A stretch of 64,000 nt of DNA from Klebsormidium nitens. Taxonomy: Eukaryota; Plantae; Klebsormidiophyceae. Below the pieces are notes generated by a model. The model saw only the letters and a program-made list of their open reading frames with translations. It did no database searches and was not told the DNA's origin. A program made the position numbers and the translations under genes. Every line of letters starts with the position of its first letter. Position 1 is the stretch's first letter. The stretch spans positions 62,001-126,000 of the forward strand of contig DF237041.1 of the NCBI GenBank assembly GCA_000708835.1, written 5' to 3'. Positions 1-64,000 of the stretch are shown here, piece by piece.

Positions 1-3000
1 GACTGCCGGGCTGTGGCCGTATGGACCCCCGATGCAGAACAGCAGAGCCGAGCAACCCTGCGCACGAGTAGCGATAGTCATACTTCGTATCGTGATCAAA
101 CGTGGTGCACTCGAAGCTTGAAATTCCCACGACCTTGCGGCTCGCGAATGGTTTTCAATGTCGAATGAGCAGGTTAGTGACCCCCCTTGGCTCTTCGATA
201 TTTTGTAAACATACAAAGCGGCAACGTACCCAACCGATTCTCGTCCAAAGCGCGTGCCACCATGCCAGTACGCGACTACTTTTAGGTGAAACAGCAGGGC
301 GTAGCACAGCAGAACGCACTCACCACAGAGGATCGCTTTCAGGAGTATGGGCAAGCGCATTTTGCACTTCGCAACACTTGAACCTGAAAGCTTCATACCA
401 AGGCACAATGCTCGGGGGAGGACTCTGAAGCCCGCTGCTAAGAAATCTTTCTGAGGCGTCTATTCACACACGTACACAGGGTTACAAAGTCATGCTCCCC
501 AAGACATCATCTTCTTCGGCAGACGGCTTGTACGAACTTACCGTATCTCCTGCGTCCGCAACTAGGTCGGCAAGTTGTTCGGACGTCAGGTCGCGCCCGC
601 GCTCGTCCAATACTACCTGACAATCGGTAGCAATTCTTCGCTGCATGCGAGCTTTTCTTGGTTTGAAGCACAGCAATAGATGAGTTCGCAAAACATTTCG
701 CAAGTAAGGAAAAAGTTCATCGTACTCTGTGCGAACATCCGGAGAAACCTTGAAGACGATGCAACATTCTCTGGTCTTTTCCCTTGACACCAAGACTGTA
801 ACAAAGGAGGCGGAGGATCCAATCCGCAAGGATGGACACTGGTTGGCCTTAATCTGTACTCCTGTCGAAAGGTGTCGGAAAGATCTGGTAGAACAATATC
901 TAGTGCATTCATCTTCTCCGTCTTTCCTCTTGATACGATTTGGAATCACCAAGGAGATGGATGTCGTCGTCGCAAGGAACAAACAACGAAAGCCGTGGAA
1001 TTTCGACGATAAATCTTTGTATCAACTGGCAGCTCATATCTGCTTGCTTATTATTGACACAAAAAACTTTGAACCATCAACAGAGGCCAAAGCAGAGGAC
1101 AGAGACTTCCTGTTAAACTTGCACCAACGATCTCGTTAGCTTCTTGCAAGTCCTCTCGCCACAAATTCTTCCTTTCACTCCACCTTCAACCTTCTCTTTC
1201 GTCTTCTCTGCTTTCCCCTGTAAATTCTATGCAACCTTTCAAGGTCGTAGTACTGACGAATTTTCGAAAGCACGGAAAAACGAATTAGGGACTCCACGTA
1301 CGCTCTTGCTCACCACATAGTCTCGAGGGGTAATGCTTTTGAGCACTCGTTCGCCCTCGCTCGCGACTTGGACGTCCGCATCTCTGCAGTGGGTCCACAC
1401 ATGTAATAGGATCATTCTGCAAGGCAACTCTTAGCTGCCGCCGACTGTTTGTGCGGAGTACGTCTTTGAGGGAATGGGTTGTTGAGAGGGTTCAGTGAAG
1501 GACAACTGACGTCCGCTTCCGAATACTTCTGACGAGCCAGCGTTTGAGAAACGAACGGACTCTCCATCAATAGTTTGGCTGGGTTTCCGGGTTCATTTGC
1601 GTGTAACGAGCTCCGAGAATGAAGAGCCGAAATAGTCCAGATCCTTCGAGTTGAACCAGCAAGTACTGCCTTGCGAATTGAAAGAACGAATCCCTGAATC
1701 GGGGTCGATCATAGCATGGGCAATAGCGCTGGGTAGGATGCAGCAAGGTGGCCGTTTGCATGAATGAAGGCCACATCGAGCCAATACTCAAAGAGGTTAA
1801 CTGGCGCCTTGTTCCTTTACCCCCCATACGCCAAATTGTGTGTGACTTTTTATGCTCCCGCAATTTAGACAAATCAATCCGACTTCGTCAAGCCAACTGA
1901 CAACATAACCAACAAACTCAGTCAAAAGTCGGAAAGCTGCTTGAGGCATGGGTTAGCCCTTTCCAACAGTGTCTATTTCTGAAGTCTTTTTTCACGGCCG
2001 AGCGAACAATCCATTCTTTGCACCCCTTTTGATGCAACATGTTCTAAAATGATGACAACTGCTGGACTTTTAACATGAGTCCCACGAAACCAACTGTGAA
2101 CAGGAGTGGCGGCCTCACGGAGTGTGTTTTGGGTTGGGCCGAATCACCAGCTCCTCAAATGTGCAGTAGCGCCGGATCTTCTCAGCATACTCTTTCGCTA
2201 GCAGCTGTCCTGGCCCGGCACCTGCTTTGGCTACTGACACCACCCGGATAGGGAGAGCTTTCTGGAGAGTGGCAAAGAAAAGGCAGTGTCAATCTTGACA
2301 GACAGGAGCCAGCGCTAGCTGAGTGTCTTTAGAGCTTGGCCGATCTCAGCAGCCCCCAAAACAAAGCCTATATCGACCACACTTTAACAAAAAGACCATC
2401 AGTAGCAGAACACTCTACCATGGAGCAGTGCTGACAATGGAAACTTCTTCAAGAATCTGCCACTTATTTCAAACTGGTTTTAAGCAACCACAGCCTCCTT
2501 AAATTTGCTGGGTTTCCATCCAATCAGAACCAAGAATCATGAATAGAAGTACTGCTGTCTGGCTGTATATGGAAGTTTGAAGGCAGAGCCTTGTTCAACT
2601 TTCTCTTATGTCGCCAAATTTGGGAAGTTCCATCTTCTGAGGTGACTATTATTGATGACAATAAAGTTGCCGAATGGGGCCCCAGGACCAAGATTGGAGA
2701 TGGGATTGAATCCGGACTCGTCGACAGCACATGTACAGAATTCAGATGGTCAACCTGCTTCCGCCAGCACACTCAAAGCGTGTGCTGAGAACTGAGTACA
2801 TGTGGCAAAATGAATAAGGAACTTTTCACCGGGCGAATCTGCCACTAGCAGCTTACGGCCTGGTAAGAGGGCAGGTTACGGAAAGGTGGGGCCAGGAAGC
2901 CTGAGCGAAGAGGCACACTGTAAGGGACTCAGAAGAAGGAAAAAGAACCCCTATCAGTGCACTTACTGCTGAGCGAGCCTTGCTCTGCCGCTCCTCTTTG

Positions 3001-3088
3001 CTGGTCCCTTCTCGCTTGGCAGCTGCTCCACCGGAGAGCCAAGATCATTTGGAGAATGATACGAAAGGGTAATCAAAGTCACTACCAT
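1..3088 (-). CDS. rlmH: RlmH-family SPOUT rRNA methyltransferase (organellar), 3' end runs off the window
   Basis: Exons with GT-AG ends and matching phases: 2119-2261 (KALPIRVVSVAKAGAGPGQLLAKEYAEKIRRYCTFEELVIRPNPKHT), 1314-1383 (DADVQVASEGERVLKSITPRDYV), 542-616 (VVLDERGRDLTSEQLADLVADAGDT), 1-57 (GCSALLFCIGGPYGHSPAV). LDERG and FCIGGPYG are RlmH hallmarks. The 5' exons 2967-3088 and 2857-2917 are phase-compatible but tentative. Confidence 0.9.
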
Positions 3089-4172
3089 CTTACTCTTTGG
3101 AGTGGTGGTGCGTTGCGAGGATTTGTAGGCAGGAAGATTCCAGAATCGTTCAGTGGTGTACTATCTCCAATGAATTGAGTTCATTCGTCATTTGCAAGCT
3201 CAGCATTGCCGATGTTACGAATTGCACGATTATGTCATGCATAGCTTGAGTAGATGTGAATAAAGAGCTCACCTGTTATGAAGCGATTTCTCTTTCTTAT
3301 GAGACTTCTTCTCTGACCATGCCTAAGCAAGGAACCACTAAATTCTCCCGCAAACTGCGGTGCAAGTTCAGGCCTCTTGAGCTTCGAAAGCAGACTGTCA
3401 TGATCGCACGAGTAGCAGAACGGAGAGAGTGCCTGCCCGCTGACTGTCCTGAGCTGCATCAAGCGTGGCTCCTGAATAAGTTCTTGCCCCTCAACGGCTC
3501 CTTCCTGCGCTCTTAAGTCCTTTTTCCTGCACCCTTGCACGATAAGAAATGCTAACTAAGTTCTTAGGTACGTCCTGCAATGCCAAGCAGCCGCAATGCA
3601 GCATTGCAATTTGCAGCGCCCGGCCTTTTGAGAGAATCTGTCAAGCTTTCAAATTGAATATGTACTAAAATTGTAGCGATCTGGTTCTGAAAACTGTGTG
3701 TCTTCGAGGGGGGACTTCTGTATCCTCAATATGATCCCCCTGAATCGCATGAAGTTCGGCCATTGGCTTGCCCACGCTGTTCCCGTGAACCACGTAGAAT
3801 ACTCTGACGAGCTTCCAAACCGTCGATGACCTCGCAAAAGTTGCAAGCGTCGTCCGATATGCTTACGAAAGATGTCGCGTCGCATACCGCCTATCTCTCA
3901 ATGTGCAGTGTACTGTGTCACTGTGCGCCAACTCAATCTGTGGCATGCCATTGCAAGTTGCAACACAGCCAGCTGGGGAGTGGAAGCATTGTAGCTCTGG
4001 ATTGTTGAGCAGATCGAAGCAGCGTTCTTCTACCAATCTGCCAATGTACCATACAGCATTGGATTCGGAAGCTCGACGTGCCACTCAAGGTGGCGGAAAC
4101 AACAACAACACAAGGACAGCAGTTTATTCAAATGTGGCTTTCATGAGCAGCTGCGAAGTGGATGAATGAACA

Positions 4173-7100
4173 ATGGAGATTGATGAGGATGCAGTAATGC
4201 ACAAAGTTCCAAGCTCAGAACTTTCAAAGGAGCCTCAAACTCAAGGAGATGCTGCTTCTACGGGCCTGTCTTCTGATATGGAGTGCAGAATTGCCGATTT
4301 CCCCCCTCCTGACCATGATATCAACAGTAGAAACTTGTCTGAAACATTCCACCAGACCCTGGTGATCAGATCAGCACCAGGGGATAGAGACCCCGGTCAT
4401 GCTCTGCCAGAACCACAATGCTGCGCCGCTAATTGCTCGCTCCCCTCCAGCCCAATCAGCTCTCCAGATATCAATTCTGTTATCAACGACCCTGCTAGCT
4501 CCCAATTCAAATGGATTCACATTGTAGCGCTCCTTTCAAAAGCGGACTGGTGCGTCCTGCTAGGCTTAGCTGGCGCCATTGCATTCCTCCACATTGCTGG
4601 CTGGTTCATTCTGATTGCTCTAGTTATTCCACACCACTACCAACTGGGAGATAAGCAGGGCGTGTTTGGCGTTGGGCTCGGAATCACTGCCTACACTTTG
4701 GGGATGCGCCACGCCTTTGATGCGGACCACATTGCGGCGATTGACAACACGACGAGGAAGTTGTTGGCGGACGGCAAGCGGCCGCTGTCAGTCGGGTTCT
4801 GGTTCTCGCTGGGGCACAGCAGTGTGGTGTTCATCGCATCATTGGTTATAATGTGAGCGCTTCTTACTAACATTCATAATGCCAAGGAATCTTTATTTAA
4901 AAAGTATCTGATTCTTGACTGTTGAAGGTTCAAAATGATCACTTGTCAATTGCTACTCAGTGATTGTTGTCCATGTATGAGCAATCACATCCTTTACTAA
5001 GAGCTTTCTCATTCAGGCCAAGCGCTTGCTCTCCCTTTCTTGCAGGTCCAACATGTAGAGCTCTTTGGCCATGACCGAGGAAACAGTAACGCTTTCCCAC
5101 CTAGCTTGAAAAGCTCCCTGTAATACTTGTCACCTCCTTTCTCAAAACATTCCACTCTCATTTCCCAGACTCGGTATCCAGGGCTTCACCTCCTCAGTCG
5201 AGAACGACGACTCCTCCCTACACAAGTGGACCGGCATCATAGGCGCCTCCGTCTCGGGGATCTTCCTCTGTGTCATCGGTCTGCTGAACCTTGCGGTTCT
5301 CATCCAAATTGTGCGGGTGTTCCGGAGAATGCGGGCTGGGGACTACAGTGAACCTGAACTAGAGAAGGAACTAGATAAGCGAGGTTTTCTGAACCGGATC
5401 TTGGGACGGGTGGCGGGGCTAGTGCGCTCGTCATGGCATATGTGAGTTGCTTCGACTTCCTGTCTTCCTCTCTTAATCTCCCAGTTCCACTAATTACTAG
5501 TTTTACTGTGAGTCGCTGAGCGTTATTGCGTGGAACTTTCGGTGCCCATTGTGAATGCTTGACAGCCTGAAGGTTTGAGTTTGGCTACTGGGTTTGAGCT
5601 CTTCTGTCTACGAACAAGTGTACAGACTCGAGATAAAGTCCAGTGTGTTTCCTTTTGTCGTCACTGGTATTGCGTCTCCTCAGAAGTCAAACACCGGGGA
5701 ACTTCCAGGACAAGTAGAGCACATAGCAGGCAACTAAGGACAGGATCTTTGCCAGGTTCGCCCCGAATCTGCTTAACCCATGTGCCCGTTTCCCACAGGT
5801 ATCCTCTGGGCTTCCTTTTCGGGCTCGGCTTCGACACCGCAACCGAAGTCGTGCTTCTATCCATTCCGGTAACTAACTTCAATCAGTGGCATATCCATCT
5901 GCCAAGTCTCCACTACGTTCGGTAGTGGCTAACCTATTTGCCAGGTAACCCTTGGGCTTTCTTTCGGGTTAATCTTCGACGCGCCACCAAGTCACGCTTC
6001 TGTACCTCGCGGTCGGTTCCCTACCCAGCTTCTAAACCATCTGTCCATTTCCCCAGGTACCCCCTGGGCTTCCTTTTCGGGTTAGGCTTCGACACCGCCA
6101 CCGAGGTCGCGCTTCTATTCCTCGCGGCCGGCGCTGCTACAAGCTCCATCCCCTGGTACGCCGCACTATGCCTGCCGACGCTCTTTGCCGCCGGCATGAC
6201 GCTTCTCGACACCGTCGACGGCGCGTGCATGCGGTTTGCGTACGGGTGGGCCTTCTCGCGCCCCGTTCGCAAGGTGAGAACGGTCCGCTGTGCTTCTCCG
6301 TTTCGTCCTTACATCTTCGAACATATTCTGCCCGCCTTTCTCCCTCAGATAATGCTGTATGTGAAACAGGCGCCGCTCGATATGCATCTCGTTTGCAGCC
6401 TGCCAGGTCTGAAAGATGTTGCTCAGCGGCTCAATCCTTTGCCGAGTTAAGGGGGCATCCGTGAGATCTGCACAGACTTTGAAGGGGTGGTGACAGGAAA
6501 AGGAAGTTCAACGGCAGAACGAAGATACTTTCTTTCCCACTTGAGCGATTATAGAAATTTGTATATGCAGAGTTCCAGGCCGTCAGGTGATCAGTGGGCT
6601 GGAATTCCGCAGTTCTTCACTCTTTCGTTTAGGCCTCGCAACATTCGTACGCCGTGCTGATTTTGGACTTGTTACTATCGTTACGCTCCTGCTTGTATAA
6701 TCAACGGTCTTTACGTGGTAAGTGTCTACTCCTGCTTTTGAAATCGGCAGTCCTGATGTGCAGATCTACTACAACATCGTGATTACCAGCTTGTCCGTCG
6801 CTGTTGCCCTCGGCGTCGGCATGCTAGAACTTACGCAGGCAAGCCCTCGACTTTACTCGCTGTCAGCCTTGCGACCAGTCTATCAGTCTCATGTCGTGCT
6901 GACCGCCGAAGTAGCACGTCCAGAGGTATTGTTAGCCTTTGTGAAAATGACCAACTACTGTAGGCTATAAAGTGTTCTACGAAGAACTTCTGTTCTCGAC
7001 AAGTCTGCTCAAATCACACGAAGGCAGTCAACGCCCAAGATTACCCGAGGCTCTTACGTCTTATTTTCTCTCTTCAACTCAGTTGCTATCGAGTCTTACT

Positions 7101-7606
7101 CAGCGTATCGTTTCCAAAGACAATCGACAGTTGAAAAGTTTTTCGTACCTCAGAAGCGTAAGATTGCACATGCTTCGAATTGGACAGAAAACGATTCATC
7201 GGACTATCCTTTGGCAGTCGCCCAGACAGGCATGCTGGGGGCCCCGTAAACAAACCTTTCAAACTGCTCAAATACATGCTACAAGGATAATCTCTCCGTG
7301 CAGGTATTGATTGAGGAGGCCAACTTAGGGGGCGCCTTCTTCTCGGGCATCGCGTCTGTGAACCTGAATACTGTGGGGTACGTAATTGTAGGCATCTTTA
7401 TCTCAACTTGGATTCTAGCCGTTTTGTTATGGAGGGTCGGACGCTTCGAAGAAACTTGGACAGCGGTCCTTTCGGAGGCGCCTGATGACGGGTTGGACAA
7501 ACCAGACTACGAAGTACATTCTATGGATATGGAGTCGTCTTTAGAAGCAGGTGAAAGCCGAAGCAGGGCATTGGAGCCGCCAATGACCAGGGTCGGCACG
7601 AGTTGA
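4173..7606 (+). CDS. NiCoT-family (HoxN/NixA/NicT) high-affinity nickel/cobalt permease
   Basis: Exons 4173-4852, 5169-5441, 6057-6273, 6764-6838 (GC donor), 7304-7606. Signature motifs RHAFDADHIAAID, GFWFSLGHSSVV, GFLFGLGFDTATE, LFAAGMTLLDTVDG, YGWAF..PVRKIYYN. About 115-aa low-complexity N-terminal extension. Confidence 0.93.
5799..6018 (+). repeat. Two extra intronic copies of the NiCoT exon-3 acceptor plus 5' coding sequence
   Basis: 5799-5868 (cag|G-YPLGFLFGLGFDTATEVVLL, intact) and 5945-~6018 (degenerate) duplicate the start of the real exon at 6057. Confidence 0.85.
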
Positions 7607-8110
7607 CACTTACAAGTGGACATGGGTTGATATAAATACGATCTGTTTGATGTTAAGAAAAGTGTTTCTGCCACATGTGCGGAAGTCACAGCTTCATGAT
7701 TCACATGCAACCGTCGTATTTTGGGCGGACGCCCATGCAGGCGCTCAATGCGCGCAGCTAGCGTTTAAGTTGGACGATCTGCCACGTCCAACTTCATATG
7801 CATGCAGCACATGTAACATCCTAGCCTGAGCAAGCAATTTTGTTTAATTGTCCTACGTACTTGCGGTCAATGATCATTGGTCATGCATCCGCCTGCAGGC
7901 ATGCATAAACGCTTTAAAGCCGACAAAATTGGGATGTGGCAGCATTGGTCAAAATACCATGGGAGATGCTTGATTGACAGGGATGCACGCCTCCTTACGT
8001 AGCTTGAACGGTCGATAAATTTACAGCCGCTCGATTTGGCCGGGCACAAGCCGGACCGTGTACACAAGCACGGTTTGCAGTTTATAACAGTGGGAGCACA
8101 AATATCTCAA

Positions 8111-11100
8111 TCACAAAACCCAACCGCCGTGCCCCATCCCCGGCCCTTGTCCTCCACCCCCATGACTATGGCCGTGATCATGTGAATGCCCCCCATGTGA
8201 ATGGCCCCCGTGTGAATGGCCCCCGTGTGAGTGATCGTGTTGGTGGGAATGGCCCCCGGCTTGGGCTTCGAACTGGCGGCGAACGTGCTCGGGGATCTCT
8301 ACCTTCCGGGGGGGAGGTCGAATGGTTGGGGACTGGGCCGAGACAAATGCGTGGATCTTCTTTGACAGCCACTCGGGCGCATCTTCCTGTACGAAGAGTA
8401 GGACGGGACGGTTTCTCAATATCCATTGACAGGAAGTACACGTGACAATTCCTTTACGGAAAGTGGGGGGAAATTTCTTAACGAGAAGGGCCTCGATGAA
8501 GGAATTAGGCTGGATTTAAAATGCAATAAAAACGCAGAAAACGACCGTCTAGCCGCTTGGCTAAGTCAGGCAGCAGATCGTGCGAGAGAGTTCCAAGGAG
8601 ACTCTATCAGCACCCAGTTCGAGCTCCACAAAGACTGCTCCTAACCAAAGCACCCAATCGACAAATGGACTTCGAAGTGAAGACTCGACTGCTTTCTTGG
8701 TGACAGCTGTACTTGCTGAAGTTTGTGCTGCTGCAGGATCCGGTTGATGAAGCTCAGAGCTCTGAGGGGTTGGCAATACCCAAAAGGGCGTCGAGAAGGG
8801 ACGTACCTGCGGCCAGCTTCCGCTACTGGACGGCCAGTCGTCGTCACCCTCCGAGAACAACTGCAGCACCAGAAGCAAGAAGAACACTTTGATCTGAAGT
8901 AGTGGTCGTTACAAGCGAGAATAAGACTTCGATTGAAGAGTATCGCTGTTCCACGCAGCACACGTCAACATGAACTTCGGCATAGCAAAGCGGAAAGGCC
9001 TAAGTCTGTCGGGTGAAGGGTTGCGAGGACCCGGACACCAAGAGTTACGTGACACAAGTGCAAGCCAGCGAAAGCGGCGGCTTCCAGACGGCTTTCAAGT
9101 AAAGATGACAAGCTGCCACAGTAACAATACGCCTCGACAACACTGGGATCCTAAACCTGACATGTTCCACCTCCGTACCATGGTATACCTCAAAAAAGAT
9201 CTGCCCGTCTGAATGCGATGACCTTGAGCTTTTACCTTCGCTTGATCGTTTTGCTCGACATCCGGCCCTTTAGACGAAGTAAAGGAGCATCACTATCCAG
9301 GAAGCAGAAAGCCGAGCAAGCGCGAGTCGAGATGAAATGATTAGTGCTCAGCCGTACTCTTTAAAGCATACACTGTATGATCTGTTGTGCCATCTCAATA
9401 GCAGCCTAGTCACCACACTAAAGCTCAACAAGATTCGCCCAAGGTGCACAGGAAACAAAGCAGTCACCTCGAAGGGCACATAAGAAGTCCGCTTAGAGGC
9501 ATATAAGCAAAGCAGTCACCTTGATGAGCGCACGAGCAATCATCTCAGAGCGGATATAAGCAGTCACCTCGAAGGGCGTGTCCACCAGGTTATCGCTCAA
9601 ATCGTTCCACAGCTGCTGACCGCTCGTCACCTCGGACCCATTCAGCGCCTGCGCCGCAGTCCGGAACGCCTGCGGACAGAAAGCACAGAGTGGAAGACGT
9701 AAGACATGAGAACTCCCAACTTTTGTCGAATCGGGTCTTTCGATTGATAGAAACGTGTACATGCTGAGCAGGCATTTGCAGAGATAAGTGCCACGTAATT
9801 GTACATGATTGTGGAGAGAATTGCGTTTTCATTCAGCAAGCACCGTGGAAGGAGTGCATAATAAATCGTTCAAGTGGCTATTCCCTGGACAGCCCTGCTT
9901 GCTGACATCAATTTATATCCGCATCATACTTCTACTGCCAGGTTCTGGTGCTCGCAATGGCTGGGAATCAACCAATATGATAGGAGGACCCAGCTCGCAT
10001 GCAAACAGTACCCGCAGACAATCGTACCCTCCTTCATAACCAAAAGTTTCCGCATCCACTGAGTGCATTTCTGACTACACTCACTGCTGGCACCGTGGTC
10101 TAACACCTTCTTCTTTGGGTCCTAGGGACCCAGGGATAGGTACGAGAGTAAGTCCACGTCTCACCGTTAGCCCATTCTCACGCCGCAGCAGGTGTGCGTA
10201 CGCCTCCGCCACCTGGCGGCTGATACTTCGTGAGCAGCAACTGCAATGTGCGGAGAGAGTTCTTATCCAACTAGTAGCTTGCGACACTGCCACCGTGACA
10301 ATTCGAGCATAGCCAAAACAAAGGTTCAAAGGCGGCCGTCAGACAGGGAGTGAACCAAGGCTCTGTACCCGTGAAAGCAGTGACTCCGAACCTTCTCGCT
10401 GGCGTGCTCCAATTCGAGGGGCCACGTTCGAACACAAAATCAGGCCGGAAAATAGCTTACCAGATAAGTTGTACCATACAGACACACAACGGTCCGCCCT
10501 CCAGAGCATTTGTCCGCATTCGAGTTCTCAGAGGTATCCATTTTTGCTGCTAATTCAAAGCAGTCTCGAAAAGTTGACACACGGACATCAAAGAACCACC
10601 CGGCAGGCACTTGCCTTCAAACCTAAGCCTGTGGGTCACTCACACGGCCGAGACGCAGCTTATTGAAGACTGTACAACTTGAGATTTTGGGTGGCTGCAA
10701 ACGACCGAGCCGCCTACGCCGCATTTGTTGTGTCCTAGCGTGCACTATTTTCTGCTGATCTGATCTTAGGGACACGTTCAAGCAGCAGCGCATTGCTCAA
10801 TTCACGTGTTGGCCGGATGCTCAAGATGCTCCAAATCTGATTCCAAAGCACGGCAATGAGCTCTCAAAGAAGAAGTGGCTGACCTCCGAAGCATCAGCTG
10901 CATCGCCCAGGGCAACGCCGTGACTGCCGCCGTGACAGCTGGCACCTGCACTAGAAGAGGAGCCGTCAAACAGCAAGCGGAAAGCAAGAAACCGAGATGG
11001 CGAAGAGAGTGGGACACCTTCAGCGCCTCGATCGTGGACCTGCTCACGAAGTTTTTTGACCTTGGCCTGGAAGTAAAGGGGAAACCCGGCGAGTACTGAC

Positions 11101-13331
11101 ACTGACGATCGTTTTTTCCCCTTTCGTGGCAGTCCAACCGAGCCCGATGATTATAGATGTAGAAGAACAGAAGCAAACAGTTGGGACGCGCAGTGCCTCA
11201 GAGAAAGTCTGAGCCTTCTGTAAAGGCATCCTTGTGATGACTGGAACAGCGACGTACACCTATGTGTTTGACTGGTCTAACTTACAATCTGAGCTTTCGC
11301 TATCGAGCATCTCCACCGAGACGTAGGCCCCCAACGAGTTGGAAACCATAGAACAAGAGTGTATCTAACCAGGGGGATCGGTTCTTCGATTGATTCATAA
11401 AGCCCAGAGTGTGGCTTCCATCGAGTAATCAAAGACGAGGATTTCAAAGCCACCCCCGTACCTCAGCAAAGACATCTGGGAGGGTCGATTGGTAGGGCCG
11501 TTCCGGTGATTGGCTGAGGAACGTGATGCTGCGCACACGGTCTTTGTGCCGGGCTGCAAAGCGGGTGCCAACAACACCTGACAGAGGAGTTCTTGGATAT
11601 CTATCGAGCTTTGACTTGAAAATGATATTTTGGGAAGGCCTTGACTGATGCGCACACGGGGGTCAGACGGGTCAGACAGGGCAACTTCTAATGGTTGCCA
11701 TGATATATTGTTGCACCATCAGAGCTGAGGACTGACGCAACCAGTATCCGACACTCATCGTGCAAACGATCCCTTAGCTGAAGAGTTTCACTGCTGAGCA
11801 CTTGGGTACTGAAAGACCAGATTGAAGAGAACAGAAACTTACTGAGGGTGCAAGAATGAGTTTGGAGCTAGAAAGCAGGCTGTTTTTACCTGCAGTGTCA
11901 TGTACAACAAGGTGTAGTGGAGGGAGGCCCAGCCCTGAGACGATACTTCCCAGACAATCTGCATAAAATCAGAACATACGTCAGGATATTGTTGTGGCCC
12001 CAAACCCGGTATGGAGACACCATAGCTTCACAAGTAGACCGACTCCCATTTCGACCAGCTTATCGAAGTTTGCACATCATCCAGATTGAATGAAATATAT
12101 CAAGGCCAGAATGTTGCCATGCTCCTACAGCCTGCTGGTGCGGGCGAGAAGACTGACCTGAAAGATAATAAGGATCATAGAGCGCTGTCGCTGGTTTCTC
12201 CGTCAGGCCGAAGCCGGGGAAGTCTAGGGACACCGCACGCAGGCCCTTTTTCGCGAGCTCAGAAATCACATTCCGCTGCAAGTCAGGAGAGCCAAGTTCA
12301 GAGTTGGGGGGTGGTATTCATGTAAAGTTGCAAACCAAAGCCTTCTGATGCACTCTGATTACCTTTCGGTATCTTGCTGCACTAGCTTAACAAGATGCCC
12401 AACTTACTCAATGAGCTGAACTTGAAGGGCTTTTTTGATATCTTTGCAATTAGCGATGCGGAGAGAAAAAGTCGTCTTCCAGCGAAGGGAACTCTCGGAA
12501 AAGAACATATATCTGACACCTTCAAATGGGCCCGAGATAATGAAGAGGTCCAACATCGATTGTGCACACAAGGCAACAATGGGGGAAAACTCACATAGAG
12601 GAAGGAACTCGTCCCAAGCCCGTGTAGTAGCAACACAGTCTCAGCTTCAACTGGCCCGTCTGCTATGGCAAACACTTTCACAGACGCCCCATCCGGGTCA
12701 CTGATCTGTCAAGAGAACACCCATGAGAATCGTATTGACTGTCTTGAAGCTCTCTTGAGCCTCTGATTTGCAGGGGCAACCAAAGACAAGTGCAGCTCGG
12801 ATAAACGTTGTGCTTTGCAATGAAAGAACGATTCATTGAAAGACGTGCATCATGATCCCTGCCAGCAGGAAGCGTTCAATGACCAACCTTCTGAGCTTTT
12901 GGGAAGTGCCAATTTACTTTCTGAAAATCCAATGAGAATTTTGTCACCTTAACGTTGAAGCCCTTTGCGCTGTGCTGCAATAGCACCACTGGCATCGCAT
13001 TGAACGCTGGATTGCCTGTCCAAATTCCGGGGGGGCACAGCAACAGCACAATTGTGACAAGAGCGACGATCAGCAGGAACACCAGCCAGAAGCAAGATGT
13101 GCCGGCAGACTCTGTGCTCTTCTGCTCAATTGTCTGCTCCTTATCCGCAGCGCCACCTCCACTTTTGTCACCAGCTTCTGATTGTGTAGATGATGCTTTT
13201 TCAGGCCCCTCATTGGTTTCGGTTTCTCCCTTCAACGCAGGTTCGTCCTCCTTTGTTCCTGCAGCTGCAGTCTGTGCCTTATCGCCCGCTTGTTCCTTGG
13301 TTTCAAGTCCTTTGGCGGCCCGCTTGCCCAT
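8111..13331 (-). CDS. AXR4: AUXIN RESISTANT 4-like membrane-anchored alpha/beta-hydrolase-fold protein with His-rich tail
   Basis: Exons 12948-13331 (acidic N-terminus, TM helix FWLVFLLIVALVTIVLLL), 12595-12705 (ETVLLLHGLGTSSF), 12158-12275 (LDFPGFGLTEKP), 11890-11958 (LGLPPLHLVVHDTAG), 11462-11577, 10884-10945, 10165-10240, 9568-9669, ~8805-8858 (SGSWPQ), 8111-8386 (EDAPEWL..IPEHVRRQFEAQAGGHSH..). Order and motifs match Arabidopsis AXR4 as recalled. The junction around 8805-9568 is uncertain. Confidence 0.8.
9458..9578. repeat. Three ~50-bp-period copies of an AXR4 donor-site region
   Basis: aagcagtcacct(c/t)ga occurs at ~9458, ~9510 and ~9558; each reads AG|GTGACT on the minus strand. Confidence 0.75.
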
Positions 13332-14535
13332 CTTGGCTGCTAGCTACCCAGTGGCAATACTGCAATGACAGTTCCTAGTGCCGCATTGGTGGGCTCAGCA
13401 GAGTAGCATTCTAGCTCCCTGCGCCATCATGGTGGAACTCGCATTGAATTTGTAGCATTTTGCGTACATGGATGCATTTTGCAATTTGGGCTGGCCAATG
13501 GCCATGGCTGGGAATTGACGGTTTTAGGGTTTGGGAATCTTTCCCTAGGCCCCGGCCGGCCCGGCCCAGGGTTTTTGATATGTGTTCTGCTTGGAAACGT
13601 GGAGCAGGTATGTGCCATAGCAGCGTACACTTGGCAGAATTTTGACGTCATATCAATCATTATCCTACATCAGTAGCTAAATTCGATCCAGGCGCAGCGA
13701 ATCCTCCCCCGGGCACCTGCGGGCCACCTATCACCGCGTCCGCCGCTACCGGTGCTGCCACAGATCTTACGGCCCCGGGGCCCGGGCGGCGCCGGGCCCC
13801 AGCGTATCCGGAAATTAAGGGATCAAACACGTGACAATAAATTTTGTCTCATCATGAGTTCATCAAAGAGTGCTGACGCCGGCCGCCACTCCTCCGACTC
13901 CGGCTCTGTACGGTCGTAAAGCATCATGATTCTGCATCGTCGAATTCAATCATCGTGTGGCCGGTGTGCAGCGCGCACTCTGCACCGCTGGCACCATTTT
14001 GCAGTGACTGGTCAGTAGTGACTGAATCCACGAAGTGGCCCCCAAGAAACATGCAGGCTGTCCCCTCAAGATTCACTGACACTCTTTCACTGTTTCAGCT
14101 GTACAAGACAGACGCGCGAGGTCTTTCTGCAGAGGACCTTCCGACCTGCAAGCAGCAATGCATGAGCTGTTCCAAGCAAAAATAGCGGCCTACACTCCGT
14201 GTCTCAGAGCATCAGGGTTGGGCCGCGGCACATCCTATAGCTGAGCGGCCAAGATTCTACCTACTCGTAACACAGGCATTTCTAAGCAGAGCAAAAGGCA
14301 TCTGAAGGGGGGTTGCTGCAGGTTTTGGTGCTTTGGCATCAATTCCGTGAAAAAGAAGGGAGTGTTGGGATTGTGCAGGGTTTGTTGAAGAGCTTCTTTC
14401 CCATTGCAAAGAGTTGCTGTGGAATGCACTATCGAGCAGTTGCCAAGCATTCTTGCATCTGCTTATGTGAATGCAGATTGAAGCCATTCTAAAGCAACCT
14501 CAAAAGCAGCGTAAGGAGAGCGGAAATCTAGGTTG

Positions 14536-17500
14536 ATGGGGTTGGTAGTAGCTGAGGAGGAGGGATCCCCTGTGCATGCAAGCCCAACGGCGGGTGCTGA
14601 GCCAGGGGGCCTTGAGCAAAGCGTGCAAATGGGTGGGCGGCAGGGGTCCAGCTCTAGTGGGGACGACGCTCCCCCCGCTAGCTCAGCGGGCGCCCTCGCA
14701 CGTCACTTGGACGGGTTGAAAATAGACGTTGATGCGGGGAGCGCCAATGGGGGTCCCCCCCAGAACGGACAGGGGTATGCGCAGCCACCATTACCAATGG
14801 GCTACGGGCCACATGCAGGGCGACCGGGGGGCCACTTCGCAAACGGGGGGGGGCAGTTCGCAAATAGGGGGGGGCACTTCCAGGGGGGCCAGCTTTCCCC
14901 GGAGCACTTTCCTGGGTCAATGCACATGATGCCCATGCCGCTGATCATTCCCCCCTCCCCAGCGGACACCCTGCACCTGCCAATGACGCTCTCGTCCCCC
15001 CTGCAACCAAACCTGGACCCGAATGCCCGCGAGTTTACCCCCTCCCCCTCCCCGTCCCCTTCGGGTGTGGTTGGCCTCCCAATGCCCCCTCCATTTTCAA
15101 TGGGACCCGGTTATGATCCCTCCTTTATGTTTGGCCCAATGCAAGACATGGGGCACCCGATGTTTGCCCAGAATGGGGAGTTTAGTGGGCACTTCTTTAA
15201 CCCCAACCAATACAGCCCTGGCTCCGGTTCCCCCTCCCCCACCTCCTGGGAGAACCGCTTCAGTCCTGAGGGGGACCCGCATCATTCCAGGGGGTTCGGG
15301 CCCATGCACGGCAGCCCCCCCGGGCGAGAACACGTCTCGCGGGCGCTGCTCATCTCCGGTGTGGATCCGGGCATTGACGACGGCACTCTGCGCGACGAGC
15401 TCTCGCAATGGGGCCCCGTGCGGGCGCTGGGTTTGGAGCGCAAACCTGAGGGTTTGGTGACGGTCAACTATTTTGACCTGCGGCACGCCAAGGAGGCCTT
15501 GCACGAGATCCAGCAGCACCACTTGAAGCACCAGCGGGAGATGCAGGATATGCTCCAACAGGGCCCCGCGGCCGAGAAGGGCCGCCGGCCGCGTTCCCAG
15601 AAAGGAAGAGGGTCGGGAGACGTAGGAGAGGATATGGCGGAGAGGGGAAGGGGTATGATAAGCGGGCGCGCAGTATGGGCGCAGTATACACTGCCGGTGG
15701 GCGCCGCGGCGGGGCCGGATGCGCATAACCAGGGGACTCTCGTCGTATTCAACCTGGATTTGGACATGCCGGTCGAGGAGCTGCGGAAAACGTTTGAGAA
15801 GTATGGTGAGGCTGCGCCGCGGCGTTTCTTGCGGGCATTGACTTGTCCGGCATTGACCTTCCCAGCACTCTGCTCCCACTCTGAAGCTCTGCTTTCATTC
15901 TTGTAAGGTGCACGTACGCGGCATTGCTCCGCTCTTTGGTCTTGTTCCGCATTCACAAGTTGTGCCCTTTTTGGTGGAAAGACACGTTCGAGCAGTGCGC
16001 TCGTGGGCTGTGTATGTGTCTGGGCTTCTTTTCAATTTGATTCCTGTATGCATTCTGGGCAGAGAGCGTGTTCTTGTAAGATCGGGCACGCTTCCCAACA
16101 GAGTCTGTAGAAGAATGGCGGCTCGATTGTCTTAATGCTTGGCTGTGTATTCTTACGGCAAAATGCAGGGACAAGTTCTTGCACAATGCTGAAATCAGTG
16201 AGCAATGCTGCCCCATGGCAAGAAGATTAGCCTGTTGCAATGTGAAGTGGGTCCCTGAGCAGCGCCAAATGACTCGGTGCATTTGGCCGATGGTGTTTCT
16301 TTACGTCAATTCATTCAAAGAAAATAGTAGATCTTACAACACAGAGTCTTTCAGTTTGCCATTTGCTTGAGCTCCCTGCTTGTATCCAGTGCTGCTAATG
16401 ATAGGAGTTTTACCAAGCGCTTGTGGGCTGACGCTCCGAACTGGAGAGTTGTGACGAACCTGAAACCGATATGTAATGAGCGCTATCAAGAAAGCCACAT
16501 TTTCTATGAGGGATCTGTGGCAAGTGGGCGATCAATCAGCTGTTCCACATTCTTTGTTTGGTTGAGAAGAAGTCAAGTTTTGTTTGGTTGAGAAGAAGTC
16601 AATTTTTGTTTGGTTGAGGAGAAGTCTACTGCCCAATACAAGTGAAAATGCAAATCTTTTCGTCTCTGGTCGTCTCTCTTTTAGGTTGATGAACCTGGCT
16701 GGCATCTGCATTCTTTTCATCCTGCTGGAGCTTAGAAGGAAGAAAGAGAGTGCGCTTTTCGGTGTGAGAGATTGTCGACAAGAGCCCACTGTTTCTACGA
16801 CTGTAGACCCACTTCTACCCAACACTAATTCCGCCATCACACACCTGACAACTTTTAAACTCTGTTGGCGTCCCCCAGATATTAGAAACACCAGTTGCAT
16901 CTGAACAATTGCTGCACTGAGATGCCAGAATATCAAGACTTGCTATTGCCGCTTGCCTCGCTGAGAATGCTCTGGACATCAAGCAGATGTTTCCAGAAGC
17001 ACTGCAACTTTGGAGCATTCACCTTGAGAATCTTGGAAGGCCTTTGTAGGCGGAATAAGTCCTGGGCTGTGCCTTCTGTGGGGTTTAAGACTGCTTTCTT
17101 CACAACCCGAGTGACCAGAGGACCTTGCATAGACAAACTTTGGCTTCCAGCCACCCCACAGCTCAGTTGGCTGCCCCATCTGATCCCATCGCCCGCAAAT
17201 TCTTATGTGATGCTTCTTTTACACACAGACAAGAGGTCAACCGAACAAACACTGTTGACCTTCGCCAACGTGAGCTCCTTATTGTGCTGCGACTAATTAG
17301 GAGTAAACCAGTCAATGTGCACAGTCAACCAGTCACCAAGGATCTGCTCTCAAACTCAACTACCCCCCTGCTTTCGCAGGCGACGTCAAGGAGTTGCGCG
17401 AGACCCCCTCCAAGCGCCAGCACAAGTTCGTCGAGTTCTTCGACGTGCGCGCGGCGGCCCTCGCGCTGCAGTCTCTCGACGGCATGGAACTGGGGGGGAA

Positions 17501-20500
17501 GCACATCAAAATCGAGTTCTCGCGCCCAGGGGGGCAGGCACGCCGCGCTCAGGCCGCGCGCGCAGAACCGGGGGGTCCAGTCAATCTGAAGCCGCTGAAT
17601 GGGGGCAACCCCCCAGGGGGACCAATGTTTGGGGTTGTGGGCTGGGATAGAGTTGTGCAGAACCCCCCCGGAGGGTTTGCGCAGATGAATGGTGGGGGGG
17701 GCATGGGTCCTCCGCTGTTCATGTTCATGCCGGCGTTCCCTGGGGTGGGGATGGACCCTGGGGCTCCGATGTTGCCTGGTAAGCACCCCCCTAAAAGGAA
17801 CGTTCTGTCCTGTCCTGGGTTCAAAGTGTGGTCGAACCCAGGACATCCGGATAGTAGCGGAGTGCAAACTGCTTAAAAGGAAGGGATTTTCTGGAACCAC
17901 GTTTGGACAGGGATATGCAGAGAATGCGTTCGCGGCCGCAGCCGTTGATCTGTGCCAGTCTTCCAGCTAAGAAACATGGTTGCTTTTCTGCTGTTGCTCT
18001 TGGCGTGGGCACCTGGTAAGCTTCAAATAGACGATGTACCGTCATCTAGGCAGGGACAGGCTATAGACACAGGGGGCGGTGTTCAGATATATACATGACT
18101 GTCCAGACTTTGAATGTTCTTACTTTTCAGTTGCAGCAAGATTCTTCGTCACCAGCATTGCACTCTGAGGAAGTGGCTTCCTAACTTTGTTAGCACGGCG
18201 TAGCAGGCCACTTTTCTGCTGTGAAATGACGTTTCTCCGCGCACCCAACTTGCTCACGTCACAAGTTCCTCTCTTGAGAAGGTTCGTCTTTGTCCTCTTA
18301 ACTTCCTCCTTCCAGCACGTCGCATTCTGGATCCCATATGGCCAAAAGTCCCCCGATTGTCGAGACACAAATGGAACCCTCTTTCACTTCTTCGCAGGTG
18401 TCCAATTCCCCGGGGGGCCTTTCCCCATGCCGCCTTTCCCTCACATGGTTCCCCCCTTCGGGTATGCTGACCCCATGGGCGGATTCCCTGCTTTCCCAAG
18501 GGGCCCTCCGGTTCCTGGTTCACAGGATATGCAAGGGTTCCGAGGCCGACCGGGAGACCCCAAAAGGAAAGGAAAGGGACCCAACGAGGGGCGGGAGGAA
18601 GAGTTCGCGCATGGTGGTAAGTTCTTGGCGGCTAAGAGCGGGCTTCCTTGCTCACGTGTGGGTTGCAAGTCAGAAGGCGTTCGAACTGATTCATCAGTGC
18701 CGGAACGAAGTTGGCAACAAGGGAAGACCATGTTACGTCAAGGGTTTGAGCCAGCTCTGTTGAGGATAGCTACACACGTAGTGGTTCCCTTCCCTCACCT
18801 TTTTTTGGGTGGACACCTCAAGTTGCTTCCATCTGCATTTCCTTTCCTAATCACATTGCAACCCCTTTGTGGGCTTCAAACTTTGGACGATTTTGAGCAA
18901 TTAATGCTAAAAAGGGGTTTCAAACAAACCTCGATGGTAGCGGTGCCCGAGAGCGTTGAAACACGGCGTGGAAGCAACGGGCTGCCCTTTCCAGCTTCCC
19001 TCCAACTGTGCACCCGCTGTGGCGATTAAAAACGGCTCCGTAGCTGCACCTCTCAAAGCAGACAAAATCTTTCTTTTGCGATTCAAACGTGTTCAGCAAT
19101 GATGATTCATGTAGGATTGATCAGCACCGCACGCAGCGCAAAACGGATTGCTTTAAGACGTATTTGCAAATCATAAGTGGCAAATCATAGGTGGTCCTCC
19201 TCTCACGTACGGTTTGCAATTGAGTTCGGTTCATGACCAGTGAGGTAATCCTGCCGCTCATAAGCGTCCCCCTCTTATGCAGGCCCGCTGCGGCGGCCCA
19301 AGGACGGCTCTCGCGACCCTCCCCGCGCGCAGTACACGTTTAGTGAGTTCGAGGCGGAGCTGCAGCGGGAGAACCCGCGCACGACGCTCATGATCAAAAA
19401 CATCCCCAACAAGTACAGGTAAGCAAATTGACTTGGGGTCTGAGAAGTTTTGCATTTGGAGTCTAGGATGCTCACCGATTCGAGAATGTTTGAGGACGTC
19501 TGAGTTTCAAGGAATAGTACTAAGATGTTGGTTGGAGCTGCAAGATTCGTCGCCAAGCGTATGCTTTCATATCCAGATCATATCCAGATTTACAAGTACG
19601 GGAGTGAAGTATCAGGGGCTTCAGGTAATCGAATCTGAATCTATGGCTTTTGGGGCCTCCGCATGCTGGCCCTTTGAGGACGTGAGCTGGAGTGCGCGCC
19701 ATTACCAATGACAGGACTCATGTTCAAGAATCCAAATCCCACCTCTCCCTTCTGAACTAGGATCGGCCTCTCGCAAAAGTTTGTCGACAAAGATCCTCAT
19801 TGGCGAAGTTGTTGGTATGGCATCAACCATTATGAGACAAATAAGCCAACAATCATTGTAACGATATGTAAGCCCCTCAGCAGTTTGCCCTGGACTACCT
19901 CCAAAGAGGTCCCATAGTCTAAAGATGCGTTTGCACTGTTGTATGCGCATTCGCTTTCGGAGACATGCCCACATGCACCACTATCCGTGCTCCAAGGGTG
20001 TATATGCTCCCCCCCCTCGTTTCGTTAAAGACAGTGCTTGCCAACCAACCAGTTGTGCAATGCTGAATAATTCCAATTCTCCGCTTTTCGCAGCCAAGCA
20101 ATGCTGCTTGCGCTGTTGGACGCACACTGCGTGCGCTGCAACTCGAAGCTCCCGCCCGGCAGCAACGAGGCGCCCTCTGCTTACGACTTCGTCTACCTGC
20201 CCATCGACTTCAAGTGAGCATTGCCCCTCGCCGCTCTTTTTCGATTGCGTTCTTCGTGAAATCTTTTCAGATTTACGTTCTAAGAACCTCGGCTCACCTT
20301 CCAAACATGTCTGTCATTGACGTGGGTATGGCCCCTCGCTGCTCTTCTCTAATCAATCTTCGGTAGGTTCCTCTAGATACACGCTCCAGACACCTCGGTC
20401 AGCTTTTCGCCTCTGTCAACGGTTTAAGAAAGCCCACCGCATCCAACGCTCCTGCACATCCGCCCCCGCTGAGAGCTACTGACGTCAGCGTTTCGTTCCT

Positions 20501-21986
20501 TCTTTCCTCCTGTTTTCAAAGTCACGTGACTCTCTTCGTCTCACGATATCTGTACGGGGCACCTTTCAGTAACTTCGACTCCTTGCTGTTTGCCGTAGAT
20601 TAGGTAGTCGACTTCACGTTATAAGCGGCTCCACTCGATTACGGTTCCTATCTCCTAGCTCACAGACTTCCAAAGCGAGCGGACCATTAGTAGGCTGTTA
20701 AGGCAGCACACGTGTACGCTTGCTGCGAAAAGATTGACGCTCCAGAGTGAATGCAGAGCCAAAGCCCGGATGAACTTCGCTTCAGACGGTACTTTTAAAA
20801 GACGCGACACTAACGCCCGGCCAAAAACTCGTGCGCAGGAACCGGTGCAATCTGGGGTACGCGTTTGTCAACTTCACGTCGGCGCAGGCGACCTTGAACC
20901 TGTACAAGGAGTTCCACGCACAGCAGTGGGAGGCGTTCAACTCGCGGAAAGTCTGCCAGGTGCGATGCTTCAAGGTTGGCGTAACTAACATCGTCGATAG
21001 CGTCTTTGAAATATAAAAGGAATTGGAGCAAAGCTTAGAGACGAGAGTGTTGAACGTACCTTGCGGCTCCGCTTGGTCACGTTGAAGCGCTGTGTTTTGG
21101 AGCAGTTGGAAGGTTCACCGTGAACCCTTTGATGATTCTATCGGCGCTCGGACGAGCCAGTTACGAAAGGGAAGTTGAGCGCTAGAACTTGTCTGAGGTC
21201 TTTGTCTTGAGGTCTATCTCTTGGGGCCGCTTTCGCTCTCCGAACACCGTTTGCAACGTCTGGATCAGCTGATCCATGTATTGCACGCTCCACATGCCCA
21301 CTCTGTTCATCGCTCCGATTGTCCCAGAAGCCAACAATCTAACTTAATTCCGAGGATCGCCTCTTTCGCTACATGTAGTCGGGAGTTTCCTGATGTCCTC
21401 AAAAGCGCCCCTTTCTGTTGTCGTCAAAGTGCACTTTATGAGTCCTACGAGTCGAAAAGGTCCCACGCCAAGCAGTGTCACATGTTTCGACTTTCTAGGT
21501 TCGTGAAGATCTTCTAAGTAAGGGACCGTCTGCTGTGATTTGCTGCGGTTTTGAGTGCCAGGCTTGCAGAGTCTTTTCCCAAGGCTGAAGGATGAGCGCC
21601 GCAACAGCAAAGCAATCAGCCCACTGAAAAGCGACTCATTGATGAGGGTTCTGGTTGTTCCGAATCGAGCCCTTCGAGTGACTACTGACCATTGTGCTTA
21701 CCTTTACCGCCAGGTCACGTACGCGCGAGTCCAAGGCCGGAAAGCCCTGGAGGACCACTTCCGGAACTCGCGCTTCGCGTGCGACACTGACGAGTACCTT
21801 CCCCTCGTCTTCAACCCCCCCCGGGACGGCAGCGTTTTGTCCCCCCCCATTGTGGCGGCAGGGCACTTGGCCGGCAAAATAGCTAGTTGCGCCGGCGCGG
21901 TGAGCGCTGTCGCACAAGCGCACGGGATCTCAGCGATGGAGGGGGGGGGGCTGAAGGGGCCCCGGATCGGGCTGGTCCAAAACTAG
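14536..21986 (+). CDS. TEL: MEI2-like RNA-binding protein, TERMINAL EAR1-like (TEL) type, three RRMs
   Basis: Exons 14536-15805, 17380-17778, 18398-18616, 19283-19418, 20094-20213, 20839-20959, 21714-21986. Motifs [43 protein letters not shown], and RRM3 [43 protein letters not shown]. Confidence 0.9.
16553..16626. repeat. 26-bp tandem repeat x3 in TEL intron 1
   Basis: Unit tttgtttggttgagaagaagtcaa(g/t)t starting at 16553, 16579 and 16605. Confidence 0.85.
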
Positions 21987-23719
21987 GCCGCGGGAATCAG
22001 GGTTCTGCAACGTTCCCTAGAAACCCTAATCTTTGGAAATCTTAATTGTGAAAGTTTGCGAATAAAAGAAGGCTCTAGTGGGTTGTTGCTCGCGTGGCAG
22101 CCATTGTTAAAGGGTCGACTCCTCTGCACTGCCGAGTAAGGAGGAGTCGGAGGGAGTTGGGGTACTAGGACGGGTTTGCGCGCGGGAACATGTGAGAATT
22201 CTTTGTGATCCCCATTGTACGAGTATGAAGGGCGGGGGGAAGTCTAGGGCCACGTACTTGTTCGGCCGAAATAAACCGAAGTTGCGGCTGTCTTTCTGTG
22301 GAGTGGCGGGCGGACTCCAAGACAAATATGACACTAGACATGCGTCGAGTGTTTGACCCTGGTAATGTGTGACGGTCATGCTCCTAGAAAGCACGTGCTT
22401 GTAGTGAACAAGAGAGCATTGGAGGCAAGGAGGAGGCAATAAGGGCGTGGTGCTTCCAATAGAGGAATCATAGCTAAACAGGTTCTGCATAAGCATGACG
22501 GACTGTGAAGGGAGCTAGCGTGCAGCCTTGGTAGATGGTCATTGAATCAAAAAGACGGCCGGTTTAACCAAAGCGAGTGGGTCGGCAGGCGAAGAGTGCA
22601 TAAATAATGCATTACTTCACCGCATGCAAATCAACATACGACCTTGGATCCAATCTACCGTCATGATGGTAGAATACGAGTAGTTGTTGTGTAGCCCTGC
22701 TGGCATACCATAGCTCGCGAAATTGACCCGATCGTCGATTGACTAAAAGATTGCGCATTTTCGAATCACTATACATGCAATATGCATGATCTCGTGTGTG
22801 AATTTGTAAGCTATAATGCATGTAGCCAAATAGGCCAGTGGCACGCCGACGATCATGCATCATTGCAGCAGATTGTGTGTACACTGCAGCATATCAACGC
22901 GCGCGCTAGAGCTCTGGCCTACGGTACGCACACTAGCCGGCGCTGCATGCAAAATGCAGCGATCGCAACATGGGAATCAATGTATACGGCATGTGGGGGA
23001 CGTCGATCGGCTAGGACAAGCCTATTAGAGATTGCCAAAGGTTCACATTTATGAGTCTGCCGCCGCGCTTTTCTGTACTGCGGCCTCACAGGCTGGCGCG
23101 CGGCCAGGCCGAAAATGAACCCAGCAAGAATGAGTTGGTATGCACTGGCACATAAGGATCATTGCATATACCACCGCCACGACAGGACATTGTCAACGCG
23201 TAGAACACAATTTTAATTGCTATATGCATCTACCAAAAAGGGGACTTGAAAAACATGGAACTTACACACCAACAACTTCAAAATGGTTGTGTTGAGTGGT
23301 ATTGCAGCGTGATTGCGACAAAGCCAGATAGCATACGCGCAGAGCAGAACTGTTTGCTGTCGCAGGCTACGCCTGGAGAAAACCCGCGACACATGTGGCC
23401 GGCTTGGTCAAAGAACGGCGCCAAAGATCCAGTGCATCCAGAATGATCAAGGGATCGATTAGTCGACTAGTAATTGATCCGGCGGAAGCGAACGCCAAAC
23501 AGACGGCCGTAAACGTCGCGCTGTGCCCTGGCCCCTTCTCAATCAGACGGCCCGACAATTGAACAGAATGCCAGTGAAAGTCGCTAGAAGCTAAAGGCCA
23601 GACATATGGGCGGACGGGATCAGCTGCCCCCGGAGCATCCGCGGGCCGGAGGGCAGCCCACTCCCTCTTGCCACCGATCGCAGTCCCGTCCGTAGGACTG
23701 ACGTCAGCAGATCGTGACG

Positions 23720-26700
23720 TCACGAGATGGTGATGTCAGCGCAGTTCCTGAACACCTCGTTGACGTCCCGCACGCACTCCGTGGTGGAGACGGACTGCGG
23801 GCAACACGTGGCACGAAATCAGACGATGACGTCATTGGAATCAGACAGACCCCTCTGCCAGGTGATGTCTAAGATAATGAGTAACGGCCTTCCCAACAGA
23901 GTTGAGTTTGGCACCGGAGTTCAAAATCAAGTCGGTTCTTGCACGAGTTTGTGCGCCCTGCCCGTTGACCTAATAACGGGTCAGGCTGACTTGCCAACTG
24001 ATGATACCCGATCGGATCCTCAGATCTGTGGACTGCATCGCGCTTTTCTTCGAATGCTCCTTTATTTTTTCCTACGTTTGAAGATACCTCGAAACAGTTG
24101 GATAGAAGCTCGTGTTTACTTCGTAACCAAGTTTCGAGCCTACTTCAAAATATCTCCAAAGGGACCAGATTCAATCAGAAAATGGCTGCAGAAGAGCAGG
24201 AGGGCGTCTTCAGTTCTGGGAACCTTACAGCGTTCAAGTGAGCGGTTACCCATTATATATTCATCGTACGTACGTCAGCATGTCTGCTCGAACCCGAGGT
24301 GCAGCGGTGCGTACCTGCTTGCAGAAGGTCGACGGGCAAGGCGTACCGGGCGGGTTGCAGCTGTTGCCCGTGACATAGGAGAACTGGAGCACGCATCTGC
24401 AAACGTATACGTAGAGTGTGATGGTAGGAGAACTTATCTAGTTGCTTGGTGAGGAAGGTGCTCAATTCCTGGTGCCTGAACCTTGTTTGGTACCTCCGGA
24501 ATCAACGTGGGTGACCGAAGTTCGTAACTTCTTGTGGAGCGACATTCAAAGTCCAATCTACACGAGGCTGTGCACTTATAGATTGGGAGCTTAGAAGCTA
24601 AGAGATTCCTCGCCAAGAGATATGTCATTGCGGGTGCTTCAAGTGGGTTCGGCGACTTAGCTATTCACAGATTTCTGCATCCCAGTTCTCTTTCGAGTTT
24701 TGCCGGGCAAGTGAACAGTGAAACGTTTCCAGGCCCCTCAGCATCGATAAATGAACTGGCCGGTCCAAGGGCCTGATCAGCGGGTCTTTTGCTGGACGCC
24801 AACGTGCAACTTTTTCCATTCTAATAAATTGCGGCTCCCACTCCGTAGCTGATCATGAAAACGAACTTCCGTCACTGTTGAAAGTTGCAATCACAATTGA
24901 ATGAGGCGCCCTTTCGGCCCTCAACTTGCGTGTCTTGGTCGCTATGATTGACAAAGACGTCAAGCAGAAAACAGGAGTTTATACGAATGGATGAGTCACC
25001 GTTCATCTGCTCTACCTACCGCCTGCTAGGAGATTGTGCTCATTCCCGGACCCTTTATCCCCTTCCTTTCTTTGTGATGACGTCACGTGGTCTTACTTGG
25101 AGTCGACGGCGTTGCAGCGGATGTCGTCAGGGATGACGTAGCTCATGTTGTAAAGCGACGCGTGGCGCCAGTCGGGGCCGCCGCCGCCGGACGTACACGT
25201 GTTGCACGCAGGGTCGCTGGCGTCGGCACTCCAGGGGTGGGGCAGGTAGTACCAGGGCAGGCCGGGCGCAACCTGGGCTTGACCTGCGTTTTCGTAAGCA
25301 CAGTAAATCCTCCAACGTCGAACTGCTCTTCCTCTTGCTCCCTTCGACTTCCAAGCTACTTTGACAATTCCGCGAGAAATTTATGGGGAAGTTTGGTGTC
25401 TCGGGTGAGCTTCGTGTTTGAATGGGAAAGCCGCCGAAATGTCGTTGTCGAAAGCCACAGCCTTTCGGCTTTGAGGGCTCTTTCCCTGCTTTGCACGAGA
25501 TGCACGGAACAGTAGCGCTCTCAGCTTGTGCGGCAGTTGTTGCCAGCCACTTCGTCCCTCCCCTCCGGCTTGTCCTGTCCAAAAACTGACGGGTCCAAAC
25601 AAATTCACAGGGAGGAGAGGATTCGAAGGAAACACTTTGGATGTGTCGACGCTCCTGGAAGCACGGGAGAATGACGAAGAGGGAAAAGAAAAGAATTCGA
25701 TCGCACCCAGGAGCAAGCTGAGACGAACGAAGGACAACAAAAAGGATGGATGAAAATTGGGCAAATCTGATTTGTAGCTTTGTTTTCGCCTCTTTCCGAC
25801 AAGAATCACCGGGCGCTGGTTGCAGCACGTGGGCGTCGAGGCACTCCTGCGTGAGCGAGGTCGCCTCGTGGCCGTCGAATGCGCAGACGCGAAACTCGAA
25901 ACGGCCTAAATGGGTGGCCGTCGCGGCTACCTGGAACGTCACGGTTGAGCCGGCCGTAAAGGCTGCGAAAAATAGAAGAAACCAGTCAAGTATTCCGCAA
26001 TTTCAAGCTTGCCATAAATCTAAGACGACCCTGACTTGCAGGCGTAATCGCAGTGGGAGTCTACATTGGTCGAGCTGTCAGTGTTGGTTAAGCTCTACTT
26101 CGCAGTCTGTGTCAGTGGTTGGATTTGGAAGCCGACTGGACCCCGAAGCACGTGATGAGAATGCCCACGCATTTAATCGAGAACGGGCGGCTGAGGGCAC
26201 TTACAAAAGGAAAGAGATTGGTCCGAGCAGATAGGCCAATCCAAAGAGTCGATGTTTGACAACTGCTCTGCGGTGGAGTATAAGACATTTTTTAATACAT
26301 CTCGATAAGAAGTTTCTCTCGACTTTCTACTCCTCTTGGGGACCAGTGTGCCTCAAAGTTAGGTACTTTGACTTCCCTTTATTCGACTGTCCAGCTCAGG
26401 GATAAAACCCAAGATTCTACCGAGTTCCCTGCTATCTAGCCTGCCAAAGTGGTTCTCGATGGAAGAACAATCCCCTCTCTCAGACTAATGCTGATTGCAT
26501 TCCACAGAAGTTTGTCTGAGACGCCGCACACTTCACGACTGCGATGCGCACCGTTCGTGACTGGCACCTCGTGCGGCTGGTTGTATGCATTCCATGTTGC
26601 GATCTGGTCCTGTCCGCCGTCGCCACACAGGTTCCCAACCCCGTTGGCTGCCTGCAGAATGATGGAAATGTAGACTGTGTGGATTCGGTTCCGGAGAGTC

Positions 26701-27487
26701 CACCTGCCTTACCAATCAGAATAAATAGCAGACTTCGTTTTCCTCAGTCCATTCTCCATATAGTATTGAAGAAGGGCGGGAGAAAAGCACTCAAGTCAAC
26801 TAAGGGCGTTATAGTTGAATCCCCCCCCTAATTGCAGCAGCTTGGAGTGTCCTTCTACATGCTTAACGAGGTAAGGTTGATTCGAATGAGCGCAGACTTT
26901 GGAGACGACAATTTGTTCGTCCGAAGTCCAAAACTTGAACAGGAGACAAACGCCATGTGGGTTACATCGGATGTGTCCTCCTGCAATGACTTGCACAAAT
27001 CAACAGCGCCTTTTCACCTGGTGCTCTAAAAAAATTGCTCAAGCAATCAAACCTCCTCCAAACGTCAGTGACTTGCCACTCCTACATTCTGATTCCAAGC
27101 AAGCACGAGGGCACTTTCGATATGGCTTAGGCTAATTCGTATTATCAAGCGTTGTGATTTGAAAGGCCGTAGCTGACAAGTCCTGGCACCATTGAAAGCC
27201 AGTCGCTTTACAAACAAACAAACATATCTGATGCCTGTCCACAGTGTATCTGCAACGTTCATGGGCTTCTTGATGTCAGCAAGGCATCAACCCAGCGCAA
27301 TTTCTGACAATCAGCTGCAAAGCCCTCTATTTCAACCACCTACTTGCGGGTTGGTGTCGCTTCCAAACAGCACCGCATTGAGGTGCTGCCGACCCTGGGG
27401 AACGGTCACCCACGCGTGCCCCGCCACAATGGGGACAGCTGTCAATGCTGCAATCGTCAGCAGAAGGACCGCCGGTTGCCACTTCAT
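23720..27487 (-). CDS. Secreted lytic polysaccharide monooxygenase, AA15-like (chitin-binding type-4/LPMO fold), ~246 aa
   Basis: Six phase-consistent exons: 27344-27487, 26552-26651, 25810-25962, 25097-25283, 24315-24396, 23720-23794. Signal peptide MKWQPAVLLLTIAALTAVPIVAG is followed directly by His1 (HAWVTVPQGR). Further motifs NLCGD, TATHLGRFEFRVC, TQECLDAHVL, CVLQFSYVTGNSC and EVFRNCADITI-stop. Confidence 0.88.
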
Positions 27488-29300
27488 CTCGGCCGCCATC
27501 CCTTTCTTCGGTCGTCAGCTCAGCGTTATCCAATGCTGCTGAAATGGTGGGAAATGAGGAGGGTTTAGGTGAAGGGTCTTCTTAGCTCAGCTCGCAAATG
27601 GAGAGGAGTACGAGGGCTAGATTAGATGCCCGCAATGTGCGGCGTCAGCTTTGTCAAACTAGAGTTCTCGAGTCGCAACTCATCCAACCCAGAGAGGTTT
27701 CTCAAAAGACAAAAAGAATACCAAAGTGGCCAGTTTGTGAGCTAGACAGCGAATCGCCGCGTCAATGTCTTTGCCCAGTGAGAGCATGAGCGAACATTTT
27801 AGGGACCAGGTTTCAGGACTAGCATCAAGTACTGTGACGTCGACTCAGCGCTGCTGAGAAGAAGCTAGGTATGTCCAGCAGTGTAAAGACGGGAGGTTCC
27901 TACCTCAATAAGTTAATGTTGATCTGATGGCACCGATCTCAACATTGTTGCCCGCATAACCGAAGGCTGAAGCCGATAACACTGACACACTAACTTCGCC
28001 TTTTGAGGGACTTCTAGCGTGTCGAACCTTTGATCTGCATGAGAAGGGTACCCGACCTACTGTATGCAGTACCACCGTGACAGCGTTGTCAAGAGCACTG
28101 TGCTTTATCCACTCTGACGTATGTTCAACCGCTGGATAGAGCTGAAAGCATCGTTTTGCAACTCTTTCTTGTGATCAATCATTTGGCAGATTCCGGATGA
28201 GTCACTGCCGGCAGTGGCCGCTTGCAGATCTGCAGCAGTAGCGGAGCTCGTCAAGTATTCGTCGTCAGCCTCCAGACAGCCGCCGAATGACGGTTCAAGT
28301 GTTGGTACGTGTGCCATGTTCCGCCTGAAGCCCGTACATTCACTTGTCTGTGCACAAGTGGGCTCCACTGAGGCAGTTATGTACGCAAATGAGACCTGAC
28401 CGTTAGATCTAGTAACTTGACTCGCCTTCGTCACATCGTGCCCGTCCAATATACTCTGCGCGCTCTATGAGGCCTCTCGCCAGTCAATGATTGGTTGCAA
28501 CTTGCAACCTGCAGTACGAGGGAGTCGATGCAGGTGCACTTTTGCGTACGGTACGGCCGTCGCAAGGAAAGCAACCGTCGGCGCAACGATCATCCGTAAG
28601 CATAAGCTTTTACCTAACAGCACCGGATCACTGACGTGCGCAGTATCTTAACGCCAAGCGTACAATTTTAGAACGCGGGCTCCCCTGAATAGCGCTCTAC
28701 CCTTACAAAGTTGAAAGAACCTCTCATCCTGGAGGGCCAATTCTGCTTCCAAGCACTCAGGACGTGAATCAGGTCAGCCTGAGGCGCCGGAACAACACCG
28801 TCAAACAGCCGATCTCGGGATTGACACTCCCTTTCGGCAGGACGACACAGCAATTTTATTGCCCGTGGCATTTGTTGCTTTGGTCCTGGGACAGGTGTCA
28901 CTAACCATTGCGGGGCTGCTGAAGATTTACACTTCTTGATCACAAGCAGCTGTTTGTCTTGAAAGTTCACAACGCATGAGCTTCTCAGAGTATGAGCTAA
29001 ACTTCTAGCTACCTCGTTTCAAACCAAAAGCTTCCTTTGCTTAGGCAGGGCAGGCTTGATCTAGGACCGGCACTATTCCTGCGCCTGGACTGACAGCAAA
29101 GTTGAACGAACGTCGATTGCAAGGGTTCGCCCAATATTGCGACAGAGTGCAGCTGGCATTGGTCACTGCTGCCTCCGAGTTGTGTTCAAGAACCTTATCG
29201 TTTGTCCCGATCAAACTTTCAAATCTCGCTTGACACTGCCAGCCAATCTTGGACCAAACGCGCAAAGCACTTTTGGGCCACTTTACAGTCTGCATCAAGT

Positions 29301-32300
29301 ATGGAAGCCCCAAATGTCCCCCAGAAGTTGGTGCTGTCTGGCATTCTGTGGGGCCTGCTTGCGGCCTTGGCGGCGAATGCTGGAGCTGAGAATTCAGCAG
29401 AGGTGAGCTGGACGGCTGATGTGGTCCGAAAGGGCAAGTTTCAATTTGTGAATACGACTCAGCTCAAGAAATACTATCAAATAGTGAGTCAATCAGCCAG
29501 ACGCTTTTCTGCCGAGGGAATTCGACTGCTCCTGAACTCTCATGCAAGGCTTGCAGTCTGACTGTCAGAGTTCAGAAACGTGCGCCAATCCTGACAGAAT
29601 TGCACCTCTGACAGCTTGAATCCTCCTCTTTTGTTTCTGGGCCCTTCATCACAAACCGCTCTAAGTGGCTACTTGCTGGCGCAACTGGCTTGTCCAATTT
29701 GGTTATTTCTCAAAATAATTCTCCTCTTACTTTCGATCATAATCCAAACTCAGATCTACGCTCTTCTCTACCAGGGTCTCCCCGAAAGGACCTCCACTTC
29801 TACTCCCGCCTTCTTACTGAACCCATCAAGCTGAATCACTTGCTGACACCTGTCAACCACGCAGCTGCCACCTGTCGCCGCCCGCCACCTCCTCCAGCAG
29901 TCCGCCCCCTTCTGCACCGCGGCCGGCCAGTACAAAGCGGACCCATCCACCAATTGTACGCGCTTCTGGCAGTGCACCGGCACCGGCCAGGGGGCCTACA
30001 AACAATGCCCCGGGGGAACCGCCTTCAACGAGGCGTGCTCCTGCTGCGACTTCCCGTCCAACTTTGTGTGCGCCTCCGGGGCGACTCCTCCCCCGACCAC
30101 TGTTGCCCCGACACCTGTCCCAACCACTGTCGCCCCGACACCTGTCCCGACCACTCCTGCCCCGACACCTGTCCCAACCACTGTTGCCCCAACTCCTGCT
30201 CCGACCACGGTTGCCCCGACACCTGTCCCGACCACTGGGTTTCCAACGCCTGCTCCAACCTCGTCAGGCAAGCTCCATGGTGCCCTTGATTTCAATGAGG
30301 TTCTCGCACATTTCTTTCTACTCTCTCTCAAGTCTTCTGACGGAAATTTGAACCTGAAAAGCCTATTAAAGCGGCAGTTGGAGTCCGCACTTGAGATACC
30401 AAGGTCTGTGTGCGAAACCAAAAGAATTGCTGGGCTTGGAACGCTTTGAGGCTGCGTTTACTTTGAAGTCATCTGCGCTTCGTCTATCTACGATATTTGC
30501 GTTTCAGCCCGGCCCGCACGACGCTTCCAGAACGTGTGCATGCCCAGTTAAAGCGCAACTAGAGTTTCATCTGGAATGGTGACCACTGAAAGAATTGCTC
30601 GAGTCCCCTTCGGACTTTAAATTAGTCCATTACATATTTCTCAGTTGAGCGAGGCTCGCATAGCAGGGTGACCAGAACCACTGAAAGAGGAGCTCTATTT
30701 GTATTTGATAACAGCCGTCACTTCCGGAATCCGTCCAAGCAGTAGGCACGCAAAGAAAACCGCATTCCGACCAGAATCATCTCGATTTGCATCACGGAAG
30801 TCAAGCAAGCGTATCTCCTCCCCCTTCAGGCAACCCGTGCACCACGGTCGGCCAATACTATGCCGACACGTCGACCGGTTGCACCCACTTCTGGCAGTGC
30901 ACCGGTCCAGGACAGGGTGGCTACAAGCAGTGCGTCTCGGGGACCGCTTTCAACGCGGCGTGCAACTGCTGCGACTACCCGTCGAACTTCGTTTGCGGGG
31001 GGGCGACGCCGGCTCCGTCAACCGGGGGACCGACCCCCCCCCCTGCAAGTACGACAACGCCCGCCCCTTCGGCAACGCCCGGGGCGACGCCACCGGTTAC
31101 CCCAACTCCAACCGGTGAGATTTATGGTTGAGGTTTACAAATCTACCTTCTACTTGTTTGGACAGTACGTCTGGGATTGTGAAGGCTGATGGTAGTTCGA
31201 AGGAGCCCTTGCTGTCGTTGCGAAGCTGAGCAGTCGACCGGGAGGTGGAGGAATTTCCTTCTTGGTTGTCGGGGGAATGCACGAAGGCAGGTGGATTGAC
31301 AATACGATGGCAATATTCAGAAAACAAGTTGTACAGGGTCAGTACCGAAAACAAGGCTCCTGGAGCGGAGCGACTCCCAAAAGAGACGGTTGGCTGCGGC
31401 TTCCCTCTATATGAGAGGGACGTGGTCAAAGCTCGGACACCGTAAACTTCGGATCTCCTGGCTCGCGAGGTTTCCAGGTCACCCTTGCTGAGTCACCTGC
31501 TTCGCCAACTTTCATTCCAAATCCCAAGCCTGCCTTGCAATCAACTCTCAAAAGCGACGCCTGTTTAGATAAGCTCGATCTTCTCGTTGATGAATCCAAA
31601 CGGGTCGAACGTTGTATTTTAGTAGTCAGCGATCTGAATCGATTTCGCAGGTGCTCCCGGTACTGTTTCCGCCTACTTCACCTCCGCCGACTTCGCCCAG
31701 TTCTTCCTGCACATGAACGACGCCGCCTGCCACCACCGCAACTTTTACACGTATGACGCGTTCGTGACGGCAGCAAGCGCCTTTTCCGGCTTCGGCACGA
31801 GCTCCGCTTCGCCGACAATCAACAAACAGGAGATCGCCGCGTTCATGGGCCAGATCTCACACGAGACGACGGGTAAGCTTTGCCGCTATCCAAAAAACAT
31901 CACTGAATCTGAAACGAGTTCGACCGCAGTTTCCCGAAGCTGCTCTGCAGCGGAAGTGATGGGCGCGGCATGTTCTGATTCCCCAAGTTAGACCCCTGAA
32001 TAAGATATGTGTCTGACGTCCCCGGTGTTTCCAAGATAGATTGGTTTAGGTTGTCTGTTCGGGGGTTTCGAAAGGGTTAGCGATCAGTTTTACGGACGGA
32101 GAAGTCTGACCGGATCTATAATATTTCGTTCTCAGATTAGGTATTGTTTGCAGATCCGCCACGTTCTTGGACGGATGTCCCGTCGTTCCGACTAAAGACA
32201 GAATCTTGAGTCTAACGTCATTTTAAACGAGCCCTGCAGATGCTCACGAGGCCCGCTTCTGCTCCTCTCACGTATCTACTAAAAGGATGACACGTGTCGC

Positions 32301-33939
32301 TCCCTGGTGCAGGCGGGTGGGCGTCCGCCCCTGACGGCCCCTACTCGTGGGGGCTGTGCTTCGACGAGGAGGCGACGTCCGTGCCCTACTGCGCCGCCAG
32401 CGCCGACTACCCGTGCGCGCCGGGGCTCAGCTACCACGGCCGGGGGCCCATCCAACTCTCCTGGTAACTTTTACCCCGACCACACTTAGCTTAGAGATAA
32501 TCAGTTTTCGTGATGGTGCGATCCTTACGGGAGAAGATGCGGTCGTGCACCGACTACCCTTGCGCCCCGGGGCTCAGCTACCACGGCCGGGGGCCCATCC
32601 AGCTGGCCTGGTAGGTTTTGCCCCGACCGCATGTTTCATCCGTGAAATTGCAATCATTGAACTGGTGGAAGAATTGCTAAGGAGAAGACGTGCAGTCGGG
32701 GCGCACGAAACCTACAGGACTGCATGCCATTTCTCCATCTAGTGGTTTGACATTTCAGGGTTGAAATATGAGTCGGAGCAGTTGTCGGAAGAGGAAGCAG
32801 TTGTGTCGTTTATCAGGTTCGTGTTGCGAATTGTGCAAGGATACGATGAACGGAGGGCCCAGCCAGCCGTGTAGAAGTGTTGAAATTTAAACGGAGACGG
32901 AATTGTTCCTGGAATACCGTAAACATCAATCTGTATATCCGAGAGTTCGAGAAGTAGCCCCTCATCCAATTGCCGTTCAAGGAGGCTATCAAAGAAGAGA
33001 ATACTTGGAAAGTCGGAGATAAGCAGTGATGACGTCTGGACACAACGATTGTCGGCCAGTGTACACGCTTACATGATGGAAACGGTAAAAGGGTGCAACA
33101 AGAGCTTTGATATGTCCAGACCAGAAGGTCGCAGCTTGGAAAACCTCCTTTTCCCCAGTCCACATGTGCTCGGCAGATTAATTCGGATCTTTGGTTTCTC
33201 TGTTCCATTTTTGTAGAGCGTGCAACGGGCTGTCCTGTCGGATCTTAAAGGTTTTTCGCAACGGGCTGAGCTCTTGCGAATCCGTTCCAGCAGTTTCTTG
33301 AGAGGAAGGCAGTGGCGGCCCTTCTTATTCGTGTCCTGATCATCCATTTTGCTACTGATCTGAGCGCAGTATGCAATCGTCTGGATAGCCCAATCGACTT
33401 TTCTTTCATGAGGCCTTTGTTCTAAGAGTCTCTTCGCTCCACGTCTCGTCTCCCCCACTGGTTCAACGCGCGCTTTTCCAAGCCTTCTTTCCTATTCCAA
33501 AACGTATTCGCGGATCAAGATTTACAAGCTTCCATCTTCCTCACTTTTCCGTCCGTCCGCTCTCAGGAACTACAACTACATCCCCACCGGCAGGGCCATC
33601 GGTTTCGACGGCCTCAACTCCCCGGGCGCCGTTCTCGCCGACCCAGTCACTGCCTGGAAGACCGCCATCTACTTTTGGATGACACCCGCCGGAAATAAGC
33701 CCTCCTGCCACGCTGTCATGACCGGGGGATGGACCCCGAGCGCCGCCGACGCGGCCGCGAACCGCGTCCCGGGTTTCGGCGTCGTGACTAACATCATAAA
33801 CGGGGGGTTAGAGTGCGGCGCCGGGCGGCCGAACACCTCGGGGGGGCCGGATAGGATCGGGTACTTCACTCGGTATGCTGGGATCCTTGGAGTTGGAACT
33901 GGGAACAACTTGTCCTGCGACAACCAGCAGCCGTTTTAG
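29301..33939 (+). CDS. Secreted GH19 chitinase with two N-terminal CBM14 (peritrophin-A-type) modules and Pro/Thr linkers, ~511 aa
   Basis: Exons 29301-29402 (signal peptide), 29865-30267 (CBM14-1 plus PT linker, GC donor), 30830-31114 (CBM14-2 plus linker), 31651-31872 ([22 protein letters not shown]), 32313-32463 ([30 protein letters not shown]), 33567-33939 ([40 protein letters not shown]). Both catalytic Glu positions are present. Confidence 0.93.
30090..30262 (+). repeat. 27-bp coding tandem repeat (TTVAPTPVP) forming the chitinase linker
   Basis: About six imperfect units such as ccgaccactgttgccccgacacctgtc. Confidence 0.85.
32551..32628 (+). repeat. Intronic duplicate of the chitinase exon-5 3' end and donor
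   Basis: Copies 32404-32480 ([19 protein letters not shown]|GTA) 147 nt downstream. Confidence 0.88.
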
Positions 33940-34872
33940 GGCGCTTTTTGACCGTAGCTTTTGGAAGTGCGATTGTTTTGACCGTAGGTCCATCTGCGAG
34001 GGGCTGATCAGGATTCACAGAATTGGGATATTGCTCGCCACGATCTGGTTTCACATGACACCGACTTCACGACACGTCATGACGATGACTGGATTTAAGT
34101 GTAGTTCGCTGACAGGCAGATGAGGTAAACGAAGAAGAGAACACGGGGGCTATCATGCTCCCAAAAGCGGCTGAGACGTAGACGTAGGGACCGTTGAGAA
34201 GTGCCTAAGTTCAGAGGAAAGTCAATCAAGTACTGACTAAAATCCTGATAGAAGCCCGGGGATTGCACCGCCATTAAAACGCTGAGAGGCCGCACACAGT
34301 GATCGCGCAGACGCTGAAAGATTTGAAGTGTACTGCAGAATCAAAACGCAAACGACTTCACACGTCGATCGCTGTCATCTGTTCGCCGGCAAAAGTTTGA
34401 ACAGATCGACGCGGATGATTCCGGACGATTCCTAGCGCGAATTTACATTTGTCACGACCTTATAGAGGCTGCATGAACGACCGGGCTGTAATTGAAGTTC
34501 AGCAGCGTTTGCGAGCTTAACTGATTGACCTGCACTTAAGGTCAGCTCCAAAAGTGCAAACAGTTCTGATATGATCCCACCATGGGGAGCCTCAGCGTTT
34601 AGGCCCAGAGAGGCAAAGTGCTATTATGCTATCTATGACAAATTAAAACATAACCTGCATGCCACTAAGCTGCCAACTACGTTACGGTAGCTGAAAACAT
34701 CTCGCAGTCATGTTGCACTCAATCCGTTTGAGTCATCATGTACATCTATGCATTGACTGACTAACCATTAACCGTTAAATTACCAGCTGTCCTTTGCCAC
34801 GCATGACAACTCCTTATACGACGTGTCTCTTTCATTTGTAATTCCTTTTCAACATCTATGAGCAACAATTGA

Positions 34873-37800
34873 TTAGGCCTCTGGCTTTGAGGCGGCAGCT
34901 GGAATGCAGATCTTCTTGTGACCCGCCCGCCAATCGATCGCCTGTAGGGAAGAGAGACTCAAGCTCGTGAGTAGAGTGCAATAGTGAAGCCTGCAGACCC
35001 GGTCCGTAAGAAATGGTCACCTCGACCAAACGAGACTGTAGTCCGCAACAGTACGGTGTCCAATTCGAAGACGGGTCCACTTTTGTAAACGTCGTAATGG
35101 AGCCAGCTCGCCTTTCTGCTGAGAATAGCAGTCAGCCACAGGAGTTTTAGAATAGCGCACAAAATGAACCCTGAAAACATTGTGAGGTCGGAGCCCTATC
35201 AAGACGCCTCTACAAAGCACAGGAACACACGGCTAGTTAGAATTTCATAACTTGCTGGAACTTACTCGACCAATGTCGTATGCACAAGGTTGCCACCGCA
35301 TTCGATCTGTTGCAGAGTAAGTTAAGGCTCTAGTGACTACTGATTCTGGTTTAAACAACGCTGCGAGATCCAGTTGTCAACAAGACTCGACTTCGACCCA
35401 ACAACGGCACCCGCCTAAGCTCGAACTTAACACTTTTCAGGAACGAGACACCTAGAATTCCGAATTGCAAGCGTTCGCTTTTTAAGATTTGGAATTGGTG
35501 CGCCAGCCGCTGTGTTGGACAGCCCACCTGGCATTCTTTGGAGCAATAAAAAGTTCCGCACCGCCGCCCGCACTGCTGAAACCGTCCCTTCATGCTTTCC
35601 CGCTGGCGGCACTTCTGCGTAACCGACCACGAAGCAAGCAGATTAGCAAAAGTAAGTTTGCCACCAGCCTGGGACGGGTGGGGTTAGTTAGGGGGTTCCG
35701 GGTGAGTACGGGTGCGGAGCAGGTGACTTTCAGGGTTAGGTCGGAAGTGTTAGTGTAGGAGCTTCCTTTTGCTAGAGCTTACTTTTGCTCAATTGAAGAG
35801 ACAAATTTCCGACGACTTCATGAATTACGACCGGAGCTTGCTTTTGGGCGCCTGAAAGCAGGTCACTTTGTGGAACTCTCGGCTTTCGTCGCAGGATCTT
35901 TGCAAGATGGTGTTCAAGAAAAGTGGTTGGGAGTAAGGACGCATCGCGCACGTGCTCTAGAACACTTCAGCTTAGTTGGGTGGCCCGTTTTCGGTGTTCG
36001 TGATCTGCCGACGTCTGCACGCCTGTCCTACCGAACGTGCCCATCAAGTTCGAAACAAACACGCCAAGCTGACCGTTATAAACTTAACTTCCGCTGGGTC
36101 TCGGCGAAATTCTGACAGAAAACGACAACCACACACTACTCGTCACTGTAGTCCATGTTCGCCCATCAAGTTCGAAACGAAACACGCCAAGCTGACCGTC
36201 ACAAATTTAACTTTCCACTAGGTCTCGGCCAGATTCTAACAAAAACCGACAACCACACACTACTCGTCACTGTAGTCCATGAAGATGCTGGCTCTTGTTG
36301 GAGTTACAATCTGAAGAATGTTGACTTGTCAAATTTAGATACGAAATACACAAGAAGCTCAAGAATTGAATCAATCAGCGTGTTACAGGGCTAGGAACTC
36401 GGCCAGAAAGACAGTTCTTCAAATACACAGCACTTGCAAATTTAAGCAAAGAGTAAACCTCACTTAGCCAGTCCTTCGGTGCCAAATCAGTCCATTCACG
36501 CAAGCGCTTAAGTGCTACCGCCGTTCAACGACATCAGTCTCTGCGGATCCGTCCAAAGGCAGCCCAAATGAGCAGAACGTGAACCAAATAGAACGAAGGT
36601 CCTTTCAAGTCGTGTCTCAAACGCTCACCGCCACCAGTGGGCATTTCTTGAGCCCCGCCTCCGCTGCGGCCCTCCCCCAAAGCGCCTCCGCCGTCCCCCC
36701 CGCTTCGCTCCAGCACTCCCCCGCCCTCAACTTCCACAAAAGCTCCGGATCGTCCGACTGACGCATCGTTTCCATACGGGCGACGCTCCGCTCGTCGTCG
36801 AAATCGCGCCGCGCCAGAAACCTGGTCACGATGTCCACGCCCCTCGACCGTACAAACTCGAGGTACGCACCGCCTTCTACTGCCCGGGAGAGAAGTTTCA
36901 GGGCCTGCGCGCAGGCCGCGCGAGCGCGCGCCCACAGCGGCGCGTCGTCCGCCCAGAAGTCGCGCATCTCCCACGAGTGCAGCTGCCGGAGCTCCTGCGT
37001 CGGCAGCCGTTTCGGACCGTCCGGATCCGCAGCTCGACCGTCCGATTGAAGAGCAGAGTCGTCCGAGGGCCCGGCACCACCGTCCAAATGCGTCGCACCA
37101 GTGTCCGCATGCGCCACACCAGCGTCCGAGTGCGGAGCACGACCGTTCGCATACGGAGCACGGCCGTTCGCCTGCGGAGCACGCCTGTCCGACTGCGGAG
37201 CACCTGTGTCCGAATCCTCGCCGGAGCTGCTGCTATCGTCCGAAGGCCTGTCCACCAATCGGGCCGCGGTCAGCAGCAGCTCGAGAAGCGCTTTCACGAG
37301 ACCCTTTTTTGCCCACACCTGCGCCAACGCCCCCGGGGCATCGTCCCGGGTGCTCGCCTCCAACACTGCCAACACGTGGAGCCCCGCCCTTGCGGGGCCT
37401 TTGACGATCGCCCGAGCCGCGGCTCTCGCCAGCCCTAGTTCTCGAGCGATGTCCGGCAGCTTCGCGGCCGCCGCTTGGTCGTCTCTGACGTCGGTCCGGA
37501 GGATGACGTCACACAGGACCCACCCTTTGTACATGGCATCGCGCGCCCAGGCCGCGCGCGCGTCATCGGACTCGCGCGCCGTTTCGGACGCGTCTCTGCG
37601 GTAGTGTTGGACGGCATCGCGTCCGAGTTGGAGGGCGCCCCGCTGAGCGGCGGCCAGCCGGCAGGCGCCGGACTGGGTGCAGTATACGCCGATCTGTAGA
37701 GCAGCGAAACAGGTCTGCGTGTTTCGGAATGCTGACGGGGTGAGTCTGAGAGGATCTCGGCCTTCTTTTTGGCACAATCTGAGCATCGCTTTGACGTCTA

Positions 37801-40800
37801 CTGACGACATTACTTGGTCGAAGCATTTACTTTGCAGCCGAGCTTCTCCCCTGAAGGGTGGACCGTTGGTCTGTAAGTGGGAGCGACGAGTGGTCCGTTT
37901 TCGCAGCTCGTCGCTTTCCCGTTGTTAAACGGACACGTGAAGCTACTCAAGATGGATCTCACACTTGGAAGAGTTTACCAAGAAGCTGGTTGAGACTCCT
38001 CTACAATCCGGCTATGCTCGGAGACAGCGGACAGTGCAAGGACGGATCAGACCTTTCGGTAATGACCAGCTTGCAAGGAACATGCGGATCTGCAGCTTCC
38101 ATGCGGTCATCAGAAGTCGACCGTTTGAATCATGTCTCAACCGCAAATCTCGGTACTTCGCAGGACTAGATACGAATATGAAAAGGCTCACTCAAAGCAA
38201 CCCTCGGCGGAACGGGAAGTTCGACTGTTTTGAAAGGCAAGTCACAATCTGGTGAAAGACTCGTGTGAACAAGAGGCTTCGACCACACGAACACTTTTGA
38301 AGGGCGACAGCCTTCCAGGTCGTCCGTCCGTTAAAACGTGGAACCAAGGCAGAAACTCCCCCATCGCATCAAGCGCTGCAGGACAAAAGAAGATAAATGA
38401 ACATAAAAACAAGCCACGATAGAAGTAAGCTCCGACTAACACCTAAAGCCCTAACCCAAGAATATAGCTGCTCCGCACCCATACCCACCCTAACCACCAA
38501 ACCAACCCCACCCGTCTCAGTGCGGTTACCCAATTCTAATCTCGGCTTCTTTATTTTTTATTAAGTTCAATCAGAACAACGCTTACCAGCATCAGCGACG
38601 CCCAGAGCACGCCCGGGTGGAGGTCCCGCCACCGCCGAACCGTCCAGTCGACAATCCGCAGCATTGTCGCGTCGTGCTCATCTTCCTGATCGGACTCCTC
38701 CAACCGGCCCCTGTTCAACACGTCTATAAATACCAGAATATTCATGGCCTCCTCAGCCCGCTCTAATTGCGCGAGACAGTCACCCAGAGTCCCCTCCAAA
38801 AGCTCGACGAGAGCCCCCCCGCAGGCCGGCGTCTTCGTAACCCTCCCAGTTAGCGAGCGGGTTAGCCATGACGAAACCTTTTACCAGCGCCACGCAGCTC
38901 TGCCGGATGACGGCCAGCTCTTTGACGCCGCGAAGGACCGCGTTCTCTTCCTGGGACTTGAACAATGACGCCAGCTCAGCGGGGGACAATCGTGGGCGCG
39001 GGGCGGCTTTCTTGACCTCTGTCGGACGGGGAAGAAAGTGTTCCACCGAAGGAAGGCCTTCGCTGAGGTCGATCTCTGTCCTCCCGGGAATCGACGCTCC
39101 GCTTAGCTCCGCCTCAAGTTCCTTAAGGACGCGCGTCACGAGCGCTTTGGTTTTCGATGGTACAGTCTGAGCGGTGAGCAACTCCGTGCCTAGTCGGTGT
39201 GCTTTTCTGACGAGCTTTCTGCGCGCGCCGCGCCATACGTGGAGCGCGCCAAACGCGCCCCACGTGCGGTCTATCCACCTGGGAAAGTGTGCGTCTTCAC
39301 TCCCGGCCAGGCGCTGCCTCTGCCAGACCATAAGGCGCACAAAATACTCGGCGACTTCGTTCCGCTTCTCGTGGAACAGTGGCGCGAACGACGGCCGCTG
39401 CTGCCCCGCGGCCTCAAGAGTGCACATCAGAAGCTCAGAGACGTGAGCAACGTCGAAGTTTATGTTCCGGCGCGTGAAGTACATGGAATGCTCGAACCCC
39501 GGGGGCGGCCAGACCCGGATCAAGACGAGGATAAGCTCTGAGCGGGCGGCTGTCTCGGCAAAGGCACTGCTGGTTTCTAACAGTCCCCACACAAGGGCTA
39601 AAGTCTCCCGGAACCAAGACAGCCGCTGTGTAAGAAAGTCCTCCGCGTGCGGCCGCAGGAGCTCTCGAGGGGTCATAAGCTGAGCCCACAATCGGAATCG
39701 CTGGAAGAATGCAGCGAGCGCGTCGACCAGCCCGGCGGCTAGGAGCTTCGAGCCGAAGTCGGGGATTTTGCAGAGGCGCCGGAAGAGGAGAATCAGCGTG
39801 CTGATGTCGCTGCGGTCGAGCACTTGGGGTTGGCTGAGGAAGGCGTCGTTGGTTAGAAGCTGGACTAGCGCCTGGGAGAACTCCTCATGCTTGAGAAGGG
39901 CGTTCGCCTGGAAGGAAAATTATGAGACGCATCAAAGATGTGACAAATGTAAAGCTTGTGTCCTGCCTTCAACAGTTTCTGTGGCCTTTTCTGACCGCAT
40001 CACAGAGACTTCTGCAGATTTCAATCAGTAAACGGATGGCAGGTAAGATCAAAGATGAGTAGCTGTGTTCAATCACGCAGCCTGATTGGAGGGTGCATCC
40101 CCAGAAGTTTGTGGCGCTTACAGACAAGGCCACCTCAAACTGGCCCGCCGATAGATCTTCACAGCCTTGATCTTCACAGCCCCAGATTTGTGGCTCCTAT
40201 TTCCTTTCGATATCCTTTCTGTGGAAACTTTCACCCTCGTCGCTGACTTGTTCAGCGTGCAGTCCTATCTGAGAGCCTTTTTCCAGAGAACAAGCTTCTT
40301 TTGACATGATGCAGCATTGTGGTTCATTAAGACAAGGGGCCGAGTAAAGAGAAAACTTCTAAGACCATCCGGCTTAGTGCCCCCATATTGCCTCGCCCTT
40401 TGTCTAGCAGCTCGTTGTATACCTTCTGCATTTTCACCCGTAAAAAGAACACGTGTACCAGATCTCAAACACTCTTAGTGTCCTGCCCAGGACACTTACC
40501 TTCTTCAGACTTTTGTTCGGATCCAGCAACAGATTCGGGGTCTCGCCATCCTGCAGCACGTAGTCATGCTCCTTCTTCCCCCCAAAGGTTTTTGTAAGCT
40601 TGTCCAAGTCTCTTAAGGCTTCTTGAATGCATCCAAGGTCACCGCTCACCAGTAGAGCAGCTAGCTTGGGACTAACACCTTCCTGTAACAAAAAGAAAAT
40701 GAGACACTTCTTTTGGACGCGATTCCTTTGTCAACCAAGTATACTGCTTACCGATAAGCAGCTAGCTGGGGACCATCAGCTTCCTATAACAAAGGAAAAG

Positions 40801-41125
40801 AAAGTCACAGTCCCTAAAGTTGGGATTTTTGCTAACTCAGCACACCTGACATTTGGTGCTGATGAGTGATCTAGGGCAATGCTGACACATGGAATCAAAT
40901 CTCATGTAACAGAAGGAAACCTTGCGGCTCAAAGGTTTGCAGAACTTTTTCAAAAAGCAACGAGAGTCCTGGCTTGTAAAATGCCGCTTCTTGTGATCCT
41001 CATGCTTCAATGTACGACCTATGTTTCGTGAAGCTAGAAAGTATGAAGGGTTGGGGCATCACCTTCTTCTCTGAGACGGTGCCACCAGTCTCCACACTCC
41101 TTGCAGGCACCATTGGTGCTGGCAT
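34873..41125 (-). CDS. Large helical (ARM/HEAT-like) protein with C-terminal MYND zinc finger; one-base frameshift at 38814-38820
   Basis: Exons ~41059-41125 (tentative start), 40500-40682, 38587-39907 (1321 nt, frameshifted), 36629-37870, 35528-35614, 34873-34941. Spliced C-terminus CPLVAKC..FQQCGRRCGTFYCSKECQAIDWRAGHKKIC is a MYND consensus. The helical-repeat call is inferred from composition only. Confidence 0.8.
35669..35768 (+). repeat. Arm A of ~100-bp inverted repeat
   Basis: ctgggacgggtggggttagttagggggttccgggtgagtacgggtgcggagcagg..gggttagg..gtgttagt..ggagctt aligns by eye (roughly three-quarters identical) to the reverse complement of 38422-38520. Confidence 0.8.
36039..36281. repeat. 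122-bp tandem duplication in a MYND-gene intron
   Basis: gcccatcaagttcgaaac..cgacaaccacacactactcgtcactgtagtccatg starts at 36039 and again at 36161. Confidence 0.9.
38422..38520 (-). repeat. Arm B of ~100-bp inverted repeat
   Basis: Reverse complement reads ctgagacgggtggggttggtttggtggttagggtgggtatgggtgcggagcagc..gggttaggg..gtgttagtcggagctt, matching 35669-35768. Confidence 0.8.
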
Positions 41126-41802
41126 TGGGCAGCCGCTACTTGCTGAAACAATCTTTCCAACCTCAACTACTGCTCAACAAGTTGGCATTCTACATTGAAG
41201 TCGTCTTGAACTTGAAGTTGAAGGAAGATTCTGGAAAGCGAGATCTCGCTGCATTGCGGAGAAAAGGCGCGCATGCATGCACATGTTCAGTACGCACGCT
41301 TTCGAGGCCTTGACACAATGCTTTCATTTCCCCTCACATTCGAGCCTCCATGTGGGTAGTAGGGGAGGTAGGAGTGTCACTGCAAAACTTGGCGAAGGCG
41401 GCGACTCAGTCAGGCTAAATATACACGAGTTGTCGCCGGAAAACTTCAAGTTAAAGTTCAGGGTTGGCTTAAAGATGGGGGCTCCCCCTGGGCCTTGGCT
41501 CCCCCCATCAATCGAGATCGTCGACGCGCCAGCCAAGTTTGAGCTGCAGCCCTTCCGATTCTTCGCTCAAGTGCGTACTGAAGTTCTGACGTGATTTGCA
41601 AAGCAGCGCAGACTGGCCGTCATGGCTGCCGCCTTTGGCATTGTTGAAATGAGCTGGGAGCACCGTTCGAAAATGCATGGTGGTTTGATTGAAAAGTGCA
41701 TTCCCTGAAGCTGTTCCTAATCTGGTGCAACAGACGGCGAATACGGCAGTTCAAGCGTAGTGACTACGGGCCAGGCGCTAGTCTGATTGCAGCACACTGA
41801 CA

Positions 41803-44623
41803 ATGGAAGGCGCAGATGGAAGCATGAATGTTCCAACGCAAGCAGGGACAGCATCAAAGGCGGTGTGGCGTGATATCCTCAACCAATTGCTGGCCTCAGA
41901 GGACTCTTCAGCGATAGAGAAGCTTGGGGCAGCTGCGCGATCTTCTCTGACTGATATCCTCAAGGAAGGGTCTGGGGTGGGTCATCTCTGGCCGCCAGTC
42001 CTAAAGGTAAGCCTGTCGTTAGGTTTTCACACTTGTTCTTATGAAAGCGGTTGCCACATGAATCACCTTTTTGTTCCGGCACCACATACATGTTTAGAAG
42101 CTCTACAATTACTTGACTTTCCAGGTGGCATTGCCTAAGCAAGGGGGACACTTTTCACAAGCATTGCTGTCCTTTGGCTCGACCACTGAGAACATCAAAA
42201 GTTCCAGCAGCCACACATCATCATAGGCATCAGGTCCTAAAATCGCGAACATGGTTTCTTAAAAGCAGCCCGTTGCAAGATGATGTCAAGTCACAGTTCC
42301 CTCGTTCGCAGTGTATCTGAGTCCTCCCTGACTATATACGTCGCTGTTTTCTAAACAGGGCCTCTCGGTTCCTTTGGAAATCAGCACCTTAACAAGTCCT
42401 GACAGCAGCCCGACAGTCGCCCTCTTCCACCGACGCGCTTCCGTCTACATGGATCTCCTGCAAATCCTGCTTGCGGCTCAACTAGAGCTACCCAAGAGGG
42501 GCACAGAAGAAAAGGCCCAAGTATCAGATGCCATCCTTGCTAGCACGGTCTATGCTTTAATAGGGTCAGAGGGAACTGATGGCTCCATCTGGACGAATCC
42601 AGAACTTTCCAGAAAAGCACACGAAGTCATTCTCCTGGCGGGGAGGCAACCTGTAGAAACCCCACCAGCTGTGCTGCGGCAGGGGGCGCAGAGTCAGGAT
42701 AGCAGCAGTCTAGTTCGGAAACCCCCCACAACATTGGCAACTCCTAAGTCAGAGGAAGAGTCTATTCAGTTGATTCTACTTGCGCATCTTGATAGGTTCT
42801 TATCAAAGCTACACCCCACCCTCCGGACGAAAGCCCCAGGTTCAGACGAGGCCTCGTTCCGGGGCTCCGAGGAGGCGCCACGTGGCGCCGCCATACTGGC
42901 CGCCCACCAGCTCTCCTTCATCATTCGCTCCATCGGCTTTCCTGCTCTAGGCCCTGTAATCAACAAAGCGATGCCAAGTGTGCTCACAGCAGTGGACCAC
43001 TGGGCGCCACCCGTCAAGAAACAGGGCCTCCTAGCGCTAGCTCACGTCGTAGAGAACGTAACGGTGGCGGAACTAAGTTGGTGTGGAGAAGTCGTGATGG
43101 ATGCGCTGTGCAAGACTGCGGTGGGGTGCGATGAGGAGGTGTGGCCGGTCGCGCTGCCGACGCTGGTCACAGCGACGGTCAAGATTGCGGGGAGGGATCC
43201 ACGTCAGAAGTGGTGAGTGACAATTGTACTCTTATCTCACACCTTCTGAGAAACGTTTCTTTCTGATATTGTTCCGGGCTCATGAAACCTTAGGGAAATG
43301 CATTTTGTTTTGTTTGAGGCTGGGCGTCCTGGTGGGTTGATGCCTGTTTTTCAATTCTTCTCCTGGCACCCTGACAACTTTCTGAATGAACACTAGTCTG
43401 CCTGAACGTTCGATTCTCATTTAAGAACTTTTCATGAATTTTTGTAACCATCGGACTTCTTCGACGTTTTTCCATTCTCCCTTTGCTTTCTTTGGACAAA
43501 CCGCCAACGTTCCAGATCTTCTCCGGGTCCTCCTAAGAAACCTGCTTTGAAGCTGCAAGATCTGGATACCAAACAATAGAAAACGTTCTTTCTTCAGGGA
43601 CCACTTGCAAAGCTCAGCGGGACTTGTTGAGGGAGAACGGTCGAACAACAGGCCTTGATGGCTTATCTGACTGAAGCTCGGGGGCTTCAACGTCCCGGTC
43701 ACAGCAGCTACGGGCGCCTGGATGCATGCCAAAGCAACAGTTATATATAGGTCCAAGATGTGCGCTCGTCTACTTTGACTCCTCAGCCCACAATCATCTT
43801 TCTCTGCAGGTACTCCCACGTCCTTTTGCTCCTTCTTCGTGACATGGAACTCCACTATACCGACGTGCCGCGCCGCCTGGTCTGGCTTCGGGGGATCCCT
43901 CCCCTCGTGGACGCCCTCCGCTTGTTCGTGGTTGCGCACTTCAAGCGGCTTATGCCGCTGCTGCTGACGTGGCTCCGGGCGCCGGACGCTGAGACGCGAG
44001 TTCGGACGCTGGACCTGCTGAAGCTGGTGATCTTGAACACGTGGCCACGGATGCCGGCACATGCCGACCGGTGAGCGGCCGCGCTTCAATGACTCCTTGC
44101 ATGGTTCTTTTTGAGGTGCTTTTCAGTTGCTTGGATGTTGGCGTTTGATATTGGAAGCGCAACCAAGTCTTCTCAACATCTTCAGGAGGTGAGGGGTTTT
44201 GATCCGAATTGACAAGACCTGCCAAGAGCTTTATGGTGACCACGTTTCTTGCGTCTCAGAAGGAGATTACTTCGTGCCGAGAATGTTCCGGGCACGACAT
44301 TGGGGCGCCTACGTCATCCCAAGATCACGTCAGCATCTTTGGCGGCTTCTGAGCAGGGGGCTGAACTCGAAGGCCGGCACCTTCACGTCATCCTTGCTGT
44401 CCTAAATGCGCAGGCTGACGAGCGAGCTGAGGAAGGCGTCGGAAGCGAGCGAGCCGGGTCACGACCGGACAGAAGCCCGCGAAAAGAGCGAGGAGGCGTG
44501 CCAACTGCTGCAAAGGTAGAGAGATTGTCATACTCGGTGATTGGAAACTGTGCATTCGAGGGTTGCCAATCTCACCCTTTTGCCTGCGATAATAAATGTT
44601 CAAGCATTGTGTCTTCTGCGTAG
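41803..44623 (+). CDS. TTI2: TELO2-interacting protein 2 (TTT complex subunit)
   Basis: Exons 41803-42006, 42359-43212, 43810-44070, plus an unresolved last exon ending by ~44623. Motifs AVDHWAPPVKKQGLLALAHV and VVAHFKRLMPLLLTWL..DAETRVRTLDLLKLVILNTWPRM resemble the Tti2 C-terminal HEAT region. Confidence 0.75.
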
Positions 44624-46480
44624 AGCCGTTGATTCGCAGGTGAAAAGCCAAGGCCGGTGTTGAGATTGGGGCACTGCGTGTCCATAGCCCCGTGGAAATT
44701 GACCGTATCTCCAAGAATCTGGAAAGGTTGAGAGCTTGAAGCGTTTGTTGATTAGACTGGCGTTGCACAAAGACGGGCTTAATCGTCACGGCTCTCTTAC
44801 CAGACTGCTTGCATGATTGGAAGGCGTCAATTTTGCTGCTTACTCTGATGTCATTCCCCAACGTATCCCTATCCCACAAAAGCTTGCAGCGCTCCGACGT
44901 TCGGCATTCCCAACAGAAGAAAGTGAAACCGAGGCGACTCTGGCGATCCAAGCAAATCGTACACTGCCCCTTCTTTGCCGGAATTAGATTGATATAAACG
45001 CCGTTCCTTTTCCAAGTTTCTGTCGTGTGACTAGATTTGCGAAAGCTGGTTGCACGCATGTGCGAGCATGTCTCTGCAGATCCGCCCATCCGTTCCTTGC
45101 AGCAAATATCGTGACTTCGTATCCGTTCCTTTTTGTAGGTGCAAGGAGCATCAGCAAAGGTGTCAATCCATAGAGGCCCCAGGAATCCGTGCTTAGTGCT
45201 GGTACGGACCGAGTGTACATAGCGGGAAGCCGTTTGTGCGGAGGACTGGACCTGTAGGGCTCGAGAACCTGTAGGGTCGCACCTAGTATTCAATATTGCC
45301 TTGGAGATCGGGCGAACGAGAATTCTGTCGCATAGCCTAAGGGTAGCAATTCCGGGCGTTATCCCTCAAGAGAGACATTACCATCTCAGCCTGATCTCGT
45401 ATAAGTCTGCAAGTTTCGGCCTTCTGTGCCTTCTGTAAATAGCGGAATCATCAAATCAGGTACGTCAAGGTGTTACTGCTGTTATGTGATAGCGGATCTG
45501 TGAGAGGGTGTCACCTTGCGAGCGCGTTCAAGACTCTTCAAGAAATCCTTCTTTACTTGTGACGCTATCCGTGAAACAGATTATGAGCAATGTAGAGCTC
45601 TTTGATCGCTTTGCCAAGCTGAGCTAGAGTGCCATAGCTCTTTTTACGGGCTGAAGGTAGCGTCGGAGGTATTGGAGCGCAGTTGCGGGCCATAGTCTCT
45701 GGCTTGTTGCCGGAACATTGTCAAGGCGATTGATCTAAGCTATCAATCACAATCAAGATCATGAGCGGGAACAAGACGGTCGGACGGTGGTTAGTCATTA
45801 TCAGCATACGAGTCCTGCACTAAAATGGCCGTGAGAAGGGGTACCTTGTGATTTATCGTGCTCGGACTTGCAATTGCCAAGGTACTGGTACTTACCGTTA
45901 CAAATTGCCATCTGGATGTCATTCTTAGTAGCAATAGCTAGGGACGTTCGCAGTGGCAACGTCAATATAGTATGCACGAACTCTGCCAGTCGCATGTACA
46001 ATTGTCGATTGCAGTGTATCAGACATATAGTAAGTCACGCCGCGCGCAAATGATATGTTGCCGGGCCTGCCAGTGACTTGAAGTAACACGGACTGGCCGC
46101 CATGTATCATCAGAAGCAACATATTGCGCCCATCTATATTTTACCACGATCTGTTGGATCTTGATCATGATCCAATTCTCGGTGCATTGGTGCGCATATA
46201 CATGCACTCAACAACAAGCAGCATATCCACAGCCGGGTCTGGTCGCGTGCATGTCGAATCCCTTGATTGTCAGTACGTCAAGCTAGGCATCGCCGCGCGC
46301 CCAGCAGACGATGCGATGCTAAGGGCATATGCAGAACTATAACTAGATTCCAAGGATACAGAGACGTGCCCGATCAATTGACCTTCAACCAAGAACCTTC
46401 GAAAAGGCAAACGTCAAATCAAGACGCACCGATCCGGTGACAGACTTGCTGACATGCGGAATGCAGACACATCCGATCAA

Positions 46481-47870
46481 TCATACAGGTCGATTGGAGT
46501 CCGGTGATTGCAACTTCTGCTTCAGAAACTCGTTTATGTGCTCGGTCTTCCATTTATCGATCCTGCAGAACAGTAGCAGAGATCTTCAGAGGGACTGCTT
46601 GATCCTGGACAACAGGCCAATCCATCTGCTGACAACTTGGCGGTACCAGGTCGAGGTAAGACTAACGCACCAATTCATGACACGGGCATCAGTATTCAAC
46701 ATGCACATTCAAAGATAACTACCAAGACCTACTATCCAAGTAAAACAAAGTGGAACTGACCTTATTGTTTCTTGGACTTCTCCATCCTCGTCCTTCATGA
46801 CCAGTTTGGGTGCGGACCCGCTCCGGTGCTTCAACGTTAACTTCGGGTGGTCTTTCATGTGCTTCTCCAGGAATGTGGAGACGGCTGAGTAGTAACGAAC
46901 TTTCCTATTGCAAACCTCAAGTGTGGCAGATGCGTACACAACCTGGACGAAACAGAAGTCGAAAGCTTTGGCACATGCTTGGCTGCTTATATGCAGGCCA
47001 TCTGTTCCTACATACTCTTAAGTACATGTCCTGCCGCAAAAGCAGGCCAGGCTCCATCCAAATGAGCTAGTCAAGGTATCAGTCAGACTGTGTTCAAGGA
47101 TTTGAGGGGGAACAACACCAGACAACATACTCCGGCCTAGTCTCCTTGGATTAGCAATGCACCTCTGACTGAGAATTTGAAAGCTGCAGAAAATTTGAAA
47201 GCTGCAGAAGCTAACTAGCAACAGACTAAGAAAGAATCTTCATTACTGCGGAAGGCTTGCCTTCGAACCATCATCCCCATCGTCCGGAATGCTGCACCGC
47301 CTGCAGTCCGCTTCAAGTTCTGCAGCAAAAGGATGCGGGAACTTCTGTGGGGCGCAGATTAGACACCACACTCAAGCTCAGGGGTCCGTATAGCTGGAGA
47401 AGATGCATAGTGCTGAAGACGGGGCCTTATCTAGACACTGTGGTGGTTGCAGCTTGGACTCGGCTGCATTCATGTTGTGCCAAATCGTGAGCAAATGCAA
47501 GGGAAGATCAGATGTAGAAGCTCAGATGGATCTACCTGTTCATTGATTCTGAAGATCATCACAGAACCTCAGGAAAAACGATGCAAGCTGGATAAAGTTG
47601 GACCACTGTCAAGCCTGTAAAACTTGGCTTAAGTTCCTCTGAAGTATCATCTGACAAGGAGGCACACTTCTTACCAGCATCCTTTACATACTCAGCGAAG
47701 GTGTCGCAAAAGCGCCTTAACCCAAGACCTGTGAATCCGAGCTCCTCACAAGACAGCTCTGCTTTCGCATCATTTGCACTGTCCAAATTCTCCGCGAAAC
47801 ATGGTTGCTTGTAGATGATGAAGAGGAGGATGCAGGACAGGATTGCAGCCATTCCTGTTCTGGTAGCCAT
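46481..47870 (-). CDS. SELENOF: Selenoprotein F (Sep15)-like ER protein, Cys-type without Sec
   Basis: Exons 47675-47870 (signal peptide, CEELGFTGL..FAEYVKD), 47261-47319 (ELEADCRRC, GC donor), 46761-46942 (ATLEVCNRKV..APKLVMKDEDG), 46481-46562 (IDKWKTEHINEFL). Confidence 0.9.
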
Positions 47871-48305
47871 GGCGCCTGCCAAGTTGTCAAGATTGCTGAC
47901 AGTGACACGAGAGCATCATGCATCATTGGGCTTTGACAAACTTGAAAGAGGAAGGAGCTAGCTAGGGCGGTGCGACGCAGATCCTCTTTTGCATGAAGCC
48001 TTGGCGAGGTTTCAGATTTAAGCGCGCGCGCTTGCGGGTCAGCTGGAAGTGCGGCGGCCGCGCGAGCCGCAGATGCGAATGATATCAGACTTCTGGGATT
48101 TGACGGCTCACAAATTGCGGTATCTCCGATGGACGGTCGTCAGCAATCCGATCTGCCTGGGGCTGAGATTCGCTCTGCAAAGGATGCATGATATGGCTTG
48201 CAAATGCAATGCAAGCTGCTTTCTCCCTGACAAAAGCGCAGCGCATCTTTGCGCTCTTTTCTTCTCATCTTTTCGAAATCTGCGCTTCTTCCCTTATCCA
48301 GAAAG

Positions 48306-51300
48306 ATGGCGTCCTGTGCTGCCGTTGCCCGGGGTCTGTCCACGTCCTTCACCGCTGCCGCCAGCAGCAATGCTTCGAGCAGCGCTTGCAATGCAAAGGC
48401 GGCGCTTCCCTTAGGATCCTTCAAGTCTGTGGCCCGTAATGGCCGGCAGGGAGCTGCCGTTCAGGCTCTGGTGAGGGCACAGAAGTTGTCATCTCAAGCT
48501 CGTCCTGTTACGTCATGTTTTTCTATGGAAGCAAAAGGTTTCAGGTAGCGATGCAGAGGAGTTCTGATCTTGACGATCTAGGTCAAGCTTTTGGGTGTCA
48601 TCTCAATAAATTGGAACATTCTTCTTTAGACTTTGTTAAGGCAGCACCTTGTTATCACCGATCTGCACAGGCCACATATACAGCATGCGGAGAAGTCAGC
48701 AATGAGAATGTGCAAGTCCGCCTGCTCACCAGTAATGTAGCATCCCATATTCTTCAAACCTTCAGGCAGTGTGCAGAAACGCAGTCAGCGAACAGACCTG
48801 TTGGCTCGACCGCCACTCAATGTGGTGTTGGACAATGGTACACAATGCACTGGTAGCATCGCTGCTGTAGGAAAAGCTTCACAGTGCAACAAACCTAGGG
48901 GCGCTCTAGGAAACCCCTAGAGAGCAGACAACCCCCTCCTCATCTGCACAAGTCGGGCTTGAAGTCAAGTCACGAGTTGCTGCCACTTGTGATTATGGTG
49001 CCGCTGTTCTTAGAGGCATCCCAGATTGATTGAATCAAACTTTTGCGCCCTGGTTTACAAATGACCAAGAGCATACTGTAGAAGACTCCAGTAAATTGGA
49101 CTCACGTGCGGTCTACCCAACTTGCAGAGCGCCAGCGCTAGCCTCTTCAATGGCCAGAGCATTGCTCACAAGAGCGCAAAGAAGAGCCAGAGGACCGCAG
49201 CAAGGGCCAGCAAGAAGGCCATCACCGCAGAGATCGGAGACTCGCTGGTAAGGTCCCTGAATCCTCCGGAACACACTGGATCTTAACTTAGAAATGCGTC
49301 CCGCTGGTGCTGGTAAAGGATCCAAACATGCCGGAAGGTGATACAGAGAGCTTCCAAGTAGGGGTTTGCCAATTTGCGCTGCATAAATCACTTGACAGCA
49401 GGATAATAGAGGCAAGGTGAAGCTGAGCAAACGGGATATCTCCGGTGCTGCATTGAACTAGCAAGATCCAAAGGTCGATGCAAACTTCTTAGGGTTCTGG
49501 AAAGGGTCCAACTTACATTGGCTATATAGGGAATCTGCCAACATGAATCTTTGTTTGTGACCTTGAAATTATGAAGTCAGAAGTAGGGATCTGCGACTCG
49601 TTAATGTACATCCTCAGTGCCGATTTGGAAGACTTATTATCCAACTTATTATCCTGTGCGACAGATGATAGGCAAATTCAGCTCAGCGCTGCAGGAGTTT
49701 CTTCTATTTGGAACTAAAACTCATTATGCGTTCTCAGAAAAAAGTTGTCCATTCTGGCCCTGGCAAGGAGAAGCAAACCAGTGGCAATCGCACAGTATTA
49801 GGCAAAGAGTAGTCAACATCTACTAACTTGTGCCACCACCTTTCTTTGCTGTACACAGACTAAGCGTGCATCTCACACATGGTTTGAAAAGTGGAGCGGC
49901 TTTTCTTCTTCAAATTGGTTTTGGGACAAAGGTTTCAGTTTAGCATTCTAGCTCCGCAGTTATAGTGGTAGACCATCCTGTATACTGAGACCCTAATTTT
50001 ACAGCTGTTCCAGAAGGCTTCGGTGATGGGTGACGGAAGAAGCTTGTCAGGCTTGCTGAGATCAGGCCGTTCTAATGCAGGTTAACCATCAGGATCTGTC
50101 TGTGCATGCACCGAAGCATTGAGGCTTCAAATGCCAGAGTTTGTTTCTCATCCTGGGCCAAAGAGAAGTCCAAGTTACAACTACTTTGGTAGACAATTAT
50201 CGAGTCATCAGCAGCAATGCGCTTAGCCCCCTGAAGTTGTTGCTCTTCAGTATCTATTCGCCCTCCAGTCAGTCACAACCCTTTCTTCGCTCTCTTTGAG
50301 AACCTCCCTCCTCGCAGAAGTGCAAACAAACTTTTGCTTTCGCTCGCTGCAATGCTCAAAGTCCCCTCCAGTGCATCCCATTCTCATGTTGCCTGATCTC
50401 AATTTTCAGGAGGAGTTCCTGGAGAAGACCATCCCCGATCAGAAGAACCTTGCACGCCTGCTCATGAGCCTGGGTGAGGCCCTGCGCACCATCGCGTTCA
50501 AGGTGCGCACCGCCAGCTGCGGCGCCACCGCCTGCATCAACACCTTCGGAGACGAGCAGCTCGCCGTCGATCTGCTGGCTGACAAGCTCCTGTTCGAGGT
50601 GAGTCCTTCTGCAAGTAGCATGCTGGCGGTGGTGGTTGCGGTTTGAGCCCATTGACCTTTTCACCTGTCAGAGCTGCTAATATGTAAGTAAGAACAAGCT
50701 CAACAGGCTTGCCATGAGCATTGACAACTTTGTCTGGAGAATACTCGAGCCGCCTCACCTTCCCCAAAGGCCGGCAAACTTGCTTCTTTCTATCTTTTGG
50801 AATAAGTAGGACTCATTCTGCACCGTCCAAATTTTCTGCTCTCTCCAGTCAAGCCCATCTCCCAGCAAAATGCAATTTAACGGCACTAATTGAGATGTCA
50901 TGTGAAATCTCCAAGACTGTCCTAGTAGTTGCTCACAAACGGAAGGTTTGAAATGGGTCTTTGTCCTTTGCAGGCCCTTAAGTTCAGCCATGTGTGCAAG
51001 TATGCCGCCTCTGAGGAGAACCCCGAGCTCCTAGACATGGGCGGCCCCACTGAGGGTGAGCTCAACCACGTCCCTCTCTAATTGTTTCCCCGACCTTTCC
51101 AGTTTCAAATGTCTATTCTGCAGTCGTCCCAGCAGAAGACCGAGCACTAAATTACGGCCAGACAACCAAGCCAGGGACGATTCCAGTTCAACAGCTGGCA
51201 GTCCTGCTTCAACGCTGATCTCTCTGCATCCAAACATTCATCATAGTCTGGTGTCTTGAGCTCCTAGTTTAGCTTAGCGATTCTTAATACAGCTAGTCAA

Positions 51301-53921
51301 TTACTGCGGCCCGAACGGCGCGTCTGCGAAGGGATGAACGGGCCTTATGGTGGCAGAACGTGGCGGCAAGAGGGGGGGCCTTGGCATCCAGAGGTCCGAA
51401 CGCAGCTTGTAGGACGACCATTTTTTGTCATACTTTCAAGCACTTCACCAATGCCGTCAGCTTATGCTGCCTCTGCTTCCTCCCCGAACCGCAGGCGGCT
51501 TCAGTGTTGTGTTCGACCCCCTCGACGGCTCCTCCATCGTTGACACTAACTTCACGGTTGGCACCATCTTCGGTGCGTGGCCTGGGGACAAGGTCGCCGG
51601 AACCACCGGGCGTGACATGGCTGCGGCTGGTATGGGCGTGTACGGCCCCAGGACAACGTACGTGCTGGCCATCAAGGGCGTACCGGGGACCCACGAGTTC
51701 TTGCTCCTGGATGAGGGTGAGTTTTGCGTGGGAGATCTCTGTGATGGTTACAGACGCTCAAGGATGGGTAATTATGATGTGAGCGCAATCAAAATTTGTT
51801 GAGGTTGGAAAGGGTCCTTTGGGCTGAAGCCCTTTTGACTTGTCGTTCAGAGGTCCTATCGGACTGGAGTGTTTCACAGGAGCGTCATATGTTTCCCTGG
51901 AAGGGTCATCTGATTTGGAGCACACATGACTCTGCCGCAGTTCTTCAAGGGTCCCTCTGTGGCGAAGCTAAGGCGGGCTTCAAAGGTGCTTTCTGATAGG
52001 AGCGCTTTGCATGAGAGTCTGGGCTTGGGTGTGGCGTTGATAGCTGCTACTTTTCAAATTCGATTTTGTTAAGACCCGCAGTTTGATAGCAAGTCCCGCA
52101 ACTAATCTCGGTGCTCAGATTCGCTGATCCTTTGGGCTCTTCCGGCTTTGGGTGATTTCGCGAGGCGGCCAAACTCTTCCTAACACGACTTGGCTTCTGC
52201 AGGCAAGTGGTTCCACGTGAAGGACACCACCCACATCGGCGAGGGCAAGCTCTTCTCCCCCGGCAACTTGAGGGCGACCTTCGACAACCCCGACTATGAG
52301 AAGGTGAGGCACGAGCCACAGTTCGAGTCGATTTGCAACGGGCTTTTCCCGGAAACGTTGTTCGTCCTGCTGAGGTGCATACCAGTCTTCGAGACAGTTG
52401 GAGCCTTTTTGGAAGGATCAGGAACCATCCAGTATGTCAAAGTGCAAAGAGTGGTAGGATACTCGTGCCGAAAGTAGGTGGGCGCCATCTCGGACTTGTG
52501 ATCTTCGATCAAGAGGATGCGGAATGATTGAGGTCCTTGATCATCCCAAACCAATATAGACGCGCTCGTCACTAGCCTGTGATCTTTCGAGAATGACGTG
52601 ATTTCCTAGAGCGGCTGCGCAAGGATCCAGGTGAATGTGAGCCTCTTGTCGAACGTAATGATGGATGAGGACATTGGAGGGTTATCCTTACCAAAGTTTG
52701 GACCTGAAATGTGCGCTTCTCCTGTTTTGCAGCTTGTAAACTACTGGATTAGCGAAAAGTACACCCTGCGGTACACTGGCGGTATGGTGCCCGATGTCAA
52801 CCAGGTCAGTCGAGTCTCTCCAGATGGTATCTTGGCCTTACTAGCATAGCGCCCGAAAAGAACCTTGGCTTATGCCCGGGTGCAAGGCATGGGACGAAAG
52901 CGGCGCACGCAGGGCCTGGCGCTAGAAGAAGATGCTGTACAATAGAACACGTCGTGCACCAACTTCATTGTTTTGACAAGCGTAGCTTGCTGTACGCTCT
53001 CCCTTTTTCCGATCACATCAGGGTCACTTGACGACACTGCAAATCAACAAGTCACTTGGAGCCTGTGTGAGTCGTTTCAGTGCTTCCAACGTTCCTCATC
53101 TCCGACACCCTAAGACGGGCCTATTCTCACCGCCGCTCACTGGACTGCAGATCATCGTGAAGGAGAAGGGTGTGTTCTCCAACGTCACCTCCCCCAGCAC
53201 CAAGGCCAAGCTCCGCCTGGCCTTCGAGGTTGCACCCCTGGGTCTGCTCATTGAGAACGCCGGAGGCTACAGCAGCAACGGCACCATGAGCGTACTAGAT
53301 ATCCCCATCCAGGGGATTGACGACAGGACGCAGGTGAGGTCCTAGTAAAGGCTGACTGCTGACTTTTGCTGGTTTGAAACATCTTGGAGGGTTCGGTGTG
53401 AGCAGATAAGCGGAAGACAAATCATATTTTGTTGGGATTGGCAACAGAACGCGGGTATTCGATCTTGAAACGCGCTTCTGCCTGAGTGAATGCGCTCACT
53501 TTAAAGCATCTTGGGAATGAAAAGAGAGGAATAGAAGGGTGCTCGTGCAGTCCTTGCTTCCACGAACTTCCGTACTTTTTTTCAGTGAGACTTTGTTTCG
53601 ATTGTTCCCTTCTGAGCTGCTGTTGCTGTCATACCTGCTTTGTCAACGTCTTTAAGCAATGAAACCGCTCCATCAAACGTACATTTCGTCTTTGCTGAGC
53701 GAGTTCCGCTCTTAGAATCGCAGTGCTGATGATTCTTGTCACATTGGTCTGTCATCTGCACTGCGCCCTCAATAACCTGGCTCCATTGTGCAAGCAGCAA
53801 ACTCATTGTTTGTTGGCTGTCCCTGCAGTGTGCTTATGGGAGTTTGAACGAGATCATCAGGTTCGAGGAGTACCTCTACGGCAAGTCCCGCCTTTCAGAG
53901 AAGGCCAAGGTAGCCGCTTAA
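48306..53921 (+). CDS. SBPase: Chloroplast sedoheptulose-1,7-bisphosphatase
   Basis: Exons 48306-48470, 49128-49247, 50410-50598, 50974-51055, 51495-51716, 52203-52303, 52733-52804, 53151-53333, 53829-53921. Transit peptide, redox pair [53 protein letters not shown]. Confidence 0.96.
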
Positions 53922-54829
53922 GCGCGTTGAAATGTGTTTGAGGTCCGTGTCAGTGTTGAATACCCGTTGAATAGGGCAGCTGGCAGCCCCAATCTTTTAC
54001 ATCGTCACTGTTACGTTTTGGAGGACGCTCCGTGAGCTACAGGTGAAAACAGCCAACTGCCTTTATAATGGTTGGAGGATTTGCGACATGTCCGATCTGT
54101 CAATGACACGCGGCCACTTGTGAGTGACATCTTGAATTTGCGTCAAATTCATGCATCATCGCTAGCTTGAAAGTATCCAACACTGATTGCAATGCATGCA
54201 TGCAGTGCCGCCGTGATATGCACAAGAAATGCAATTCATGCAACCTCAGCCTGGCTGTAAGTTGATGGTATCATTGGTGTGCATGGGCCGCCAGGGCGCG
54301 CTGCGCAAAGGTAGAAATTATTAATGTCGCAGATGGGGTCAACTGCGGGCGGCCAAGGCGGGCCCGGGGCTGAACTTAGCTAGCCTCACTATTTGCTAAG
54401 CAGGCATATGCGGCGTGCATAAGCCCTGCATGGGGTCTGGGCCCTGGCCGGCCCGCCGCTGCTGCGCCTATCGGGGCGCCATTTTTTTTCCGGGAGACCG
54501 CGGGAATAGTCAATGTGCGCTGCAATCGGCCCGGTAGCTCGCCATTTGAGATCGTGCTGAACCGTACATGCCATCGAAGTCAACTGTTCATCATACTGCT
54601 CAGGACCGAGCATGCCAAGAATCGAAATCGGCTCAACTTCGCAGCGCCATGGCGTACTAAAGCCGAATTCAGGACCGCTAAGTCACTCAACATGTGCATT
54701 TTGAAATTCCGCCCGATACAATATGAGCGGAGCATTGCAGACTTGTAAGGCAATTGCGGCAGTCGAACAGGACGAGATCAGTTGGATTGTCAGATGCTCT
54801 TACATAATAGAAGCGGGCTACAGGGAGCA

Positions 54830-57800
54830 CTAAGGCTTCTGATCGACTTCCATGGCTTCCAACTCCCCAGCTGCTGGAGACGCGTCTTCTACAGTCACCA
54901 GATCGCCGAGCTTCTTCACACTCGATGAGAGAACGGCTGCACACAAGACTTCCCGTCAGTCGTGGGAACGAGTGTAACACATTGTCTATCGTGTGGAGTA
55001 TTTGCCAAATTCCGCCAGTGTTTTGCATGCGACCAGATATTAAGGTGCTGAACTTGAGTTTCTACAGAACTTGTGCCGCGAACCGACTTCTCGTGGCCAA
55101 GCATGGAATCAAACTGCTGGGGTCCTTCAAACTGAAAACGTCGTCCAGTCCGCGGTTGATTTCGCTTGGCCTCCGTTGAGAAGCCAGATCACCAGAAGAA
55201 CGGATTGAATCGACAAGAGCAGCATCCGCAGCGGGAGTAGCAGGTTACGACCACGACAGAATATCAAAGCAACGAAGATGGCAAGCTAAGACTAAATGGA
55301 GACTGAAAATGCGCAAAGGACGGCAAGCGTGCTTGGGGACTTACGGGTGTGGCCCCTGGGGAAGACATAGCCCTTGCTCCGGTTGTACGTCCGCGGGTTC
55401 GGGGTCTCGAAGTTGCGCAGCATCTCTTTGCCGTCCTGAAAACGTGGCCAACGAAGACCAGTGAAAACTTCAAAGCAGGAGTATATGCTCTTGATGTTTT
55501 GGAGCTCTACGGGGTGTCAATCTCAAGGCCCGAAAGAGCTGCTTTGGCTGACATGTGCGGAGATTTGACTAGGGAAAGAACAAAGGTTTGGAGTGGGTAA
55601 GGACCTCATGCTGAGTCCATGTTGAACGTGTCAGAGCGCTTCGCGAACCTCAAAGGCGCCCACCGGAATAGCAGAGTGGCGCACCGGGAAAGCGATTGTC
55701 CCGAACAATCTGAGAACGTTCTCCGTCTCAAAACGATTCGTTTAGTTCGAGAGTATGAAGCCCATTGGACAACCAGCGCAAATTTCAAACTAAAGCTATG
55801 CCATCTTTTTTCTCTTCTCCGTCTCGAAAGGATCATTTATTCTTAAATTATGGACCCCATCTAACACCCAGCGCAAATTTGAAATATGGGCATGCCGCCT
55901 TCAATTCTCGCCCTGACACAACCCAAAGGCGTCCCCTCACCTTTGTAATCACGCAGACGTCCACGTTGCTCCCGCTCCCTAAGTCGTTGAAGATCCCCGC
56001 CTTGATCGCTGACGCCACCAGGTCGATCGCCTCCTCTCTCTGTCGGTCAAAGCGAAGGAGTGTCAAGAGAGAACGTAAGCCCAACAAAAGTATTCGCTGT
56101 CGCAGACCTCGCTGTCGTCCAAAGCGAAGGTTTGTCAAAGAGAACGTAAGCCCAAGAAAAGAATGCGCTGTCGCAAATCCTTTGCTCTCTCGGCAACACA
56201 AGCCAGCGGAGGCACACAAGTAAGCAGAACCGGACAAGAAATCCGTTGTTCCGAGTTGTTTTGCCTCCTTTCTACACTGAGAGCGGAAACTACCAGTCAA
56301 AGGGGTGTAAGTGGGAGGCAGAAAAAGTAGTCTCTCGGAGACACTTTTCTTCCTCACTCCATTCTCTGGTTGGATACGAGATACGATTCTCTACGAGCGG
56401 CGGAAGAGCAGCGACGGCTTTGAGAGAAACCCGCACGAGTTGTGCCAGGTCAAAAGCCTCCTCTCTAACGTCGTACGGCGGAGGTCCATCGAATGAACCG
56501 CTATCACAACGACTGTCCAGCTGAGAAGCGAATATTATCTGAATACCCAGGAAATGAACGCTCCGTCCGCATCGCAGAGGGCAAACCCCCCTTCGGTTTT
56601 TGTCGTCTTCTTGTCAGATACTTGCGCACGGAACACCAGAGGCGAGGCGACCAAGCTCAAGACCACGCAGTCAGATCAGCATTCTTATCATACCCTTCAG
56701 AAACTCTCGCTCGTGGTATTTGCCAAGCAACAGTAGGCATGTCCGCTTCCGGATTACGTTCGAAACAGGAGCCAAGGATCGTGCCTCACCGTCAGGTTCT
56801 CCTTGTACTTGGCCTCGAAGACGGCCATGGCGGCAAGGGACCCGGAACCCATCGTAGCGTATGGCAGCGTGTCGGTGGAGCCGTGCGGGTAAACCTGCAA
56901 AGTAGACGGGTTGTCATGGTAGAAGTGGGTAAAAGCCAGAAGTCCGTGCAAGGAAACAGAACAGGTAACCGTTTGAAACAGGAGACAACCAGTTCGTCCG
57001 GAGAGGAGAGGAGAGGAGAGGAAGGTCCGTCTAACGCAGGAACTGAGGGGTGCATCTGTGATCAAAACGCGCGCTTCCTGAGGTCGAACGTGCCTAAGAT
57101 GACGAACACGGCGAGAGGAGATCGGCAAGCGCAAGGGCCACAGCGCAGAAAGGAGGCCACAACAAGGTGGAAACGTGAAGGGAGTCCCCTTCAAAGAGGA
57201 AGGTGCCAGAACTGCCTCCCAAACCTCGCTTTCAAACCAACAAAATCAAGCGCTGAGAGAGCCGCACTCTTCCAGGACCTCCTTGCAGTTTGCTGAGATT
57301 GCAGTAGCAGCATTCTCATTTAAAGATCACAATCGCTCACACCGGCTTGGTCCCCTGGAACAGAGTTGTATCATTCTGGCGGCTAGAGTAAGACAACAGG
57401 CGAAGTTGTGCAAAGAAGTCGCCTTACCGTGTGCAAATGGGGCCCAGTGTTGTCCACACCTCCCAGGACCAGAGCGGCACTCACGTGCCCTTGGTATCTG
57501 CAGACAAGAGGAGTATGCTGGCTCCACTACGATATGGCGAAGGGAGTACAGTATCCACAATCCCCACGAGCCTGCTTCGCTTCAAAGCAGGTAAATCGAA
57601 GCAGGCTCGCTTCCCTCCAAGCAGGACAGTTGAAATCAACCATGGGTACCAATCGATAGATTTACCAGAATCGTCCTGAAGCGCACAAGGCTGAAGTGAC
57701 GCCAGCTGAAGTGACGCCAGCCACCCCTCAGTCAAGCTCTAAGGCGACCAGGAGAAGTCCATTTGCTCTGCTTATGCAAGGGTCAGGCTTCGAACACTAT

Positions 57801-59715
57801 CACAGCTTTTTGACGATTGCAGCGCTGGGGCCGCATGAGCATTTTCTGTCAGAACCTTGCGCAGGAAGAAAAACGTTTCACTATCACTATCCTTTCTGTC
57901 AAGACAAGTTCAGGAGCCAGATTAATTTGGATCTGTTCCAAGTGTGCAGGCCGACTCACTTGAACAGGTGCTCCTTCAGAAGGGTGAGCGCCGTGACGAC
58001 CCGCGACCGCCGCCCCGTGGAGTATCGGTGCAGCTCCAAAGTCGAGCTGATCATGCCTGCAGAGACGGGCAGAAGACAACACGGAATGAGTCCCCGGACA
58101 GCCAAAAGGCGACAGTGAAAGGATGCGGAATGTATAGAAGCCTATCTTCAATCGCAGCAGAAGACGAAAGTGAGGCCAAATGAATGTCGGATGGAGCAAG
58201 AGAACTGAAAAAAGGTTTACATGGAAATCGATTGATTTGCAGGAGACATACTGCTGGATCTGGTCCATAGCAAGTGTGTGTTTGGAAACGCCAATCACTT
58301 GTTAAATCAGACTCAGCTGGTTGGCAAAAGACCCGCTCAACATACATGTGGATGATAACATGCCGATCATGTGGCCCCTGATTGCTTTCGCGTGTCGCCT
58401 ATTGCATCATGACGGAAGAGCGTAGAAACTGTAGCAGTTCATCTTCCACAATATGCGCCACCCCCTAAAAAGAATTGCCACCTCAAGCAGAAAGACTTTT
58501 GGTGCTGGCGACTGAAAACTCTCTCAAGCGAGGAACTACATCAGAGCAAGAGCCATTGATCTTTGTCCACACAAGAGGGCAATCAGCACAAATGTCATGT
58601 GTATAACAGTGAAGAATACTTTAGCGTCTGGTGCAAATCTGATTCCAAAATTCGAATTGTATGACTAGTGACACTAAATCGAATTTGACACCACTGCGCA
58701 ATTGCAGATTTGAACCCTCACCAGTGACGTTCTCGGTGTCAGCTGCGGTCCCCGCTCCGCAGCACCAGATGTTGGGCGCGATGTAGTGGATCTTTTCGCA
58801 GTTCTTGTCGCACACAATGTCCCCCTCCGTGGCGCGGGTGTCCGCCCCAAGGACAACCCCATCCTGCAAGAAGGAGCAAATCCTGAGCTCTCAGTCTCTG
58901 ATAGTAAGTATGATACCATGCGATCTTTGTCGACAATGATCACAGGTGCAGTGTCTTGAGATAGAAGGAAGTGCCGGCCTTCTCAAGGAGGCGTCAGTTC
59001 TAGCAAGCTTCTCCAGAAAAACACAGGTAGCTAGAAGCCCCAGCACAATCAACCAGAGTAGTCTTTTTGTCGGGATTTCACTTGAAGAGACAGAAAAGCC
59101 TGAAGAGCCCTTCAGAACATATATAGCCTGGCAGAATTTCAACAAGGGCTACAGGCATAATGGGTTGCTGTGTGTCCAGCCATAAGAAATGATCGAACCG
59201 ATCAACCAGTGACGTTGACCGAGATATGCTAGCGGGCGATGTCTCAACACGGAGAAGAAAGGATCACATCAACGGGTCTCTTACACAATTTATAAATGGG
59301 ACATAGAAAGGTGGTGCAAATTTCACTTTTGCAGAACGCACAGCTTTTTGTGAGCATGTGCAGTTTGACCACTAGCAAGCGTTAATTCCTGACCAGCTTG
59401 GATACTGACCACAGAGCGTTCAGAACAATCAAGCATTCCTTACTTTGGAGTTATGCTTAGGGCACTGCTGAAAGACGGTCTTTCTAAGCATCGACGACTC
59501 AGAGCTGGCGGGTGAAGTTGAAGGGTTTGCCAAACCCATGGGGGTGTTCTTTCACCTTTGAAAAGGACGAAGCTTACCTTGTACACGACGCCCACAATTG
59601 TTGTGCCAGTTTTCCTCACGTTTGGCGGCTTAATCCCAAGCTTATCTAGTGAAGCGTTTCTGCGACAGAGATCAAAGCTGAAACCCGCCGCTTCTTCAAC
59701 CATCACGGCGGCCAT
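54830..59715 (-). CDS. PBB1: 20S proteasome subunit beta-2 (PSMB7/PBB)
   Basis: Exons 59578-59715 (propeptide..KTG/TTIVG), 58722-58863 ([20 protein letters not shown]), 57960-58056, 57428-57497, 56790-56894 ([13 protein letters not shown]), 55941-56039 ([13 protein letters not shown]), 55345-55435, 54830-54936. Confidence 0.96.
56040..56175. repeat. 72-bp-period duplication of the PBB exon-6 acceptor region
   Basis: Minus-strand ccttcgctttg(ac/ga)cgacag ends at both 56040 and 56112. Confidence 0.85.
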
Positions 59716-60522
59716 CGGGTTTGCGTTCAAAGGAGGTCCACTTATTGAGCAACCGGCAGGCAGACAACTGAAGAACGCACGGAACAAGCTTAATTACCTG
59801 ATGTCGTTGTCTGTGTTGCAAACAATCGCGGCAGATTCCTTGCTCAACACTTTATACAAAAAAGAGCTCCCCAATCAAGCTGGCAACTGGACTGCGCCTA
59901 TTGCCTTCGGGATCAGCAAGCTTCGACTTTCAAGTTTCGAGGGAAGGGAAGACGAGCATCATGGAACAGAGCCCGAGGCTGAGGTGGTCAGGCGAGAGTC
60001 CTATCGTCAGCCACTTTCTCACGGCCGCAATCCAGAAACAGTACCTTCCTTTACTCACTTCCGGACACAGCTACAACCAGTTCTGATTCTCGATACCGGT
60101 ACCTCCCTCTCTTCGCCCCGGTGTATGTACACAGTACAGTAATGGTGGCTCGATATACAAATTACAGCCCCTGCTCCAGGCTCGTCTTCTCGATTGCATT
60201 TCAGCAAGGCGCATTTGAAGCACTGATCTCTGATCCCTGGAGACCTCCCGGCTACCTGTGTCTGGCAGTGAAGCTGCTAGAATTTGTCTGTTAAACAGCA
60301 GCTCAGATCTGTAGCACAAGGCTTTCAGGAGCTTTTGCTCGTAGGTTTAGCGTCCATTGCGTTGAAAAACGGGGCTGCTTCAAGGAAGTAATTTATGCGG
60401 CGGTGTCAGCTGGCAGAACGCGCTTAGAAGGTGCACAGGTGTTCTTATATACAGGCGGTGTAGCGGTCAATCCTGCAAAAAAAATCAACTGCAGATACTG
60501 GGGACGTTTGGGCCTGATTGCG

Positions 60523-62618
60523 ATGGACGTAAGTTTTCCTCCATATATGGTCGATTGCATTTACAATTCATGGCTTGTAAGCTCAAGCAGAGGGATTGCG
60601 CTTACCGTGGGGATCCGTCAGTTGAATAGCGCACAATTGGGCATGGTCTGCGAGACGTGTTCCAGATATGCGGTCCAATCGAGCCTTCAAGTGACTTGAT
60701 CGAAGACCTTGTGAGGGAACTCTATGCTTCAATGTGCACCAGTTCATGAACTTTAGGTTTGTATTTTGAATGGGTGGTCAACAAGCTGAGCATCTATCTT
60801 GTCAATGATTGCGTGCACCAGAAATGAGAAAAGTGCCAATGCTTTACATCTTTGTGCCCAAGGGTGGTATCTAACCAACAATGACCTGCAGAGAAAGCTG
60901 AGGTGCGGGTCTTTCATGTTATTGACGACGATGCTTCATTCTTTTGCAGTACTCTACCCCTGCCATCAAGAACATCCTGCTTCTAGATTCTGAAGGAAAG
61001 CGCGTTGCGGTCAAGTATTTTGACCATGAGGACTGGCCAAACATCACGACGCAGACCGCTTTTGAGAAGTCTGTCTTCACAAAAACATCGCGCACTGCAG
61101 CACGGGGGGAAGGTAGGTTCTCTTGCTTCCCCCAAAGCTTGCCTGACCCGCCTCCATCTCCTGGATCTTCTGAAACAAAAGCAGTAAAACCGAGACGTCT
61201 TTGCATTCTGCGATGTCTTCCTGATACGCCGCTGCACCAAGTATAAGAGCGGAGATTTCAATAATGCACGGCTCAGAACAGTGGTATAATCTGTTCTGTT
61301 TCCAGACTTGGTATCTGGAAGCAATCATCTGTTGTGCCAGATTGGTCAACACTTCAACAAAGAGCAAAGGTCATGTTTCTCATCTCAACGGTCCTGGATT
61401 TGCAGCGGAGATTGGCATGTTTGATGGGTACATCGTGGTGTACAAGTTCATCGCAGACCTGCACTTCTATGTCACTGGGGGAGACGATGAGAATGAGCTC
61501 ATTCTCGTTACTGTTCTGCAAGCTTTCTTCGACGCAGTCTCATTGCTGCTCAGGCAAGTCCCTTAGAAAGCACCTCCCTTCCACCATCTCTTGAGCACAG
61601 AGGTAGTAAAAGAAGTTGATGCAGACAGGACTTTGACTTATTGTTTCTTCTGCCCCTCATCTAACCTACTGTCTAGAGCCCAGTGCTCTCATCCAAAAAG
61701 GCCTTGTGTTTCTGTGCTTTGAAGTTTTTTTGAGTGAAGCGTCAACACTGCAGACAAAGAAGTTGTAGTGTTCCAAGTGTTGTCTTTCATTCAAAGCATC
61801 ACTCTCTTTGAGTGACAATAAACTGACTTTGGCAGCTTTTCGTACACTGACCTGTGGTTTGATGAACCAGAGGGCTTTTGTGCAAGGGGACAGAAGTTGT
61901 AAGGAGGGTCACAAGCTGACCCCCAGTTCGTGATCCCTTGCAGGAGTCAAGTGGAAAAGAAGACCGTTCTAGAAAATCTGGACCTAGTTCTTCTCACCCT
62001 TGACGAGATTGTTGATGGAGGGTGAGTGCAAAGTGCAAAACGTTTCACTCAACAAACCCGCCTCTGCATGCCAGGGCGCCTAGAAAGACCTTGTTTGTTC
62101 CAGGGATTGCAGAATACTACACCCGCTCAGAAAAGTCCTCCAACAATTGTCTCATTGTTTGGTGGTCGCTTTGGATCGGAACAAGACCCTTGTTCTCATC
62201 GTCTGTTCTCCTTCTTTCACAGGATTGTGCTGGAGACGGATTCCACCATCATCGCAGGCCGAGTGGCAATGAGGGGCGCCGACTCCGACATTCCCCTTTC
62301 TGAACAGGTGAGCTCCACTTCTGGCTTCGACCATTTTCCTAACACGGTTATGTTCTGCTGCTGTTTGTGGTCCTTCAATCCTGACAGTGTAACATGTTGG
62401 TAAGAGATCAGTGTAACGAAGTGGTGCGAGCTTGCTGGCCCATAAAGGCCGAGATTACTTTGATTGTATCGAGACAAAGTGGGGCCGTTTTAGTGAGCAC
62501 TGCAGCTTTATTCAAGCACCGGCTGACACTTTGTGTCTGATTTGTTGCTTCCTTGCAGACCATCTCACAAGCTTTTGCCAACGCAAAGGAGCAGCTTGCA
62601 AGATCTTTGCTCAAGTAG
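60523..62618 (+). CDS. COPZ1: Coatomer subunit zeta
   Basis: Probable ATG GAC|gtaagt at 60523-60528, then exons 60950-61112 ([22 protein letters not shown]), 61406-61553 ([19 protein letters not shown] donor), 61944-62021 ([18 protein letters not shown]), 62223-62307, 62559-62618. Confidence 0.95.
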
Positions 62619-64000
62619 CTCCCTTGAAGAGGAGTTCCGCCTTTACCTTCCCTTATCTGTTCGTACCGAGTATGAGATGTATACTCCCTTGCCGGATTGT
62701 AAAACAGGACGCCTAGGTACTTCCTGGTCATCAAGATGCAGGTGGCGGCGGATTGATGCAATTTTCATGTTCTAAAGCTCGAATTATATTGCAACATCTA
62801 GATCTACAAAGTTCTATGCCAGCATGGTGCGGCAGGGCCGGCCAGGGTTGAGTGACGTGTCAGTAAGTGGGCTGTTCTTTTGTATCTCTGGCCATTGTTC
62901 TATGCATAGCTAGACAGAGCTCGAAAACACCGTCCACGGCTTTCATTCTGTGTGCAGCACTTGGCTATAGCTAGGCTTGCATCAAACATGAGAAGATGTC
63001 TCCAGCATGGCTCTTGTGTACTGGAACAATTCACTGAGTAGTTCAAGCAAATGCTCATGGTCAATCAGACTCGCCAAGGTTTGGTGGTCTCTTCTTAGAT
63101 ATAATAGCGTCGTTGCAGTAGTATAGCCCGTTCGGCCAATTATTAGGATTGAGCTTATGGCATATACCGCGGTACTTCGTCGAATCTGCATGTGGCACCG
63201 CGGGCGGCGGCTCTCAGCTGCATTGACCTTCGTCTTATATGGTTCAAAAGTACGCTACTAGATCGACTTGCGTAATCAAAAAGGAGTGCGCAGGGAATAT
63301 ATACATTTGCGCCGGATCCACGGAACTCACATAACTGTGACAATGAGGCGTAAACTTGGCATGTAGCAAGATGAGTCTTTGATGATACATATGCGCTGGT
63401 CAACAGGCCCACAATGACATGCGAGAACAACATATCTGCTTTTGAGCTTAGTTAGGACATGTGGAGGCTGGACTTGTTCGCGAGTCCCTTACTTGGTGAT
63501 CCAATCGAGTTTGACAGTTAGTGCTGGCGGCCCAAGACCTGGTGCAATGGCAGAAGGCGCTCATGGAATCTGGTCGAATCAACGCCCTTGAGACACGCGA
63601 GGGTTATCCAGTCAATTGGGCTACCCTTTGAGTTTGGTCCGAAGCCATCTTGAAGTGGAGACTCCGAATATGTTTGCATGCCAATGCATCAAACACAATA
63701 TGCACACAAAGTGATGGCCACAGATTAGGTCACCTTCGTGCAGCCCTAAGCAACGCGCATTCTATTTCCTAAAGCTCAGTTGGGAGATGTGACACTTGTT
63801 TACACTACTCAAGATCAAGAATACCAAGGTTGGACACAATGATCTTCAATTGGTCGATGAGGTCACTGCCAGTTGCGTACTCAGTCAACAAACCGACCGC
63901 GATCCCGAACATCACCCATCTGCAAAGAAGATGCGCAGTGGTCACCTTGGAAACCAAAAGAAGTCATTACTTGGCCCAGTGCAAAACTCTAAATGCAAGG

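What the first reader, a model, noticed from the sequence alone, without database searches (positions are those of the whole stretch)
23720..33939. Head-to-head LPMO plus CBM14-GH19 chitinase: candidate two-enzyme chitin-attack module in a plant-lineage alga
Seen: two adjacent, divergently transcribed genes (ATGs at 27487 and 29301, ~1.8 kb apart), both with signal peptides. One is a His-brace LPMO, the other a GH19 chitinase with two chitin-binding modules. Established: LPMOs oxidatively nick crystalline chitin and act synergistically with hydrolytic chitinases (e.g. Serratia CBP21 with ChiA/B/C). Land-plant antifungal defence uses GH19/GH18 and essentially lacks LPMOs, fern Tma12 (AA10-type) being the known exception. 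Inference: this is a co-regulated antifungal/anti-grazer or chitin-scavenging gene pair, which I do not know to be described in streptophyte algae. Caveat: every gene in this window sits in a divergent pair, so orientation alone is weak evidence; the functional complementarity is the signal.
Basis: partly seen in the sequence, partly recalled or inferred. Interest (0 to 1): 0.85.

Follow-up and report, generated by a model that had tools for sequence, protein, structure and literature searches.

The report
Neighbouring LPMO and chitinase genes in Klebsormidium
Two intact neighbouring genes of the alga Klebsormidium nitens encode a secreted copper oxygenase (AA15-like LPMO) and a plant-type chitinase carrying two animal-type chitin-binding modules; they plausibly attack chitin together, as known fused versions in protists suggest, but co-regulation is unproven and the enzyme partnership itself is already known.

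Summary
The window is Klebsormidium nitens scaffold DF237041.1.

**LPMO gene (minus strand).** It has six GT-AG exons, 27499-23720, and encodes KFL_000920150 (250 aa). The protein has a signal peptide ending just before His28. A second histidine (His103) and an F-x-x-C-A-D motif are present. The only solved relative found by sequence is Thermobia AA15.

**Chitinase gene (plus strand).** It has six exons, 29301-33939, 515 aa. The layout is signal peptide, two CBM14 modules with Pro/Thr linkers, then a complete GH19 domain with its catalytic residues. The GH19 domain groups with land-plant class I (PR-3) chitinases. One public run holds a spliced exon 1-2 contig.

**For a functional link:**
- Both genes are under strong purifying selection (dN/dS about 0.07-0.08).
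- A relative diverged to synonymous saturation keeps the head-to-head order.
- Two protist proteins fuse homologues of both enzymes in one chain.
- A 40%-identical LPMO homologue carries a hevein chitin-binding module.

**Against or missing:**
- The intergenic region has no conserved non-coding sequence.
- No LPMO transcript contig turned up.
- Linkage was not seen outside the Klebsormidium relatives.

AA15 LPMOs in algae, and AA15 fused to GH19 or CBM14, were published in 2018. So this is a new member of a known kind, of moderate interest. This scan had already noted the LPMO gene alone, on this same stretch (s1-351142).

The parts
27344..27499 (-). LPMO exon 1: start codon, signal peptide, mature N-terminal His28 (HAWVTVPQGR)
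   Evidence: Exact translation to P0001. His1 follows the cleavage motif in the orthologues and in P0002, P0060 and P0111.
26552..26651 (-). LPMO exon 2 (CGDGGQD loop region)
   Evidence: aligned to 5MSZ.
25810..25962 (-). LPMO exon 3: second brace histidine His103 in THLGRFEFRVC
   Evidence: Pfam LPMO_10 hit on this exon. Aligned to the H-I-G-F-F-E-F-R-L-C stretch of Thermobia AA15. Invariant in A2.
25097..25283 (-). LPMO exon 4 (surface loop with a Gly-rich insert, then YNMSYVIPDDIRC)
   Evidence: conserved in L002 and L004.
24315..24396 (-). LPMO exon 5: CVLQFSYVTGNSCNPPG motif
   Evidence: The motif is shared with P0002, P0060 and 5MSZ.
23720..23794 (-). LPMO exon 6 with stop: EVFRNCADITIS (Phe241 at the position of the tyrosine in EEYRNCADIAI of Thermobia AA15)
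27500..29300 (.). 1.8-kb intergenic region between the two start codons; putative promoters, no annotated gene
   Evidence: no gene called; no Rfam match; no sequence conserved with L004.
29301..29402 (+). GH19 exon 1: start codon and signal peptide
   Evidence: Contig of run X1 covers 29270-29402 and continues into exon 2. GT donor at 29403.
29865..30238 (+). GH19 exon 2: CBM14 module 1 plus Pro/Thr-rich linker (27-nt tandem repeat). The 3' border is uncertain (30224, 30238 or 30279).
   Evidence: Pfam CBM_14 at 1.9e-06; start fixed by the spliced contig; repeat.
30801..31126 (+). GH19 exon 3: CBM14 module 2 plus Pro/Thr-rich linker. Borders are uncertain by a few codons.
   Evidence: Pfam CBM_14 at 2.9e-05; 78% nucleotide copy of module 1; three 515-aa models.
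31651..31872 (+). GH19 exon 4: start of the catalytic domain with QISHETTG (first catalytic Glu)
   Evidence: Pfam PF00182 at 4.5e-20; alignment to Brassica juncea chitinase 2Z37.
32313..32463 (+). GH19 exon 5: CFDEE (second catalytic Glu) and [11 protein letters not shown]
   Evidence: Pfam PF00182 at 2.3e-18.
33567..33939 (+). GH19 exon 6 with stop: C-terminal half of the catalytic domain
   Evidence: Pfam PF00182 at 2.4e-47; 56-66% identical to land-plant chitinases.
32547..32631 (+). Partial duplicate of the 3' end of exon 5 with its donor site, lying inside intron 5 (pseudo-exon)
   Evidence: 88% copy of 32400-32484; weak PF00182 hit below the cut-off.

Best explanation
These are two resident, intron-bearing nuclear genes of Klebsormidium nitens, and both products are secreted. 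One is a single-domain copper LPMO of the AA15 type. Its predicted copper site is the N-terminal His28 and His103, with Phe241 in the axial position. The other is a class I-like (loopful, PR-3-type) GH19 endochitinase, anchored to chitin by two CBM14 modules where land plants use a hevein domain. The most likely mechanism runs outside the cell. The reduced LPMO oxidatively nicks crystalline chitin from fungi or other chitinous organisms. That creates chain ends and disordered regions, which the CBM14-tethered chitinase then hydrolyses. Shown here: gene structures, domain content, catalytic motifs, purifying selection, conserved adjacency in one diverged relative, GH19 transcription and splicing, and the existence of homologous LPMO-GH19 fusion proteins. 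Inferred: chitin as the LPMO substrate, synergy, any shared regulation from the 1.8-kb intergenic region, and the biological role (defence or nitrogen scavenging).
For: Gene models and identity. LPMO family: Pfam LPMO_10 at 39.1 bits. The only solved chain found by sequence is Thermobia AA15 5MSZ (E 7.6e-8 with the single sequence, 1.2e-9 with a profile; no AA10 chain up to E 10). H28, H103, F241, C244, A245 and D246 are invariant in four homologues. The ESM Atlas's own model has TM 0.74 to a green-algal LPMO_10 cluster. GH19: Pfam; catalytic SHETTG, CFDEE and [13 protein letters not shown] aligned to 2Z37 at 53.5% identity; it groups with Marchantia, Musa, Malus and Brassica chitinases, consistent with PMC8547705. 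Selection: LPMO dN 0.14 / dS 1.6-1.7; GH19 domain dN 0.13 / dS 1.8. Linkage: L004 keeps the order RRM, LPMO(-), CBM14x2-GH19(+). Rosetta-stone fusions: P0060 (LPMO_10 + GH19; its LPMO matches the profile at E 5e-24) and P0111 (LPMO_10 + 2 CBM1 + GH19). The literature reports the same (PMC5823890; PMC12028343). Chitin as substrate: homologue P0002 carries CBM18. Transcription: spliced exon 1-2 contig.
Against: No enzymatic or expression data link the two genes. No contig of the LPMO was found in the four runs laid, while GH19 was present at very low depth. No conserved non-coding block lies between the genes. The RRM gene beside the LPMO is conserved in the relative too, so conserved adjacency may be general collinearity. 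Other GH19 loci examined have no LPMO neighbour. Some AA15 enzymes also cleave cellulose (PMC5823890), and this LPMO has no binding module of its own. The structure prediction was poor (pLDDT 41.5 and 45.7).
Confidence: 0.55

Rival explanations
1. Chance neighbours. Both genes are real secreted carbohydrate-active enzymes, but they are regulated and used independently. Their adjacency and its conservation simply reflect local collinearity in a genome where orientation alternates.
For: Orientation alternates across all four annotated genes. The RRM neighbour is conserved as well. The intergenic region has no conserved element. Only GH19 gave a transcript contig. No LPMO lies next to GH19 in three other loci.
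Against: The prior probability of a GH19 neighbour is about 2.5e-4 under the gene counts assumed above. Homologues of exactly these two domains are fused in at least two protist proteins. The zf-MYND neighbour on the other side is not kept in L004, while the pair is.
Confidence: 0.3
2. Endogenous wall or matrix remodelling. The LPMO acts on the alga's own cellulose or another wall glycan, and the chitinase on GlcNAc-containing endogenous glycans. This would parallel AA15 in insect cuticle turnover and plant chitinase-like proteins in cellulose assembly.
For: TdAA15A cleaves cellulose as well as chitin, and insect AA15s remodel the animal's own chitin (PMC5823890; PMC9156745). The LPMO has no chitin-binding module of its own.
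Against: The GH19 keeps both catalytic glutamates and carries two chitin-type CBM14 modules. The nearest LPMO homologue with a binding module carries hevein, which binds chitin. My searches found no report of chitin in Klebsormidium walls.
Confidence: 0.1
3. Recent foreign insertion. The pair is a piece of giant-virus or bacterial DNA that is not part of the alga's own biology.
For: K. nitens (as K. flaccidum) carries phycodnavirus-like inserts elsewhere (PMC5294986). An Atlas structural neighbour is named after an Ectocarpus virus protein.
Against: Each gene has five GT-AG introns. GC content is like the flanks. Orthologues with the same exon structure occur in two diverged relatives. Purifying selection is strong. 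The GH19 groups with land plants. IMG/VR holds no relative.
Confidence: 0.03

Closest known systems
AA15 lytic polysaccharide monooxygenases (Thermobia domestica TdAA15A, PDB 5MSZ; Sabbadin et al. 2018)
   Same: Secreted, with an N-terminal His after signal-peptide cleavage. The second His sits in an H-x-G-x-F-E-F-x-x-C motif. It shares the C-V-L-Q-(W/F)-x-Y-x-T-G-N motif and the C-terminal R-N-C-A-D-I motif. 5MSZ is the only solved structure found by sequence. The family is already reported in algae, and fused to GH19, GH18 and CBM14.
   Different: Identity is only about 20-30%. It has Phe where TdAA15A has Tyr in the C-terminal motif. It has an extra Gly-rich loop (residues about 140-180). 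It comes from a streptophyte alga, a group not in the taxon list I read from the 2018 paper (Chlorophyta is listed; 'Klebsormidium' does not occur in its text).
Land-plant class I (PR-3) GH19 chitinases, e.g. Brassica juncea BjCHI1 (PDB 2Z37) and Marchantia basic endochitinase B
   Same: Loopful GH19 catalytic domain, 53.5% identical to 2Z37, with both catalytic Glu and the Ser/Thr motif. It groups with embryophyte sequences in a quick tree. It is secreted and has N-terminal chitin-binding modules joined by Pro/Thr-rich linkers.
   Different: The binding modules are two CBM14 (peritrophin-A type) instead of CBM18 hevein. A lectin survey found no hevein domain in Klebsormidiophyceae and describes hevein/GH19 as shared by Embryophyta (PMC6362431).
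Natural LPMO-GH19 fusion proteins of protists (P0060 from JGI transcript-like contigs; P0111 from MMETSP)
   Same: They contain homologues of both window genes in one secreted chain. P0060's LPMO domain is 27% identical to the K. nitens LPMO over its full length, with the same motifs. Their GH19 domains are 50% (P0060) and 42% (P0111) identical to the K. nitens one.
   Different: They are one gene rather than two divergent genes. Their GH19 domains fall in a different branch from K. nitens and land plants. They have no CBM14, and P0111 has CBM1. The K. nitens pair is therefore not simply a split fusion.
Bacterial chitinolytic systems with AA10 LPMO plus chitinases (Serratia CBP21 with ChiA/B/C)
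   Same: The concept is the same: an oxidative LPMO boosts hydrolytic chitinases on crystalline chitin. This rests on established knowledge and was not tested here.
   Different: A different LPMO family (AA10), GH18 rather than GH19 partners, and bacterial operon or regulon control.
Fern Tma12 (AA10-like insecticidal protein)
   Same: An LPMO-like protein in the plant lineage.
   Different: Tma12 is AA10-like and thought to be bacterial in origin (fern genome paper PMC6786969, seen). The K. nitens protein matches AA15 and not AA10 by sequence.

Membership tests
AA15 LPMO | Signal peptide cleaved so that a histidine becomes residue 1 of the mature protein | tested here: met
   MAAEMKWQPAVLLLTIAALTAVPIVAG|HAWV. 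The same G/A|H junction occurs in the orthologues of L002 and L004 and in P0002, P0060 and P0111. Cleavage itself is predicted, not measured.
AA15 LPMO | Second copper-ligand histidine at the position of the brace histidine of TdAA15A | tested here: met
   His103 in THLGRFEFRVC aligns with APHIGFFEFRLC of 5MSZ. It is invariant in alignment A2.
AA15 LPMO | Aromatic residue (Tyr in TdAA15A) in the conserved C-terminal x-x-C-A-D motif near the copper | tested here: inconclusive
   EVFRNCADITI against EEYRNCADIAI of 5MSZ: Phe241 replaces Tyr. Phe is conserved in P0002, P0060 and P0111. From general knowledge, Phe at this position is normal in many chitin-active AA10s.
AA15 LPMO | Closer in sequence to AA15 than to other LPMO families | tested here: met
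   5MSZ is the only LPMO chain found in the PDB (E 7.6e-8 and 1.2e-9). No AA10 chain appears up to E 10. Foldseek on a weak model also ranks 5MSZ first (E 1.6e-3).
AA15 LPMO | LPMO immunoglobulin-like beta-sandwich fold with a flat copper face | tested here: inconclusive
   My AlphaFold models were poor (pLDDT 41.5 and 45.7). The ESM Atlas's own model (pTM 0.71) matches LPMO_10 clusters at TM 0.64-0.74.
AA15 LPMO | Copper-dependent oxidative cleavage of chitin or cellulose | not testable with these tools
   Needs recombinant protein and product analysis.
GH19 chitinase (class I/II, loopful) | Complete GH19 catalytic domain | tested here: met
   PF00182 positions 4-69, 64-117 and 117-232 lie on exons 4, 5 and 6.
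GH19 chitinase (class I/II, loopful) | Two catalytic glutamates and the Ser/Thr that positions the water | tested here: met
   SHETTG, CFDEE and [13 protein letters not shown] align column for column with 2Z37 and Brassica CH25. The residue roles come from general knowledge of barley and Brassica GH19.
GH19 chitinase (class I/II, loopful) | Groups with plant loopful chitinases rather than bacterial or loopless ones | tested here: met
   The quick ML tree places it in a 14-row group with Marchantia, Musa, Malus, Brassica and others (SH-aLRT 81-86, modest support). GH19ED places two K. nitens sequences in CHIT1.
CBM14 (peritrophin-A) | Match to the CBM14 profile above the curated threshold, with the cysteine framework | tested here: met
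   28.3 and 24.5 bits against a cut-off of 22.1, over profile positions 1-53 of 53. The orthologue P0169 scores 24.9 bits. Chitin binding itself is not testable here.
Co-regulated two-enzyme chitin module | Adjacency conserved in relatives beyond background synteny | tested here: inconclusive
   The order is kept in L004 at dS 1.3-1.8. The RRM flank is kept too, while the zf-MYND flank is not. Only one relative's contig spans both genes.
Co-regulated two-enzyme chitin module | Shared cis-regulatory sequence or correlated expression | tested here: inconclusive
   The intergenic region has no conserved block. There is a GH19 spliced contig but no LPMO contig in the four runs, at very low depth. 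Neither result decides the question.
Co-regulated two-enzyme chitin module | Independent evidence that the two domain families work together (gene fusion elsewhere) | tested here: met
   P0060 and P0111 combine LPMO_10 and GH19 in one chain. Sabbadin 2018 reports AA15-GH19 fusions.

The most novel reading that the evidence does not exclude
Klebsormidiophyceae run a chitin-response toolkit built on CBM14 modules instead of the hevein and LysM modules of land plants. The LPMO-chitinase pair would be its effector arm. The GH19 here would be the closest algal relative of land-plant PR-3 chitinases. If so, the ancestral PR-3 chitinase of the plant lineage worked beside an AA15 LPMO that embryophytes later lost, while swapping CBM14 for hevein. 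An unchecked note of this scan (s1-346662) reports a CBM14-ectodomain receptor kinase in the same genome. That would supply a perception arm.
Probability: 0.15. Interest if true: 0.65.

Novelty: new member of a known kind. Interest (0 to 1): 0.4.

Why it matters
If the pair works as proposed, a close algal relative of land plants uses oxidative as well as hydrolytic chitin attack. Land-plant immunity is not known to use the oxidative part. It would also show that the plant PR-3 chitinase catalytic domain predates its hevein module, having first been combined with an animal/protist-type CBM14. The idea is cheap to test, because both proteins are small and secreted. The underlying enzymology (LPMO plus chitinase synergy, AA15 in algae, AA15-GH19 fusions) is already published, so the gain is evolutionary context rather than a new mechanism.

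Tried and rejected
**Structure.** I ran AlphaFold2 on the LPMO with a 2-row and then a 4-row alignment. Mean pLDDT was 41.5 and 45.7, so neither model is usable. Foldseek on the better one gave only a weak top hit to 5MSZ.

**More relatives of the LPMO.** The word-based protein search found just three proteins. The metagenome scan with the alignment found nothing. A back-translated CVLQF..YVTGNSCNPP pattern found nothing either, although L004 comes from a JGI metagenome. The IMG/VR scan found nothing.

**Full-length GH19 protein.** It could not be used as a query, because a spliced protein has no reference in these tools. Its exons were searched separately instead. The 50%-cluster library did not return the K. 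nitens protein itself.

**Expression.**
- The only reads call (window 23700-29690, four runs) gave one contig.
- The gene identifiers occur in no searchable paper.
- They are also absent from the supplements of the one K. nitens transcriptome paper I checked.

**Other checks.**
- Rfam found nothing in 22000-35000.
- A viral or recent-HGT origin was considered and rejected, given the introns, the orthologues and the plant-like GH19.
- Three other GH19 loci were inspected for LPMO neighbours, and none had one.

Full report
**What the window is.** The LPMO-coding exon retrieved one public protein, KFL_000920150 of Klebsormidium nitens (P0001, 250 aa). Its contig look-up returned scaffold DF237041.1 of assembly GCA_000708835.1. 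That locus (L001) is 100% identical to window 13720-37499. The annotated genes there are, in order:
- an RRM protein on the plus strand (window about 14536-21986);
- the LPMO on the minus strand (23720-27499);
- a 515-aa CBM_14 + Glyco_hydro_19 protein on the plus strand (29301-33939);
- a zf-MYND protein on the minus strand (from about 34873).

**The LPMO gene.**
- Searching GT/AG borders for an exact translation to P0001 gave one solution with six exons: 27499-27344, 26651-26552, 25962-25810, 25283-25097, 24396-24315 and 23794-23720.
- The N-terminus reads as a signal peptide that ends in VAG immediately before His28.
- Pfam gives LPMO_10 at 39.1 bits against a cut-off of 23.
- Against all PDB sequences, the only LPMO chain found is Thermobia domestica AA15 (5MSZ). 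The E-value is 7.6e-8 with the single sequence and 1.2e-9 with a two-sequence profile. No AA10 chain appears up to E 10.
- In those alignments His103 (THLGRFEFRVC) lies on the APHIGFFEFRLC stretch of 5MSZ, CVLQFSYVTGN lies on CVLQWFWRTGN, and EVFRNCADITI lies on EEYRNCADIAI. The brace histidines are therefore present, and the nearby aromatic residue is Phe instead of Tyr.
- The ESM Atlas holds this protein. Its own model (pTM 0.71) matches green-algal LPMO_10 clusters at TM up to 0.74.
- My own AlphaFold runs were poor (pLDDT 41.5 and 45.7). Foldseek on the better one ranked 5MSZ first, but only at E 1.6e-3. I treat that as weak.

**The chitinase gene.**
- Pfam finds CBM_14 twice and Glyco_hydro_19 over profile positions 4-232, on three exons.
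- A 262-nt contig of run X1 covers 29270-29402 and then continues with the sequence that starts at 29865. That start is preceded by AG, and 29403 begins with GT. Intron 1 is therefore removed in that molecule, and the gene is transcribed and spliced.
- Three 515-aa models differ only in the Pro/Thr linker borders.
- The layout is signal peptide, CBM14, PT linker (a 27-nt tandem repeat), CBM14, PT linker, GH19.
- The two CBM14 exons are a tandem duplicate (78% nucleotide identity).
- The catalytic domain is 53.5% identical to Brassica juncea chitinase 2Z37. It keeps SHETTG, CFDEE and [13 protein letters not shown].
- An exhaustive profile-free search with exon 6 gave land-plant chitinases as best matches, at 56-66% identity.
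- In a quick ML tree the K. nitens domain sits in a group made of Marchantia, Musa, Malus, Brassica, Fraxinus and others. Support is modest (SH-aLRT 81-86).
- This agrees with the GH19 Engineering Database, which lists two K. nitens sequences as the only non-embryophyte members of its plant-type group CHIT1 (PMC8547705).
- A lectin survey found no hevein domain in Klebsormidiophyceae and calls the hevein/GH19 combination embryophyte-wide (PMC6362431). CBM14 thus takes the place of hevein here.

**Relatives and selection.**
- Two further taxa were recovered. L002 is a Logan contig of SRR14092358 with all six LPMO exons and the RRM neighbour.
- L004 is 20.7 kb of a 63.5-kb JGI metagenome contig. 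It holds, in the same order and orientation, the RRM gene, the LPMO on the opposite strand and a CBM14x2-GH19 gene.
- Introns and intergenic DNA no longer align with the window. L002 and L004 are about 76-81% identical to each other throughout.
- Nei-Gojobori estimates are dN 0.14 / dS 1.6-1.7 for the LPMO and dN 0.13 / dS 1.8 for the GH19 domain. That gives dN/dS of about 0.07-0.08 with synonymous sites near saturation.
- His28, His103 and Phe241 are kept in both orthologues. Both genes are clearly functional, and the head-to-head order has survived long divergence.
- The RRM flank survived too. The 5.3 kb beyond GH19 in L004 shows nothing like the window's zf-MYND gene.
- No conserved block was found between the 1.8-kb intergenic region and its 3.4-kb counterpart.

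**Evidence that the two enzyme types work together.**
- I searched the K. nitens LPMO against the 150 GH19 representatives. P0060 (737 aa) matched over residues 7-247, at E 5e-24 with the profile and 27% identity by BLASTP over the full domain. P0111 (640 aa, MMETSP) matched weakly.
- Pfam confirms LPMO_10 + GH19 in P0060 and LPMO_10 + two CBM1 + GH19 in P0111. Both have a signal peptide followed by His1.
- These are Rosetta-stone fusions of the two families. They match the published statement that AA15 domains are fused to GH19 in Oomycota and Haptophyta, to GH18 in Chlorophyta, diatoms and tunicates, and to CBM14 (PMC5823890).
- Diatom chitinases carrying LPMO_10 and multiple CBM_14 domains are also reported (PMC12028343).
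- The closest non-Klebsormidium homologue of the LPMO is P0002, 40-44% identical, from a transcript contig of ERR11260139. It ends in a CBM18 hevein domain. That points to chitin as the substrate of this sub-group.
- In the GH19 tree the fusion proteins fall in a different branch from K. nitens and land plants. The pair is therefore not a simple split of such a fusion.

**What remains open.**
- Co-regulation is untested. The single reads call showed one low-depth GH19 contig and no LPMO contig in four runs, which decides nothing.
- No paper I could search mentions these genes or an LPMO in Klebsormidium.
- Three other GH19 loci have no LPMO neighbour. They are a compact eukaryote and two loci with bacterial-type gene content; one of these is a GH18/GH19 cluster.
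- The biological role cannot be separated with these tools. Defence against fungi, nitrogen scavenging and wall remodelling all remain possible.

**Verdict.** The functional reading is plausible and gains indirect support. The pairing of AA15 with GH19, and AA15 in algae, are published knowledge. The new points are three:
- an AA15-type LPMO in a streptophyte alga;
- its conserved head-to-head position beside the chitinase;
- a plant-type GH19 that carries CBM14 modules.

I rate this a new member of a known kind, with interest 0.4.

Noticed in passing
window 32547-32631: An 88% copy of the last 64 nt of GH19 exon 5 plus its donor site lies 147 nt downstream, inside intron 5. It still reads [20 protein letters not shown] in frame and is followed by GT. 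It may be a decaying partial exon duplication or an alternative donor.
   Followed up: partly
window 29913-30072 and 30838-30997: The two CBM14 exons are a tandem duplication (78% nucleotide identity). The L004 relative shares it, so it predates their split.
   Followed up: partly
P0060 (loci L005, L006) and P0111: These are natural secreted single-chain fusions of an AA15-like LPMO with a GH19 chitinase. P0111 also has two CBM1 modules. P0060 has a Cys-rich module and long PT/RTPT repeats between the domains.
   Followed up: partly
L003 (ERR11260139 contig), protein P0002: An intronless transcript encodes a 40-44% identical LPMO with a C-terminal CBM18 hevein domain. The organism is unknown. 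A lectin survey found no hevein domain in Klebsormidiophyceae, so it is probably not Klebsormidium.
   Followed up: no
L004 15349-20687: Downstream of the GH19 orthologue, the relative has 5.3 kb with no similarity to the window's zf-MYND neighbour. Synteny breaks on that side only.
   Followed up: partly
same genome, other pieces (scan notes s1-346662 and s1-326892): Earlier notes report a receptor-like kinase with a CBM14-type ectodomain, and a CYBDOM protein with a histidine-less LPMO-like head, in this genome. Together with this locus they hint at a wider CBM14/LPMO-related surface toolkit.
   Followed up: no
L009 / L010 (GCA_040777765.1 contig): This locus has bacterial-type gene content: three GH18 and two GH19 genes in a row next to an HTH regulator. 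It came up only as a GH19 relative.
   Followed up: no
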